Below, piece by piece: positions 1 through 64,000 of a DNA stretch of 64,000 bases. Position numbers and translations under genes: made by a program. Source of the stretch: a virus. The first letter of the stretch is position 1. Each line of letters opens with the position of its first letter. The notes beneath the pieces are model-generated. The model ran no database searches, was not told the DNA's origin, and saw only the letters and a list, made by a program, of their open reading frames with translations. The DNA is taken from positions 21,962 through 85,961 of IMG/VR virus record IMGVR_UViG_3300042883_000668. The stretch is one strand, 5' to 3'.

Positions 1-216
1 TATAGGGTTAGTGTACCACATAGGTGTTGGATTAAAATCAAAAGGTTTAATTGTACCAAAATCTTGTGGTGGTATATAAGGATAATTTGGAGTAATTTTA
101 GTAAATACTAATTTAAGATGATCTTTAATTATTTGAGTTTGTTTTTCATCAATAGATTTAGGATCTGCTGTTTCTATAAATCCTTGTAACCAGTATGTAA
201 ATTGTTCTGCTGTCAT
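1..216 (-). CDS. hypothetical phage protein, runs off window edge (MTAEQFTYWLQGF...)
   Basis: ATG at 216 on minus strand, open to position 1; not in ORF track. Confidence 0.7.
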   Translation of the reverse strand, partial: MTAEQFTYWLQGFIETADPKSIDEKQTQIIKDHLKLVFTKITPNYPYIPPQDFGTIKPFDFNPTPMWYTNPI

Positions 217-231
217 ATTTTTATATTTTTA

Positions 232-750
232 TTATCCTTCAAAAAGCCCAAGTGTTGCCTGACCACGAACAGTGTCACCAGATGCTTGCTCCTTTTGGCA
301 GTTATTGAGAGCACTCTGTACAGCTTCCTGCATCTTAGGCATATCTATAATTGCTTTCTGTATTTTAGTAATACTATCTTCATTGTACTCTGCAGTCATA
401 AAGAATTCTTCCATCTTATTAATAGATTCTTGAACAGCTCTAAATAACTTCATTGCTGGAGTAGTATTAATCTTTTCATACATTTTAACACATTCTTCTA
501 ATTCTTTAGTTACCTTAAACTTATCATCTTTAATGATATGACTTAAGATTAACTTAGATCTATCTGTATTACTGTGTTGAAAAAAAGGTGATTTAAATGA
601 AGCATAGTACCAAGTATATTTAATCATATTAAATGCTTGAGTCTTATCTTTAGATTTATCTTTCTCCCAAATAGATTTAAATGGTTCTATAACCAAACAC
701 TCTGGAGCTACTATAATCTTACTATCTATTAAATCTATTATTTTAATCAT
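232..750 (-). CDS. conserved crAss-like hypothetical protein (late/packaging region)
   Basis: 172-aa ORF in a tightly packed minus-strand operon. Confidence 0.6.
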   Translation of the reverse strand: MIKIIDLIDSKIIVAPECLVIEPFKSIWEKDKSKDKTQAFNMIKYTWYYASFKSPFFQHSNTDRSKLILSHIIKDDKFKVTKELEECVKMYEKINTTPAMKLFRAVQESINKMEEFFMTAEYNEDSITKIQKAIIDMPKMQEAVQSALNNCQKEQASGDTVRGQATLGLFEG

Positions 751-1151
751 TTAATTTTAACTCTTTTAAATTTAGAATATGCTTGCTCAAAGAACTCAAA
801 GTTTTCTGATATAAAATAACCATACATATAAGCATATGGTTCATTAGGTTGTTTTCTTTGATAGTATATATCTCTAGATTCTAATACTTCCTGTATTAAA
901 TGCATTGTTTCATGAGCAATAGTGGCCCAGTATTCTTTCTTATCTGAAGTATAACCTACTACTAAATAATAGACTTGTCTATCCATTATAGGTGAATTAT
1001 CTGAATTACAGAATCCTCCCATATTAGATAAATCTTCATCTTCTGTAATACCATAAGTATCAGTAAGATGCTTTACTGCTTCATTCATACTATTAGTAAC
1101 TTGAATACTAACTAAACAATCATATATAGGAATTATTAATTCTTTATTCAT
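747..1151 (-). CDS. small zincin-like (HExxH) protein
   Basis: motif TIAHETMH followed by EPYAY. Confidence 0.5.
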   Translation of the reverse strand: MNKELIIPIYDCLVSIQVTNSMNEAVKHLTDTYGITEDEDLSNMGGFCNSDNSPIMDRQVYYLVVGYTSDKKEYWATIAHETMHLIQEVLESRDIYYQRKQPNEPYAYMYGYFISENFEFFEQAYSKFKRVKIK

Positions 1152-1417
1152 TTTCCTAATCCTTTAATTACAATTGGTGTAAAATACTTATCTCTCAATT
1201 CTTTGTAAGGCATGTTAATTTTATAATATTCTGAATCATATTTAACAGTAGTAAATTTTTTGATAGTAGTACCCCTACTATCAATATGTTCTTCTATCTG
1301 CATAGACTCAACTACAAATAACTTTTTTTGAAATACTCTAAGAGGTGCATATCTAGCAATAGATCTACCTGTTTCACGTACAGGATATTGATTTATAACC
1401 TCTAGTTCTATTACCAT
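1148..1417 (-). CDS. hypothetical protein
   Basis: 89-aa ORF overlapping its neighbours. Confidence 0.6.
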   Translation of the reverse strand: MVIELEVINQYPVRETGRSIARYAPLRVFQKKLFVVESMQIEEHIDSRGTTIKKFTTVKYDSEYYKINMPYKELRDKYFTPIVIKGLGK

Positions 1418-1614
1418 TTTCCCTCAGGACATTTAGAGTATTCAGATCTAGTCTTAGCAATTAATGGACAACCACAAGCATCACAAGTATTATTTATATT
1501 TTTATCACAAGAACTACAAATAGTAGCTCTGTCTAATGCCATTTTTTCTATCTCTGGTTTTTCCCAAATAACATTTTTCCAGCCATTTAAGATTTCTTGT
1601 AATTTACTCATCAT
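1411..1614 (-). CDS. small Cys-rich, putative metal-binding protein
   Basis: CxxC...CxxCGC...CP.GKW. Confidence 0.65.
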   Translation of the reverse strand: MMSKLQEILNGWKNVIWEKPEIEKMALDRATICSSCDKNINNTCDACGCPLIAKTRSEYSKCPEGKW

Positions 1615-1837
1615 TTTTTAATTTTAAGCGTTTAGTATAATCAGTGTTGTACATTGTAGGTCTAAACTTACCTAGGTAAATTAGTTGAATAACTTTACCC
1701 TCTCTGTTAGACATAGTATCTCTTATAACCCTAAATTGTGAGTCACAAATTCTTTCAAGTTCCATCTTAGACAAGTCAAACTCACTCTTAATTTCATCCA
1801 ATACTTCTTCATATATATTACTTTTAGTTGAGTTCAT
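1604..1837 (-). CDS. HU/IHF-like DNA-binding protein
   Basis: helical N-terminus then IQLIYLGKF, resembling the HU/IHF V.L.GFG.F strand. Confidence 0.55.
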   Translation of the reverse strand: MNSTKSNIYEEVLDEIKSEFDLSKMELERICDSQFRVIRDTMSNREGKVIQLIYLGKFRPTMYNTDYTKRLKLKNDE

Positions 1838-2157
1838 TATTCAAAACTTAAATTAACGGAATCATGTTTTAAAATATGCAATATCCAAGGATTAACTTTA
1901 AGTGTTAATCTATCTACTTGTTGTAATACTTTCTTAGTAACTAGTTTCTTAATATAATTATTAAAATTAAACTTATCCATATTTAAAGTCATACGAACAT
2001 CAGTTCTAGTGTCCTTATTAATAATAGATATTTGCTTATCAGCAATAACAACTAATATATCAATCTCTTTCTCAGTTAAATTACCCATAACAGGATTTAA
2101 CATTCTAATGATATATTCAGTTTTTTTAGATACTGGTAGTTTAAGTATATATTCCAT
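1837..2157 (-). CDS. winged-helix DNA-binding protein
   Basis: LTEKEIDIL ... FNNYIKKLVTKKVL ... VNP pattern. Confidence 0.55.
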   Translation of the reverse strand: MEYILKLPVSKKTEYIIRMLNPVMGNLTEKEIDILVVIADKQISIINKDTRTDVRMTLNMDKFNFNNYIKKLVTKKVLQQVDRLTLKVNPWILHILKHDSVNLSFE

Positions 2158-2161
2158 ACTA

Positions 2162-2193
2162 CAAATATAACTGATTTGATTATAATAACCAAA
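2162..2193 (-). promoter_or_regulatory. Bacteroidota-type sigma70 promoter, leaderless start of 2157 ORF
   Basis: TTTG-N20-TATATTTG then 4 nt then ATG. Confidence 0.8.
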
Positions 2194-2224
2194 TAAATTA
2201 TATAACTAACTTAGTTATCTACAA

Positions 2225-2573
2225 GACACAATATTCCCCTTCTAGATTTTACTCTTCTTGATGGATTAATTATAAACTTATATCTATCTGTCTTTAACCG
2301 TTCCTAGTAACTAGGCCACTGCTTACTTTAATCCTGTTAATTCAGGGGGATACTTCATACCTCTTGTAGCAGCTATAGAATTTCACTTATAACCTTTTTT
2401 GTACCTATCGGAGAAACCTCTGTTCACTATCATTATATGCATTTAAATATAAAACCCTGATATTCAGGTAAATTATATGTCATTACATATAGAAGTTACT
2501 TATACTATCCAACTTCTAACCAGGTGTTAACTTATTAGGTATTCCCTGGTGACTAACTGTTTAAGTTAGAGTA
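2225..2573 (-). ncRNA. candidate structured non-coding RNA (~350 nt)
   Basis: no ORF of 60 aa or more, own promoter at 2578-2609, at least six hairpins; boundaries approximate. Confidence 0.5.
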
Positions 2574-2577
2574 CACT

Positions 2578-2609
2578 TAAATATACACTATTTTTAGACA
2601 ATATGCAAA
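2578..2609 (-). promoter_or_regulatory. Bacteroidota-type promoter upstream of ncRNA candidate
   Basis: TTTG-N20-TATATTTA. Confidence 0.7.
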
Positions 2610-2619
2610 TTTATTTTAC

Positions 2620-2832
2620 TTATTCTTCAGTTATAGGGGTAAGCCCTGTAAGTAAGTAAAACTTATTAATCTTTTCAGCCATAATTAACTTATCATTAAT
2701 CTGATCCATATCTTCATAATCTAGTTTATCATTATAGTGTTTTTTAGTTACACCCATTTTAAGGTATACTGATCCATCAGGTAAAATACCTTTTACTTGG
2801 GAGTCATTAAAATTCTTTGACTTTGTTCTCAT
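2620..2832 (-). CDS. hypothetical protein
   Basis: 70-aa ORF. Confidence 0.55.
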   Translation of the reverse strand: MRTKSKNFNDSQVKGILPDGSVYLKMGVTKKHYNDKLDYEDMDQINDKLIMAEKINKFYLLTGLTPITEE

Positions 2833-2934
2833 TATTATTATTTGTTAATTCCCAGGAAGAGTTATCCCCTAAAATAACCTCAATAGGTTTATCTTCCCAA
2901 AACTGTTGTTGTTCATATTCTGATGTACTTGCCA

Positions 2935-3147
2935 TTACCAACTAAATTGTTCTTTAGGTCCATTAATAAAATACTCTTGTAATATCTTGTTTCTAGCAAT
3001 AATATAATCTGATCCTGAACCTTCAACTCTATTAGCAGGTTTAATTATATCAATATATTCAGCAGTTGTAAGTACATGACTTACATCATTTACAACAATA
3101 GTAATATGATCTACATCTGGTTCTCTATATTTAATCTCTGGTTTCAT
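2935..3147 (-). CDS. hypothetical protein, first gene of leftward operon
   Basis: 70-aa ORF directly after promoter. Confidence 0.65.
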   Translation of the reverse strand: MKPEIKYREPDVDHITIVVNDVSHVLTTAEYIDIIKPANRVEGSGSDYIIARNKILQEYFINGPKEQFSW

Positions 3148-3151
3148 GTTC

Positions 3152-3183
3152 TAAAGTTACTTATTAACTATCTAATTACCAAA
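3152..3183 (-). promoter_or_regulatory. Bacteroidota-type promoter, leaderless start
   Basis: TTTG-N20-TAACTTTA then 4 nt then ATG. Confidence 0.7.
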
Positions 3184-3214
3184 TAAGTATGGTAAATTAA
3201 ATGACATAGAATAT

Positions 3215-3345
3215 AGCTTTTTAATAAATTTTTTGTAAAATATTTTTTAAAAAATTTTGTGTAGTCGAGGATTTGAAAAAATAGTTTTTTAAAAATTTTT
3301 GTGTAGGTTAAGATGGGGGACACCCCATGAAAGACTACCCCTACT
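3215..3345. repeat. divergent intergenic region with A/T tracts, imperfect direct repeat TTTTTAAAAA-T4/5-GTGTAG and GC-rich hairpin (ATGGGG-GACA-CCCCAT)
   Basis: seen directly at the strand switch; candidate genome terminus or origin. Confidence 0.45.
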
Positions 3346-3360
3346 AAACTTTGAGAGAAA

Positions 3361-3672
3361 ATGTTTTCTGCTCATAAAATTATCACAATGAAAATCTTAT
3401 TTAAAGTTTCCGCAATTAATGTTCGTGTTAACACTAAAGATAACACTGAATTCACTTCTATCTCTTTATTCAAAGAAGTAAAGAAAGAGATTAATGGTTC
3501 TGTCTCTGTTGGTAGAAAATATGCAGAGCATGCATGTGTTAGTACTACACTAAAAGTTAATGATACATTTACTTTTGACTCAGATGTGTATGATATGGTT
3601 AAGCAAGCTTACACTGATGATGAAGGTGTTGAGAAGTTTGCTAACAAGATTTACTTAAGAGCTGACGCATAG
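3361..3672 (+). CDS. hypothetical early protein
   Basis: 103-aa ORF; true start may be the downstream Met (MKILF). Confidence 0.65.
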   Translation: MFSAHKIITMKILFKVSAINVRVNTKDNTEFTSISLFKEVKKEINGSVSVGRKYAEHACVSTTLKVNDTFTFDSDVYDMVKQAYTDDEGVEKFANKIYLRADA

Positions 3673-3699
3673 CTCGGGGACCTTTGGTCCTTATTTCAT

Positions 3700-3740
3700 A
3701 AAGTTAAACCCAGTTAAATGTAATTGGGTTTAATTTTATT
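3700..3740 (+). terminator. putative intrinsic terminator
   Basis: AAAGTTAAACCCAGTTA / TAATTGGGTTTAATTTT inverted repeat. Confidence 0.5.
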
Positions 3741-3929
3741 GAATATAAATAAATTATTTGTTGTAAATGCTTGTAAAGTGTTGGTATCAGTGGGTTACAC
3801 CTATCACAATATTCAATTCACCTCTTTCTCAATTAACCTCAATATAATAAACCCTATTATATACATAGCTTAAATAAACTCTTTATGTTCCTTTCATAGA
3901 GTATAAACAATGATAAATACAAGGAGTGC

Positions 3930-4187
3930 ATGGTAGCTCAAACTCAAAAAAATTATAAAATTATGAAAATAGCAGCAATTTATTCAAGTCCATATAATAA
4001 TCAACACAAAAGATTAGAATTACTAGAAGTTAATCACTTACCTAAAAATTCTGTTAATCTTGTAGCTGTTGAAAGATTAGATGGTACAAAAGAAACAGGA
4101 GGATTACCTTATTGTATGTATAATAATGAAATTTATCATTATAAAAATGGTCAATATTATCATGAAAAATACATGGAAAAATTCTAA
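3930..4187 (+). CDS. hypothetical protein
   Basis: ORF; likely start at MKIAA. Confidence 0.55.
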   Translation: MVAQTQKNYKIMKIAAIYSSPYNNQHKRLELLEVNHLPKNSVNLVAVERLDGTKETGGLPYCMYNNEIYHYKNGQYYHEKYMEKF

Positions 4188-4495
4188 ATTCTTTGAGTTC
4201 AGGGGAGATTACTTCAATCCTGAACTTATTTTAACTTAATAACTTTCTAAGTTGTTAAAAACACCAGTTTCCATCACTGAACTAACATAGTTATTGTTAG
4301 TTATATGGTTTTAAGTGTAAAACATATTCCTAATGCACTAAAGTTGTAATAGTAGAGAAACGTAAACCTTATACTATACTTAATAGTCGAAAGTAAGGAA
4401 TTACAACTAAGTGCTTAGGATAAATAAAATCTCTTAACGGTGGTCGCCTGGAGATTTAAATTAAATAATTATTAACAATCTAAAACTATCTAACA

Positions 4496-4684
4496 ATGAA
4501 AAACTTAACTAAAATCTTAATCTACATTGCAATGTTCTTTGGAACATTCTTTTTATTAGCATTTCTAATTGGAATAATTAGTCAACAAGACTTAATTCAT
4601 AGTCTACCAACATTCTTATTTTACTCAATATTATTAGGTTGGTGGATACCATTACCTGTAATATCAGATGAATTTAACAAATAA
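4496..4684 (+). CDS. small two-TM membrane protein
   Basis: two hydrophobic stretches. Confidence 0.65.
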   Translation: MKNLTKILIYIAMFFGTFFLLAFLIGIISQQDLIHSLPTFLFYSILLGWWIPLPVISDEFNK

Positions 4685-4704
4685 CAATCTAAAACAAAAA
4701 CCAA

Positions 4705-4848
4705 ATGAAAAAACTAGTGTATTTAACAGTGTGTTACTTAGTAACAATCGTATGTCTTATAGCAATAACTTCATTAACAAGTTGTGCAAGTAAAAAATCT
4801 ATAGTTAAGTATAACGTAGATAAATGTCCTACTTGGGCAAGAAAATAA
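4705..4848 (+). CDS. small putative lipoprotein (47 aa)
   Basis: MKK + hydrophobic stretch + LTSC lipobox; below ORF-track cutoff. Confidence 0.6.
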   Translation: MKKLVYLTVCYLVTIVCLIAITSLTSCASKKSIVKYNVDKCPTWARK

Positions 4849-4867
4849 TCATAAAAACTATCCAATC

Positions 4868-5062
4868 ATGAATTTACTTCAAAAAACTACAAAGAATGGT
4901 AGGCCTATTATAAATAAGTCTACTAAATTACCTGAGTATCAATTTTCAGTACACAATAGATTAAACACCATTAAGCGTGAATTAGGTTATGTAAATCATA
5001 AACCTAGTCATGACCAAATATGGGCATCAATTTGTGTAAGTGTATCACTTTTAACAACTTAA
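4868..5062 (+). CDS. hypothetical protein
   Basis: 64-aa ORF. Confidence 0.55.
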   Translation: MNLLQKTTKNGRPIINKSTKLPEYQFSVHNRLNTIKRELGYVNHKPSHDQIWASICVSVSLLTT

Positions 5063-5065
5063 TCA

Positions 5066-5305
5066 ATGGAAACAATCTATTTAATTGCATTCATATCAAC
5101 ATCATGGTATGGATGCAATATACTAGCTGATGTAACATATAACAGACATTTATCTGCACATGTTGGATTAGGATTAGTATCAATCATTAGTTTATGGTCA
5201 ATTATTCCAGCCTTAGCAATAGGAATATTAATTATGTTCATAATATATTCAGGTTTAATACTTGGATTATATATTGAATCTAAAAAATCTAAACGTCATG
5301 CTTAA
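5066..5305 (+). CDS. small membrane protein
   Basis: hydrophobic segments. Confidence 0.6.
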   Translation: METIYLIAFISTSWYGCNILADVTYNRHLSAHVGLGLVSIISLWSIIPALAIGILIMFIIYSGLILGLYIESKKSKRHA

Positions 5306-5580
5306 TGTAACACCACAAGAAATTGCATATGTAAAATTTGTGCAATATTGGTTAGCTTTAGAAGCTAAACTTAATGTAATAACAATGTCTTAACAATATT
5401 CAACAATTAATAAGCTCTCATATAATCTAATTAGCTATTTATAGCACTCTGGCATAGCCAATATATTAGTTATATCATCTTATTAATTGTTAAATAGCCC
5501 TTATATGAGCTAAAATCATATAACAAAATCAAATAAATAAATCAATTAAAAATCAATTAACAATTTAAAAAACAAAAATT

Positions 5581-6027
5581 ATGAAAAATTCAGTAGTAGT
5601 GATCGCAAACAAAACAACAGGTTTAGTATTTAATTCAACAGGAATCAGTGCAAAAGATGGTAAAGAGTATGGATGGTACACAGTACAATCTACATTTGTA
5701 GACAGAAGTGGTGCATTAGACAAAGTAACTGTATTATCAGCACTTCGTTCAACTAGTGCAGAAGCATTTAATGCAATGCCATTAGTAGCAGGTGAGATTT
5801 TAGATGGTAAAATTGTAATTAAAGAATCTACAACTAAGAATCCATTCCGTGCAAATCAAGAGCCTAAGCGTAAAGGCAAAGATGGTGGTATCTTATTATT
5901 TAATGGTCAACCAATCTATCGTGAAACAGAATTCACAAGTGATTTAAATGCACAAAATGTGTTAGTAGCTTACACAAGTGAAGCACCAGTTGCAGCTTCA
6001 ACAGCTTCAGCAAAACTTAATGCATAA
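5581..6027 (+). CDS. conserved early protein, possibly SSB/OB-fold-like
   Basis: beta-rich 148-aa ORF with long A-rich leader; function is inference. Confidence 0.5.
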   Translation: MKNSVVVIANKTTGLVFNSTGISAKDGKEYGWYTVQSTFVDRSGALDKVTVLSALRSTSAEAFNAMPLVAGEILDGKIVIKESTTKNPFRANQEPKRKGKDGGILLFNGQPIYRETEFTSDLNAQNVLVAYTSEAPVAASTASAKLNA

Positions 6028-6039
6028 TTAAGTTAAACA

Positions 6040-6113
6040 GTATGATATAGCTCGTTGTGTATGAGCACCTGATATTAATCAGGAGGTAGTGGGTTCAATT
6101 CCCACTATCATAC
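6040..6113 (+). tRNA. tRNA-like element with non-canonical 6-nt anticodon loop (pseudo-tRNA)
   Basis: acceptor GTATGATA/TATCATAC, D-stem GCTC/GAGC, CCTGA-TATTAA-TCAGG, T-arm GTGGG-TTCAATT-CCCAC; no encoded CCA. Confidence 0.7.
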
Positions 6114-6158
6114 CTTATTTGTATAAATAGTTTATACAATAATTTAAAAATAATAAAA

Positions 6159-6668
6159 ATGAATACAATTTGGAAACCTTTAAAAAACTTTGAAAATACA
6201 CATTTAATATCTAATAATGGTGATATTAAAAAATTAATAGATGATACAATTTTAAATAAATTAATACATACTAGAGGATATTTAAGTGTATCATTTAGAG
6301 TAAATAATATAAAATATCATTTATTAATACATAGATTATTAGCTATTAATTTTATTAATAATCCTAATAATTATTCTCAAGTTAATCATATTAATGGTAT
6401 TAAAACAGATAACAGATTAGAAAATTTAGAATGGTGTTCACCTAGTCAAAATATGAAACATGCTTTTAAAACAGGACTAAATAAACAATCAGATTTTCAA
6501 AAAGAAGTTTTAAGACAAAGAGTTTCTAAAAAAGTAATAAATATTGAAACAAATGAAATATTTAATTCAGTTAAATTAGCTGCTGAAAAATATAACATAC
6601 ATCCTTCAGTATTAGCGTCTAAATTAAGAGGTGAAAAAAAGAATAATACACCTTTAAAATACTTGTAG
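6159..6668 (+). CDS. HNH homing endonuclease (NUMOD4/HNH/NUMOD1-like)
   Basis: HRLLA...VNHINGIKTDNRLENLEW...N..HA. Confidence 0.9.
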   Translation: MNTIWKPLKNFENTHLISNNGDIKKLIDDTILNKLIHTRGYLSVSFRVNNIKYHLLIHRLLAINFINNPNNYSQVNHINGIKTDNRLENLEWCSPSQNMKHAFKTGLNKQSDFQKEVLRQRVSKKVINIETNEIFNSVKLAAEKYNIHPSVLASKLRGEKKNNTPLKYL

Positions 6669-6991
6669 AATTATTTCGTGATAGTTTTTATTCTACACAG
6701 TTTAAGTATTCTGTAAAAATACTCCTTTGAGGTTAGTTGGTTAAACCTTTATTTAAAATATTAGTTAAGTGTTAGATTAATGTTTGTAGGTAGTCATGTA
6801 CCTTTTGTGCATTAATCTTTCACTTAATTAAATTACTTATAAGTTGTCCTTTAACTAGGCACGATAATATCTGAGAAAGCCAACGCATTTAAAGTTGTGA
6901 TATTATTAAGCATGAAACTTACAATCAGGTGAAAAGCCTGTTCTTTTAAAATAATTAACAATTAATATAAACAATTAAAAACTAAAATTAT

Positions 6992-7477
6992 ATGAAAACT
7001 CAAATGACAGAATCAGTGAAAATCAAATTATTAGTAACAGGGTTATTAATAGTTTTAATGACAGCATGTGCAATAGCACAAACAGCAGGTTTTGATACTA
7101 ACAAATTAAAATCTAAAAGAGAATTAAAATCATTAGATAGAGAAAAAGTTAAATTAGATTTATCAGTTAAGATTAACAACAAATGTGTACAAGATACATC
7201 ATATGTATTAACAGTATATAATTTTGATACAGAAGAATTTGTAAAAACTTATGTAACTGATAATTTTGTATTATATTTGGACTACGACAATCAATTTGAA
7301 ATATCTGTATCTTACAAAGGAACAAATATTAAAGTTATTACAATTGACACTGAAGCACCATATGATAATTGGTATATTATGGCAGATGTTAATTTAAATA
7401 CAAATAATAACAAAAGAATAATTGCAGGTGGTATCAAGTTTGATAAAAACTTGCAAACATTTAGAAAATACAAATAA
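6992..7477 (+). CDS. putative exported beta-rich protein with signal peptide
   Basis: N-terminal hydrophobic helix ending AIA-Q. Confidence 0.6.
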   Translation: MKTQMTESVKIKLLVTGLLIVLMTACAIAQTAGFDTNKLKSKRELKSLDREKVKLDLSVKINNKCVQDTSYVLTVYNFDTEEFVKTYVTDNFVLYLDYDNQFEISVSYKGTNIKVITIDTEAPYDNWYIMADVNLNTNNNKRIIAGGIKFDKNLQTFRKYK

Positions 7478-7532
7478 CAATTAAACTCTTACTTGTGAAA
7501 TATCTTGTAAGAGTTTATTTAAAACTTTAATT

Positions 7533-7718
7533 ATGACAGCAAAATTAAAAGCAAAAGAATTAGTAAATAAGTTTTATAAAAAAGGAAAATATATGGAACA
7601 TTCTATATTATGTGCTTTAATATTAGTTGATAAAATATTACAAGTTATAAAACAAAATTCTTTAAATTTAAATAAAAAATATTGGAAAGAAGTTAGACAA
7701 GAAATAATTAAATTATAA
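7533..7718 (+). CDS. hypothetical phage protein
   Basis: MTAKLKAKELV...YWKEVRQEI. Confidence 0.65.
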   Translation: MTAKLKAKELVNKFYKKGKYMEHSILCALILVDKILQVIKQNSLNLNKKYWKEVRQEIIKL

Positions 7719-7738
7719 ATTAATTAACAAATAATAAC

Positions 7739-7987
7739 ATGAAAAGCAAAGAAGAAATAGAGCAGTTAGCTAAAATAATAGTACCTACACCAATGGAAGG
7801 AACTTCTTATATAAATGTAAGAAATGGTTTTATTCAAGGTTACAACCAATGCCAAGAAGATAACAAGGATAAGAAATACACAAAGGAAGATTTAGAAAAT
7901 GCTTTTAATAGTGGTAGAGGGTATGGTGTACCTGATAATATAAAAGATTTTAACTCATTTATCAACTCACTAAACAAACAAGACTAA
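7739..7987 (+). CDS. hypothetical phage protein (paralog-like to 8128..8376)
   Basis: GFIQGYNQCQEDNKDKKYTKED. Confidence 0.65.
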   Translation: MKSKEEIEQLAKIIVPTPMEGTSYINVRNGFIQGYNQCQEDNKDKKYTKEDLENAFNSGRGYGVPDNIKDFNSFINSLNKQD

Positions 7988-7988
7988 T

Positions 7989-8123
7989 ATGAGAAAGATA
8001 ATGTACTATGCCTGGATAGGCTTTTGGATAACACTTGGATTACCTATAGTTCTAGTTCTCTTATTAGGACTATGGGTACAAGATAAGTATCATAAATTAA
8101 CCTGTAAAATCTGTAAAAAATAA
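7989..8123 (+). CDS. small membrane peptide (44 aa)
   Basis: MRKIMYYAWIGFWITLGLPIVLVLLLGLW... Confidence 0.5.
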   Translation: MRKIMYYAWIGFWITLGLPIVLVLLLGLWVQDKYHKLTCKICKK

Positions 8124-8127
8124 GACT

Positions 8128-8376
8128 ATGAGTAAAGAAGAACTTAAACAAGAAACACTTAAAGAATTTATTAAAAAATCATATTTAAGCAGATTAGAAG
8201 ATTGTTTAAAAGTAGATTTTGAAGATGGTGTAAAATTAGGTGCTAAATGGCAACAAGATAATTCTGACAATAAATATTCAGAACAAGATGTACAAAATAT
8301 ATTAGATGGGTTTACTAACGAAGCTCCGGGAGAATATATTAAAACTAATTTTATTGGGTTATTAAATAAAGAATAA
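8128..8376 (+). CDS. hypothetical phage protein
   Basis: GVKLGAKWQQDNSDNKYSEQD. Confidence 0.65.
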   Translation: MSKEELKQETLKEFIKKSYLSRLEDCLKVDFEDGVKLGAKWQQDNSDNKYSEQDVQNILDGFTNEAPGEYIKTNFIGLLNKE

Positions 8377-8663
8377 TATAAACTAAAAACAAATAATATA
8401 TGCAAGAATCAAAATTTAAAAAGCTAGAAATTCTTTTTTGTTGGGGAGAATTTTATTCAAATGGTAAAAATTTAGAAGTACCAACTAATCCTGATAAAGT
8501 TAAATTTAATCAGATTCAAAGACAAATTAATGAGTTAAAACAACAAATAATAGATTAATTATGGGAATAATAGTAGAGAAAATAAATATTGATAGATCAG
8601 TGTTTAAAAAAACTAAAGAAGAGAAAGCTAAACTTAAAGAGTTAAAAAGACTTTACAAATTAA

Positions 8664-9017
8664 GTGTTAAAAACTTTACAAATTAGTAATAATATGGATG
8701 ATTCAGGAGAAATTTTTAAATTTAATAATTTAACAGATTATGAAAAATTGTTATTTGCTAATTCTCAAATTAAAGAATTAAAGCAAGAGTTAAAAGAATC
8801 TAATTATAAATTAGGAGAATTACAATCTGAATTTGATTATTATCTAAATTTAAATATAGATAAAGCTAGTATGCATAGTCATAAACAAGAATTAAAAAAT
8901 TGTGTTAATAAAATTAATCATTATAAAGCAAAAATTAAAAATTTTGATGATGATTCTTGGAAAACAAAATACAATAATTTATTTTTAGATTATATTAAAT
9001 TAAAAAACAATTTATAA
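8664..9017 (+). CDS. coiled-coil hypothetical protein
   Basis: ORF; likely start at MDDSG. Confidence 0.55.
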   Translation: MLKTLQISNNMDDSGEIFKFNNLTDYEKLLFANSQIKELKQELKESNYKLGELQSEFDYYLNLNIDKASMHSHKQELKNCVNKINHYKAKIKNFDDDSWKTKYNNLFLDYIKLKNNL

Positions 9018-9331
9018 TGAATGTACCTTGTTTATGTATAAATGATAAAAATAAACCTAATGAAATATTACCTGAAAACTGGATTATTGAAGGAACAAAA
9101 TATACAATAAATTATGTATATTACCATGTTAATCAAGGAATTCAAGGTGTTACTTTAAATGAAGTACAAACTAAATCATTAGAATATACAAGTTATAGAT
9201 TAGATAGATTTGCTTTTACTCAAGATGGTTTAAATCAATTAATAGAACTAATGAAAGAATGTACTGAATTAGGTAAGATTGACATTATGGAATTAATTGA
9301 AGAAAGTAATTTAAAACTAATAGAAAATTAA
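9017..9331 (+). CDS. hypothetical protein
   Basis: 104-aa ORF. Confidence 0.65.
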   Translation: MNVPCLCINDKNKPNEILPENWIIEGTKYTINYVYYHVNQGIQGVTLNEVQTKSLEYTSYRLDRFAFTQDGLNQLIELMKECTELGKIDIMELIEESNLKLIEN

Positions 9332-9506
9332 AATATTCTGCTGGTGGGGTAAGCAGGACAACAGAATGTCCCATTCATACTATTAGTAGTATGTTGTAAA
9401 AGTTGTACTCAGTGTACCCAGAGAATAAATGGGTGCTATTGGTTTCTGAAGAACAGGAAACACGGTTAACTGCAAGTTAAGTTATGACTGATGGAAAGAC
9501 ATCAAA

Positions 9507-9580
9507 TAGTCATATAGCTTAATGTAAAGCCCTAATTTGGATTAGGAAGATGCATGGTTCAAATCCTGCTGTGACTACAA
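9507..9580 (+). tRNA. tRNA-like element with non-canonical 6-nt anticodon loop (pseudo-tRNA)
   Basis: acceptor TAGTCATA/TGTGACTA, D-stem GCTT/AAGC, CCTAA-TTTGGA-TTAGG, GG-TTCAAAT-CC T-loop, ends CAA. Confidence 0.65.
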
Positions 9581-9686
9581 TTAAACAAAATAAGTTCTGT
9601 GAATATAGGTACAGAATAATTTAGATCCTCATTATTGAATAATGTGTATAAGCTTAGAGTGTTTAATTATCTCTAGACGTCAGAGT

Positions 9687-9717
9687 AAACCACTTAGGAA
9701 AATCCTAGGTGGTTTTT
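9687..9717 (+). terminator. intrinsic terminator-like hairpin
   Basis: AAACCACTTAGGA-AAA-TCCTAGGTGGTTTTT. Confidence 0.6.
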
Positions 9718-9750
9718 AATTTAAAAAACAATCACTAAAACAAAGAAATT

Positions 9751-10260
9751 ATGAACAGACTATTAGAAAAAAAAATTATTGAATATGAAGATATATACGA
9801 AATTAATAATTTAGGTATAATTAAAAACAAAATTACAAATAAAATTTTAAAATATAAATTACATAATAAAGGTTATTTTAGTATAAATTTATATAAAAAC
9901 AAAATTTCCAAAACTTATTTAGTTCATAGATTAATTGCTATTCATTTTATACCAAATCCTAATAATTATCCATGTGTTAATCATATTGATGGAAATAAAT
10001 TAAATAATAACTTAGAAAATTTGGAATGGTGTAGTTATAAAGAAAATAATCAACATGCTTATAATACAGGATTAAAAAAAATGTCAGATTATAATAAAGC
10101 AATTTTATCTAAAAAAGTAATAGATAATAATACAAAAGTTATTTACAATTCAATAAAAGAAGTAGCTGATTTATATAATATCAATTATGTAACTTTATGT
10201 TTTAAATTAAACGGTAGTTCAAAAAATAATACAAATTTTAAACTTTATACAAATGAATAA
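9751..10260 (+). CDS. HNH homing endonuclease (paralog of 6159..6668)
   Basis: VHRLIA...VNHIDGNKLNNNLENLEW...NNQHA. Confidence 0.9.
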   Translation: MNRLLEKKIIEYEDIYEINNLGIIKNKITNKILKYKLHNKGYFSINLYKNKISKTYLVHRLIAIHFIPNPNNYPCVNHIDGNKLNNNLENLEWCSYKENNQHAYNTGLKKMSDYNKAILSKKVIDNNTKVIYNSIKEVADLYNINYVTLCFKLNGSSKNNTNFKLYTNE

Positions 10261-10573
10261 TTTATTAAATAATTATTATAAAATGTTATATTTTATAAAA
10301 GGAAAACCTTCCAGATTAGAAAAACTAAGTAATTGGGAATTAAATGGTATATTGTTACACATTAACAAATATCCTCAAGGATTGCTTAATGGTTATGATA
10401 AATCAGAATACATTAATGCTGTAAAATACATCATTAAATGTAGAGCCAATGTTAAAAATCATAAAGAAGTAATGATTGAAACTAGATTAGCTAACAAAGC
10501 ATTAACTAATGCTGAAACACTATCTAATGAATTATTAAACATGATGATTAAAACAGAAAAACAATATGAATAA
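10253..10573 (+). CDS. hypothetical protein
   Basis: ORF overlapping neighbours. Confidence 0.6.
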   Translation: MNNLLNNYYKMLYFIKGKPSRLEKLSNWELNGILLHINKYPQGLLNGYDKSEYINAVKYIIKCRANVKNHKEVMIETRLANKALTNAETLSNELLNMMIKTEKQYE

Positions 10574-11030
10574 ATTAGCATTTGTAAAAGCATTGTGGTC
10601 ACCATTTAAACCATTTAAATTAAAATGGTATTGTGGTAAAATTGCAATAGGTACACCTTATTTTTATCCAAGAAGATGGAAAAATAATATGCCAATACCT
10701 AAAAAAATAGGATTTGATTTTGTAGAATTAGGATGGAAAACTAAATGGAGTAATACTGATTATAGGTTTGAATGGTATCCACTAATATCATTTGTATTCT
10801 TTGGTTATCAAATAGCTGTAATTATAAATGCTCCACATAGTAGTAATTATTGGGAATCTTGGTTGTATTATGAAAGAAATACTGATAAAACTAAATCTAA
10901 AAAAGAAAGAATTGAACAATGTAAATTAGAATTTTCTCAAAAATATACTTCACATTATTCAGATGGTAAAAAAGAAATAATAGATTATTATAAATTAATA
11001 TTAAAAAAGAAATATTTATGGACACAATAA
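10566..11030 (+). CDS. hypothetical phage protein (Trp/Tyr-rich)
   Basis: 154-aa ORF. Confidence 0.65.
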   Translation: MNKLAFVKALWSPFKPFKLKWYCGKIAIGTPYFYPRRWKNNMPIPKKIGFDFVELGWKTKWSNTDYRFEWYPLISFVFFGYQIAVIINAPHSSNYWESWLYYERNTDKTKSKKERIEQCKLEFSQKYTSHYSDGKKEIIDYYKLILKKKYLWTQ

Positions 11031-11108
11031 TTTTATTACAAACAAAATGGTGGGATTCATTTAACTATGAATTGTATAAAAAGTATTTAGAAACTAAAAT
11101 TAAATAAT

Positions 11109-11333
11109 ATGCAAAACAAAAGACAATCTTTGTCAAATGCTATTAGACAGCATGCTAAATTACATGCTAAGTATAAAGAATATTCTTTAAAAACTATTGA
11201 AGAATTAGAAGAAATGCTACCTATATTAGGTGGTGGTTACAAAGAAGTTTGTCTTTCAGTAATGAAAGAGAAATTTATAGAAAATTTAAAAGATAAACAA
11301 ACTGAAGAATTACCTGAAGGAGGTGTAGAATGA
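11109..11333 (+). CDS. hypothetical protein
   Basis: 74-aa ORF. Confidence 0.6.
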   Translation: MQNKRQSLSNAIRQHAKLHAKYKEYSLKTIEELEEMLPILGGGYKEVCLSVMKEKFIENLKDKQTEELPEGGVE

Positions 11334-11542
11334 TAAATAAAGATAAAGTATTAGAGATTATATCTAAAGGAAGTCCCGGAGAATTAGAACAAATACAAGT
11401 TATTGTTAAATATATCTTTGATAAAACTAAACAAGATATATCTGATAGACCAATTAATCCTCCTCAAGATCAAGGCATGTTCTTTTTAATGATGCACATG
11501 TATCAAACAGCTAAACAATATTATCAAACTGATGGAAGGTAA
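11330..11542 (+). CDS. hypothetical protein
   Basis: 70-aa ORF. Confidence 0.6.
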   Translation: MINKDKVLEIISKGSPGELEQIQVIVKYIFDKTKQDISDRPINPPQDQGMFFLMMHMYQTAKQYYQTDGR

Positions 11543-13364
11543 ATGGCAAAAAGTAATTTATGATGTTGAAGTTTATTCAAACTGTTTTCTTTGTGCTATT
11601 CAAGATGTGGATAGTAAAGAGAAAATAGTTTGGGAAATTTCAGATAGAATAAATGAATATGATAATGTTGTAGAATTTTTTAATAAGTTCAATCAATATC
11701 TTATTTCATTTAATGGAATACATTATGATAACTGTATAATGTTGTATATTATCCACAATAAGTTAGATAATGTGGATAATTATCTACAAAAGCTTAAAGC
11801 ATGGTCAGATTATATAATTAACAATGATTTTTGGTGGAATGACAAAGAATTAAGTAAATACAAATATCATAATAAATGGATAGACATAGATTTATTCTTA
11901 TATTGGAGTAAAATGCTTAGATTAAGTAAAAAGTTAAGCTTAAAAGGTCTTGCTATTCAACTTAATTACCCTGTAGTACAGGAATTACCATTTGATCCTG
12001 CAATGAGCTTAAATCATGCTCAAATTGATGAATTAAGGCACTATAATAGTGTACATGATTTAGGTATAACTGAATTACTATATAATTCAATGTTATCTGA
12101 TGTCAAGTTAAGGCAATATATCAATGAAACATATAACTTAAAATGTTATAGTTGGGATGCACCTAAAATGGCATCTGAATTATTGTTACAAGAATATTGT
12201 AAGATAACTAAAAAAGATCCAAAATATGTTAAATCACTTAAGTTTGAACATACTCACAAATTAGAATTACCTGAGATTAATTTTAAAATGGAATGTTTTA
12301 GAGATTTATATAATGAAATGTCAGATTCTTTAAATGAATTTAGCAAAGAAATTATTATAATTAAAAACAATACTACATTAAAATTAACTTATGGTAAAGG
12401 TGGTTTACATTCAGTTAACAAGAATGAATCTTATTTTGAAGATGATGATAATTGTATAGTAACAAGTGACATAGCTAGTTTATATCCAAATCTTATTATT
12501 AATTATAATCTTTTAAGACAACCTGAAGTATTAACTTTATATACTAATGTTAAATCTGATAGAATTAATGCTAAAAAAAATGGTGATAAATCTAAAGATG
12601 CTTTGTTAAAGTTAATTCTTAATTCAACTTCAGGTATGATTGACAATCAATATTCTTGGTTATATTATCCAGAAGGTGCAATGAAGCTTAGATTAATGGG
12701 TCAACTAATTCTTACTATGACAATAGAAAGATTGGTATTAGCTGATTATCAAGTAATTAGTGCAAATACAGATGGTATAGAAGTTATTGTTCCTAAAGAT
12801 AAAGTATTAGAATATAAAGCAATTGTTGATCAAGTTGGTAAAGAATTTAACTTAGAGTTTGAGCATGATACTTATCAAAAGATTATCTACATGAATGTAA
12901 ATAATTATTTAGCTGAAGGATCTAAACTTAAACAAAAAGGATTATTTGTTGAGAAACCTGAATTAGGTAATAGTGTAGATTATCTTATTATACCTAAAGC
13001 ATTAAAAGCTTATTACATAGATAATGTACCTGTTAAACAATTTGTTGAATTACATACAAATATATTTGACTTTTGTTGTTCACAAAAAGTAGACAAGTCT
13101 TATCATGTTGAATGGACTTCACCTAATTTTATTAAATCTAAACAACAAAGATTAAATAGGTTTTATGCATCAACTAAAGGTGGATACATTTACAAATGTA
13201 GACATGGTAAATCTAATCATTTATTAAAAGATTCAGGTGTAATGATTTACAACAATCATAATCCAGATGTATTTCCTACAGATATTAATTACAAATTTTA
13301 TATATCTCAAATTAACAAAATAATTAAAGATATAAGTAATAAAAATCAACTTAATTTATTTTAA
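11532..13364 (+). CDS. family B DNA polymerase with 3'-5' exonuclease domain
   Basis: ExoI YDVE, ExoII FNGIHYD, motif A SDIASLYPN, motif B KLILNSTSG, motif C ANTDG. Confidence 0.93.
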   Translation: MEGKWQKVIYDVEVYSNCFLCAIQDVDSKEKIVWEISDRINEYDNVVEFFNKFNQYLISFNGIHYDNCIMLYIIHNKLDNVDNYLQKLKAWSDYIINNDFWWNDKELSKYKYHNKWIDIDLFLYWSKMLRLSKKLSLKGLAIQLNYPVVQELPFDPAMSLNHAQIDELRHYNSVHDLGITELLYNSMLSDVKLRQYINETYNLKCYSWDAPKMASELLLQEYCKITKKDPKYVKSLKFEHTHKLELPEINFKMECFRDLYNEMSDSLNEFSKEIIIIKNNTTLKLTYGKGGLHSVNKNESYFEDDDNCIVTSDIASLYPNLIINYNLLRQPEVLTLYTNVKSDRINAKKNGDKSKDALLKLILNSTSGMIDNQYSWLYYPEGAMKLRLMGQLILTMTIERLVLADYQVISANTDGIEVIVPKDKVLEYKAIVDQVGKEFNLEFEHDTYQKIIYMNVNNYLAEGSKLKQKGLFVEKPELGNSVDYLIIPKALKAYYIDNVPVKQFVELHTNIFDFCCSQKVDKSYHVEWTSPNFIKSKQQRLNRFYASTKGGYIYKCRHGKSNHLLKDSGVMIYNNHNPDVFPTDINYKFYISQINKIIKDISNKNQLNLF

Positions 13365-13365
13365 T

Positions 13366-13812
13366 ATGGAAATAAGAGTTGGAATAGAATATTTATCTAA
13401 ATCAGGTAAAAGTGGTTGTGTATTTGAAGTTGAAAAAGGAAATATTAAAGTTTATTTTAATGATAATAAATCTGATGTAGGAAGTGATACTATTAAAATT
13501 TTTACTAAATATTTTGAAAAAGGAAGTTTTAAATTATTACATTATCCTTATAAAGTAGGAGATTGGGTTTATGATATTAATGATGAATATACTAAAAGTC
13601 ATAATACACCTAAAATTACTCAAATTACTCAAATAAGAGGAGAAGATAATTATTCAAGATATTATGTTAATAATGAAGATTCTGGAGTAACTGAACAATA
13701 TTTTCAATTAGAATACAGACCTTGTTTTGATTATGAAATACCTGGTCAAAAGATTAAAAAAGAAAGTATGACTTATTTAATAAAATTTTTAAAAAAAAGA
13801 GGAATAATATAA
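13366..13812 (+). CDS. hypothetical protein
   Basis: 148-aa ORF. Confidence 0.6.
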   Translation: MEIRVGIEYLSKSGKSGCVFEVEKGNIKVYFNDNKSDVGSDTIKIFTKYFEKGSFKLLHYPYKVGDWVYDINDEYTKSHNTPKITQITQIRGEDNYSRYYVNNEDSGVTEQYFQLEYRPCFDYEIPGQKIKKESMTYLIKFLKKRGII

Positions 13813-13821
13813 ACAATAAAT

Positions 13822-14613
13822 ATGGAAAAACAAATGCTTGATGTCCTAAATAAAACCTATGAAAATAGGATATTAAGGAAAAAAACTGTACCTTTATTCA
13901 TGTCAAATCCAGGTATAGGTAAGACTACAATCATTAAAAATTTTGTAGAAGAAAAAGGTGTTAACATGGTTAAGATAACACTAAGTCAAAGAATGCCTAA
14001 TGAGGTAGTAGGTATGGTTATGCCTGATGTAAAAAGTGGTAAATTATTAGTGTATGATAGTTATGAATTAAACTCTTTAAAAGATGGTGATATATTATTT
14101 TTTGACGAAGTATTTAATGGTACTCTAAAACAAACTTTAGATGCTGTATTAAACTTGTTAGAAGATAGAATGTTACCTTCGGGTAAAAAGTTAGCTGATG
14201 TAATGATTGTTGCAGCAAGTAATCCTCAAGGATTAATTAACTTGACTCCTCAGATTAAAGAAAGATTTATTAAATATGATTTGAAATTTGATTCTGCAGA
14301 GTATCAAGTTTTGATGAAAGATAAATATGGTATGCCTAATAGTATTTCTTCTCATTTGTGTACATTAATTAATAAAGAGAAATTTGATAGTGCCTCATGG
14401 GATTATGTAACTCCTAGAAGTGTTGAGAAAGCAATAAACCAAATTGGTTGTGACTTAGAAAGTCCTTATGGAGATTTGTTAATCCCTTATCTTAGTCAGA
14501 AAATAATATCTCCTACAGATATTAAATCTATTAATGTAAGTAAAGGAGATGAAGTTGAATATATAAATTTACTAAAACTAATAATAAAAAATGATAACAA
14601 AAATCACAAGTAA
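13822..14613 (+). CDS. MoxR-like AAA+ ATPase
   Basis: Walker A SNPGIGKT, Walker B LFFDE, sensor AASNP, TPRS. Confidence 0.85.
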   Translation: MEKQMLDVLNKTYENRILRKKTVPLFMSNPGIGKTTIIKNFVEEKGVNMVKITLSQRMPNEVVGMVMPDVKSGKLLVYDSYELNSLKDGDILFFDEVFNGTLKQTLDAVLNLLEDRMLPSGKKLADVMIVAASNPQGLINLTPQIKERFIKYDLKFDSAEYQVLMKDKYGMPNSISSHLCTLINKEKFDSASWDYVTPRSVEKAINQIGCDLESPYGDLLIPYLSQKIISPTDIKSINVSKGDEVEYINLLKLIIKNDNKNHK

Positions 14614-15526
14614 AAAAATAGAAATACCCCCAATATTTCTAATTGAAAATGAGGAAGATTTTAAAAATCTACCTAAGGGAATACCATACATCATAGGTAC
14701 TCAAGCAGAATTAAAGTTTATAACTGTATTCTTAGAATTCCAAGTATTATACAAATCTTGTTTAAATACAGGTATACCAATTAAATGGTTAGATTGTTTA
14801 AGAAAGATTGGATATAATAATGTTAGAGATTATGAACTACATTCTGGTGGATTCTATACTGATGGTGGTTCAGGGCAATATGCAATAAACATAGATAATT
14901 TTGTTGAAGATCAATATTTTGTTGATTTTGATGAATTATCTAAATTAAAAATCTTACCAGTTTGGTTAGAAGATATTAAAGCTAGTATTGAAACTAACAT
15001 CGTTGATGAAGTTACTTTTGATCCTACAGCATTTAATAAACAATTAGGAATAAACATTGGCTATAGTAACATTAAACATAATATGAAGAATCTATTAATA
15101 CTAGATATTTCATCATCTATGCCTCCATCAGTAGTATTAACTATTACTAATTTGGCTAAATTAATGTCTAAGAAATTCTATGCAGATGTAATCTTAACAG
15201 GTAGAAGAAGTTATTTAATAGATTATGATGATGTACCTAATACTGACATTGTAGGAGCTGTAAAGTCATATGGTGGTGGTAATGAAGGAGATATGTATCT
15301 AGAGATTATTAAAGAACACAAAGAATATAACACAGTTATTTCTTTTGGTGATAATGATGCTCCTTCATATTATGCTAAGAATGGAGATATATGTAATTTT
15401 AAAGTTCAAACTTTATATTCATTACATACTGAAAAAACAAGTAACAATATTACTGGCTATGCTAGGTGTTTTGAACCTAAAAATACAAACATAGTGAGAA
15501 GTTGGATTAATACAATAAACAAATAA
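14591..15526 (+). CDS. vWA (MIDAS) domain protein
   Basis: LILDISSSM (DxSxS), GGGNE, ISFGD; adjacent to MoxR-like ATPase. Confidence 0.7.
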   Translation: MITKITSKKIEIPPIFLIENEEDFKNLPKGIPYIIGTQAELKFITVFLEFQVLYKSCLNTGIPIKWLDCLRKIGYNNVRDYELHSGGFYTDGGSGQYAINIDNFVEDQYFVDFDELSKLKILPVWLEDIKASIETNIVDEVTFDPTAFNKQLGINIGYSNIKHNMKNLLILDISSSMPPSVVLTITNLAKLMSKKFYADVILTGRRSYLIDYDDVPNTDIVGAVKSYGGGNEGDMYLEIIKEHKEYNTVISFGDNDAPSYYAKNGDICNFKVQTLYSLHTEKTSNNITGYARCFEPKNTNIVRSWINTINK

Positions 15527-15555
15527 ATATAAACCCTAAAACCCAAAAACAAAAA

Positions 15556-16044
15556 ATGGAATTTTTAACAGCAAAACAGTTAGATTTGAATGCAGCAGGT
15601 TACTTAATCAGTAAAGACTCTAAGAAACCAGTAAATCATGAAGCTTTTGTTAGACAACAAAAAGCAGCAGAGTATATTGTTAAATTAGCAGAAGCTATTA
15701 AAGACAAAAACTTTAAACCAGGTAAAGTAGATAACTTGTCAGCAATTAAAGCTGAAGTATTAGCAGCTATTAATGATACAGCTAAATCTTATGTAGCTAT
15801 GCCTGCTAAACCAACTAGTAAAGTACAAGATGAATTAGTTAAATATGCATTAGATTTTGTTAATTATGAAAGTTCTAAAGTAGAAACTTCAAGAATTAAT
15901 GAGATTATGAATGAGTATAACAAAATTGATGATGTAGAATCAGTTGGTGATTACTTTTCTGAAGGTGTAGTAAAATTAAATGCTATCTATAATATTAAAA
16001 CTATTTTAGCAGCAGTTAATATTACAGCAGAAAAATTAAAATAA
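15556..16044 (+). CDS. hypothetical protein
   Basis: 162-aa Ala/Lys-rich ORF. Confidence 0.7.
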   Translation: MEFLTAKQLDLNAAGYLISKDSKKPVNHEAFVRQQKAAEYIVKLAEAIKDKNFKPGKVDNLSAIKAEVLAAINDTAKSYVAMPAKPTSKVQDELVKYALDFVNYESSKVETSRINEIMNEYNKIDDVESVGDYFSEGVVKLNAIYNIKTILAAVNITAEKLK

Positions 16045-16131
16045 TATAATAAATTAGGTATTAATCTGCCGGGACAGGGATTAATTAAATGTGATTAATG
16101 ACCACAGCCTATTTATTTTAAAACAAACTAA

Positions 16132-16869
16132 ATGAAAGAACAAATTGATAGTGCTATTGAAATATTAAAAAAACAAGAGATTAATGGATGTATTACAGGT
16201 TCATGTCTTTTAGATTACTTTGAAGGACAAGACATTGATTTATTTACTTATGATAAAGCTAGTTTTACAAAACTACTTTGGTTTATGTATTATAATCCAA
16301 TGTTTAATATCTTAGATCCTTTAGAAAAACATAAGTTTGATGAGTTTACTAATGAAGATAAATCATCTTTAGATTCATTAGGATTAATTACAATCAAATT
16401 TAAATATAATTTATGTGTAGATGTAAATGTTATATTTAAAAAGTTTAACAAAACTTGTTTTGATGTAGTTAGTAACTTTGACTTAGATATTATAACAACA
16501 GCTTATGATATTAAGACAGGTAAAACAATGACTTTAAGAGAATCTACAGGTAAAGAAGGTACATGGAATAAGTGGAATAGTACATTTTATAGATGTAATT
16601 TCTGGGGTACTAAACGTCTTTTAAGACAGTTTGAAAGAGTAGTTAAATATACACAAAGAGGTTATGACTTAAGTTCTGTAACTGATAAGTATATTGAAAT
16701 TATAGAAGAAATTATTTTAACTGATAATTTTTATAAATCAGAAAAAGGTAATAAGTATTTTGAAGATACTATTGAACAATTTGAAGTTGTACTAAAGATT
16801 CTTAAAGTTTGGAAAAGAGATCTAAGTATTACTCCAGAGCAATTATTAACATTAAAAACAATTATATAA
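16132..16869 (+). CDS. Pol-beta-superfamily nucleotidyltransferase (CCA/poly(A) polymerase head-like)
   Basis: ITGS-x9-DIDLF; later NFDLDI..AYD resembling the class II DFTINA.AYD motif. Confidence 0.65.
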   Translation: MKEQIDSAIEILKKQEINGCITGSCLLDYFEGQDIDLFTYDKASFTKLLWFMYYNPMFNILDPLEKHKFDEFTNEDKSSLDSLGLITIKFKYNLCVDVNVIFKKFNKTCFDVVSNFDLDIITTAYDIKTGKTMTLRESTGKEGTWNKWNSTFYRCNFWGTKRLLRQFERVVKYTQRGYDLSSVTDKYIEIIEEIILTDNFYKSEKGNKYFEDTIEQFEVVLKILKVWKRDLSITPEQLLTLKTII

Positions 16870-17588
16870 TGAAACATTTAACAATAAACAATTATAATGA
16901 AGCTGAGTTATTAGCAATACCTGTTCCAGCTAAGACTTTAAGTTATAGTCCTATTTCACATGGGGAAATAATAGAAGGTATTAAAGAGCAGTTAGATATT
17001 AAAGGTTTTAAAATTAAAACTACTAATTATCATGCTAATCATGAAGGTACTAAACTAATAGGTTACTATGGTATAGAACATACTGATAGTGAGTTAGGTA
17101 TTATGATAGCTTTTAGAAATAGTTATAATAAAACTATGTCTGCAGGATTAGCAATAGGTGGACAAGTATGGATTTGTTCAAATGGTATAGTATCAGGAGA
17201 TATTTCTTTAATTAGAAAACATACTGGTGCAGCTAGTTCAGTTGTTAAAAATAAAATTATAGATTCTATCAATGAATTTGATGTTTCATTTAATTCTATT
17301 ATTGCTGATAGAAATTTAATGAAAGAAAGAGATATAACAAAAAAGACTTGTTCTGAATTGTTAGGTAGAATGTATATTGAAGAAAAAATGATAACATCTA
17401 CTCAGTTAGATATTATCAAGAATGAGTTATATTATTCAAAAGATTTTACAAATGATACTGTTTGGGATTTTTATAATAATATTACAGAAAGTTTAAAAAC
17501 AAGTACTCTCAATAACTATTTAGGTGACCATGTTAAAGTACATAACTTTATAAAAAAAGAATTATTAACCTTAAAAACATTAGCATAA
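16869..17588 (+). CDS. DUF932-like protein
   Basis: YSPISH...FRNSYNKTMS...G.QVWICSNG...RKHT; ATG at 16869 overlaps upstream stop. Confidence 0.7.
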   Translation: MKHLTINNYNEAELLAIPVPAKTLSYSPISHGEIIEGIKEQLDIKGFKIKTTNYHANHEGTKLIGYYGIEHTDSELGIMIAFRNSYNKTMSAGLAIGGQVWICSNGIVSGDISLIRKHTGAASSVVKNKIIDSINEFDVSFNSIIADRNLMKERDITKKTCSELLGRMYIEEKMITSTQLDIIKNELYYSKDFTNDTVWDFYNNITESLKTSTLNNYLGDHVKVHNFIKKELLTLKTLA

Positions 17589-17770
17589 TGAGTGAAATAG
17601 ATAACTTATTAAATGAATTAAGAAATATGAAAGCTGAGGCTAAAGCACATTTACTTAATAACAAAGAAACATGGAGTAAAATAGGAAACAAAGATTTATC
17701 TGGTTTAGGTTTTAACTCTGTTGATGAATTACAAGCATGGTTGCTTGAAAACCCTTATAGCAATATTTAA
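17588..17770 (+). CDS. hypothetical protein
   Basis: 60-aa ORF. Confidence 0.6.
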   Translation: MSEIDNLLNELRNMKAEAKAHLLNNKETWSKIGNKDLSGLGFNSVDELQAWLLENPYSNI

Positions 17771-17772
17771 TT

Positions 17773-18024
17773 ATGAGAAAGTTTATAACAGATAATGATA
17801 TTTCTTTTGAGCCAGGCTCAAGAAATAGTAGTGTAGTAACACTTATTGGATATGCTCAACATTTAGGATTAATGCAAGAGCAATTAGAAGATGAATTAAA
17901 TGATGAAATTAAAGCTGATGGATTTATTGGAACTGAAATAGATAGACTTTGGGATTATTGCAAAGGTAGTAATTACAAAAAGTGGTGGTCAACTAAACAA
18001 GCTAAAGCTCAATATAAATTCTAA
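17773..18024 (+). CDS. stand-alone primase C-terminal (PriCT-like) helical domain
   Basis: F.PGSRNSSVVTLIGYA..LGL motif resembling PriCT G.RN..L. Confidence 0.5.
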   Translation: MRKFITDNDISFEPGSRNSSVVTLIGYAQHLGLMQEQLEDELNDEIKADGFIGTEIDRLWDYCKGSNYKKWWSTKQAKAQYKF

Positions 18025-18190
18025 TGAAAACTTTTGTATTTATTCAGAAAAATAGTAGTGTTGTAGTAAGTTTATCTGCAGAATCATTTGAAGAAGCTGA
18101 AAAATTATTATTTGAAACAGTTGTTTCAGATTATGGTTGGAAAGTTGAAAATGAAGAAGGTGAAGAACAACAATATTAAAAACAAATATT

Positions 18191-18664
18191 ATGAAAAGTT
18201 TTCTTTTAAAATCAAATGCTCCTATTGTAAAATGGTCTATGGTTCCAGATAATACATTTTTTGAAGGTTCTGTACCAGAAGGTTATGCGTTAGCAGTAGC
18301 ACCATCAGATAATTATATTATACTAGATATTGATGTTAAGAACGATAAGAATGGTTATGAATTCATACCTGATAATATTTTATCTGAATTACAACAATCA
18401 TTTATGTATAATACTAAATCAGGTGGAGCTCATTGTTGGCTTAATTATACAGGAGATAAGCAACTTTTAAATAAAGCCACTAAGTATGGCTTAGATTTAA
18501 GAGTTGCTAAAGGTTCTTATGCAATGGGTTATGTTAAGTATCCACATAATGTAGATATTAGACAATGTATCCATTTAATCAAGGAAACTTCTTCTGATAT
18601 GAATAATTGGCTAGAATCATTATTTCAAGGAGTAAAAGTAGATAATCAAATAAATAACAAATAA
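18191..18664 (+). CDS. bifunctional primase-polymerase (Prim-Pol, AEP) catalytic domain
   Basis: IILDIDVK, TKSGGAHCW, GLDLR..GYV motifs. Confidence 0.8.
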   Translation: MKSFLLKSNAPIVKWSMVPDNTFFEGSVPEGYALAVAPSDNYIILDIDVKNDKNGYEFIPDNILSELQQSFMYNTKSGGAHCWLNYTGDKQLLNKATKYGLDLRVAKGSYAMGYVKYPHNVDIRQCIHLIKETSSDMNNWLESLFQGVKVDNQINNK

Positions 18665-18675
18665 AACAAAAACAA

Positions 18676-18906
18676 ATGGAAGATCAAGTAAACACAGTAA
18701 CTGAGGTTACTTCAGTAGCAAAGACTACTACAACAGCTAGAACAATTTCTAAAGTAGAATTAGCTTCAATGGTTGAATCAGGAACTAAGAAAGAAGCTAT
18801 TGCAGCTCATTATGGTTTAAATACTGCTCAAACAACTAAGTTGTTAAAATCAGCAGGTTTAAAAATTCGTAAATTTCATGCACCAGCATTTACTTTAGTA
18901 GACTAA
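18676..18906 (+). CDS. small HTH-like protein
   Basis: KKEAIAAHYGLNTAQTTKLLK. Confidence 0.5.
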   Translation: MEDQVNTVTEVTSVAKTTTTARTISKVELASMVESGTKKEAIAAHYGLNTAQTTKLLKSAGLKIRKFHAPAFTLVD

Positions 18907-18907
18907 T

Positions 18908-20002
18908 ATGGTTACTAGAGAAGATATTCAAAATAAAGTACTTTCTATGTTAATTAAAATAGATAGAGGTACAGCAGCACTTTCTGGTGGAACTGGAAAA
19001 ACATTAATTGGTTTAAAGCATATGGATCATATGTTTGTTAAAGGAATAAATGATAAATTTTTAGTAGTTGCACCAAAAAGATCAATTTTTGAATCTTGGA
19101 AAGATGATGCTAAAAAATTTAATCTTGAATTTCTTCTTGAACATATTACTTTTTCCACTTATTTATCTTTAAATAAACAAGCTAATGATTATAATATGAT
19201 TTATTTAGATGAATGTCATTCACTTAAATTAAGTCATAATGAGTGGTTAAGTAAGTTTAAAGGTATAATAATTGGATTAACCGGAACTCCTCCTAAAGAT
19301 GAAAAGTCTGAAAGAGGATTTATGGTAGATAAATATTGTCCTGTAATATATTCATATAATACAGATCAGGCAGTAGATCACTCTATATTAAATGATTATA
19401 GAGTAGTTGTACATTATGTACAATTAGATAAAGAAAAAAATATTAAGGTTGTGAAACCTCAAGCTACTTGGATGACTAGCGAACATGCTATTTATACTTA
19501 TTGGTCAGGAAGAGTAGAAAACTCACATGGTAAGATGAAACAGATTGCAGCTATACAACGCATGAAGGCAATGCAGGGATTTTTCACCAAAGAAGTTAAA
19601 GCTAAGAACCTGTTAGATAGTATAGGATTATACAGTAAATGTTTATGTTTTGCTAGTACCCAAGAACAGGCAGCAAGAATATGTCCTATAACTTATCATT
19701 CTAATAATAAATTCTCTGAATCTAATTTAGAGAAATTTAAAGTTAGTACTGGTATGAATAATAAATTATGTGCAGTAGAACAACTATCAGAAGGTGTTAA
19801 TATACCTAATCTAAAGTTTGGAATTATCTTACACTCTTACGGCAATGAGAGAAAAGCTAGTCAAAAGATATTTAGATTTCTTAGATTAAATCCTGATGAT
19901 TGTAGTACTATACACATACTTTGTTATAAGGATACAATTGATGAACAATGGGTTAAATCTGCATTAGAAGGATTTAACCAAGATAAAATAACATACTTAT
20001 GA
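18908..20002 (+). CDS. superfamily 2 (DExH) helicase
   Basis: GGTGKT, DECH, GLTGTP, LSEGVNIP, Q...R.LR. Confidence 0.9.
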   Translation: MVTREDIQNKVLSMLIKIDRGTAALSGGTGKTLIGLKHMDHMFVKGINDKFLVVAPKRSIFESWKDDAKKFNLEFLLEHITFSTYLSLNKQANDYNMIYLDECHSLKLSHNEWLSKFKGIIIGLTGTPPKDEKSERGFMVDKYCPVIYSYNTDQAVDHSILNDYRVVVHYVQLDKEKNIKVVKPQATWMTSEHAIYTYWSGRVENSHGKMKQIAAIQRMKAMQGFFTKEVKAKNLLDSIGLYSKCLCFASTQEQAARICPITYHSNNKFSESNLEKFKVSTGMNNKLCAVEQLSEGVNIPNLKFGIILHSYGNERKASQKIFRFLRLNPDDCSTIHILCYKDTIDEQWVKSALEGFNQDKITYL

Positions 20003-20601
20003 TGGAAAAATTTAGTGTAGACTTAAGCAAATTATATACTAATAAACTAAAATTAGAAGAATGGTTTATTTTATATTGTTTAGTCAATAAAGAAGAAGAA
20101 ATACTTGTAAAATATGTCCAAAGTTGTGGACCAATTGATACAGAAGTATTTTATAATTTAAGAAATTCTGGATTTATTGTATTGAAAGATGCTTTAAATT
20201 GCACTTTTAATAGTATTATTGTGACTGAAATCACAAAAAACCTATTTAATGTGCAAGATAGTGCACTTTTTGATACATTATTCAGAGAATTGTTGTCTAC
20301 TTATCCTAGTAGTGTTAAAAGAATTACTGGTGGTACAAGAAGATTGCATAATGATTTAGTAAGATGTAAAAAGTTATATAGATCTTGTCTAGTTAACGGT
20401 GAAAATATAAATATAGATTTACATAAGAAAATATTATTATGTGTTCAATTGTATTACAGAGAGCACTTAAAGGATAATAAACAAGAATTTATGCAATTAT
20501 TAGCTACATTTCTTTCTCAAAGAACTTTTGAGCAATATCTAAGTGATGTTACTAAAATAGAAGTATTACCTAAATCAAACACTGACTATGACGCAATTTA
20601 A
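19999..20601 (+). CDS. putative replication initiator / helicase-loader-like protein
   Basis: position directly upstream of DnaB; F.EL...YP and ..TFL.Q..FE motifs. Confidence 0.45.
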   Translation: MMEKFSVDLSKLYTNKLKLEEWFILYCLVNKEEEILVKYVQSCGPIDTEVFYNLRNSGFIVLKDALNCTFNSIIVTEITKNLFNVQDSALFDTLFRELLSTYPSSVKRITGGTRRLHNDLVRCKKLYRSCLVNGENINIDLHKKILLCVQLYYREHLKDNKQEFMQLLATFLSQRTFEQYLSDVTKIEVLPKSNTDYDAI

Positions 20602-21646
20602 GCAAAGAATAGAACAAGGATTATCAGGTGAATACACTGGATTAGCTAACGGCTTTGATAGAATTAACAAGTACATTTATAATATTCAAAGAAGTTGTTA
20701 CACCTTAATAGGTGGACTGTCAGGAAGTTCTAAAACAACTCTTTGTGATTTTATATTATTGAATGGCTTACAAGATGCTAAGGCTAAAGGTATTCCATTT
20801 AATGTTACTTATTACTCTTGGGAGATTGATGAAATTAGTAAGAAAGCTAATTGGTTATCTATTATGATTTATAAAAAGTATGATAGAGTAATATCACCAC
20901 AAACTATTAAAGGTTTAGGTGACTCTAGATTAACTGATGAAGAAAAAGAAATAGTGTATGCTGAATTACCTGAATTAGAAGAACTATTTGCAGAAATAGA
21001 TTGGCATTGGGTTCCAGAAAATCCTACAGGCTTGTATCACTTATGGTGGAAAACAATGTCTGCTAAGGGTGAGTTTACAACAATACCATATACTGATGAG
21101 GAAGGTAATTCTAGAGAAAAAATAATCAGTTGGAAAGCTAATAATAAAGAAGAATACAATATTGTAGTGTTAGATCACATGGCTCTAGGTCGTCTAGAAA
21201 GAGGATTTAATCTTAAACAGAATATTGATAAAATGTCTGAGTATGTTGTTGCTTGTAGAAATATGTTTAATATGACATTTTTTGTAGTGCAACAATTTAA
21301 TCAAGGTTTGAGTTCAGTAGATAGATTGAAGTTTAAAGGTGCAGATATTTCTCCACAACAAACTGATTTCAAAGATTCTACTAATCCTTACCAAGATGCA
21401 GATGTAGTATTAGGTTTGATGAATGCTTATAAGATGGACTTAGAAACAAGTTTAACTTACAATATTAAAGTTGATGGATTTCCAGGTAATTTAAAAGGTA
21501 AATACAGACTTCTTAAAGTAATTAAGAATAGATTAGGTCAAGATAATATATCCATAGGATTATATACTAAACCTGAAGCTGGTTATTTTGAAGAATTACC
21601 TAGAGAAATGACAACAGAAGATTACACAATGTACTTAAACAAATAG
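20588..21646 (+). CDS. DnaB-like (SF4) replicative helicase
   Basis: GGLSGSSKTT, VVLDH, QQFN, QDADVVLGL, IKNRLG. Confidence 0.88.
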   Translation: MTQFKQRIEQGLSGEYTGLANGFDRINKYIYNIQRSCYTLIGGLSGSSKTTLCDFILLNGLQDAKAKGIPFNVTYYSWEIDEISKKANWLSIMIYKKYDRVISPQTIKGLGDSRLTDEEKEIVYAELPELEELFAEIDWHWVPENPTGLYHLWWKTMSAKGEFTTIPYTDEEGNSREKIISWKANNKEEYNIVVLDHMALGRLERGFNLKQNIDKMSEYVVACRNMFNMTFFVVQQFNQGLSSVDRLKFKGADISPQQTDFKDSTNPYQDADVVLGLMNAYKMDLETSLTYNIKVDGFPGNLKGKYRLLKVIKNRLGQDNISIGLYTKPEAGYFEELPREMTTEDYTMYLNK

Positions 21647-21647
21647 A

Positions 21648-21945
21648 ATGGGAAGAATTATCTTAGCTATCGGTAATCCTGGTAGTGGCAAATCTAGAGC
21701 CATATTAAATTTAGATGAGAATACAACTCTATTAGTTAAACCTAATAGAAAAGAACTACCTTTTAAGGGTGGTGCTGTGAAATACAGTTCAGAAAAAGGT
21801 AATGTAGTAAATTGTTCTACATTTCCAGAGCTTAAAGTTATATTAACTAAAGCTAATGATGGTACAAAATTCAAAACAATTGTTGTTGAGGATTTTACTC
21901 ACTTTTTAACTAATAGAGTTATGGCTGATGCCAAAATTAATGGGT
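21648..21945 (+). CDS. AAA_24-type P-loop ATPase, exon 1
   Basis: GNPGSGKS, IVVEDF; frame continues in exon 2 after splicing (...KING-F-QKWSDLA..., 222 aa total). Confidence 0.85.
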
Positions 21946-22165
21946 TCTACTAAAATTGAAGCTCAGGATAAACCTATTTAACTGACTGGAAACTCCTTAG
22001 AGTCTTACACACTCCCTACAACAGTGATGATTGTAGTATAGTAAAAGAGGTAAGAATTGGACAATCAGCAGCCAAGCATCTTTATGAGATGAAGGTTCAA
22101 CGACTATCGAAACACATATTTGTGAAAATATGAATGGAGTAGAGTAGACAAATTTTAGTCGAAAA

Positions 22166-22199
22166 TTTGTCGAAAAGGTAGGTTATTATTTTATCTTTG
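22166..22199 (+). promoter_or_regulatory. intron-internal promoter for the endonuclease
   Basis: TTTG-N22-TATCTTTG, 16 nt upstream of ATG 22216. Confidence 0.5.
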
Positions 22200-22215
22200 T
22201 AATAAAATAAATAAT

Positions 22216-22800
22216 ATGAGAAAAATTAATGGTAAATTAACAAAAGAATATCAAGCTTGGAAAGCAATGAAAGCTAGATGTTATTCTAATTGTCATAAAG
22301 ATAAAAATTATCAATTGAATAATATTCAAGTTTGTGATAGATGGAAAAATTCTTTTAAAAACTTTTTACAAGATATGGGAGTATCTCCTGAAAATCATTC
22401 TTTAGATAGAATTGATAATCTAGGTAATTATGAACCAAATAATTGTAAATGGGCAACAGCTAAAGAACAAACTTCTAATAGAAGTGATTTTAATTTAAAA
22501 TACACTTATAACGGAGAAACAAAAATACTTTCTGAATGGGCTGAATTATATAATTTAGATTATAATAATTTGCATAAAAGAATATTTAGAAGTAATATGT
22601 GTTTTGAAGAAGCTATTGTTTATGACAATTTAAAATTAATTTTTTATAAAAAAGAATTTAAAACTGCTCAAGAATGGAGTAAGTTATTAAATATACCTTT
22701 AAGTATTATTTATGATAGAAAATCAAGAGGTTGGACATCTGAAAGAATGTTTGAACAACCTATTGGTGCAAAGAAAAATGTAATAAAAGATATAGTCTGA
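22216..22800 (+). CDS. intron-encoded HNH homing endonuclease
   Basis: W..MK.RC, VCDRW, SLDRIDNLGNYEPNNCKWAT; stop overlaps the intron S element. Confidence 0.88.
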   Translation: MRKINGKLTKEYQAWKAMKARCYSNCHKDKNYQLNNIQVCDRWKNSFKNFLQDMGVSPENHSLDRIDNLGNYEPNNCKWATAKEQTSNRSDFNLKYTYNGETKILSEWAELYNLDYNNLHKRIFRSNMCFEEAIVYDNLKLIFYKKEFKTAQEWSKLLNIPLSIIYDRKSRGWTSERMFEQPIGAKKNVIKDIV

Positions 22801-22827
22801 CGTATAATGAAAATTATACGATATTTG

Positions 22828-23198
22828 TTCAAAAGTGGTCAGATTTAGCAGTTGACGTATTTCAAGGCTTGATTAAGATGGAAGAAAAGTTACGTGATGA
22901 TTTAAATGTGATAGTGATAGGACATACTGAAAGAAGTACTAATATGAATGGTGATACAGAAATTACTCTACAAACTGTAGGTAAATTATTGGATAACCAG
23001 ATTAAGATTCCTTCTTATTTTACTTATGTCTTACATGCTGATGTAAAAGAAGTGAATGGAAAAATGGAATATTCATTTTTAACTAATTATGATGGTCTAA
23101 GACTTGCTAAATCTCCAGAAGGTTGTTTAGATAAGTTTGAACCAAATGATTATAGATTAATTTTGGATAAAATAGCAAAATATCAATTAGGAGAGTAA
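22828..23198 (+). CDS. AAA_24-type P-loop ATPase, exon 2
   Basis: VIVIGH, GKLLD, AKSPEG; open frame extends back to the predicted 3' splice site. Confidence 0.85.
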
Positions 23199-23241
23199 TC
23201 CTTTCCTATAATTTAAATTATTAATTATAAAAACAAAAATT

Positions 23242-23835
23242 ATGTTCAATTTTGAAAATGCAGAAGTATCTAAAGGTAATTACAAAGAAACTATTAAACC
23301 AGGAATTAGTGTAGTTAAAACTACAGCTATTACTACTGGTGTTAGTTCACAAAAACAAACTCCTTATTTAGAGTTTGTAGTAGAAGATTCACATGGTGCT
23401 GAATTAAAACAACAGTATTATTTAAGTACTGTAGTTAATCCTGGTAAACAAAAGTCTGCTTGGGATATTTCTAAGAATGCAATTTTAGCATTAGTTGCTG
23501 CATCTAATAACTTAGACGAAGCTACAGCTAAAACTAAAATGCCTAATGCTAAATCTGCTGAAGAATTAGCTCAGAAGTTAGCTATCTTATTAACAGGTAA
23601 AGAATTCAGATTAAAAATTACTGGTGAAGAGAAAATTTCTCAAAAAGGTACTAAGTATGTAGCTTCTTCATTTGGTAATGGTGTATTTTGTGAGTCTAAA
23701 TCAGTATCTGAAGCAGATTCTAAATTATACTTTAGTGCTGATAAGAATGTTAAAAAATTAGCTATTGAACCAGCGAATACTGCAGATGCTCAATCAGCAT
23801 TCTCTAGTCCTGCTGATGATTCAGTTACATTTTAA
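23242..23835 (+). CDS. putative single-stranded DNA-binding protein (DUF669-like)
   Basis: follows AAA ATPase; beta-rich with acidic aromatic tail DDSVTF. Confidence 0.6.
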   Translation: MFNFENAEVSKGNYKETIKPGISVVKTTAITTGVSSQKQTPYLEFVVEDSHGAELKQQYYLSTVVNPGKQKSAWDISKNAILALVAASNNLDEATAKTKMPNAKSAEELAQKLAILLTGKEFRLKITGEEKISQKGTKYVASSFGNGVFCESKSVSEADSKLYFSADKNVKKLAIEPANTADAQSAFSSPADDSVTF

Positions 23836-23875
23836 TTTGTCACATATTTGTCTATATTTGTGACAATAAAACAAT

Positions 23876-23908
23876 ACTCCTTAACCCCGTAAGGTTAGGG
23901 AGTTTTTT
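23876..23908 (+). terminator. intrinsic terminator-like hairpin
   Basis: ACTCCTTAACC-CCGTAA-GGTTAGGGGAGT followed by T-run. Confidence 0.6.
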
Positions 23909-23919
23909 AATTTAAATTT

Positions 23920-24930
23920 ATGTTCAACTTTGATAGTGCAAGTTTACAGATAACAAAAGATGAAATACTTAAGTATATTACAGAGTTACAGATATTAGAA
24001 AGATATTGTAGTAATTATAAATCAATAGATTCTAGTTTTAAATCAGAATTCTATAATGATAGAAATGCCAGTTGTAGAATAGTAATTAGTGCATCAGGAA
24101 TACCTTATTATAAAGATTTTGGTAATGGAGATTATTTTCTAGCATTTGATTATGTAAGTAGAAAGTATGGATCTAACTATCATGAAACTTGTAATATCAT
24201 TGCTAATGATTTTGGATTAAAAAGTACTAACTTTAATGTTACTCCTCAATTATTAATATCTAATGATACTCCTAAGCTAGTTAAAGTTAAATCTAATATT
24301 CAAGTAGTCGTAAGACCATTTAACATGTTAGATTATTACTATTGGAATCAATATCATATTTCACTAGCAACCTTACAATTATTTAATGTCAAAGCTTGTA
24401 AGAATGTTTATTTAGTCAAAGGAGATAAGCATTATGTGTTTAATCATAAGAATGATAATCCTTTATATTCTTATAAATTCTTTAAAAATAATACAGAATA
24501 TCTTAAAATTTATAGTCCTTATTCAGTTACTAAAGAAGGTAAATGGTTAAGTAATGTAGGTGCAGATTGTTTACAAGGTTATGATCAATTACCTGAAACT
24601 GGAGATTTACTTATTATAACAAAATCAATGAAAGACGTTTTGTGTCTATATGAAATGCAATATAATTCTGTAGCAGTACAAGCTGAAACAAATGACTTAT
24701 CTAAAAAAAGTTATGAAGAATTAAAAAGAAGATTTGGTATTATAATTTCTTTATATGATAATGATGAAGCTGGTAAAAATGGAGCACAAAAACTTTTGGA
24801 AAAGTATAATATTTTACCTATCTTTATACCTGAAATCACAGGTTGTAAAGACATAAGTGATTTTATAAAATCAAATAACTTAGTTAAAGCTAAGAAATTA
24901 ATTATAAAATTATTAAATGGGAAAATTTAA
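23920..24930 (+). CDS. DNA primase (TOPRIM, crAss-like)
   Basis: YKDFG, IITKSMKDV, LYDNDEAG, KDISDF. Confidence 0.85.
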   Translation: MFNFDSASLQITKDEILKYITELQILERYCSNYKSIDSSFKSEFYNDRNASCRIVISASGIPYYKDFGNGDYFLAFDYVSRKYGSNYHETCNIIANDFGLKSTNFNVTPQLLISNDTPKLVKVKSNIQVVVRPFNMLDYYYWNQYHISLATLQLFNVKACKNVYLVKGDKHYVFNHKNDNPLYSYKFFKNNTEYLKIYSPYSVTKEGKWLSNVGADCLQGYDQLPETGDLLIITKSMKDVLCLYEMQYNSVAVQAETNDLSKKSYEELKRRFGIIISLYDNDEAGKNGAQKLLEKYNILPIFIPEITGCKDISDFIKSNNLVKAKKLIIKLLNGKI

Positions 24931-25495
24931 AGATTTAACAGGAAATGTTTATGGTAGACTTACAGTAATAAAATTAGATAGTAGGAGAATTAAACCAAAA
25001 TCTCAACTTCCATCTATTTATTGGTTATGTAAATGTATTTGTGGTAAAGAAAAAGTTATAGCTGGAAGTTCTCTTAAACAAAATTTAACAAAAAGTTGTG
25101 GATGTATAGTTAAAGAATCAGGATTAAAAATTAGTGGACATCGAAGTTCTACTCGTGGAGCATTTGATGATTTACATAATGTTTATATGCGTGGTGCTAA
25201 AAGAAGAAATCTAATTTTTAATTTGACAATTGATGAATTTAAAAATTTAACAAGCAATAATTGTCATTATTGTGACGTTCCACCTTCACAGGTGAGAAAA
25301 TCTCAATCTAAATATAATTCTGAATCTAAAAATTACACATATAATGGTATAGATAGATTAGACTCTACTAAAGGATATATTTTAGGAAATGTAGTATCTT
25401 GTTGTCATACTTGTAATATTATGAAAAGAGATAAATCGTATTTAGAATTCTTAATTAGAATTGAGAAAATATATGAAAAATTAATTAAAAATTAA
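24917..25495 (+). CDS. free-standing HNH endonuclease
   Basis: DLTG..YGRLTV, WLCKCICG, CHYC, NGIDRLDS..GY...NVVSCC..CN. Confidence 0.85.
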   Translation: MGKFKDLTGNVYGRLTVIKLDSRRIKPKSQLPSIYWLCKCICGKEKVIAGSSLKQNLTKSCGCIVKESGLKISGHRSSTRGAFDDLHNVYMRGAKRRNLIFNLTIDEFKNLTSNNCHYCDVPPSQVRKSQSKYNSESKNYTYNGIDRLDSTKGYILGNVVSCCHTCNIMKRDKSYLEFLIRIEKIYEKLIKN

Positions 25496-25501
25496 TATAT
25501 T

Positions 25502-25792
25502 ATGATAAATTTAAACTGGCAACAATTTGTTGAAAAGTATTCTCCAATAAAGAATACATTTGTAAAAGATGCTGCATGTGATGGACACTTGTTTCAAGAA
25601 ACTGATCACTTAAAAGATATACCTAAAAATAAAATATGGACATTATTAGATAATAATGATGGTGAAGATATGTTTATTCTTAATGGATTATGGTTTATTA
25701 ATGCATTAGGGTATTTAGTAGCAAGAGAAGAATATGCTTTAGAAGAAAAAACTGAAGTAAGATTAGAAGATGGATATGAAATAAAAGAATAA
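25502..25792 (+). CDS. hypothetical phage protein
   Basis: 96-aa ORF. Confidence 0.65.
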   Translation: MINLNWQQFVEKYSPIKNTFVKDAACDGHLFQETDHLKDIPKNKIWTLLDNNDGEDMFILNGLWFINALGYLVAREEYALEEKTEVRLEDGYEIKE

Positions 25793-25794
25793 TT

Positions 25795-26235
25795 ATGGAA
25801 ATAATAAAAGTAAGTTTTGATCCCACTGAAATTTGGAATCATGAAGATTTTAGACAATTAATTAAAGCAATTAATGAAAATGATTATTCACATTTAGGAT
25901 TTGAATATGAATTATGGATTATTACTACAAATGATAGTCTTGCTTATATTAATGCCTTAGCTACACAACTTGATATTCCATCAGAAAGAGTTCAAATGTG
26001 TTTAAATGACTCTACTAAAGTAGGTATTATAATATTAAATAGTGACATTCATTTTGATAATGATCAAGTTATTATTAATACTTTAAGACCTAATACTACA
26101 CTTAATCCTGTAGGTATTTTAGTAGATAGAAAAATAGATTATCCAGGTATGGGACTTAAGTATATTAAGAACTTAGATACTTGGACAATGGCAATTATGA
26201 GAGAGAGGAATGGTGATGAGAAGAAAATTTGTTAA
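25795..26235 (+). CDS. degenerate HAD-fold-like protein
   Basis: KVSFD, LWIITT, K, IHFDND arranged like HAD motifs I-IV. Confidence 0.45.
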   Translation: MEIIKVSFDPTEIWNHEDFRQLIKAINENDYSHLGFEYELWIITTNDSLAYINALATQLDIPSERVQMCLNDSTKVGIIILNSDIHFDNDQVIINTLRPNTTLNPVGILVDRKIDYPGMGLKYIKNLDTWTMAIMRERNGDEKKIC

Positions 26236-26782
26236 GAAAACTAAAGTTTCTACAAAACCAAAGAAAAAAGCAGTTCCTCATGGAGTTCCAACTGTACATG
26301 ATGGTGTTCAACTAAGATCTGGATTAGAGAAAGTATGTTATCAGGCTTTACAGAAAGCCGGTATAACACACTTTAATTATGAAGATGATGTATTTGAACT
26401 ACAATCTAAATTTACTGCTTCAGGAACTAGTTATCAGCTTTATAAACGTATGATGACTTATGATGAAGCTAAAGCAGAAGGAATAAATGCTAGATTTAAA
26501 GATAAAAATAAAGCAAAGTATGTTTATCAATTTGGAGAAGTTACTAATAAAATGAGAGCAATCACTATTAAACCTGATTTTAGTTGTTTAAACAAAGACA
26601 CTAAAACTGGTTGGATTATAGAAACTAAGGGAGATTATACTAATGAGTATCTTCTTAAGTTAAGATTGTTTAAGTATTGGTGGACTATGAATGGATGGAT
26701 TATAGATTACTTTGCTCCTAACAACTTAACTAATGTAAACAAATGTATTAAATTAATTAAAGAAAAATATTATGGATTATAG
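26210..26782 (+). CDS. PD-(D/E)xK endonuclease (T7 endonuclease I / Holliday junction resolvase-like)
   Basis: RSGLE, KPDF, IIETKG. Confidence 0.8.
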   Translation: MVMRRKFVKKTKVSTKPKKKAVPHGVPTVHDGVQLRSGLEKVCYQALQKAGITHFNYEDDVFELQSKFTASGTSYQLYKRMMTYDEAKAEGINARFKDKNKAKYVYQFGEVTNKMRAITIKPDFSCLNKDTKTGWIIETKGDYTNEYLLKLRLFKYWWTMNGWIIDYFAPNNLTNVNKCIKLIKEKYYGL

Positions 26783-27251
26783 AGATAAATTTAAAAAAAT
26801 AAAAAGTGTCTACTTTATTACAATGTGTATTTGTAGTGTATTATTAGGTTGGTGTATTGGTAGATTAATTTTTTCAGATTATTCAAAACCTAAACTAATA
26901 CCTAAACCAAGTCCTTGTGCAGATACCGTTAGAATAGAAGGTTTCAGTGAAAACAATTTGATAGAATTTATGATGCTTATTGAAATACAATATCCTGAAA
27001 TTGTATTAGCTCAAGCTAAATTAGAATCTGGTAATTTTACATCTGAAAGATTTAAAAAATATAATGCTTTATTTGGTTTCCAAACATCAGATACAAATAT
27101 TATAAAATATAAATCTTGGAAAGAGTCAGTTATTCATTATAAAGCTTGGCAAATGAAAAGACTTAAAAGTAATGAAAATTATTATGACTTTTTAATTAGA
27201 ATAAAATATGCCTCAGATAGTAATTATATTAACAAATTAAAACAATTTTAA
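26772..27251 (+). CDS. membrane-anchored glucosaminidase/lysozyme-like muralytic enzyme
   Basis: N-terminal TM; VLAQAKLESG, NALFG, YA.D..Y..KL. Confidence 0.75.
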   Translation: MDYRDKFKKIKSVYFITMCICSVLLGWCIGRLIFSDYSKPKLIPKPSPCADTVRIEGFSENNLIEFMMLIEIQYPEIVLAQAKLESGNFTSERFKKYNALFGFQTSDTNIIKYKSWKESVIHYKAWQMKRLKSNENYYDFLIRIKYASDSNYINKLKQF

Positions 27252-27252
27252 A

Positions 27253-27435
27253 ATGCCAAAAGTAAACTACGCAGATTTAGAATCTGTAACAAAGTTTTTA
27301 GATAAATTAAGTTATGAACTTGAGATTGGTATTGAACCAGGAATCTGGAGTAAAAAAACAATACTTAAAGCTAAAGAATTATCTAAAATGATTAAAGATA
27401 AATACACTGAAATAAAACCTGATTATGAAAAGTAG
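27253..27435 (+). CDS. hypothetical protein
   Basis: 60-aa ORF. Confidence 0.55.
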   Translation: MPKVNYADLESVTKFLDKLSYELEIGIEPGIWSKKTILKAKELSKMIKDKYTEIKPDYEK

Positions 27436-28219
27436 TATTGCAATAATAGATTTAGACTCATTGTGTTATACTGCATTTCATCCTAATAAACAATTAGATG
27501 AATTTGGTATACCAATGAGAACTGATGACAATACAAAGTTTTTGTATATTGATAAATCAGAAGAAGAAATTGAATTATCTTGTGATAATTTAATGAGAAT
27601 GGTTTTAGAAAATTCTAAAGCTACACATTACATTGCTTTTATTAAAGGTAAAAATACTATAGCTAGTAAATTAGCAGTAGATCCTTTATATAAGCAAGAT
27701 AGAACTAAAGAATCTCCTAAAATGTGGGGATTTACAAAAGATTATTTTATTAAAAAACATGGTGCAATAGAAGTAAATAATATTGAAACGGATGATGCTG
27801 TAAATATTGCTAGATTAAATATTCCAAATGCTTTTATTTGTGCCATAGATTCTGATCTATTAGGATTAGAAGGTACTCATTACAATTGGAAAACTGGAAA
27901 TTGGATTACTTGTACTAAAGAAGAAGCTAATTTGAAGTTTTGGCAAGATATGATTAAAGGAACTCACAATAATACTAAAGGAATTCCAAAAAAAGGTCAA
28001 GTGTATGTAAATAAGTTGTTTAATAATGTAAATAATAATTATGCAATTAATGTATTACATGAATATATTGAACATTTTGGTGAAGAAATTGGAATTAAAG
28101 AATACTATAAAAATTATATCTGTTTGTATATACTGGAAAAATATGATAATATGATAATTCCAGAACCAATAAAAAGCACAGAAGTTTATGCAAGAACGCT
28201 TGGAGTGGTTGGAGAATAA
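27425..28219 (+). CDS. 5'-3' exonuclease (T5/T7 flap family)
   Basis: IIDLDS, YKQDR, ETDD, DSDL, KGIPK.G. Confidence 0.8.
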   Translation: MKSSIAIIDLDSLCYTAFHPNKQLDEFGIPMRTDDNTKFLYIDKSEEEIELSCDNLMRMVLENSKATHYIAFIKGKNTIASKLAVDPLYKQDRTKESPKMWGFTKDYFIKKHGAIEVNNIETDDAVNIARLNIPNAFICAIDSDLLGLEGTHYNWKTGNWITCTKEEANLKFWQDMIKGTHNNTKGIPKKGQVYVNKLFNNVNNNYAINVLHEYIEHFGEEIGIKEYYKNYICLYILEKYDNMIIPEPIKSTEVYARTLGVVGE

Positions 28220-28781
28220 TGGTTATATTAATAATAATGTAATTAAAAATACCAAAACTACAACATTTTTAATGCCTTTAATTGGCATATCTGAATTTAG
28301 TATTGAACATCTTAACCCTAAATTGTTAATAAATGCTCATATTAAAAGTAAAGAAGATAAATTAATTTATGTAATTTTGAATAAGTTAGACTTTCCTGAA
28401 CAAGCTAATGATTATGTAATTATTCAAAATTTAAATGAACACTTTGTTGAATACATTGACGAAGAACAAGAATACATATTAATTTATAAAATACCTGAAC
28501 ACTTTTATGATGATTATGATAAAATACTAGATGGACAATATTCTAAAACTAGTATTCATTATAAAGAAATCATGATTAGAGTTTATGGTATACAAACAAA
28601 TAGAGATAATTATTTATCTACAGTTCATGATGTATTATATCCTACAATTATTAAAAGAGAGCAATATGCTGTATTTTTAAATGTAGATGTAAAGTTAATT
28701 CAAGAAGTATGTAGTAAACCTAAATTACCTTATGAAACATATAAAACTATAAAACAATTAAAAGAAAATTATGGAATATAA
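28188..28781 (+). CDS. hypothetical protein
   Basis: 197-aa ORF with G.YSK motif. Confidence 0.65.
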   Translation: MQERLEWLENNGYINNNVIKNTKTTTFLMPLIGISEFSIEHLNPKLLINAHIKSKEDKLIYVILNKLDFPEQANDYVIIQNLNEHFVEYIDEEQEYILIYKIPEHFYDDYDKILDGQYSKTSIHYKEIMIRVYGIQTNRDNYLSTVHDVLYPTIIKREQYAVFLNVDVKLIQEVCSKPKLPYETYKTIKQLKENYGI

Positions 28782-28983
28782 AGAAAGAGTAGACCAAATT
28801 GTTGAATCTAGTAATCAAAGAACAGAAAGAATGTTTCCAATATTGAATAAAATAGATAGGATTTGGAATCACCATTCAGATTTACAATTTTGTGAATTGG
28901 TTAAATTAATTGTTTTAGATAGTACTGACTTAGAATTTACTAAAAAATTAGATGAATATATAGATGACAATGGAATTAAATAA
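28771..28983 (+). CDS. hypothetical protein
   Basis: 70-aa ORF. Confidence 0.55.
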   Translation: MEYKERVDQIVESSNQRTERMFPILNKIDRIWNHHSDLQFCELVKLIVLDSTDLEFTKKLDEYIDDNGIK

Positions 28984-29791
28984 TTATACAATAGATGATT
29001 TTATTAAAATAGAACCTGTAATTTTTGAATATTGTGTAAACTTAACACAAAAGAAAACCTCCACTTCTTGGTATAGAGACGTAGCTGATGCTAAAGACCT
29101 ATATCAAGAGGTTTTCTTGTTTGTACATGATACTTATTTCAATAAGCCTAAAGAACCAACATATGAAGGTAGATTTATTCAAATAATGAAAAATGCTACA
29201 TATTGGGCTTATCATAAAAGAATTACTACAGCAAATTCAAGAATTTACAGAAGTTTGAATAGAATTGATGATTCACCTAAAGATTTATTTTTATTTGAAC
29301 AATCAAGTTATGAATCAGGTAAAACATACTTGAATTTTAAAGATAGTATTGACTATCAATATTACACTAAATCATTAGATCCAATAGAATTAAAAGCAGT
29401 AGAATTGTATTTACAAGGATACCCTATTAAAGAAATTGATGAAATGTGTAATAAGCGTAGAGGATTTTTTGAATATCTTATGAGATCTAAAGTAGCTAAA
29501 ATTGCAAAGAAAGATGTTGTTAAGCCATCTAAACCTATTAGAAAAATAGTTGAAAAAAAAATGAAACTAATAGAAGATGATGTTGCTTTTCTTAAAGCTA
29601 AAGTTAAAGATTATGATAAAATATTTACATCTAAAAGAATAAATGAAAAGAATATTAAATTATATTCATTATATTTGCAAGGTATTTGTCTTAAAGATAT
29701 AGGTAAAATATTTAAAAGATCTAAACATCAAGTTGCTGTAGAAATTTTTAGAATTAAACAAAAAATTAAAAAACATGGTACTGGAGAATAA
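28964..29791 (+). CDS. ECF sigma70-like protein with duplicated region-4 HTH
   Basis: DAKDLYQEVFL (region 2); LYLQGYPIKEI and LYLQGICLKDIG. Confidence 0.65.
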   Translation: MTMELNNYTIDDFIKIEPVIFEYCVNLTQKKTSTSWYRDVADAKDLYQEVFLFVHDTYFNKPKEPTYEGRFIQIMKNATYWAYHKRITTANSRIYRSLNRIDDSPKDLFLFEQSSYESGKTYLNFKDSIDYQYYTKSLDPIELKAVELYLQGYPIKEIDEMCNKRRGFFEYLMRSKVAKIAKKDVVKPSKPIRKIVEKKMKLIEDDVAFLKAKVKDYDKIFTSKRINEKNIKLYSLYLQGICLKDIGKIFKRSKHQVAVEIFRIKQKIKKHGTGE

Positions 29792-30143
29792 ACATGAATT
29801 AATTCCTTTAGAAGAAAAAATTGAACATATTAAAGAAACACTTAAATTTGATAATGGTAAACCTTGTATAAGTGATATACCTCAATTAAGTTTAATGTCT
29901 TTAGCTAAAGTGTTTAATTATGGAGCTATAAAATATAGTAAATTTAACTACTCCCATGGCACGGAGTGGTTAAGATACTATGATGCTGCTCAAAGACATA
30001 TGAATGCTTGGATGACTTGTGAAGATATAGATGAATCTACACATCATCATTTAGACCATGCAATAGCTAGTCTTATGATGTTAAGAGAAAATATCCACCT
30101 TGATAAAGGTGTTGATAACAGAAATCCAATATATAAAAAATAA
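29775..30143 (+). CDS. dATP/dGTP diphosphohydrolase-like (DUF5664) protein
   Basis: KFDNGKP, GAIKYSKFNY, AAQRH, HLDHA. Confidence 0.8.
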   Translation: MVLENKHELIPLEEKIEHIKETLKFDNGKPCISDIPQLSLMSLAKVFNYGAIKYSKFNYSHGTEWLRYYDAAQRHMNAWMTCEDIDESTHHHLDHAIASLMMLRENIHLDKGVDNRNPIYKK

Positions 30144-30144
30144 T

Positions 30145-31233
30145 ATGGTATTAAACAAAATACAAAAACCAATTTATGATTGGTTATTATCTAAAACTGG
30201 TTATCTTAAATGTAGTCCTAAAGTAGTTGCTAAGAATTATCCTAAAACAGTAGATATTAAGCATATAATTATTGCATTAGAGCAAGCTAGAATTGAAATT
30301 AAACGCAGAGAGTCTGCTAAATCTTTAGTTAAAAAAGTATCTTTAACACAACAAGTTGAAATACTTAAAAAATCTATGAATTTAGAAACTAGAGCACCTA
30401 AAGTTGTTAGAGATGGTACAGTTAAAATTACTAATGATTTTAAATTATCTAGACTTGCAATTAGAGGTCAAAGATACTTAACTCCAGGTATGTATATTGT
30501 ACTAGGTTGTGTGCATGCACCATTTCACTTAGCTCCAGCATTTAAAGCTGTTGAACAATTGTTACATGATAATAAATCTGAAATAGTTGGATTAGTGTTA
30601 GATGGTGATTTTGCAGATATAAATTCACTTAGCTCTCATGACAAAGGTAGAAAACCTATTCCAGGTGTTACATTAGATTGGGAATATACTGAGTCTGAAA
30701 TTTTATTAGATAGTTTATTAAATCCATTAGCTTCTAATATATCTAAAATATTTATTTATGGAAATCATGAAGATAGATATAACAGATATATGTCTGATAT
30801 TGATAATTCTAAATTAGGGGCAAGTTTAAAATCTCCAATAGAAGGTTTAAACTTAATATCTAAAGGGTTTGACATTTATGAAAATTGGAAAGAAGATTTT
30901 GTTACACTAGGTCATCATTTAGATGTATCACATGGAGAGTTTTATAACATACATTCAGCTAAAAAACATATAGATACTTATAGACGATCTATCTTATATT
31001 ATCATACTCATAGAGTACAACAATATATTGAAGGTGCTGTAGGTGGTTATAATGGTGGTTCTATGGCAGATTTTAGTGCACCTGTATTTGGATATGCTTC
31101 AAGAGCTATGAAAAATAGTTGGCTTAATGGATTTAACACTGTTCATGTAGATGAACAAGGATTTTATCACATTCAACAGATAGTTTGTTATAACAATAGC
31201 TTTGTATTTGGTAATAAAGTTTACAAGTATTAA
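30145..31233 (+). CDS. calcineurin-like metallophosphoesterase
   Basis: CVHAP, DGDFAD, GNHEDR, SHG, HTHR; ATG 30145 preferred over 30100. Confidence 0.8.
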   Translation: MVLNKIQKPIYDWLLSKTGYLKCSPKVVAKNYPKTVDIKHIIIALEQARIEIKRRESAKSLVKKVSLTQQVEILKKSMNLETRAPKVVRDGTVKITNDFKLSRLAIRGQRYLTPGMYIVLGCVHAPFHLAPAFKAVEQLLHDNKSEIVGLVLDGDFADINSLSSHDKGRKPIPGVTLDWEYTESEILLDSLLNPLASNISKIFIYGNHEDRYNRYMSDIDNSKLGASLKSPIEGLNLISKGFDIYENWKEDFVTLGHHLDVSHGEFYNIHSAKKHIDTYRRSILYYHTHRVQQYIEGAVGGYNGGSMADFSAPVFGYASRAMKNSWLNGFNTVHVDEQGFYHIQQIVCYNNSFVFGNKVYKY

Positions 31234-31396
31234 AAAACATTGTACCAACAACCTCTGAATATGTTCAAAGTTGAGTGCCTTAGATGCAACTCGAGTGCAG
31301 GTCTAAGTAGCTATATAAGATTGATTATTTTTTATCAGTGTTTATATTAATCCAGAAAGCTAAAGTCGTCTGGTTTATTTTATAAAAAAAATAATT

Positions 31397-31792
31397 ATGA
31401 TAAAAGGAACTAGAAATCAATTATATAATGTTAATAATGCCTCTCAAGGAGAAACTAAGAAAGTATTAACAGTATGTTCTGCAGGATTATTAAGATCTGC
31501 AACTCTTCAAAATATGCTTATTAAAGAATATGGATATAATGTTAGAAATTGTGGTACAGTAGAATCTTATGCATTAATACCTATTAGTGAAGCTTTAGTA
31601 AAGTGGGCTGATGAAATTGTATTTGTTAATATGGAAAACTTTAGAGATGTTAAAAAAGATATTGAAGAATTAGGATTATTAGATAAAACTTATGTTTTAG
31701 ATATTCCCGACATGTATGAATTTAATAATCCTGAATTATTAGAAATATGCAAAGAACAATATAATAATAAAACTTTAATTAAAAAAACATGA
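31397..31792 (+). CDS. low-molecular-weight protein tyrosine phosphatase-like protein
   Basis: VLTVCSAGLLRS (CX5R), WADEI, LDIPD. Confidence 0.85.
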   Translation: MIKGTRNQLYNVNNASQGETKKVLTVCSAGLLRSATLQNMLIKEYGYNVRNCGTVESYALIPISEALVKWADEIVFVNMENFRDVKKDIEELGLLDKTYVLDIPDMYEFNNPELLEICKEQYNNKTLIKKT

Positions 31793-32124
31793 GTGGAGGA
31801 CATTTTGAATACCAGCAACACAGAATCAATGATATACTTGAGTCAATTGAAGCACAAATTGATAGAAGTGGTAGAGCAAAAACCAAAGAAGAATTAAGAG
31901 AATGGGGTGGATATGATCCTGAATATTATGAAAAATATCCTGAAGAAAAATTCTATTATAAATATTCTGATGAAGTAATTAATGAATTTAAAATAGGTGT
32001 AAAAAAGCTTAAAGAAGCTTATATTTATGCTCAAAGAATAGATTGGTTATTGAGTGGTGATGATGGAGAAGAAACATTTTTAACAAGACTTAAAAAAGAA
32101 TTAAATGAAAATAAAAGTAAATAG
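31789..32124 (+). CDS. hypothetical phage protein
   Basis: MSGGHFEY...RIDWLLSGDDGEE. Confidence 0.7.
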   Translation: MSGGHFEYQQHRINDILESIEAQIDRSGRAKTKEELREWGGYDPEYYEKYPEEKFYYKYSDEVINEFKIGVKKLKEAYIYAQRIDWLLSGDDGEETFLTRLKKELNENKSK

Positions 32125-32392
32125 TGAAAAGTTTGTATCTATAGTTGTAGATTACATGTTGAGAGAATTTAATGCTAATTATGAATCAGTTAAAAAGAAA
32201 CCTAAAATTAAAAATGTAGATTGGTTTGAATACTATTGGGATAATCCTGAAAGTAAACAAGAATTTTTAGATTGGTTAAAAAAGTTTTTAAAAGCAAAAG
32301 TTAATTATAGTCCTTACAAAATTAATGATGTTGTATCTCAAATAGATTTAATGTGGGGTTTAAAAGTATATGAAGATGATGTTAAGAAATAG
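32105..32392 (+). CDS. hypothetical protein
   Basis: 95-aa ORF. Confidence 0.6.
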   Translation: MKIKVNSEKFVSIVVDYMLREFNANYESVKKKPKIKNVDWFEYYWDNPESKQEFLDWLKKFLKAKVNYSPYKINDVVSQIDLMWGLKVYEDDVKK

Positions 32393-32418
32393 TATAAAAT
32401 GTTAAATATGTTAAATTA

Positions 32419-32450
32419 TTAGTATTGTTGATGGTAATAATGTATATTTG
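32419..32450 (+). promoter_or_regulatory. Bacteroidota-type promoter for the LAGLIDADG gene
   Basis: TTAG-N20-TATATTTG then 3 nt then ATG. Confidence 0.6.
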
Positions 32451-32453
32451 TAT

Positions 32454-33260
32454 ATGAAATATACACTAGCACAACTTCAAAAAATAGAAGAGTTGTATTT
32501 GCAACAATATACAGCTAGAGAAATTGCAATATTATTAAATATTAATGTTGGAATTATTTTTAAACAAATAAAAAAAGCAGGAATTTCAAGACCTATTTCC
32601 GAAGCAAAAAGAAAATATACAATTAATGAAAATTTATTTAAAAACATTGATTGTTATTGGAAAGCTTATTTTTTAGGTTGGATGTATTCTGACGGTAATA
32701 TTTATTTAGGAGCAAAAAGAAATTCTGCATCATTATGTTTATCAGAAAAAGATAAAATTGTTTTAGATTATTTTAATAATAAAATCTATAATAATTTAAA
32801 ACCTTTAAATTATAGAAAAAGTAGATATAAAAAAGATACTTTATATTTTTGTAGTCCTCTATATAGATTAACAATTGATTCTAAAATAATATGTAATGAT
32901 TTAATTTTACAAGGAGTTCTTCCAAACAAATCTAAAATAATTGAATCTCCTTTATATTTAAAAGAAGATTTTTTCCCTGCTTTTATTCAAGGTGTATTTG
33001 AAGGTGATGGTTGTATTAAGCAAAATCGAACAATAGCTAATAAAACTATTGAAATATTATCTGCATCTAAACCTTTTTTAATTTGGTTACAAAAAGTATT
33101 ACAAAATAATTACAATATAGTTATGGATATTAGAAATCAAACACCTACATTATATATATTAAAAACATCAAGAAAAGAAACAATAATGCAATTTAAAGAT
33201 TTACTTTATACTAACGCAGAATTTAAACTAAAAAGAAAATATGAAAAATTTAATTATTAA
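32454..33260 (+). CDS. free-standing LAGLIDADG homing endonuclease with N-terminal HTH
   Basis: YFLGWMYSDG and FIQGVFEGDG motifs. Confidence 0.88.
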   Translation: MKYTLAQLQKIEELYLQQYTAREIAILLNINVGIIFKQIKKAGISRPISEAKRKYTINENLFKNIDCYWKAYFLGWMYSDGNIYLGAKRNSASLCLSEKDKIVLDYFNNKIYNNLKPLNYRKSRYKKDTLYFCSPLYRLTIDSKIICNDLILQGVLPNKSKIIESPLYLKEDFFPAFIQGVFEGDGCIKQNRTIANKTIEILSASKPFLIWLQKVLQNNYNIVMDIRNQTPTLYILKTSRKETIMQFKDLLYTNAEFKLKRKYEKFNY

Positions 33261-33654
33261 AAACTATCTTTTAAATAGTATACAAACACCAGATGGTACA
33301 ATATTAACTAGTACTCATCGTCATGACTATAAAACATATAAAGATAAAAACGGAGAAGAGTACATGGTGGATGGGGGTAATTCCTATTTACGAAGAAATA
33401 TTAATATTGAACCTTATATAGATTTATCAATAGAAGATGATGGTACACATGAACTTAGAAGGCAATATCTTACATGGGGTAAAAACTATGATAAAGATAT
33501 GAATAGATTACCTGAAACAATCTATAGTCCAATTAAAGATATGACTTCTGATCATATTCAAGCAATATTAGATGGTAATTATGCTAAAAATAATCCTTTT
33601 TATGAAGAATTATTTAAAGAAGAATTAATTTTTAGAATTAAAGATTCAGTATAA
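33241..33654 (+). CDS. conserved hypothetical phage protein
   Basis: S.HRHDY...VDGG..YLRR. Confidence 0.7.
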   Translation: MKNLIIKNYLLNSIQTPDGTILTSTHRHDYKTYKDKNGEEYMVDGGNSYLRRNINIEPYIDLSIEDDGTHELRRQYLTWGKNYDKDMNRLPETIYSPIKDMTSDHIQAILDGNYAKNNPFYEELFKEELIFRIKDSV

Positions 33655-33854
33655 TGGAAAGACAAGAAGGATATTATTGGGTTAAAATAGTAAATAGAGA
33701 TAAACATGAAATAGTTTATTTTCAAATAAATCAAAAAATGAGTAGAATATCTACAAGTTGGTATTTAGTTGGTGATGAAAGATGTTATTTTGAATCAGAT
33801 TTTGAACACATTAATGAAAATAAAATTAAAGAACCTGGTGAATTACCAGATTAA
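33654..33854 (+). CDS. hypothetical protein
   Basis: 66-aa ORF. Confidence 0.6.
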   Translation: MERQEGYYWVKIVNRDKHEIVYFQINQKMSRISTSWYLVGDERCYFESDFEHINENKIKEPGELPD

Positions 33855-33857
33855 ATT

Positions 33858-33896
33858 AAAAAGTCCCCTAGAGTTTTTCTAGAGGACTTTTTTTTA
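33858..33896. terminator. bidirectional intrinsic terminator between convergent modules
   Basis: AAAAAGTCCCCTAGA...TCTAGAGGACTTTTTTTT. Confidence 0.8.
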
Positions 33897-33909
33897 TTCA
33901 CCGCAATAT

Positions 33910-36900
33910 TTATTTAATTTTTTCTACATATTTTTTCTCATTAAATAACTCAGGTACATTTTGCCCTAATTGGTTATATCCTGGTATTACTTGACCTAAA
34001 CTTCTATAGAATTTATTTTCTCCTTTATGTGCACCAGATTTAACTTCATACTCTCCACCATATGCAAAATAAGGTATATAAGTTGCAACATCTACTAATT
34101 GACCAACTAATTTTGTTAAAGCAAAAGGATTTTTTACAAAAGAAATAACATTTTTAGGATTAGAAAGAAATAATATATCATTAGATGTTTTATCTAATTG
34201 ATCCATAAGAAATTTATAAGTAGCAGTCTTTTTACGTTTATCATCATCATCATCCATACCCATAGCTATTGCTGTAAGATTTATTGCTGTAAAAATAACA
34301 ATTTCTGTCATAGTTTTTCTTAAATTGTAAATTTCCATTTCAGATAATTCACCTTTATTAAATCTTTCTACAGATTTTTTAAGACTCATAGTTAACTTTA
34401 TAAAAGTTATCCATCTACCTTCTGTTTCAACCATTAACCTATCATTATATTGCTTACGACCTAATCTAGTTTCAACAGCAGCAGGAATCCATTTCTTAAA
34501 TTGAAAAGCCATTCTAAATAAAACATTTTGATTTAATATAGCAGCATCTCTAGTAGAATATCTACCATGAATTTGTTCATTAACTCCCATAATTCTAGTA
34601 GAGTTTCTTAACATATAATCTTTAAATTCTTCTTGAGTACCAAAGTGTTTTAAATGTTCAGGTTTAAGTTCACCTTTATCATCTAACATTTCCCATAAAC
34701 TAGTTTTACCATCTGGTTTAGTATGAAGCATCATTGCAATCATAGTTCTAGTTTGTAAAAAAACTTCACCTGATTTTTGAGGTAAATATATAAAGTTTTT
34801 TAATTTTTCACCAGTTAATCCATAAAAACCTTGTCTAATACTTACATTAGAAGCATATTCATAATCTGTTAATTCTTGAAGCATTGGATATTTTTCAATT
34901 AACATTCTTGTTTTAGAATCTTTTTTATTTATTTGAGCAATAAATATTCCTCCTGCTTTATTTAAATCACTAAGATTAAAAAATCTACCACCTGCAGCTT
35001 CAATAACATTACCTATTTCACCTACAGCTAAGTTGGTAAATGCAGTAATAGGATTTAAACCAATCCTAAGTAAACTATTCCACTTTAAACCAAAGTCAGC
35101 TAATTCACCCATTTTAATATATTTCTTACCTATTTCTTCACCAGTTTTTTCATCATATATTGTACCAATAGTTAATTCATCTACACCTTTTGTTTTTTTA
35201 CCTAAAATTTGCATTTCAATAAATTTATCAACCATATTATAAATATTAGAATCTTCACCTTCAACAGCTTTTCCTCTTTTATGAGGATTAATAAATGTAT
35301 TATCTGCTAAACTACGTTGTAATAATCTAGTTTGTGGTAATATATCAGATAAATTTTCATGTTCAATAGCCATTGCTGCAAACTTAAATAAGCTTTCACC
35401 TAAATCTCTTGATTTTTCTTCACCTGTTAATTTACTAATATATTTTAAAGAAATAACATCTCTTTCTAAAGATTCATCTTTAATAAGATCATCTTTTGTA
35501 ATTCTATATACTTGCATTCCAGTAATATATTTAGCTAAAAACTTTAACTTACCTGTAAATCCTTCAGCTTTAGCAATATCGACTAATGATGTTGCATATA
35601 AATTAGGAATAAAATCTTCAGGATTTATTCTTTCAGTTTGTTCATTATCTGGAAGTCTTTCTAAAGATTGTTTAATTGTTTCTTGATAAAACTTATAGAA
35701 ATTAGCTAATTCTTCATTACCTTTTTTAAATATAGTTTCATAATTAGGATTGACATATTTAGCAGGATTAATTGGTACATGTCTATTAGTTGCACTATCC
35801 CATTTAGCAAAATTTAAATATAATTTATCTTTAGCTTTTAAAGAAGCATTTAACTTTTCATAAAACTCTGTAGTATAAGGTCTAGTTAACACGGTAGTAT
35901 TATTTAAATCTTGTATAAATAAATCATATACTTGTTTTATATTCATATTATGACCTTTAGCATAAACTTTTAAACCTTCAGTATATGCTTTTATTTTTTC
36001 ATAAATAGCACCTTGTTCACCAGATATTTTAATTTGTGTAGTTTTAATTAACATACCAATAGTTCTAGCAATTCTATTATCAGAATTAGCTAAAGCTCCA
36101 GTCATCATATTTAAATAACTAATATCTCTTTTATCAGTTTGTAATTCATCATAAGATAAATCTTCTTTCTTATTAGAAGTTGCATCTACAGAAGTTTTAA
36201 CAATATGTTGCATTACATAAGTATATCTTTTTCTAAGATTATTAACTCTTTCAGGAATACCTTCTTCAGATAATTCATATAAACTATCTAATTTTTCTAA
36301 TAACTCAGAAACAACTTTAACACTAGCTTCTCTATTACCTTTTTCATAAGCTCTAATTAATGCTTCAATGTTATCTAATTCCATATTAGCTAATGCATAT
36401 AAATAAGCTTTGTTTTTAGTAGTTTCATACTTAGATAACATATCTCTCATAGAAACTTCCATTGCTTTAAACCTTTCATACTGTTCAGTTCCAGGTTTAT
36501 ATTTTTTAACAGCAGCTTTAACTCTACCAATACTTCTTTTTAAATTAACTATTTGATTTTTATACTCATTAGCTGATTTAGATTTTTCAAATTCTGCTTT
36601 TTTTTCAGCTTCAGTATAACTCATTTGAGCAGTAGCATCTAACTTTAAAATTTGATAAACATAAGCTGGTTTTTTATTATCAAAGAAATCTTTAATATGT
36701 TGAAGTTTAAGTTCTTCATCAGTAAATTTCTTTTTTAAATAAGCAATATTACCAATATCAGAAGCTTGAGATAAATTAGGATTAACTAATGTTAATTGAT
36801 AAAAAAACTTACCAAACTTATAAACACCAGAAGGATATTTCTTTTGTCTAATAGTTATAGTTTTACTTCTATCTTCTAACTTTGGTAAATTAGAATTTTG

Positions 36901-37110
36901 CATAGGAAATCCTTTACTAGATACAAAACTTCCTGTAGAAGGAGTATTTTCAATATCTTTAATTGATTTTAAATCATTTATATTAGGAAAAGAATCTAAT
37001 CCATTAACTTTTTGCCATAAAGCAATTTTAGCTTTAAGTAGTGGTTCAGACATTTTACTTAATAGTAATAAATGTTTAAACTCTTGTGATGATGTATTTA
37101 TACACGACAT
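33910..37110 (-). CDS. large virion-associated (probably ejected) protein
   Basis: 1066 aa, helical, downstream of RNAP gene as in crAss-like phages. Confidence 0.65.
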   Translation of the reverse strand: MSCINTSSQEFKHLLLLSKMSEPLLKAKIALWQKVNGLDSFPNINDLKSIKDIENTPSTGSFVSSKGFPMQNSNLPKLEDRSKTITIRQKKYPSGVYKFGKFFYQLTLVNPNLSQASDIGNIAYLKKKFTDEELKLQHIKDFFDNKKPAYVYQILKLDATAQMSYTEAEKKAEFEKSKSANEYKNQIVNLKRSIGRVKAAVKKYKPGTEQYERFKAMEVSMRDMLSKYETTKNKAYLYALANMELDNIEALIRAYEKGNREASVKVVSELLEKLDSLYELSEEGIPERVNNLRKRYTYVMQHIVKTSVDATSNKKEDLSYDELQTDKRDISYLNMMTGALANSDNRIARTIGMLIKTTQIKISGEQGAIYEKIKAYTEGLKVYAKGHNMNIKQVYDLFIQDLNNTTVLTRPYTTEFYEKLNASLKAKDKLYLNFAKWDSATNRHVPINPAKYVNPNYETIFKKGNEELANFYKFYQETIKQSLERLPDNEQTERINPEDFIPNLYATSLVDIAKAEGFTGKLKFLAKYITGMQVYRITKDDLIKDESLERDVISLKYISKLTGEEKSRDLGESLFKFAAMAIEHENLSDILPQTRLLQRSLADNTFINPHKRGKAVEGEDSNIYNMVDKFIEMQILGKKTKGVDELTIGTIYDEKTGEEIGKKYIKMGELADFGLKWNSLLRIGLNPITAFTNLAVGEIGNVIEAAGGRFFNLSDLNKAGGIFIAQINKKDSKTRMLIEKYPMLQELTDYEYASNVSIRQGFYGLTGEKLKNFIYLPQKSGEVFLQTRTMIAMMLHTKPDGKTSLWEMLDDKGELKPEHLKHFGTQEEFKDYMLRNSTRIMGVNEQIHGRYSTRDAAILNQNVLFRMAFQFKKWIPAAVETRLGRKQYNDRLMVETEGRWITFIKLTMSLKKSVERFNKGELSEMEIYNLRKTMTEIVIFTAINLTAIAMGMDDDDDKRKKTATYKFLMDQLDKTSNDILFLSNPKNVISFVKNPFALTKLVGQLVDVATYIPYFAYGGEYEVKSGAHKGENKFYRSLGQVIPGYNQLGQNVPELFNEKKYVEKIK

Positions 37111-37111
37111 A

Positions 37112-37492
37112 TTAACAGTTGTTTTTAGATTGCCAAATTATCATTTCTTTTTCAGACTCAGAAGCATTATTCCATTCTTCAGGAGTTACTCCATACTCAT
37201 TAAACATATTAGACTTAGTTTTTTCTTCTTCTTCCTGATAATATTCTTCTTTAGTACCTTCAAGAGTTAACTCATATTTATAATATTCATCAATTAATGA
37301 TTGAGGTATTTTAATATTACTTAAATAAGTATCATCATTTTGTTTAAAAAAATCAACAACAGGTGTTTTAAACCTATTGTTAATTGTAGTTTTTAACTTT
37401 TCAATATATGATGGAGATCTGTTAATATAATTACCAGACATATCATTTATTTCTTTAGTTATATTTTCTTTAATTGTAATTGGACAAGGCAT
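37112..37492 (-). CDS. small acidic protein with Cys at both termini
   Basis: 126 aa, C3 and C126 only. Confidence 0.65.
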   Translation of the reverse strand: MPCPITIKENITKEINDMSGNYINRSPSYIEKLKTTINNRFKTPVVDFFKQNDDTYLSNIKIPQSLIDEYYKYELTLEGTKEEYYQEEEEKTKSNMFNEYGVTPEEWNNASESEKEMIIWQSKNNC

Positions 37493-37493
37493 A

Positions 37494-40400
37494 TTATGAA
37501 CAGCTTTCAGGTGAACGATCTATTCCTGGTAGACCATCTGGTTTATTTTGAGTTATTTCAGGATTAATAATTGTTGAAGATACACTTTTTTCTTGACTTG
37601 GTGAAATATTATTTTTAAGTTCATTAATTATATCTTTAAAAGTTCTTTTTATATTATATTTTTGTTGAAGAGCATTGGCTGCTTCAAATTGTCCTAATCT
37701 TGTTCCAGGATCTTTTATATTAGTATCAGTATATAATTGTTGAATTAAAGGATTTAAACCTGCTTTTTCTATATTAGCTTTATCATTAGCTGAGGAATCT
37801 TCTGAGACATAAAAACTAAACTCTCCTTTTTTATTATAATCAGCCCATTTATATAATCTAGTAAAAAGATTTCCTTTTTTTTCTTCTATTTTAACCATCC
37901 ATCTACCAGAAGATCTTTCAAATATTATATAAGGTTTTTCAGATACATCTGGATCAATATTAGTAACTTTAGTTTCACCAATAATAATAGGATTTTTTAA
38001 TTCTGTATCTATAGCATCATGAATACTAAAAACTTTATATGTTCTAGTAATTAGTTTAATATTATTAGCTAACCAATCAGCTTCTTCTTGAGTAAGTTCT
38101 TTACTTTCAACACTAGTAGTTGATTCAGTAGTTTCTTCTTCAAATTCTTCATCGCCCCATTCATCAGCTAAATCTTGTGCAGATAATATTGAACCTTCAG
38201 GTTTAATTTCAGCTTGACCATCAGTAATATTTTCACTATCAGAATTAGTTTCTACTTCTGATGTTTCTGGTACAGAAGTTAATTCATCATCACTAAGAAA
38301 TTCTGCAGCTAAATCTGCTTCAGATCTTCCATTAGTAGTTTTAGTTTTATCTTTATCTACAAATTTTTCATATTCATTATTAGGGAATTTAGTTTTTACT
38401 TCATCAGAATTAGGATTAATTTCTATTTTTTTAGCAGGAGAACCTAAATAGCTAACTTGACGATAAGTAATTTGACCACTTTCTTCAGTAGCTTCAACAT
38501 CTAATTTGTAAATAGGAGTAAATGTATCATTTAAAGTATATCTAATATACATTGGATGTTTATTATCTTCACCTGGTCTATTTAATTCAGTTTTTAATCT
38601 AGAGTCTTTAGAATTCATATCAACAATAATTGTTTTACCTTCTTCAATTTCAGTAAATAACTTTTGATTATTATCATAAACTCTAGTAAACTTCTTAGCA
38701 TTATTTCTAACTAACTGATCAATAATTCTTGCCATTCTTCCTTTATTAGTAGATTCAGATTTAACCATTTCTCTAATTTTTGCTCTAGCTTCAATTAACC
38801 CCATATCTTGTAAAATACTAGGATGAATTAATCCTGAATAAGCATGTAATCCTGAAAAGAATCCTGTATCTTTAAATGCTTGTTCAATTAATCTAACAGC
38901 AAATTCTTTATATTTTGAATTGTAAAGTCTAACTAATTCATCAATCATCATTTCTTTTTGAGCTAACTCATATCTGTTACCTTTTAAAGCAACATAATTT
39001 TGATTAGAGTTTTTAATTGATACTACTTCTAATGATTGAAGTAAAGCTGTAGATTTTAATTGTTCTTGAGCTTTAGCAGTTAATACTTTATCTCCAAATA
39101 TTTTATATTTATAACTTGTAGAAATCTTTTTACTTAATAATACTTTAAGGTCATTAATAAAATCTTCTTCAGGTATTCTATTTTCATCAGTATAAATATT
39201 ATCAAATGTTTCTTCAGCATCTAAGAACATCTGAATAAATCCATTAATAACTTCTCTATCTTCTGCCGGAATTCTTGTAAGATTTGATCTATTACCATAC
39301 TGCATTTTAGCTAATTCATCTTTAATGTTATTAAAGAATGGTGAAGCAAAATTATAATGTTTAGCCATAATCTCAAATTGAGCATCAATAGTATCAATAT
39401 AAGGTTTAATTGCATCACTGTTTAATAATTGTCCAATACCTGAAATAGCAGTATCATCTTTTATCAATGACTCTTTACTAGCTTTTTTACTATTTACATC
39501 TTCAAAGTTAGGTCCAGTTTCTTTGTTAATACTAAACAACTGATTTAATTCTCCTAATTCTTTAATTACATCTTCAGAATCTTTAAACACATTTAAAGCT
39601 ACAATTTGTGATTTTAAATAATTAAGTTTATCTGTACCAGTTAATTCTTCATTTTGTTGACTAAGACTTTTATAAGGTTGCTTTAATTTCTTTTTAGCTA
39701 ATTCTTCAGGGTTTAATGTTGAATATTTTTCTAAATCTTTTAAAGATAATGTATTATATTTACCTATTTTTTCAGAATCATTTTTTTCTAAATATTCTAC
39801 AATCTTTCTACTGTTAATAGAATTTCCTTCATTAAATTTATTTTCTGCATATAAGGCATCATAAGCTTCTTGATATTTTTGTATATATTCTGCTCTTACA
39901 GTATTAACATCTTGTTTAACAAAATCTTTACTTTTTAATTGCTTATCATTATTTTCTAATGCTGCAGATAAATCTTTAATAGCTTGTTGAGATGTAAACT
40001 GACTAGCTGTTCTAGAACCAAAACCTAATCTTACTAAATAAGACCATATTGGTAAAGTTTTCATACTAATACCAATAGAAGGTAACTGATTAGGAGATTT
40101 AACAGCATCTAAGATTACAGCCATCATTGAAGATAATTCTTCAACAATTTTATTACCAGAATCAGAAATAACTTTACTTAAATTCTTTTTAATTTGAGTT
40201 TCATTTTTACCTTCTTCATTTTTACTAAATACTTTTACACCTCTTTCAATAACAATACTTTCTCCATTTTCTTTAATAGTAATAGGTTTAATTTCTAAAT
40301 TACCTTCAGTAGCCCAAGCATGACCTGTAACTTGTAATGCAGATACACCTTTTAACATAGATATTTTATGGAATAAATCTTTTAAATATACTTGATGTCC

Positions 40401-43400
40401 TGGAGTAAAGTAATTACCATGATCTTCAGATTCTTCAACATTTTCATAAACATCAGCAATAGCACCTGGCCCAGAAGGAGTAATTAAAGATTCTAACATA
40501 TTTACAGATCTTAAAATTTGCATATAGTTATCTAAAATCTTATTATCTCTAGCAGGTTTAATATTTTGATCAGCTACAGATAATTTAGCAAAATCTTCAG
40601 GGAATGGAATAATGTTATTGTCTAATAATACTTGAATTTTATCATTATAATCTAATGTATAATCAAATTCTTCAATTTCTTTATTAGCTTGTTTAACTAA
40701 ATCTCTAGCATTTTTATCATTTTTTAAAACATGATTAATTAATGCTTTATATCTATCTAATACATTTTGTTCAGAAGTACCATCAATGTATTTAAATATT
40801 TTAAACTTACCATCTTTAGACATTACAAAGTCTTTAACTATAAAGTAGATTTTGTCAAAGTCAAAGTCAGCTCCAAATTGTTGAGTTACTTCATAAGGTA
40901 ATAACATTGCACCTTTGTATTCTGCAGGTAAAAACCCTACAACTCTAATAACCATTGAAGAGTGAGCTCCCTCATAAGGTATACGATAAATTAACATTTG
41001 TTTTAATTCATCAGGAATATTATCTTTAAATGAACCATCTGGATTAATAAACTCTCTAGCATGTGCTGGTGCATAAGCTTCAATAAAATCAATAGAAGAT
41101 ACTTTACCTGTTTTAGGATCAACTTCTCCTTTTCTTACCCAATTTAAACTAGTTTGTAATTTACTTAATTCTGGAGAAGCTTCTACAGCTTCTTGAAATG
41201 CTTTAGCTGTTTTATAATCAGATTGCTTAGGAGCAATTTGTAGACCTACAGAAGATACTTGTACTGCAGCACCACCTTTAAATTCTTGTCTTACTACACG
41301 CTTACTAAATACTGAAGATATTAATTGAATAGTAGCTTTAGAGTTAATTAAATCTAAAGGATATGAGAATGTACCATCAGGTTTTTGTTCAAATACTGCT
41401 TCAATAATTGAAGTTGAATTTCTAGAAGTAATTGCATTTTGAATAAACTCATTAAACTCTTTATTGTTTCCTTCAAATGCACTAACTACTTTACCTAAAG
41501 CTTCTTCAATATTAGCTTTATCTAACATTGCTATTTCATCTTTAATTTGTCTACCAGTTTTATCACCATACATTAAATCTTTTCCATTAGCATCTTTTTC
41601 TTGAACCATTCCATACATTAACATCTTCATCTGTCTTAGTGAACTATTACTAGAATCTAACATGTGATCAGGATTTGCTACTTGCTCACCAAAGTTATTT
41701 AAATCTAATTCAACAATACTTGTTTCACCAATATTTTCAATCTTAACTCTGTTAGGTAACATTGCTTTCATTGATGATTCAAAAGCTATTACTTGAGGAT
41801 AGTTTTCATCAGCATCCATTAAAGCTTTATGTTCAGCTAATAAAGGATTATTAGCAACATATTTATTACTTAATGGGAATATACTACACTTAACTTGTAT
41901 AGGTACATATCTTTGGTATTCTTCATTCCATTGAACACCATAAAAGAATGGTTTTATAATATCTAAAATTCCTTGTTGAGATTTAGGTACATTATTTAAA
42001 GCATCTGCTAAATCAGCATTACTAAATCCTTCTGTTAATTCTTGAGAAGAAACACCAAATAATCTTTTTAATTCAGCATAAACACCTACTGATACAAATA
42101 ACTGAGCATCTGTAGCATTTAAAGGGTTAACTATTTTACCATCTTCCTCTCTTTGATTATAATGAGCTTCAGCTAATTCTTGTACTTTAGGTAAATTATT
42201 ATCTTTAGCAATGTCTGCTAAATCTTGAGTAGATCTAGTACTTTCTTTAACATCAGCAATAACATTAATTTTCATCTTACCACCTTTAAGGTATTTGTAA
42301 GAATCATCAATAGTTGTTGTATCAGCAAATTTAAGCATTGAAAATCCTTGGTAAAAACGCTTACCATTATCTTCAGCTCCTTTATAAAATGCTGGATCAC
42401 CATTAATTAATAATGATTGAGATACATTAAATAATGTAGAGTTTAAAGCCCATTCTCTAATAAGTTTTTCTACATTATCTGTAGATAATTTATCAGATAC
42501 TAATTTACCTTCTTTAATTTGTATAACATCACTTTCTAAAGCTAATGCAATATGTGATTGTTCAATACTTTCTAAGTTAACCATTATAGAAGTATTAATT
42601 TCTTCCATTAATTTTGCTATTTTTTCATCACTTACATTACTAAGCATTCCTCTTAAATATTCAGAAGGATTTATACCTTTAGCAATAGTTTGATCTAATG
42701 TAGTTTGTAAGAAAGCATCTAATTTAGCTTTTAACTTAGGTGTAATAGCATTAGGTAAATTAAATTGTAAACCTAATTTTTTACCTAAATGAACATTGTT
42801 AATTAATTTATCTGTAGGTAATGTTTTAATATCAATCATTACCTGTCTAATTCTAGCTAACTCATTAAAGAATAGTTGTTGAAATTCTTTAACAATTTGA
42901 GAATCAGCAGGTATTTTATTATCAATTTTATTTACAGATATTTTTATACCAGTAAATCCAAATGATAATCCTTTTTCTGCAGGAATAATAGGAGCATATA
43001 CCCCTACTTCTAGTTCTAATTTATTATCTTTAGCTGTAGGATTATCATACATATTAATAATCATTGCTAAATAATCATCTGCATGTATTTGATTAAACTT
43101 CTTACCTGTAATATTATCTCCTTGCATTTTTAATCCATCTAATGCAAACATTTCTAACTTACCTTTATTATTTAAAATAATGTTATTAAAGTTCATTGGA
43201 TCTCTTTGTAGTTCTTTAACTAAATTATCACTAGCTATTTCTTTAGAGTTTAAAGCTTTAACTAACTTAGAAGCAAAAGATTGATGTTGTACAGCATATA
43301 CTACAGAGTTTTCAACATTATTAAATGATGAAGTAAATAATTCTGTTTGAGCATTAATTTCTAATTTAATTAAATTATTTAATACATTTCTAGCTGGTGT

Positions 43401-46400
43401 AAATTTATTTTTAACATACATTAAGTCACCATAATTTAACAAATCTCTTGTTAAATTTTTTAAATTTTCTTCTTTTAATGATGCATATAATTCAATAGAA
43501 TCAAATGATAAACCTATACCTAATTTTTGTGCTAATTCATATACTTCATCAATAGTTAATTTAGGAACTAATATTGTACCACTTTTTGTTTTTTCACCTT
43601 TAGACCAATAACTATCTAATAAAGCACTTACTTTATTTTTACTTACTTGATATACAGCTAAATCTTCATTAAAAGTTCTAATATCACTAGTAGCAAGATT
43701 AGTAGGATCTGTAATATTATCAGCAGTCCATTTTGTTTTAAGATTTAATGCAACATCTTTTCTATTAGGATCTAACATTTTAAATATATAACCTAATTTA
43801 CTTTTTGCATAAGTAACTAATTTATAATTTAAAACTTGTTTATTAAAGTTTGAAGCAAATTGTTGTTTAAAGTTTTTAGCTATTTGAGGATTAGTTATTT
43901 TTTCAATAGCTTCAATTATTTGTTTCATTTCAGTACTATATGGAGCAAGTTCTTTCATTATTTTCATTTGTTCTACAAATGAAGTAGTACCTACTAATGA
44001 AGTTTCTAACTTATAATATAGTTTTTCATATGAATGATATATTGTAAATCCATAAGAATCTATTTGAACAACACCTTGTTTACTAATTACTGGAATATTA
44101 GATAAAAATAATTTAATATCTTGAGTTGCAGATCTAATACCTGAGATTGTAGTTTGCTCTTGGAACCCTTTAGATTCATTACCCTGCATATTATCAATAT
44201 TTTCAGAATCTTTAGTTACATCTTCAGATCCTTCTGTTTCTGCAGTATCTACAAAATCTCCATCAAGGTTAAGTTTTCTAGTCAATTTAATTAATTTTTT
44301 AGCATTTAAAAGCATTCCTTCAAACTTTAAATCTACACCATAAGCAATTTTTAATAATGGACCATTAAGTTCATCATCAGATTTAGCATCTTCAGTTTCC
44401 CAAACAAGTTTATATTGTGCTCTAATTTTAGAAGCAATTTCATTAACTTTTTTCTTTTTAATCTCAGACATAGGTGTACCTTTAGCTAATTCTTTAGAAA
44501 TACCATCTAATAACTGATTAGCAATAGAGTTTGTTCTTTCTAACTCTACAGATAAAGGAATATTTAAATTGTCTGTATTTAAATATCTACTATAAGCTCC
44601 ACCAAAATCTTCTAAGTTAATAGCTTTATTTGCTAACTTAGCATCAATACTACGTTTAGCAAATTTACCTTTAGTTACTTCTTCAAATAATTTAGTAATT
44701 TGATCTTTGTTAGCATTTTTAAATACTCCAAATAAATCTACAATCTTATTAAAGAAATTAATTATTTTTTGACCTAATGAAGGATTAAATACTCCATCAG
44801 CATGTTTACCAAAATCATCAGCTAATCTTTCTTCATAATGTAATTGTGTAAGAATTTCATCAGATAAATTAGCATTGCCTTTACCTTTTCTTAAAAATTG
44901 TAATCTTGCAGCATTAGGTTTATCATACTTTTTAATAGCTTCATTTAATATTGCTCTACGTTCTTCATCAGATAACATATTTCTAAATACACCATGAAAT
45001 GCTTCATGGAATAAAGTTCTATTAGTTGCACCGTTAAATAAGTAAATTAACATGTTGTGAAACATACCATAAGTATCTTTCATATTTTTACCAACTTCTT
45101 CTGCTAACTTAGCATTAGCTATACTAAGACCTGGTAATATTTTATTTAATGCTTTTAAAGAAGCTTGATTAACAGCTTCACCACCTAATTGAGTTTTACT
45201 TTCAGCAAAGTCATCTCCTGTAACATCAATTTTATTAATATCTCTTTTAGGTTTTGCAGGAGTTATTATTTCTTGTTTAGTAGTTTCAGCAGGTTTAACT
45301 TTTAAAGCAGTTAGTTCTGCATCATATTTAGCATTGATTATATTATCAATACCTAAAAAATCTTTACCAAAATCTTTTTCAGCTTCTTTTTTACTTTCAT
45401 TTATTATATCTAAAGCTCTGGCATAAAGTTTTTTCCATTCTTCTAAAGTTAATCCTTTAGTTGTTCCTTCTTTTATTTTATCAGATAGTTTTGAAAACTC
45501 TTGAGCATCTTTATTTAAAATAGGAACTCCTGCATTTTTTTTACCAAACCAAGAATCTGCACCATGTTCTGAATATTTTTTATCAGTAACTCTTTCATCT
45601 CCTACTTTTTCTCCAAGCCATCCATGTTTAGTTTTTGCCACATCAAATCTTAAACCCATACCTTTTGAAAAGGTAATATCACTACCAGAACCTGAATAAA
45701 TAGATTCATTTTTATCTACAATATTAAAAGTTTGTGTAGATTTATTTTCTTCTAATATATCTCCTAAATTATTTTTTATTAAATTAGATATTTTTAAAGC
45801 ATCTTCACTACTTCCAATATAAATAGTTGCTCCATCATTTGCCATACTATTAAAATATGTTCCACCATCATTGTGAGCTTTAAAATATAAGTTATTATCA
45901 TATAAAAACTTAGCAACTTTAACTACTTCTCCTTTTTTAAATTGAATATGAAGTTTCCATCCTTTAGAAGAATTATCAGCATACTTTTTGTTTTTTGAAG
46001 TTTTAGGTGATTGATATAATCCATTTTTTCCATTTTTAAATATTTCATCTATTTTAGCATACTCTTCTTTTTGAGTTTCTAAATCTGTAGTATCAGCTTT
46101 AGCATCTGTAGAAGAAGTTATTTCTGAAAAATATTTACCAGTAGAAATAACTTTATTTTGATCTAGAGCTGCTATTGTTTTATCAATACTAGATTTCCAA
46201 GATTCTAATTTTGTAACATCATCACCTCTTTCTGTAGTTCTTTTTATAAATGTTTCTTTATCTAAAGTAATTATCTTATCAAAGTCTTTAGCATTTTCTC
46301 TTAAAAACATCATATCAGAAACTACAAGCATTTTACCAGTTTTCTTAGCTTCAGCAACAGCTTCTTTCCATACTTGTCTCATAGCTGTCTCAAATGCAGT

Positions 46401-49400
46401 TTCATTTAGGTCATTTCTCCATTCATTTAAACCTTTACTGTTTTGTTTATCTTTAGGTAATCCAAGTAGTTTTGCAACCTTAGGTTTAAAGTCAGTATCA
46501 AAATCTAATACTTTATTTGGATTCTGTTCTCTAAAAGTAGTTTTTCCTAATCCTGGATGCCCCCAAATAATTTTATCTGTAGAAGAAAGTTTTACATCAG
46601 CTTTAGCATCTGTAGTAGGTTTAACTTCTGATACATCAGTAATTAATTTATTATACTTATCATAAATAGGTTTATATATAGCGTATAAAGCATCAGGCAT
46701 ATCACCTTGATTTTCACCGTATGTATCTTTAAATTTAGCTAAATTTATTTTAGCTTTAACAAGATCTGCTTGCTCATCTGCTCTAAGTTTAGCAATCTGT
46801 TTTTCATCTGTAAAAGTTGTAGTTGTCACAACAGGAGAAATATTAGTTGCTGTAGTTGCACTAATAGGTTCTACTTTAATTTCAGGTTTAACATATCCTT
46901 CAGGATTATTAACTTCAATATAAGGTTGTACATAATATTGTCCTGTAGAATCAGTGTATGCGTTAGTTACTAATACATCATTATTTATTAATTTAGAATC
47001 TTCTTCAGATTTACCTAATTCATTAGCTGATAAATTATGTCTAACTTCACTTATTGCTTTTCTAAGTTCATCAATTTTATTACCAGTTAATATATCATTA
47101 AATGTTAATTTAACTACTCCAACTTTTACTGTACCATTTTCTACATGATCTTTATCTTCATAAATTCTTAATGCTTGAAGATTAGTTTTGTAGTTAGTAG
47201 TGTTAGTTGCAAAAATATATTTATTTAATTGTTGTAATGCTTTATTATAATCAATAGTTTTACCATCAACAATAGCACCTTTTAATATTGAAATAATGTT
47301 ATCAATAACTTCTTTAGAATTACTAACTTCACCAATTAACTTAGTATAAACTGGAATAACAAACCAAGTACCATTAGCAGTTTTAACAGCTTGATAAACT
47401 CTACCTTCAGAAAATGAAATATTTTTAAATTGTTCAGCAACTTTAGATTGAGCTTCAGTTAAATTTTTACTAGTTAATCCTACACCATCATCATATAAAA
47501 ATAAAGGTCTACCTTCAATCATATCTTCTGTTCTTTGAGAAACAGGTTGATCTAAAATTGGTAAGTTACCTGCCATTTTAGTTAATAATTTACCATGTCC
47601 TTTAACTAAAATTGTAGTTTTAAGAGTACCTGATGGCTTAGATAAAACATATTCTCTAATAGCCATTAATTCTTTATAGGCAACAATAACATCTAGACCT
47701 GCTTTAGGTCCTGGTTCATTAGTACCTAATCCTAAGAAACCTACAATTTTTCCATTAGCATCAACTAAAGCAATATCTTTACCATTGTGTACATAAGCTA
47801 CTTCAGATCCTTCTATAGCTACTGTTGGACTATTAACATCAATAGATACTTGTATATTAGATTCATCAATAGATACTTCTGCACTAGAAGCTTCCATTAC
47901 ATAACCTAATAATTCTTTTTTAGTATGTCTTGCCCATTTTTTAGTTCCTGATACAAAATCATAAAACTTCATCATTAAAGCATTTGGTTTTTTACTAACA
48001 AATTCTTTATTAGAAGTTTCATTATTTGTATTATTAGATTCTAATACTTCATCAGTATTTAAATTATCATCAAATGAATTAGTAATACCATTAGATAATT
48101 TTTCAATAACTTCATTTTCAGTAACTTCTGTTTTTGTAAAAGTAGCTCTTTTTTTAGCAATAGTATCTAATAACTCAGGAGTCATTTGAGTATCAACATC
48201 AGCATCAATTTGATCTATAATCTTTTTTAATTCATCACCATTTGCAGCATTATTAATAATGTTATTCCAATCAGTTTTAGAAACAGCTTTAGTAGCTTGT
48301 ATAGCTTCCCAATCACTAACAATAGCATCTTCATCAGCTTGTGTAATTTGTCCTGAAGATTTACCTTGTTGAAGAATATTATCAAGTTCTTTTCTATCAG
48401 TTATATCTTTATACCATCTAGTATCTTCTGCTGGAGCATTTTCTTCATCTTCAAATTCTGAAAAATCAGTAACTTTAGTTTCATCAGTATGTGCTTTCTT
48501 AGCTTCTGCAGCATCAGCATTTTCTCTAATAGTATTTTTATTTTTATTATATTTAGAATACCATTCTTGTAAAGATTTATCATCTTTAATTTTTAATAAC
48601 TCTTTATAATTATCAGTTTGTTCTTGTAATAAAGATTCTTTAGCAATAATTTGTTTATTTAAATCTTGTTCAGCAATAGTTAAAGGTTCAATTTTAATAT
48701 CAACTCCTGCTTCTTTTAATTTAGTTTCTTCAGCTTTTTTAATTTCTTCAAGTTGTTTTAATTTTTCTTCATTAGCTTTAAGTCTAAAAGGAATATTAAA
48801 ACTTTCTTTTGTTCCCATTGGATCAAAAGCTTTTAATTTTTCAACTACATCTTTTTGTTTTTCAATTAAGTCATTAATGTTATTGTAGTTTTTTAATTTA
48901 GGATCATTAATAACATTTTGAACATTATTTCTTTTAACTGTTAAATCAGTTAAATCTTTTTGTTCTCTAGCTAACTGTAAAGAGGTATGAAATAAATTAT
49001 CTTTAACTGCTTTTTTAGCTACTTTTTGTTCAGCAGAATCAAACATTAAAAATGCACCTTTTTTCTCAACTTGATTTACTTGAGATTCAACAGTTTGATA
49101 AGTATCAAATGCTTTTTGAACTTTATCTACTTCTTCTTTAGCTTGTTCTTTAGTAAGAATTTCAGTACCATCTTCATTCTTTTTACCTATTAAGTTTTTA
49201 ACACCTTCAAGTAAATGATGAGTAGTTCCATTTTCAAAATGCTTTTGTAATATCTGATCTTTTAATTTAAAATAATTAGCATCAACATTAAATACTCCAT
49301 CATCTTGTAATTCTTTATTTACTTTTCTATAAGTATTTAAATCTTTAGCTACTTTAGTTGTTGTTTGAATACCACCCATTAATGCAGCTAACATTCCACC

Positions 49401-50717
49401 AGATTCTTCTGCTGTTTGAAATTGTTTATCATCAGCATATCTACCAGAACCTCTAACTTCACCAATAGGACTAAAGTTCATTGAAGATAATACATCTTTA
49501 CTATCTGTTAATAAATTTTTAACAAAACCTTTATCTTCATATTCTCCTGAATTTAATGCAAAATCTTCTTGACGTTTACCAAAAGCATATTGTGCACCTT
49601 CTTCAAATTTTTCAGATTCATATACTGCTCCAAACTTAGCAGCTTTAGTTCCAAGTCTAGTATATTTATTATAATCAATTGCTTTATTTACAGCTTTAGA
49701 AAGTTTATTAGCACCAAACAAATTAAGTTTTGGAGAAAATAATAAAGCTTCTCCAACGTCAGTAGTAGCTAACATCATATTTTTATAATATAATTCTTCT
49801 CTACCTTTATTTGCTTGAATAATAATATCATCCATAGCATCTTGAGGAATTTGATCTTTAGTTATTTCTTGACCTGTTTGATTATAAACATTATCAATAT
49901 ACTCTTGAGACAAAGCATCTTCATTTGCAGTAATTTGTCCACCAACTTCACTTTTACTTTCTAAATGTCTACCTAAAGCAATACCACCTATAGCACCAGT
50001 TACAGCAAATACTCCTCCCATCCAATTACTTTTAGAACCTTTAACTCCAGCTTTAGCTAAAGCAGCAGTAGCGGCAGTTGCTCCTGCTTTAGTAGCAAAA
50101 GTAGCTAATAAATTAGGAACAATTAAACTCATACTACTACCAAGCATACTAGGCATAGTATATTCTAGTTTATCAAAAAATCCTGCTTCAGAACCTTGAC
50201 CTTGTACTAATGCTTCATTTAATTTATATTTTTTACTAACATATTCATTATCAATTTCTTTTTGATTAGCTATTTTATCTTCAGTAGCAGATTCAATTTC
50301 TTTAATTTGATTATCATTATCTCTTAATAATTCATTTCTAGCAGGATCATTAGGATTTAATGTTTGTAATAATTTATTATTATTAGCAATTTTTAATTTA
50401 GCTGCAGATATATCATATTCATTTGCTGACTTTTGAGTTTCATCAATACCTTGTCTAAAATTATTTACAGCATCTGTAAATTCTAATTGATATTTAGTTT
50501 CATATTTAGAAGGATCTAAAGTAAATTCTTCATTATTATTTAAATAAACAGGAGCATCCTGCATTGCAAGATTTACATCTTGTTTAGTTAAAGGTTTTTT
50601 ACCATAATTATTAAAAAAATCTACAGTACTTACTGGTTCATTATTTTTAGGTACATCTGTTTTAGGTTGTGTACTATAATTATTAAAAAAATCTACTGCA
50701 TTTTCTGGTTCTGGCAT
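37494..50717 (-). CDS. giant virion-packaged polyvalent protein containing crAss-type RNA polymerase
   Basis: 4407 aa; RIP and GADFDFDK (DxDxD at 40854-40868); HEAFH zincin motif (44994-45008); inserted P-loop and GWKLHI modules. Confidence 0.85.
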   Translation of the reverse strand: MPEPENAVDFFNNYSTQPKTDVPKNNEPVSTVDFFNNYGKKPLTKQDVNLAMQDAPVYLNNNEEFTLDPSKYETKYQLEFTDAVNNFRQGIDETQKSANEYDISAAKLKIANNNKLLQTLNPNDPARNELLRDNDNQIKEIESATEDKIANQKEIDNEYVSKKYKLNEALVQGQGSEAGFFDKLEYTMPSMLGSSMSLIVPNLLATFATKAGATAATAALAKAGVKGSKSNWMGGVFAVTGAIGGIALGRHLESKSEVGGQITANEDALSQEYIDNVYNQTGQEITKDQIPQDAMDDIIIQANKGREELYYKNMMLATTDVGEALLFSPKLNLFGANKLSKAVNKAIDYNKYTRLGTKAAKFGAVYESEKFEEGAQYAFGKRQEDFALNSGEYEDKGFVKNLLTDSKDVLSSMNFSPIGEVRGSGRYADDKQFQTAEESGGMLAALMGGIQTTTKVAKDLNTYRKVNKELQDDGVFNVDANYFKLKDQILQKHFENGTTHHLLEGVKNLIGKKNEDGTEILTKEQAKEEVDKVQKAFDTYQTVESQVNQVEKKGAFLMFDSAEQKVAKKAVKDNLFHTSLQLAREQKDLTDLTVKRNNVQNVINDPKLKNYNNINDLIEKQKDVVEKLKAFDPMGTKESFNIPFRLKANEEKLKQLEEIKKAEETKLKEAGVDIKIEPLTIAEQDLNKQIIAKESLLQEQTDNYKELLKIKDDKSLQEWYSKYNKNKNTIRENADAAEAKKAHTDETKVTDFSEFEDEENAPAEDTRWYKDITDRKELDNILQQGKSSGQITQADEDAIVSDWEAIQATKAVSKTDWNNIINNAANGDELKKIIDQIDADVDTQMTPELLDTIAKKRATFTKTEVTENEVIEKLSNGITNSFDDNLNTDEVLESNNTNNETSNKEFVSKKPNALMMKFYDFVSGTKKWARHTKKELLGYVMEASSAEVSIDESNIQVSIDVNSPTVAIEGSEVAYVHNGKDIALVDANGKIVGFLGLGTNEPGPKAGLDVIVAYKELMAIREYVLSKPSGTLKTTILVKGHGKLLTKMAGNLPILDQPVSQRTEDMIEGRPLFLYDDGVGLTSKNLTEAQSKVAEQFKNISFSEGRVYQAVKTANGTWFVIPVYTKLIGEVSNSKEVIDNIISILKGAIVDGKTIDYNKALQQLNKYIFATNTTNYKTNLQALRIYEDKDHVENGTVKVGVVKLTFNDILTGNKIDELRKAISEVRHNLSANELGKSEEDSKLINNDVLVTNAYTDSTGQYYVQPYIEVNNPEGYVKPEIKVEPISATTATNISPVVTTTTFTDEKQIAKLRADEQADLVKAKINLAKFKDTYGENQGDMPDALYAIYKPIYDKYNKLITDVSEVKPTTDAKADVKLSSTDKIIWGHPGLGKTTFREQNPNKVLDFDTDFKPKVAKLLGLPKDKQNSKGLNEWRNDLNETAFETAMRQVWKEAVAEAKKTGKMLVVSDMMFLRENAKDFDKIITLDKETFIKRTTERGDDVTKLESWKSSIDKTIAALDQNKVISTGKYFSEITSSTDAKADTTDLETQKEEYAKIDEIFKNGKNGLYQSPKTSKNKKYADNSSKGWKLHIQFKKGEVVKVAKFLYDNNLYFKAHNDGGTYFNSMANDGATIYIGSSEDALKISNLIKNNLGDILEENKSTQTFNIVDKNESIYSGSGSDITFSKGMGLRFDVAKTKHGWLGEKVGDERVTDKKYSEHGADSWFGKKNAGVPILNKDAQEFSKLSDKIKEGTTKGLTLEEWKKLYARALDIINESKKEAEKDFGKDFLGIDNIINAKYDAELTALKVKPAETTKQEIITPAKPKRDINKIDVTGDDFAESKTQLGGEAVNQASLKALNKILPGLSIANAKLAEEVGKNMKDTYGMFHNMLIYLFNGATNRTLFHEAFHGVFRNMLSDEERRAILNEAIKKYDKPNAARLQFLRKGKGNANLSDEILTQLHYEERLADDFGKHADGVFNPSLGQKIINFFNKIVDLFGVFKNANKDQITKLFEEVTKGKFAKRSIDAKLANKAINLEDFGGAYSRYLNTDNLNIPLSVELERTNSIANQLLDGISKELAKGTPMSEIKKKKVNEIASKIRAQYKLVWETEDAKSDDELNGPLLKIAYGVDLKFEGMLLNAKKLIKLTRKLNLDGDFVDTAETEGSEDVTKDSENIDNMQGNESKGFQEQTTISGIRSATQDIKLFLSNIPVISKQGVVQIDSYGFTIYHSYEKLYYKLETSLVGTTSFVEQMKIMKELAPYSTEMKQIIEAIEKITNPQIAKNFKQQFASNFNKQVLNYKLVTYAKSKLGYIFKMLDPNRKDVALNLKTKWTADNITDPTNLATSDIRTFNEDLAVYQVSKNKVSALLDSYWSKGEKTKSGTILVPKLTIDEVYELAQKLGIGLSFDSIELYASLKEENLKNLTRDLLNYGDLMYVKNKFTPARNVLNNLIKLEINAQTELFTSSFNNVENSVVYAVQHQSFASKLVKALNSKEIASDNLVKELQRDPMNFNNIILNNKGKLEMFALDGLKMQGDNITGKKFNQIHADDYLAMIINMYDNPTAKDNKLELEVGVYAPIIPAEKGLSFGFTGIKISVNKIDNKIPADSQIVKEFQQLFFNELARIRQVMIDIKTLPTDKLINNVHLGKKLGLQFNLPNAITPKLKAKLDAFLQTTLDQTIAKGINPSEYLRGMLSNVSDEKIAKLMEEINTSIMVNLESIEQSHIALALESDVIQIKEGKLVSDKLSTDNVEKLIREWALNSTLFNVSQSLLINGDPAFYKGAEDNGKRFYQGFSMLKFADTTTIDDSYKYLKGGKMKINVIADVKESTRSTQDLADIAKDNNLPKVQELAEAHYNQREEDGKIVNPLNATDAQLFVSVGVYAELKRLFGVSSQELTEGFSNADLADALNNVPKSQQGILDIIKPFFYGVQWNEEYQRYVPIQVKCSIFPLSNKYVANNPLLAEHKALMDADENYPQVIAFESSMKAMLPNRVKIENIGETSIVELDLNNFGEQVANPDHMLDSSNSSLRQMKMLMYGMVQEKDANGKDLMYGDKTGRQIKDEIAMLDKANIEEALGKVVSAFEGNNKEFNEFIQNAITSRNSTSIIEAVFEQKPDGTFSYPLDLINSKATIQLISSVFSKRVVRQEFKGGAAVQVSSVGLQIAPKQSDYKTAKAFQEAVEASPELSKLQTSLNWVRKGEVDPKTGKVSSIDFIEAYAPAHAREFINPDGSFKDNIPDELKQMLIYRIPYEGAHSSMVIRVVGFLPAEYKGAMLLPYEVTQQFGADFDFDKIYFIVKDFVMSKDGKFKIFKYIDGTSEQNVLDRYKALINHVLKNDKNARDLVKQANKEIEEFDYTLDYNDKIQVLLDNNIIPFPEDFAKLSVADQNIKPARDNKILDNYMQILRSVNMLESLITPSGPGAIADVYENVEESEDHGNYFTPGHQVYLKDLFHKISMLKGVSALQVTGHAWATEGNLEIKPITIKENGESIVIERGVKVFSKNEEGKNETQIKKNLSKVISDSGNKIVEELSSMMAVILDAVKSPNQLPSIGISMKTLPIWSYLVRLGFGSRTASQFTSQQAIKDLSAALENNDKQLKSKDFVKQDVNTVRAEYIQKYQEAYDALYAENKFNEGNSINSRKIVEYLEKNDSEKIGKYNTLSLKDLEKYSTLNPEELAKKKLKQPYKSLSQQNEELTGTDKLNYLKSQIVALNVFKDSEDVIKELGELNQLFSINKETGPNFEDVNSKKASKESLIKDDTAISGIGQLLNSDAIKPYIDTIDAQFEIMAKHYNFASPFFNNIKDELAKMQYGNRSNLTRIPAEDREVINGFIQMFLDAEETFDNIYTDENRIPEEDFINDLKVLLSKKISTSYKYKIFGDKVLTAKAQEQLKSTALLQSLEVVSIKNSNQNYVALKGNRYELAQKEMMIDELVRLYNSKYKEFAVRLIEQAFKDTGFFSGLHAYSGLIHPSILQDMGLIEARAKIREMVKSESTNKGRMARIIDQLVRNNAKKFTRVYDNNQKLFTEIEEGKTIIVDMNSKDSRLKTELNRPGEDNKHPMYIRYTLNDTFTPIYKLDVEATEESGQITYRQVSYLGSPAKKIEINPNSDEVKTKFPNNEYEKFVDKDKTKTTNGRSEADLAAEFLSDDELTSVPETSEVETNSDSENITDGQAEIKPEGSILSAQDLADEWGDEEFEEETTESTTSVESKELTQEEADWLANNIKLITRTYKVFSIHDAIDTELKNPIIIGETKVTNIDPDVSEKPYIIFERSSGRWMVKIEEKKGNLFTRLYKWADYNKKGEFSFYVSEDSSANDKANIEKAGLNPLIQQLYTDTNIKDPGTRLGQFEAANALQQKYNIKRTFKDIINELKNNISPSQEKSVSSTIINPEITQNKPDGLPGIDRSPESCS
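46092..46615. repeat. 20-bp direct repeat ATCAGCTTTAGCATCTGTAG (46092-46111 and 46596-46615) encoding TDAKAD
   Basis: exact match, 504 nt (168 codons) apart. Confidence 0.85.
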
Positions 50718-50740
50718 AGTGTTTAGTTTTATTTGTATTA

Positions 50741-50772
50741 CAAATATAATGTATTATTTTTAAAATATGAAA
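50741..50772 (-). promoter_or_regulatory. Bacteroidota-type promoter for giant RNAP gene
   Basis: TTTC-N20-TATATTTG, 23 nt upstream of ATG 50717. Confidence 0.65.
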
Positions 50773-50777
50773 TTTAA

Positions 50778-52550
50778 TTATTCAAAAGACATTCCAGCAC
50801 CTGTATCACCACTTGTATTATAATAATTACTCATAAGTTCTGAATTTGTTATTTTATTATTTCTAGCTCTAGATGCTGCAGAAAATGATCCTGCATCACT
50901 TAAACCAATTGTTAAATCACCACTTTTTAATTTATATTCTTTTTTAATTCTTTCACCTTCTTCTCTAATTGCATTAGGAGAATTAGCAAAGTTTATGTAT
51001 CTAGTTTCACCTTTATATTTAAATATAAATATAACTGCTTGACCACTAGTTTTGTTATAATCATTTGGATCTTTAGCTATTGAAATAGGTATAGTAGCAT
51101 CACCTGTTTTTTTATCTGTCCAATAAGTATGACCTTCAAAATTACGATCTCTTGTCATTGTATTAAAGTTAATATCATCAAACTTTGTTTGTCTAATTAA
51201 AAACTTTTTAGAATTAGCAGAAACATCTTTTTTAGGAACTACTTTTAAATAATTACCATCTTTACGTTCTTCTAATACTCCAACATATTCTTCTGGTTTT
51301 TGATTTTTATAAAAGTTTTTAGTATTAGAATGTTGAAATCCTGTTATTGGATCTTCATCTAAAAAATGCATTAAAGTTCCTTTACCTGGAACTTCAGTTT
51401 TATTATTTCTATTTCTTCTTGTTGAATAAGTATTAATTTTTATAGGATCTGAATTACTAGCAGAATATCTAAATTTTAAATAAGGTGTTGAACTACTTGG
51501 ATTTAAATCTTCATATTTTTTAGTAACTAATTCTTTTTCTTTATTTTTAGTAGCTCTTTCTAAATAACTTTCAAATTTAGGTACATCATAAGGTGTTTTA
51601 ATTACTTCATCTGTAGCTCCTAATTTATTTAAAGCCGTACTTGTAAACATTCCATTTTCAGGTAAATTAGTATTTAAAAAATTATCTATAAAACCAGCTT
51701 CTTTTGCTTTATCAGTATTAATATTATCTATTAATTTTTTTCTAGTATTTAATAATGTAGAATATTTTTCAACTATTTTTTTATTTCCTTTATTTGCAGG
51801 ATTAGTTGCTTCATAATAAGCTTGTTGTAAAGCTTCATCTGTTTTTTTAACTAAATCACTGTTTGATATAGGTTTACCACTTTCTGTTTTTGAAATATTA
51901 TTTTCAATAAGTTTTTTAGTAATTTCTTTATTAGGAACTTTAATAACTGTTTTAGGTTTAACTTCTACTTTAGGTTCTACTTTAGTTTCTACTTTAGTTT
52001 CTACTTTAGGTTTAACTTCTAAATTAGGTTTAACAACATTATTTTGATTTGGTGTAGTTGCAGAAGTACTTGTTGATTGTAATGTAGAACTAGGTTCTTT
52101 ATTTAAATCTCTTAATACTGTAGGATCTTCTGTTTTTAAATGAGCTTTTGTAAAAGCATGATCAGGATCAACACCTACTTCAAGAAGTTTTGATTTAATA
52201 TCTCCTAATGTTGAAGTATTAGATATTACTGTAGAACTACCTGCAGATTTTAAATCAGTATTTAATCTTTCAATCATATGTTGAGTATATGATGCAGGAT
52301 TATTTTGATCTTCTTTAGGTGCAAATTTATGAATATATGCTTCTATTGTAGTTTCAGGTTTTACCCAACTTGAACCTCCATTAAGTTTTAAATGTATATC
52401 GTGATAAATATCATTATACGCATCTATAGGATTATCAAACCTTTTAATAGGATTAATAGACTTACCGTTAACTACAACTTTTTTTGTTAAATCTCTAATA
52501 CCACCAGTGTATTTTACTTCTTTAGGGGAGTTGCTGGTGTTTGTGACCAA
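50778..52550 (-). CDS. C-terminal extension of 54709 ORF reached by -1 frameshift; N-terminal lysozyme-like domain
   Basis: only a TTG start buried in a GC-rich structure; TTIEAYIHKFAP..DQNNPASY motif; KVETKVEPKV linker. Confidence 0.7.
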   Translation of the reverse strand: MVTNTSNSPKEVKYTGGIRDLTKKVVVNGKSINPIKRFDNPIDAYNDIYHDIHLKLNGGSSWVKPETTIEAYIHKFAPKEDQNNPASYTQHMIERLNTDLKSAGSSTVISNTSTLGDIKSKLLEVGVDPDHAFTKAHLKTEDPTVLRDLNKEPSSTLQSTSTSATTPNQNNVVKPNLEVKPKVETKVETKVEPKVEVKPKTVIKVPNKEITKKLIENNISKTESGKPISNSDLVKKTDEALQQAYYEATNPANKGNKKIVEKYSTLLNTRKKLIDNINTDKAKEAGFIDNFLNTNLPENGMFTSTALNKLGATDEVIKTPYDVPKFESYLERATKNKEKELVTKKYEDLNPSSSTPYLKFRYSASNSDPIKINTYSTRRNRNNKTEVPGKGTLMHFLDEDPITGFQHSNTKNFYKNQKPEEYVGVLEERKDGNYLKVVPKKDVSANSKKFLIRQTKFDDINFNTMTRDRNFEGHTYWTDKKTGDATIPISIAKDPNDYNKTSGQAVIFIFKYKGETRYINFANSPNAIREEGERIKKEYKLKSGDLTIGLSDAGSFSAASRARNNKITNSELMSNYYNTSGDTGAGMSFE

Positions 52551-52568
52551 CCCCCCTGGCTCTTTCCC
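52503..52568 (-). other. programmed -1 ribosomal frameshift signal: G_GGA_AAG + H-type pseudoknot
   Basis: slippery heptamer in correct frame; S1 GGGGGGUUG/CAACUCCCC, S2 CACCAG/CUGGUG. Confidence 0.85.
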
Positions 52569-54709
52569 ACAGTTGCAGGTGGTTGAGCAACTACTCCGTT
52601 ATTTTTATATTTTTTTAATATTTCTTCAGGACCATCTAAATCTAAAGCATTTTTAAAACCAACCCAAGTTTCTTTTGTTGCTTTTGGATTACTTTTTAAT
52701 TCATTTATCATATTAAATAATTCACCTTTAATATCAGCATCTATATTTCGATCAGATGATATATCAGCTACTATATTATTTTTAAAAGTTGTAGGGTTTG
52801 AAGTATATGATTGACCAAAAACTTTATTTCTTCTTTCCATCATTCCTTTACCTAATAAATCATTATAAGATTCAGCAAAATATTCTGATTTTTTAGAAGC
52901 AACTGTAGGTGTATAAAAAGAACTATTGTAATTTTGATTTACAATTTGAGATACTTGAATAGGTTTTTTAATTGGTATTTTAAATTGTTCTATACCATCT
53001 CTTGTTGCAGTATAAGGTTGTATCATACCATTTCCTCCACTAGATTCTAAAAATAATTCTTGCCATTCATCTACCCATGGTGATCCAGTCCAATCTTCTT
53101 CATTACCATATTTTCCATTTTTTACTAATTCTGAATTTATTTGATCTTTAGTCATAATAATATAACCATCTAAAAATGCTTTATCTCCAACATTAGTTTT
53201 GTTATTACCATCTTTTAAGATAAAAGGATAATCTCCTGAAATTTTAAACATTTGTCCCATATCCTCAGCCTCTTTAACTGTTTTAACATTTAATGTTTTT
53301 AAATAATTATCTTTAAATTTAGGATCAGAAATATCTACACCATTTTCTTTAGCTTCTTCTGCAAGTAATTTAAAATTATCTGTAGTTTTTAAATAAGATT
53401 CTTTCATTGTTTCTACAGGTACATTTACAGTTTTAATTGTATTTTTACCATTAACTATTGTAGGACTTGTAACATAAATTTGATTTCCTACAATTTGATA
53501 AGTACTCTTAGGATCTTTTGCTTTTAATTTTTCTAAGAATGTTTCATTATTTTCTATACCTGTAGTCTTTTTAAGATTATTTAATTCGTTACCATAGGTT
53601 ACAACATTGTTAGCTTGAGGATTATCTGGAGTTACTTTAGCAAAGTTAACAATTGCTCCTTGACCATCTGTATTATCTAAAGTAACCATGTGACTTCCTG
53701 GAACATCATCAGGACCTTTAGCCCATCCTAAATGATCTAATTGAGGAGCTGCAACTTGAGCAGTTTTAGCATCAACTAATAATGCATATTGATTTACAAC
53801 ACCATCTTCATCATCACCTGTACCACCTGTTCTAGTTCTACCTGATGCATCTTTTGGTAATGCTGTTACTTTATCAGCTCCTAATTTTTGAATTTCTTTT
53901 TCATTATAATATTCACCTAAAAATGCATTAGCTGTAGCATCTAATTCTTGTTCAGGTGTCCAATCAAGTCCTTGTTTTGCAAATCTTGCTTTATCATACA
54001 TATAAGATTGAGTATTTAAAGCATTAGGATCTTGTTTAATATAATTAGCCATTACGTTTTTAACCTGAGCTCTTCTTAATCCTTCTGCTTCTACACCTTC
54101 TTGTAAAGTTTGAGTATGTTCTTTACCCATTTCATCAATCCAAGTTTTAGTAACAGGTTGTTCATAAATTCTAGAAATAACAGGTTTTATTTGAGCATAT
54201 AAAGGTTTTCTTTCTGCGTTTCTATCACCTGGTGCTACTACATTGTAATAACTTTCATCAAATGGTTGATCAACACCTAATTGTTTAACATTACCTTTTT
54301 CATCAGAATAATTTTGTATAACATAAGGATGATTAGGATCTGTTCTTTGTTTATTAACATCTTTAGTTATCGCAATATCTCTTTGTATACCTTGATATAA
54401 AGGATCATTTTGAACAGCACTAGCTATTTCTTTAACATCTTGAGTTAATCTACCATAGTTACCTGTTTGTTCAGCTCTAGTTTGAGCTTCTGCTAACATA
54501 GCATTTTTTTTAGCATTTAAAGCTTTAGCATGTTCTTGAGTAGCTAGTCCACCTTGAATATCAGTTTTCCACTTTGCTGCTTCAGCATCAGCAGTATCAT
54601 GTTCAAGTTTTACTTGTTCACCCATTTTGGTTATTGTATCAAAAGGTAGTGGTACATGCTGTGGAGTATACTCACTGGTACCTGTTGTACTAAATCTATT
54701 TATTCCCAT
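52514..54709 (-). CDS. virion (probably ejected) protein
   Basis: 731 aa; crAss-like position upstream of the RNAP gene. Confidence 0.7.
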   Translation of the reverse strand: MGINRFSTTGTSEYTPQHVPLPFDTITKMGEQVKLEHDTADAEAAKWKTDIQGGLATQEHAKALNAKKNAMLAEAQTRAEQTGNYGRLTQDVKEIASAVQNDPLYQGIQRDIAITKDVNKQRTDPNHPYVIQNYSDEKGNVKQLGVDQPFDESYYNVVAPGDRNAERKPLYAQIKPVISRIYEQPVTKTWIDEMGKEHTQTLQEGVEAEGLRRAQVKNVMANYIKQDPNALNTQSYMYDKARFAKQGLDWTPEQELDATANAFLGEYYNEKEIQKLGADKVTALPKDASGRTRTGGTGDDEDGVVNQYALLVDAKTAQVAAPQLDHLGWAKGPDDVPGSHMVTLDNTDGQGAIVNFAKVTPDNPQANNVVTYGNELNNLKKTTGIENNETFLEKLKAKDPKSTYQIVGNQIYVTSPTIVNGKNTIKTVNVPVETMKESYLKTTDNFKLLAEEAKENGVDISDPKFKDNYLKTLNVKTVKEAEDMGQMFKISGDYPFILKDGNNKTNVGDKAFLDGYIIMTKDQINSELVKNGKYGNEEDWTGSPWVDEWQELFLESSGGNGMIQPYTATRDGIEQFKIPIKKPIQVSQIVNQNYNSSFYTPTVASKKSEYFAESYNDLLGKGMMERRNKVFGQSYTSNPTTFKNNIVADISSDRNIDADIKGELFNMINELKSNPKATKETWVGFKNALDLDGPEEILKKYKNNGVVAQPPATVGKSQGGWSQTPATPLKK

Positions 54710-54713
54710 ATTA

Positions 54714-54721
54714 CAAATATA
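54714..54721 (-). promoter_or_regulatory. -7 promoter element, leaderless start
   Basis: TATATTTG then 4 nt then ATG 54709. Confidence 0.6.
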
Positions 54722-54733
54722 CTAATTTAATTA

Positions 54734-57700
54734 TTAAACTATTGCTTCTCCTGAATTATTTTGAGTACTAAAATTATCAATATATTTTCTAAATCCTGGT
54801 TCATTTTGGTATCTCCATTGGAACATCTTTAAAGTATCTTGATCCATATTATCTTGTCTACCTGATTTAGTCATCTTACCAAATGATTCACCCCCTTTGT
54901 GTATAGCTTGACTTCTAACATTTTCTAAAGCAGCAGCATTAGCAGCTCTAGCAACAGCTTGATCTTTCTTTATACCAGTATTAAATTGATTAGTTTGATT
55001 AGCAATTTGAGCATTAGCATTATCATATGTTTCACGAAGTCTACCAATTCTACTAGCAGTACCTGCTTTATTAGCACCTAATAAATTCATAGCTGCTCCT
55101 GCATTACCACCAACTAATCCTGGTATTGCTTTTCTAGTTTGTCTACCAATATAATTTTCACCTGCTATTGCTTGTGTAGGATCTAAGTATTTTGCAGTCA
55201 TTAAATCATAAGTTTCTAAAGGTTCATTCTTTCTAGTTAAATCATAAATATTACCTGCATTTTGTCCTAAGAAATTAGCACCCTGCATTGCTAATTTACC
55301 CCAATCAAAGTTTTTAGAATTAGGATTCATTTGAGTAAATGAATTATCTGGTATTCTAGCCATACTTTCATTTTCTCTTTTTCTTGATTCTTCTTTAGAA
55401 TACCAATCTGGCCCTAATGCATTAGTATAATCAGTTTCATATTTTGGTACAGGTACACCAGGAACAACAACACCTTCTCCTTCATCTGTCATTGCAGATA
55501 CATTAGGATTACTATATCCAGGATTTTTATTTCCTGTCATTTGATTAAAAGCTAAATTTCTTTGATTTTGTTCTTGGTTAAAAGCTCTTGATCTTTCAAA
55601 GTTAAAATTAGTAGGTAAATTACCATCACCTAATTTATATTTAGGCATTTGGCCACCGTATTTAAATGACATTCCACTTTCTTTAGTGTAAGCATCCATT
55701 TGTTCTTTCATAGTTCCTTTACCTACTTCATATGTAAATTTAGGAATTGCTTCTTTTTGAATTCTAAATGTTCCACTTCCTCCTTCTAAACCACCAACTT
55801 TATTAACAAGATTTACATTTTTTTCATCTATATTTCTATGTTTTTTAGGATCATATTTTTGAAAATATTTACTTACATTTTCATTACTTGTTCCTTCACT
55901 AACAGGAAGTATTTTTTCATTATATGTTTTAGCATCTACAACATATTGTTGACCACCATAAGTAATAGGCATAAATGTATTTTCTTTAGCTTTAGTTTTA
56001 CTTACACTAGAGAAAAAAGGATACCTAAACTGAGTTGTTTTACTTCCTAAGATTCTATCAACTGGTACATTTGGATCTCCTTGATTATAATACTTTTGAA
56101 CTTCTTCTATATCACCTAAACTAACAGATCTTTGTTTATCTGATAAACCTTTGTTATAATCTGAAATAGCTAAATTTGTATAATCATTAGCTAACTTTGT
56201 ATTTCCAGCTTTATTGCCAACAAAATTTTCTCCTGTAGGTAATTTATAAGTACTTAAAAATTTTTGAAAATCATTCCATTTACCAGTATCTATATTTGGA
56301 TTTTGAATAAGGTAATCTGGATTATTATAAACTTCAAATTTTGTATCTTTGTTTTTCATACTAGCTTCATCATATCCAGTTTTTCCATAAGAAGGTATAT
56401 CACTTACTTTTAAAGTACCATTTACAGGTGTTGTTCCATTAGAAGCAGTAGTTAGTGGATCTTCAGGCATATTACCACCATCATCATACATAGGTATACT
56501 ACCTTTAAAGTTATTGTAAGGATTAGTCATTGCAGGATAACCACCACCCATTGCATACATTGGATTACCTGCATTATCAGTATTATAAAAAGGTAGTTGT
56601 ACTCCACCCATTGCCATATAATTCATCATACCACCATATCTTGCCATTGGCATTTCACCTTGAAGTTGTTCAGGCATACCTTGAGATTGCATTTGTTGAT
56701 TATCCATTGGAGGTTGAGGTAACTCTCCTCTATTTATTGCTTTACGTTGTTCTTTATTAGCAATAATTGCATTTTGAATATCGTTAGCTTTATTTTTTAA
56801 TTCAGCAAAACCTTGTAATTTTTTATCAAAAACTAATGATAATAAATCACTACTATTTTTAGAATATCTATCTCCTTTTTCAGCTTTCTTTAAAATATTA
56901 TCTTTTAACTTTGTAATACTGTTTTCATCTTTAGTTAATTTTTGCATATACTCTGAAAAAGTTTCTCCTTTTTTATTAGCCATAAAAGAAGGTACTTTTG
57001 TTTTACCATTAACAATAGAACCTTGTTCCATTTTTATAGGTATACCTGTAGAACCATCAGGATTTACTTCATCGTGAGTAGAACCTTTTGTTTTATAAGT
57101 AGGTGTACCATATGGATTATTAGAAGCTAATTCAACTCCACCATTAGCAAATACTTGAGGAGGTGTATTTGAAGTAATCATTTCATTATCTTCAACTTCA
57201 GAATTAGGTTGTATATTCATACCACCCATTGCAAATCTCATTTGTCCACCATATTTCATTGCTAAAGGAGGTGTACCACTTGGTAAGTTACCCATAAAAC
57301 CAGCACCCATTCCTCCTGAACCTCCACCCATAAAACTATTAAGCATACCACCCATTTGACCATTCATATTTCCTTGATTCATATATTGATTATATTTACC
57401 TAAACCTTGTCCAAAACTAGAAGCATTAAAATTACCTGCTTGAGTTTGCATTCCAGAAGTCATAGGCGATCCTGCTTGACCATAAGCCATAGCACCAATT
57501 TGTCCTGCTGTATTTAAAGCCATACCTGCACCTTGAGCCCAATCTTTACTTTCATTACCTTTACTTATACCTGCACCTAATCCTTTACCAGTTTGACTAA
57601 TAGCTGCACCTGTAGCACCAGGATTAATAATAGCTCCACCAATTGCTCCAGCAGCATTACTAAATCCTCTAATAGAATCTTGTTCTCTCATTTCATCTTG

Positions 57701-57934
57701 AGTAGAATTACCTGCTTTTTGTAAAGCATAATATCCTTGATCAGTAAGTTGATCAGTAGCTCCCATAGTAACTGTATCTAACAATCCTTCTCCTACACCA
57801 TAAGCTGCAGTACCTGCTTGTTTTCCAACTTTCTTCATTTTTTTCTTATCATCCGCATCTGGAGTAAAGATAGTTTTTTCAAATCCTCCAAATTTATATT
57901 TAGGAGTATAAGGTATTTTTTTAGATTTCTTCAT
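54734..57934 (-). CDS. Gly/Met/Gln-rich virion (ejection) protein with repeated [YFM]xxGG motifs
   Basis: Gly-rich amphipathic N-terminal part; start re-assigned to MKKSKK because a promoter lies at 57964-57995. Confidence 0.65.
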   Translation of the reverse strand: MKKSKKIPYTPKYKFGGFEKTIFTPDADDKKKMKKVGKQAGTAAYGVGEGLLDTVTMGATDQLTDQGYYALQKAGNSTQDEMREQDSIRGFSNAAGAIGGAIINPGATGAAISQTGKGLGAGISKGNESKDWAQGAGMALNTAGQIGAMAYGQAGSPMTSGMQTQAGNFNASSFGQGLGKYNQYMNQGNMNGQMGGMLNSFMGGGSGGMGAGFMGNLPSGTPPLAMKYGGQMRFAMGGMNIQPNSEVEDNEMITSNTPPQVFANGGVELASNNPYGTPTYKTKGSTHDEVNPDGSTGIPIKMEQGSIVNGKTKVPSFMANKKGETFSEYMQKLTKDENSITKLKDNILKKAEKGDRYSKNSSDLLSLVFDKKLQGFAELKNKANDIQNAIIANKEQRKAINRGELPQPPMDNQQMQSQGMPEQLQGEMPMARYGGMMNYMAMGGVQLPFYNTDNAGNPMYAMGGGYPAMTNPYNNFKGSIPMYDDGGNMPEDPLTTASNGTTPVNGTLKVSDIPSYGKTGYDEASMKNKDTKFEVYNNPDYLIQNPNIDTGKWNDFQKFLSTYKLPTGENFVGNKAGNTKLANDYTNLAISDYNKGLSDKQRSVSLGDIEEVQKYYNQGDPNVPVDRILGSKTTQFRYPFFSSVSKTKAKENTFMPITYGGQQYVVDAKTYNEKILPVSEGTSNENVSKYFQKYDPKKHRNIDEKNVNLVNKVGGLEGGSGTFRIQKEAIPKFTYEVGKGTMKEQMDAYTKESGMSFKYGGQMPKYKLGDGNLPTNFNFERSRAFNQEQNQRNLAFNQMTGNKNPGYSNPNVSAMTDEGEGVVVPGVPVPKYETDYTNALGPDWYSKEESRKRENESMARIPDNSFTQMNPNSKNFDWGKLAMQGANFLGQNAGNIYDLTRKNEPLETYDLMTAKYLDPTQAIAGENYIGRQTRKAIPGLVGGNAGAAMNLLGANKAGTASRIGRLRETYDNANAQIANQTNQFNTGIKKDQAVARAANAAALENVRSQAIHKGGESFGKMTKSGRQDNMDQDTLKMFQWRYQNEPGFRKYIDNFSTQNNSGEAIV

Positions 57935-57963
57935 GGTATAACTAATTAAGTTATTGTTATTAT

Positions 57964-57995
57964 ATAATATAAGGTATTTAAATGGTATATGCAAA
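57964..57995 (-). promoter_or_regulatory. Bacteroidota-type promoter
   Basis: TTTG-N20-TATATTAT. Confidence 0.5.
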
Positions 57996-57996
57996 T

Positions 57997-58036
57997 AAAA
58001 ATCCCAGTATTTTAGAGAATCTAATAACTGGGATAA
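57997..58036 (-). terminator. intrinsic terminator after tail gene
   Basis: ATCCCAGT...ACTGGGAT hairpin followed by T-run on minus strand. Confidence 0.65.
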
Positions 58037-58063
58037 TTATAATAATTTTTTTAATTATATAGA

Positions 58064-61000
58064 TTATCTATCAGATATTCTGAATAATGTTTTAATATTG
58101 TGTATTACAAATCTAAGACCTAGTAAGTTATTGTAACTCAAGTCTATAGTCATCCACTTATCTCTCATTCTTTCTCCAAAAGTTGTTTTAGTTAACTTAG
58201 CAGGATCAAAGATAGATACTGTTGAAGGACTAGTTGTATCATAGTCAAATTTATTTCTAGGTACTTGTACATTAAATTGTTGTTCAACTTTTCTTAAGTT
58301 AGTTCCATAAGTTAAATCAACCCAATCAGTATTTTGATATTCATTATAAAATCTAACTTTGTCAAAAGTAGTATTTTTAATATTTACATTATCAGGATAA
58401 GCAGGTTGAGTAATTGAACCAGGATATAAATTTAAATCATCTGACCACTCAATGTTATCATTTACAGTTTCAGATAACCAAACTAAGTTATCAAATACTT
58501 TAGTATACAAAGGTTGTTCATTAACTATTAATTTTAATAAACTAGGGCTAGGTGCTTGATTATAAAATACTCCATAAGTTCCATAATTATGTAAATACAC
58601 TTTAGAATTATCTATATCATTATCTACTGACCATAAAAATCTATTATTGTTTATATAGATATTAGGACTAAATGAATACATTGATACAAATGCATCTTGA
58701 AACTCTGAATAAGAAATTGTAAGATTTTCATTACTTTTTAAATCTGGAAGTCCAAATTTACCAAAAGAATTATTTTTAAATGTATATAAAAATTCATTAT
58801 TTTGATAATCATAAGTTACAAGTAAACCTTTACCTATAATAGGATTATCATTATCTATTAATGCTTCATGTAATCTTTTGTATAAAAATCCTCTTTGTCC
58901 TTTTAAATCAGAAACAGGATTTACTGCTTCACCATTAAATAATAAAATTTTCTTTTGTCTAATGTCAATATAAGTAATTGCAGATTGAGATCTGTATACT
59001 GACCATTGATGTCTAGAACCAGAATCAATACTTTTGTAATAATGCTTTTGAATAGTAGTACCTATACCTAAACTTAATGGAAATCCTTGTGCATCTCCAG
59101 TTAATGCAGATACTGGATTAATCATTAACACACCAATACCTTTTTCTTGAATATAATACAAGTTTTGATTTAAAGCTATTAATGAAGTTATTCCACCATA
59201 GTTACCTTCTACATCATAGAATTGTGTAATAGGATATACTGACCAAGAATCTTCTACTTCATTATCAATTTTTACATTTGAGTAATAAACTCTACTTCTC
59301 CATTCATCATTAATTACAAAGTTAAATGGTTTAGGAAAAAATGTAGTTACATTCTTTTCATTAGAATTATAAGATTGATAACCAAATTCATCAAATTGAT
59401 TATAAGTATTAGATAATAAAAATTTATCAGCATGATATGTAAATCTAACTGCTTGATTGTTAGAATTTTTACAAGGAAAATAAAATACATTACCTATGTT
59501 AAATTTAACATTAGTTGTAGTACCACTAGGGCTTCCAGGATTACCTGAACCACTAGGAACCCATTGATATATTTTAATAGGTGTACCATTTTTACTTGTA
59601 TCATCAAAAAAATTAATATTTTTACTTACTTTTTGATGATCCCAATAATTAATATGTACATCACCACCATAACATTTAAAATTAATATTTTTATTGTTAA
59701 CTAATATTTGTTGATTTCTATTTAAAGGTACAAAACTACCACAAGCTATATATTCATTTGCACTTCTTGCAGAATAATTATTTCCACCATATTGTAAATT
59801 ATTAGGTCTATAATATAAACCCATTAATTTTTCACCATTATAAACCTGATAATCTCTTGGCCAAATTCCATTAGGATTTTCAAAAGTTAAAAGTGTTGTT
59901 TGAGAACCTATACCTGGAACTGAATCATCAGTATCACCATATGTAAATAAACTATTTTTAAAATTTAAACTACCTAAAACACCAGGAACATCTTGTGCAG
60001 GACTAACTATTTGTCCAGATTTAATTGGTTTATTAAAACCATAAGAAAGTGGATCTGGTAAAGGAACTTGATCTTCTACATAAAATAATAAATAAAAAGG
60101 CATTTCTTCAGAATCAAATCCTGTAGTATATCTACCTGTTCCACTATCAAATCCAGGAACATCATAACTAGGTTCTGTTGCTCTAGTAACAGTATTAGTT
60201 AACCATTGATTTAAATTATCAAATCCTAATCTATATCTAGGATTAGGTAATGCATTATGAGCATTTTCATAATTAATAGGTTTTACACTAGATCTAATTA
60301 ACATTTTATCTCCAGTTTTATAACTATAACTACCAGTCATAAAATCAAAACAATCATATGTTAAAATTAATTTAGATGCATCATCAAAATTAGCAAAACC
60401 AATATCTGGATTTAATGTTTCTAAACTTTGTTGTGCTGGATATGGGTGATAAGGTTTTCCTATAACTCCATAAGGAATAACAGGAAATATCCAAGGAAAA
60501 AAATCATCTTGTAAAAACATACCACCACCTAATACAGCATTTACTTTACTAGATTCTTCTACAAATGTATTAGTTAACATTCCTGTACCTAAGATAGTTT
60601 TATTTTCATCAGTTCTTTCAACTCTAACTATTTGATAACCACTTATGTATTCAGCAATAGCACTAACATCTACTGTAAATTTAATATATAATGTTTGTCC
60701 CCATATTCTACCTCCATGTAAAAATGAATTTCTAAAATCAACAATGTTTTCAAGAACTGATTGAGGACCTCTATTAATAGTATTTGAATCAGATGCAGTA
60801 GGCATTTTAATATCACCAATCCACTCTGTAAAATATGGAGCACCTTGTAAATCAAAAAATTGAATACCAAATCTATAAATTTCTTCATGTTGATAATCTT
60901 TCATTACTGAAGTAAAGTATGGATTTTTAGTTGTACCAACTCCTTCAATAGGATATACTTGATCATCTGAATCAGTAGAACCTAATATTAAATCTTGTGG

Positions 61001-62803
61001 TAAATTTGGAATAACACTATTTAAATCATTTACATTAATAGTTGAATTTGTACTATAACTTTGAGATGCTGATGTATTAGGATTCATTGTCCAAGTATAA
61101 TTAGAACCTGATCCTCCTTCACCTTGTGAACTAACTACATCACTTAATAATATATTTTCAGTACCAAACTCATATTCTATAAATGCACCTTTACCACCTA
61201 ATACTGAACTGTTAGGTTTATAATAACAAGCATTACTTCCTGGTTCACCTGCTGAGTCATAATATTCATTAATCATGTCATCAGTCTTAGGTGTTAATAT
61301 AGCATTTGTTAAAGTATATGGTGTTCCAACATTTTTAACATAAATATCATCATCACCTGAAGTCTTAGCTCTAAATGCTCTAGCATCAAATACCGTACTA
61401 ATTTCTTTTTGTTTAATGGATCTAACATTACCCCAAAATAAAATATTATCTTTAGTTTCAACAGTTTTAGCATGAGTAAATCCTGAAGATAAAGTTAAAA
61501 ATTCTTCTAATGATATTATATCCCAAGTATCTGGAATAGTATTTAATATAAATTCATTAATAATAGCTTCTTCAGGTGTAATATATATAACAGGTAAATC
61601 TGTTTTAGTTGCTCTATAAAGAATTATAAATTCTATTGAATCCCAAGCAGTATCTACATTATTAACTGTCCAAGTAATACTTCTGCCTGAATCAACTATT
61701 GTTGATTGTCCTTGATAATCATTAAATGCTGAATTTTCATCTCCTAAGAGATGAACCATGTTAGATGTTTGAGAATAGTTACTTACTTGTCCAGCAGTCT
61801 TTTTTAATCTATAAGCTAATTCATAAGTACCTTGATTTAATGAACCTGTACCAAATTCTTTTAACAAAGGTAACTCAAAAGTTACTCCAGGAAATACTGA
61901 AATTAATGCAGGATTTAATGCAAATAATTGTGGGTTAGTAACTTCTATAGTTCTAATACTATTATAAAAATCTGTCCAATATAATCTTTGTAAATTACCA
62001 CTTTCATATCTTCCTAATACAGCAGTAGGTGCAATAGGATGAAATTTTGTAAAGTCTAAATAGTTTGCATAGATTAAAGTTAATGTAGATACTCTAGTTA
62101 CATTATCAATAGATAATTTCCATATAGCACCAATGTCTGTAAAACTATCATTAGGTGGAACAACACTTGTATCTTCACAAGTAAATAGATAAATATCTTC
62201 ATCTATAAATTGTGAACCTATAATTATTAAATCTGAAACACCTTCAACATAAGGTGTGCTAGTATTACTAAATTCACCAAGTATACTTACAAATTGTAAA
62301 GTATATCTAATATCTATAACAGTTCTATTTATTACAATAATAGGACTTATTGCAACTCCTTGAGGACCACAATCTTGATAAACAGGTTGTTGATATACAA
62401 CTACATAATCATCAGCCCAAGATACTGCAAATGATTTTGTAACAGTAGTTATAGGGTTTGTTGTTTCATAACAGTTAACTAAATTTTTAAGAGCATTGTA
62501 GATAGTTAAACCTACTACACCACTAGCAATACTAATAGGTGCTGTAGTTTGTCCATTAATAGTTATAGTTACTGTATCATCATTTAAACCATTAAGGTTT
62601 GCAACTTGAATTTTATAAACATTGCACAACTTAGGTAATTGAATATTACATTCATTACCTTTGATATTAACTAAAGAACCATTTGATTCTCCTAGTGTAG
62701 TAACTCCTCTAAAGTTTAATGCTTGTAAATAAGAATCTTTGGAATGAAATATCTTAGAAAGATCTGAATTCATTCCACCTGAAAAGTTATTATTAGTTTC
62801 CAT
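58064..62803 (-). CDS. tail stabilization / muzzle protein (P22 gp10-like, crAss-type)
   Basis: 1579 aa beta-rich; N-terminal F.GGMNSD, EIYRFGIQF, C-terminal RMRDKW. Confidence 0.75.
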   Translation of the reverse strand: METNNNFSGGMNSDLSKIFHSKDSYLQALNFRGVTTLGESNGSLVNIKGNECNIQLPKLCNVYKIQVANLNGLNDDTVTITINGQTTAPISIASGVVGLTIYNALKNLVNCYETTNPITTVTKSFAVSWADDYVVVYQQPVYQDCGPQGVAISPIIVINRTVIDIRYTLQFVSILGEFSNTSTPYVEGVSDLIIIGSQFIDEDIYLFTCEDTSVVPPNDSFTDIGAIWKLSIDNVTRVSTLTLIYANYLDFTKFHPIAPTAVLGRYESGNLQRLYWTDFYNSIRTIEVTNPQLFALNPALISVFPGVTFELPLLKEFGTGSLNQGTYELAYRLKKTAGQVSNYSQTSNMVHLLGDENSAFNDYQGQSTIVDSGRSITWTVNNVDTAWDSIEFIILYRATKTDLPVIYITPEEAIINEFILNTIPDTWDIISLEEFLTLSSGFTHAKTVETKDNILFWGNVRSIKQKEISTVFDARAFRAKTSGDDDIYVKNVGTPYTLTNAILTPKTDDMINEYYDSAGEPGSNACYYKPNSSVLGGKGAFIEYEFGTENILLSDVVSSQGEGGSGSNYTWTMNPNTSASQSYSTNSTINVNDLNSVIPNLPQDLILGSTDSDDQVYPIEGVGTTKNPYFTSVMKDYQHEEIYRFGIQFFDLQGAPYFTEWIGDIKMPTASDSNTINRGPQSVLENIVDFRNSFLHGGRIWGQTLYIKFTVDVSAIAEYISGYQIVRVERTDENKTILGTGMLTNTFVEESSKVNAVLGGGMFLQDDFFPWIFPVIPYGVIGKPYHPYPAQQSLETLNPDIGFANFDDASKLILTYDCFDFMTGSYSYKTGDKMLIRSSVKPINYENAHNALPNPRYRLGFDNLNQWLTNTVTRATEPSYDVPGFDSGTGRYTTGFDSEEMPFYLLFYVEDQVPLPDPLSYGFNKPIKSGQIVSPAQDVPGVLGSLNFKNSLFTYGDTDDSVPGIGSQTTLLTFENPNGIWPRDYQVYNGEKLMGLYYRPNNLQYGGNNYSARSANEYIACGSFVPLNRNQQILVNNKNINFKCYGGDVHINYWDHQKVSKNINFFDDTSKNGTPIKIYQWVPSGSGNPGSPSGTTTNVKFNIGNVFYFPCKNSNNQAVRFTYHADKFLLSNTYNQFDEFGYQSYNSNEKNVTTFFPKPFNFVINDEWRSRVYYSNVKIDNEVEDSWSVYPITQFYDVEGNYGGITSLIALNQNLYYIQEKGIGVLMINPVSALTGDAQGFPLSLGIGTTIQKHYYKSIDSGSRHQWSVYRSQSAITYIDIRQKKILLFNGEAVNPVSDLKGQRGFLYKRLHEALIDNDNPIIGKGLLVTYDYQNNEFLYTFKNNSFGKFGLPDLKSNENLTISYSEFQDAFVSMYSFSPNIYINNNRFLWSVDNDIDNSKVYLHNYGTYGVFYNQAPSPSLLKLIVNEQPLYTKVFDNLVWLSETVNDNIEWSDDLNLYPGSITQPAYPDNVNIKNTTFDKVRFYNEYQNTDWVDLTYGTNLRKVEQQFNVQVPRNKFDYDTTSPSTVSIFDPAKLTKTTFGERMRDKWMTIDLSYNNLLGLRFVIHNIKTLFRISDR

Positions 62804-62804
62804 A

Positions 62805-63509
62805 TTATCTTAAGTTTCTTCTTTCTCTAGTTTCTAAATTTCTAAATCCTGTAGCATATTCATTTGGTTTAGGTATAAGTCTAACCCAAACATTTTTAAT
62901 TCTTTCCATCTGAGCAGCATTAGGCATGTAAGCTGCACCTCTTGCAGAATTAACATAAAAATACCAATCTTTTTCAGATAATCTAAATACTACTTCTGGA
63001 AGTAAACCTTTTCTAAATTGTATTCTATCTAACATGTGAGTAACATAAGCTTTTAAAGCTTTGTCAAAATATACTTCATCTGGAACTAAAGGATAACCTT
63101 CTTCATCTACAGGAATACCTAAGTATACCATACACAAATCTCCTGATTCTACAGATGTATTAATATAACCATCTTGTATATAAAAATTATAATCTGTACA
63201 ACAAGTAGGTATATCATTACAATCTGGACAATTATAATTATTTGCTGCAGATTTAGCTGACCAATACATTGGTCTATCTTTATGAGTAAGATCTTTTAAA
63301 TATGCAAAATCACAAGGTAGTTCTACTCTGTGATTAGCTACTGTAAGAACAGTTGATACTTCTTGAAGTTGAGGATAAGAACCTATCATGTTTAAAGCTT
63401 CACCTATCCACTCTACAGTATCTTGTTCATTGATCTCTGTATTTGTTCCTAAGTCCCTGTATAATCCTGCTATTATACTTTTTACTGATTTAAATCTAGT
63501 TATACTCAT
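62805..63509 (-). CDS. tail ring / tubular protein (crAss-type)
   Basis: WIGEAL..IG, LPCD, YLGIPVDEEGYPLVPD; position upstream of stabilization protein. Confidence 0.65.
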   Translation of the reverse strand: MSITRFKSVKSIIAGLYRDLGTNTEINEQDTVEWIGEALNMIGSYPQLQEVSTVLTVANHRVELPCDFAYLKDLTHKDRPMYWSAKSAANNYNCPDCNDIPTCCTDYNFYIQDGYINTSVESGDLCMVYLGIPVDEEGYPLVPDEVYFDKALKAYVTHMLDRIQFRKGLLPEVVFRLSEKDWYFYVNSARGAAYMPNAAQMERIKNVWVRLIPKPNEYATGFRNLETRERRNLR

Positions 63510-64000
63510 TATTGTTTTCTTGCTAATTGTTCATAATAATCAAATCCTGGATTCTTATTTAGATGTTCAGGTATAGATCTTGATGCTTCTCTACAAGGTG
63601 TAAACTTGTAAAACTTTTTACCTGTAAGTTTTAATTTAGTTTTATCCCACTTCCATTTATACCTAAATGGTTGATCATAGTAAATTAATACTCCTTGTTT
63701 TTTAGATTCACCATAATTAACTTTCCAGTTTTTTATTTTATCTATGTCAAAATTAACTTCATATTTAGTAATACCTAAGTATCCTAAATTGTAAGGCATT
63801 TTAAAAGAACCTGCTTCAGCAACTATCTTACGTTGTAATACTTTATTAAAAGCTCTTACTACTTTATAGTATATTGCATAATCTACAGGTATTCTTTTGT
63901 TGTTAAAAGATGCTCTACAATAATCTTTGTAGAAATCTTTAGTTGATAAGTCTTTAGTAAATTTTCCTTTAGTTCTTTTAGTTGCCTTAAATTCTATCAT
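63509..64000 (-). CDS. IHF/HU-like basic protein of the crAss-like tail module
   Basis: FKMPYNLGYLGI, KF.PCR motifs; ATG at the window edge so the start may lie further upstream. Confidence 0.5.
   Translation of the reverse strand: MIEFKATKRTKGKFTKDLSTKDFYKDYCRASFNNKRIPVDYAIYYKVVRAFNKVLQRKIVAEAGSFKMPYNLGYLGITKYEVNFDIDKIKNWKVNYGESKKQGVLIYYDQPFRYKWKWDKTKLKLTGKKFYKFTPCREASRSIPEHLNKNPGFDYYEQLARKQ

Follow-up and report, generated by a model that had tools for sequence, protein, structure and literature searches.

In the podovirus-type phages T7 and T3, a -1 slip in gene 10A/10B gives a minority of the capsid-protein copies a short C-terminal extension (10B). Phage lambda is not known to need a strong downstream structure for its frameshift. 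In dnaX, the frameshift is stimulated by an SD-like element upstream and results in a shorter protein. In both E. coli dnaX and the IS3 family, tRNA-Lys slips on a site of the X_XXA_AAG type, and a stable stem follows within a few nucleotides (reviewed in PMC5009743). The lambda G/GT pair, which in long-tailed phages is flanked by the tail tube and tape-measure genes and has a role in assembly, slips at G_GGA_AAG (PMC3296357, Table 1), a heptamer called "highly shift-prone" in E. coli (PMC5009743); the -1 slip occurs near the end of the upstream gene and yields a short major product and a long minor virion-related fusion (PMC5009743, Figure 4 legend).

Among the printed cases found in literature searches, the one closest to a recoded internal or ejected virion protein is that of Alteromonas virus vB_AspP-H4/4, a member of the T7 supergroup, where a -1 frameshift at a slippery sequence is predicted between genes 39/40, the overlapping endolysin and internal-virion-protein genes (PMC5658483); in the accessible text of this genome announcement it is a prediction only, given without comparative or structural analysis. 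No frameshift in a crassvirus was found in these searches. In ΦcrAss001, the muzzle gene gp44 is separated from the RNA-polymerase-associated giant gene gp47 by two genes (842 and 534 aa), whose products, the cargo proteins C1 (gp45) and C2 (gp46), are virion proteins by mass spectrometry (PMC10172136). There gp46 has its own ATG in a ATGGCTAA overlap, in the +1 frame, and the gp45/gp46 junction contains no slippery heptamer.

Here we consider a minus-strand gene pair in a 64-kb stretch of DNA (the window) from a freshwater crAss-like phage. It is highly probable that a programmed -1 ribosomal frameshift joins the 731-aa ORF of this pair to the 590-aa ORF. Such a fusion had been proposed in a preliminary description of the window, and it gained strong comparative support, coming from the heptamer, rare codons, stems, GK tails and a natural fusion.

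The pair is located between the muzzle gene (PF25731, E = 2.6e-122) and a giant gene, whose 4407-aa product has no Pfam match. It thereby matches C1/C2 in position (muzzle gene upstream, giant gene downstream), with no detectable sequence homology: the 36-homologue profile (A4) has no match at E up to 1 in the whole ΦcrAss001 genome, including gp45, and homology to gp46 was not detected by hhalign against the same profile (probability 0.2) or by BLASTP against the 590-aa protein (E = 2.7). The two loci also differ in an extra gene of 1086 aa, present in the window only, which separates the 731-aa gene from the muzzle gene. With lambda G/GT the window pair shares the heptamer alone and no other sequence. 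A tail assembly chaperone pair of the lambda type was considered and rejected, since the window pair does not lie between the major tail and tape-measure genes but between the muzzle and giant genes of a crassvirus. In contrast to what is known of lambda, the window site has a conserved hairpin or pseudoknot, and in contrast to 10B of T7/T3 the extension comprises about 594 residues and two domains and is attached to a non-capsid protein.

Overlapping reading frames and the slippery heptamer

The upstream ORF (P0001, 52514..54709; this and all other features are on the minus strand) starts with ATG and encodes the 731-aa zero-frame product, a virion-module protein. It overlaps by 37 nt the 590-aa ORF (P0002, 50778-52550), for which gene callers select a TTG start. 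The candidate slippery heptamer G_GGA_AAG is located at 52562..52568, and, as the zero-frame codons here are GTG GGA AAG, it is in frame as X_XXY_YYZ. The -1 frame is blocked up to 10 codons before the heptamer and then open, continuing as GKEPGGLVTNTSNSPKEVKYTGG... into the 590-aa ORF; the part that would be read after a slip (GK, EPGG, then P0002, stop included) is 50778..52568. The predicted products are thus the 731-aa protein and a fusion of 716 + 4 + 590 = 1310 aa. On re-reading of the sequence, everything initially stated about the ORFs, the heptamer, the stems, the -1 frame and the product sizes was borne out.

The bare presence of GGGAAAG in the window is not significant: on both strands it occurs once, against an expectation of 3.3, and only one of 100 shuffles lacked it. 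It is the frame, place and conservation of the heptamer that are significant. Eight distinct junction DNAs could be read (the window, WIN, and L002, L006, L007, L011, L012, L013 and L014), representing only four independent sequence classes. All eight contain an in-frame G_GGA_AAR, once as G_GGA_AAA, situated 15-23 codons ahead of the stop of a >700-aa ORF, and in each of them the -1 frame past the heptamer opens into an ORF with the N-terminal domain of the extension (the N-domain).

The codons forming the heptamer are rare in these genomes of about 25% GC. Third-position G is found in 3-9% of codons, AAG comprises 4-22% of Lys codons, and the codon preceding the GGA of the heptamer (GTG, GAG, TTG or TCG) accounts for 0-6% of its synonymous set. 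In this rare-codon test, the probability of the heptamer given the amino acids does not exceed 0.003 per junction. Conservation is also seen in the zero-frame tail (GK..[G/E]W..[T/S]P..PL), and dual coding may be behind part of the nucleotide conservation. Judged from sequence, the signal is conserved in relatives beyond the coding requirement, and the G_GGA_AAG site conforms to the canonical description, with an in-frame heptamer, a downstream structure, an open and conserved -1 frame, and conservation. The shiftiness of A_AAG depends on the host tRNA-Lys set. By eye, no consistent upstream SD-like motif was seen in the eight junctions.

Two abutting ORFs could also be produced by an indel introduced into the G6 run during sequencing or assembly, homopolymer runs being error-prone, or by gene decay, either of which would split one ORF. 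However, the same arrangement recurs in eight junction DNAs, which come from different samples; a G6 run is missing from half of the classes, and the stop is at the same place in 36 of 37 upstream proteins. Moreover, two independent lake contigs, from runs X6 and X8, cover the site and carry 15 and 26 substitutions, respectively, none of them in 52486-52571; this segment is an invariant 86-nt island in both contigs, with no indel in the G run. Thus, an assembly error in the G run is excluded as far as sequence data allow, and the probability of a split ORF, whether by error or by decay, is practically negligible.

RNA structure downstream of the heptamer

An H-type pseudoknot had been proposed to follow the heptamer. 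Its first stem, S1, is formed by GGGGGGUUG (52548..52556) and CAACUCCCC (52525..52533) and comprises 9 bp, including one G-U. The spacer between the heptamer and the stem is AGCCA (52557..52561), or 4 nt if A52557 forms a possible tenth pair with U52524. In the putative second stem, S2, the last six nucleotides of the 14-nt S1 loop, CACCAG (52534..52539), would pair with CUGGUG (52502..52507), which is part of the sequence encoding the conserved -1-frame motif YTGG, with a duplex energy of -9.8 kcal/mol. This would leave a loop L1 of 8 nt and a loop L3 of 17 nt (52508-52524), the zero-frame stop UAA (52514..52516) being situated within the latter.

The hairpin MFE is ordinary (z = -0.33) when the 81-nt segment is compared to its dinucleotide shuffles. 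When the hairpin and the loop pairing are scored together, the window junction is among the lowest 0.02% of the 8210 control positions taken from the same loci. All eight junctions have a 7-10 bp stem, separated from the heptamer by 4-6 nt, and four unrelated arm sequences occur among them; the S1+S2 scores of individual junctions are in the lowest 0.02-0.4% of the same controls, and the Fisher combination over the four classes yields 2e-9. In L002 the stems are identical to those of the window, with a differing spacer, UCACA. In L007, L013 and L014, S1 occupies a different register from that of the window and is not homologous to it pair by pair; a covariance model built from the window class retrieved the L006 junction at E = 8e-6 and these three weakly (E = 0.29-3.3). 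No match to Rfam frameshift elements was found at E up to 1.

The second stem is less uniform. Each of the four classes has its own loop-to-downstream complementarity of 4-6 bp, GC-rich in an AT-rich background, and at matching codons the pairing ACC/GGU of the window is replaced by UCC/GGA in L006 (by eye). In L011 and L012, S2 is mismatched, and a foreign loop pairs with the downstream sequence as well as the cognate loop does. It is possible, if somewhat unlikely, that the frameshift is real and stimulated by the S1 hairpin alone, the complementarity in S2 being a chance effect of Gly and Thr/Pro codons. Such an arrangement would agree with the L011 and L012 mismatches and interchangeable loops and with the S2 fractions of individual junctions, which are moderately unusual at most (0.016-0.063); bacterial sites such as dnaX do work with a hairpin. 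On the other hand, all four classes carry a GC-rich complement of their own, with a Fisher-combined p-value of 6.5e-4, and the S2 partner has moved upstream (GACCC/GGGUC) in L013 and L014, whose YTSG codons are unable to pair. From these patterns we regard S2 with moderate confidence as the second stem of a predicted pseudoknot.

Upstream homologues and the start of the downstream frame

The 731-aa protein has 36 homologues of 710-815 aa with 29-83% identity, and belongs to no Pfam or PHROGs family. GK followed by a tail of 13-15 residues ends 36 of the 37 upstream proteins (the query included), the residues just before GK varying freely. In a distant lineage, an 839-aa protein (P0037) is similar to P0001 at residues 7-464 (E = 4e-52), and its residues 707-836 are the N-domain, encoded in the same single frame as the P0001-like part; an identical protein is present in a second assembly. 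Hence, in one lineage the upstream protein is directly encoded as a fusion with the first domain of the extension.

The 590-aa ORF had been described as having no convincing start of its own, and this was right: the sole start candidates are NTG codons within the stem, with no spaced SD-like motif. An NTG is present at the equivalent place in all eight junctions, 5-6 codons past the heptamer (TTG in four, GTG in three, and ATG in one, L006), the window TTG (52550-52548) falling in the S1 5' arm. The TG of this NTG also opens a conserved Trp codon of the zero frame, so that the NTG could be a by-product. Six full-size representatives were called from inside the N-domain, as is expected if the upstream part holds no usable start. 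The number of promoter-like sites, 26 versus 25.3 expected, is not above chance.

If the pair encoded two separate proteins, the 590-aa ORF would initiate alone at the TTG (GTG or ATG in relatives), and the heptamer would have no function. The recurrence of the NTG in eight of eight junctions, with ATG in L006, would then be natural, gene callers do list the 590-aa ORF as a free protein, and separate expression is seen for the two ΦcrAss001 genes in the equivalent position. However, three of the four bases before the TG of the Trp codon give a "start", so the presence of an NTG is near chance for four classes, and this codon is buried in the 5' arm of a GC-rich stem. Separate initiation also leaves unexplained both the rare-codon G_GGA_AAR in every junction and the fixed distance from GK to the stop in 36 of 37 proteins; the six representatives that had to be called from inside the N-domain and the existence of a naturally fused form argue against it as well. 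We consider it improbable.

In the case of termination-reinitiation, ribosomes would stop at the UAA, back up by about 33 nt and restart at the NTG, the expression of the two ORFs being coupled without fusion. The 37-nt overlap and the lack of promoter-like excess would fit such coupling, but it gives the heptamer no role, S1 would re-sequester the restart codon behind the ribosome, and the natural in-frame fusion argues for covalent linkage as the functional state. We deem this very improbable.

Under the preferred explanation, programmed -1 frameshifting, a ribosome translating the 731-aa ORF would reach G_GGA_AAG with tRNA-Gly on GGA and tRNA-Lys on AAG, while the GC-rich hairpin of 9-10 bp, 4-5 nt downstream, would resist unwinding and probably close into an H-type pseudoknot via the 6-bp loop-to-downstream pairing. 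In a fraction of ribosomes both tRNAs would re-pair one base back, on GGG and AAA; these ribosomes would read GAG CCA GGG GGG UUG... and then the 590-aa frame, yielding a product of 1310 aa, that is, residues 1-716 of the short form and a 594-residue extension. The unslipped ribosomes would translate 15 further codons and stop at the loop-3 UAA, yielding 731 aa. By analogy with the described systems, we infer that slippage does occur and that the long form would be the minor product.

Extension domains and a possible role of the long form

The extension is a real conserved coding sequence. Its conserved N-domain (P0002 residues about 13-150, 52101..52514; alignments A2 and A3) is found in 22 among the 150 representatives listed, and its C-terminal domain (residues about 233-588, 50787..51854) ends many giant proteins, of 1290-4556 aa among the matches listed, and has no Pfam, PDB or Atlas assignment. 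In relatives the extension is modular, consisting of the N-domain alone, of both domains, or of an M23 peptidase and both.

The lysozyme-like motif suggested at the beginning of the extension found no support in sequence searches: the N-domain has no match in Pfam, PHROGs or NCBIfam, and none among PDB sequences, by profile or by single sequence. Among the 22 N-domain members, Pfam identified Peptidase_M23 alone, in P0030 and outside the N-domain. PF18013 and PF01832 have no match in the N-domain region of the genome, and the single Glucosaminidase match of the genome lies outside the extension. For the N-domain, the ESM Atlas yielded sub-threshold leads, 0.76 to Phage_lysozyme2 and to Glucosaminidase; the Atlas model of the domain itself is poor (pLDDT 0.46), and a Glucosaminidase cluster, the closest of its named structural neighbours (TM 0.34), is a lead only.

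The place of the pair between the muzzle and giant genes suggests that both forms are virion or cargo proteins, and the same gene position could fit the "ejection protein" role proposed earlier. Our best guess is that the extension would be a payload on a fixed share of the copies. More speculatively, and with considerable doubt, the frameshift may be a conserved "payload adaptor" of an environmental crass-like lineage, by which interchangeable modules (the N-domain; the N- and C-domains; M23 and both) would be taken into the host on a fixed share of the molecules of a cargo protein lodged in the portal or tail, and the C-domain, which also ends dozens of unrelated giant phage proteins, could signal capsid loading or exit.

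Gene series and the predicted slip site

On the minus strand, we observed a series consisting of the crassvirus muzzle gene (58064-62803; PF25731, E = 2.6e-122) and ORFs of 1086 aa (54734-57994), 731 aa (52514-54709; the zero-frame protein P0001), 590 aa (50778-52550, TTG start; P0002) and 4407 aa (37494-50717), the last of which matched no family in a Pfam search. The virus record of 85,961 bp, which includes the window, is 96% complete (CheckV), and lake-water and freshwater metagenome runs contain the stretch (24 rows from 23 studies, three possibly its source). Neither blastn nor tblastn searches of 50,697 phage records with the region, P0001 and P0002 gave a match, and in the search of deposited phages the crassviruses were reached by the muzzle protein only (21-29% identity). 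An alternative genetic code was rejected, as table 11 leaves all large ORFs open. Promoter-like sites were in no excess over chance. A tRNA-like gene is situated at 6041-6114 (plus strand), for which ARAGORN gave a two-letter anticodon 'tt' and no definite identity.

The zero frame of P0001 ends in GTG GGA AAG AGC CAG GGG GGT TGG ... AAG AAG TAA, and these codons confirm the in-frame X_XXY_YYZ heptamer, G_GGA_AAG, placed at 52568-52562 by the preliminary description, whose stems, loops and product sizes were also all correct on re-reading the sequence. The -1 frame is shut until 10 codons 5' of the heptamer and then continues as GKEPGGLVTNTSNSPKEVKYTGG... directly into P0002. GGGAAAG occurs once on both strands of the 64 kb (3.3 expected), hence the presence of the heptamer alone is no more than chance. 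A second in-frame slippery pattern, caG_GGG_GGU (52550-52556, minus strand), lies inside the 5' arm of the first stem, S1, in the window's sequence class; it is probably incidental, because it is absent in the related loci L012, L006, L007, L013 or L014. The slip site is followed by a 15-residue zero-frame tail (52517-52561, minus strand), SQGGWSQTPATPLKK. As this tail of P0001 overlaps both the stem and the -1 frame, three constraints are entangled; its pattern [G/E]W..[T/S]P..PL is kept as protein even where the nucleotide stems differ between classes, and the tail may have its own role in the short form.

Contigs from two other lake runs, X6 (831 nt) and X8 (9126 nt), extend across 52250-52850. 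They differ from the window by 15 and 26 substitutions, respectively, plus one 3-nt deletion at 52578, while the block 52486-52571, containing the heptamer, S1 and the second stem, S2, is without any difference or indel in both. The flanks of this invariant block carry six substitutions in 52461-52485 and four in 52572-52598. Judged by these contigs, an assembly error is excluded. Transcriptional slippage was rejected as well, since only G3A3 is present at the conserved site and the G6 run is missing in half of the classes.

Conservation of the junction and its RNA structure

Junction DNA came from viral-contig scans with P0002, P0001, an alignment of the N-terminal domain of P0002 (A2) and a profile of 36 P0001 homologues (A4), which gave four usable new loci plus two relatives, and from one metagenome scan, which gave six loci; a genome-contig scan with profile A4 gave no locus. 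Five loci (L003 with L001, L004, L010 and L017) represent one phage, whose junction is identical to the window's; L002 was grouped with L005 and L018, and L007 with L015, while L006, L011, L012, L013 and L014 were read singly. With the window included, the set comprises eight distinct junctions in four sequence classes.

The heptamer is conserved in frame in all eight junctions (as G_GGA_AAA in L011), 15-23 codons ahead of the zero-frame stop of a carrier ORF longer than 700 aa, and each time the -1 frame opens 1-10 codons ahead of the heptamer and runs into a P0002 homologue. The 30 nt 5' of it show no relation between classes. In the junction ORFs, third-position G is found in 3-9% of codons, 4-22% of Lys codons are AAG, and the codon ahead of the heptamer (GTG, GAG, TTG or TCG) accounts for 0-6% of its synonymous set. 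Because its codons are so rare in these ORFs, the probability of the heptamer given the amino acids is at most 0.003 for every junction. At the protein level, GK followed by 13-15 residues forms the C-terminal end in 36 of the 37 P0001-type proteins (query included; 29-83% identity), with the tail consensus GKSQGGWSQTPATPLKK and freely varying residues ahead of GK. In this comparison, the evidential weight lies with the relatives, not with the heptamer or hairpin of the window alone.

An NTG codon is found at a matching place, 5-6 codons past the heptamer, in all eight junctions (ATG in L006), and some independent initiation may take place there; such initiation, however, leaves the heptamer unexplained. 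This NTG, located within the S1 arm, coincides with the xTG of a conserved Trp codon of the zero-frame tail, and we regard it as a by-product. Termination-reinitiation, which would couple both ORFs without a fusion, leaves the heptamer unexplained too and is highly improbable. Frameshifting at the cassette, on the evidence of the compared junctions, is very likely.

In the eight junctions, the heptamer is followed by a spacer of 4-6 nt, S1 of 7-10 bp with a loop of 13-18 nt, S2 of 4-6 bp, pairing this loop with the downstream sequence, and loop 3 of 9-22 nt; the zero-frame stop follows S1 by 2-8 nt (26 nt in L012). S1 and S2 are, respectively, GGGGGGUUG / CAACUCCCC and CACCAG / CUGGUG in the window class, AGAGG(AA)UGG / CCA(AA)CCUCU and ACUCC / GGAGU in L006, GAGUGGAG / CUCCACUC and CCCC / GGGG in L007, and GCAGUGGA / UCCACUGC and GACCC / GGGUC in L013. 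Compared with shuffled versions of its 81-nt segment, the window hairpin is ordinary (z = -0.33); the segment is a GC island (38%) amid 22-30% GC.

A covariance model of the window class recovered the L006 junction at E = 8e-6 and, weakly, those of L007, L013 and L014 (E = 0.29-3.3), whose stems are in a different register from the window's in the MAFFT junction alignment (A5). Across the classes aligned, the helix is rebuilt, not kept pair by pair. Since the registers differ between classes, structural support was drawn from energy-based controls of our own design: a custom score, the sum of the best hairpin found at 3-8 nt and the best duplex between loop and downstream sequence, was compared with that of 8210 other positions in these loci. 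All eight sites fall within the lowest 0.02-0.4% of these controls (Fisher combination for four classes, 2e-9). For S2 alone, compared with random 34-mers of the same locus, the Fisher combination is 6.5e-4. Thus, of the pseudoknot whose conservation was to be checked, S1 is present in all eight junctions and is established, whereas S2, present in four classes but at fractions of 0.016-0.063 per junction, and mismatched in L011 and L012, is probable; the downstream sequences of these two loci pair with a foreign loop equally well as with the cognate one. An Rfam search of the cassette found no family.

The extension and its domains

Exhaustive searching with P0002 as the query produced 158 matches at E <= 0.001. 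The first ~150 residues of P0002 form a conserved domain (the N-domain; motifs YTGGIR, FDNP.DAYND, SSWVKP, KFAPKED.NDP.SY and EDP), carried by 22 of the best 150 of these 158 matches. Six full-size N-domain proteins among the matches listed begin inside the domain, and we read that as gene callers having no start codon upstream. In one 839-aa homologue, P0037, residues 7-464 are P0001-like (31% identity, E = 4e-52) and residues 707-836 are the N-domain in the same frame; it is encoded on an 89,113-bp contig, and a second assembly has an identical protein on a contig of 18,696 bp (the samples are perhaps not independent). Its length is that of the predicted frameshift product in L006, L011 and L012, where the extension is the N-domain alone (142-153 codons). 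By this homology, the extension is real and conserved, and can be fused to a P0001-type protein. No fused P0001 forms longer than 1281 aa were found, which is a weak test.

The extension is 925 aa long in L003, and in L007 (3539-5671, protein P0030) it opens with Peptidase_M23 (E = 1.6e-29) ahead of the N-domain; a slip in the latter lineage would add a cell-wall peptidase. The sole homologue of the 37 without the GK tail, P0186 (815 aa), runs on in frame, and its C-terminus matches several peptidase families of the M15 clan, each below threshold, the best being Peptidase_M15_3 (E = 6.4e-4; 20.3 bits vs. the cut-off of 23.2).

The C-terminal domain of P0002 (C-domain; residues ~233-588; 50787-51854, minus strand) is also the terminal domain of dozens of giant metagenomic proteins (1290-4556 aa) that are otherwise unrelated, none of which, among the 150 matches listed, carries P0001-like or N-domain sequence; the other large proteins of the window hold no further copy. 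The C-domain may serve phage cargo proteins as a common targeting or enzymatic module.

The domain family reaches outside the frameshift lineage, since a distant version of the N-domain (NNPGN / YAP..D.N..Y) stands at the C-terminal end of an ORF of 1131 aa on a further viral contig (L009, 800-4195); this ORF matched no Pfam family. Another contig, L008 (IMGVR_UViG_3300025896_002550), is nearly devoid of long ORFs when read with table 11, and within a distant NNPGN-type relative of the N-domain at ~3800-4200 TGA is the only interruption of the frame, which suggests a TGA-recoded phage.

Sequence searches of Pfam, PHROGs, NCBIfam and PDB returned nothing for either domain; the ESM Atlas led from the N-domain to lysozyme-type families, all sub-threshold, and gave nothing usable for the C-domain. 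A Glucosaminidase match (PF01832, E = 1.3e-14; 26991-27251, plus strand) belongs to a plus-strand gene (ORF 26772-27251) separate from the frameshift extension, and probably marks the phage lysis enzyme. The extension had been described as beginning with a lysozyme-like motif; as the family searches were empty, the Atlas leads sub-threshold and the Glucosaminidase gene separate, this reading did not hold beyond a lead.

Known systems and implications for crassviruses

Programmed frameshifts of phages are textbook examples in tail chaperones and capsid proteins. The window's site has the same heptamer as lambda G/GT, as listed in Table 1 of PMC3296357, and G_GGA_AAG is termed 'highly shift-prone' in E. 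coli in a passage of PMC5009743. The ΦcrAss001 genes at the corresponding position are described, in a section of PMC10172136, as cargo proteins found in virions; unlike in the window, the overlap of these genes is ATGGCTAA, gp46 lies in the +1 frame and a slippery site is absent. A profile search of the ΦcrAss001 genome and pairwise comparison of gp46 found no homology to the cassette proteins. In phage phi14:2 the genes at this position are separate. The available text of the literature on frameshifting in crAss-like phages or Crassvirales, and in phages and their internal virion or ejection proteins more generally, yielded no description of a crassvirus frameshift, the nearest printed case being a predicted -1 shift in the endolysin/internal-virion-protein genes of Alteromonas virus vB_AspP-H4/4 (PMC5658483).

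The sequence data thus give good support to a canonical, conserved -1 frameshift cassette whose gene context, the internal-virion-protein block of a crass-like phage, is new; the cassette is compact and well conserved, comprising the heptamer, the hairpin and a probable pseudoknot. Gene callers split the predicted long form in two or start the second protein inside its first domain, and therefore the products of this lineage, which comprises at least 37 clusters at 90% identity, are probably mis-annotated. Two widespread domains also emerge from the analysis as probable payload or targeting modules. Should the virion contain the long form, the slip would determine how many copies are extended relative to plain ones, a point relevant to the loading and ejection of the exceptionally large protein cargo of crassviruses.
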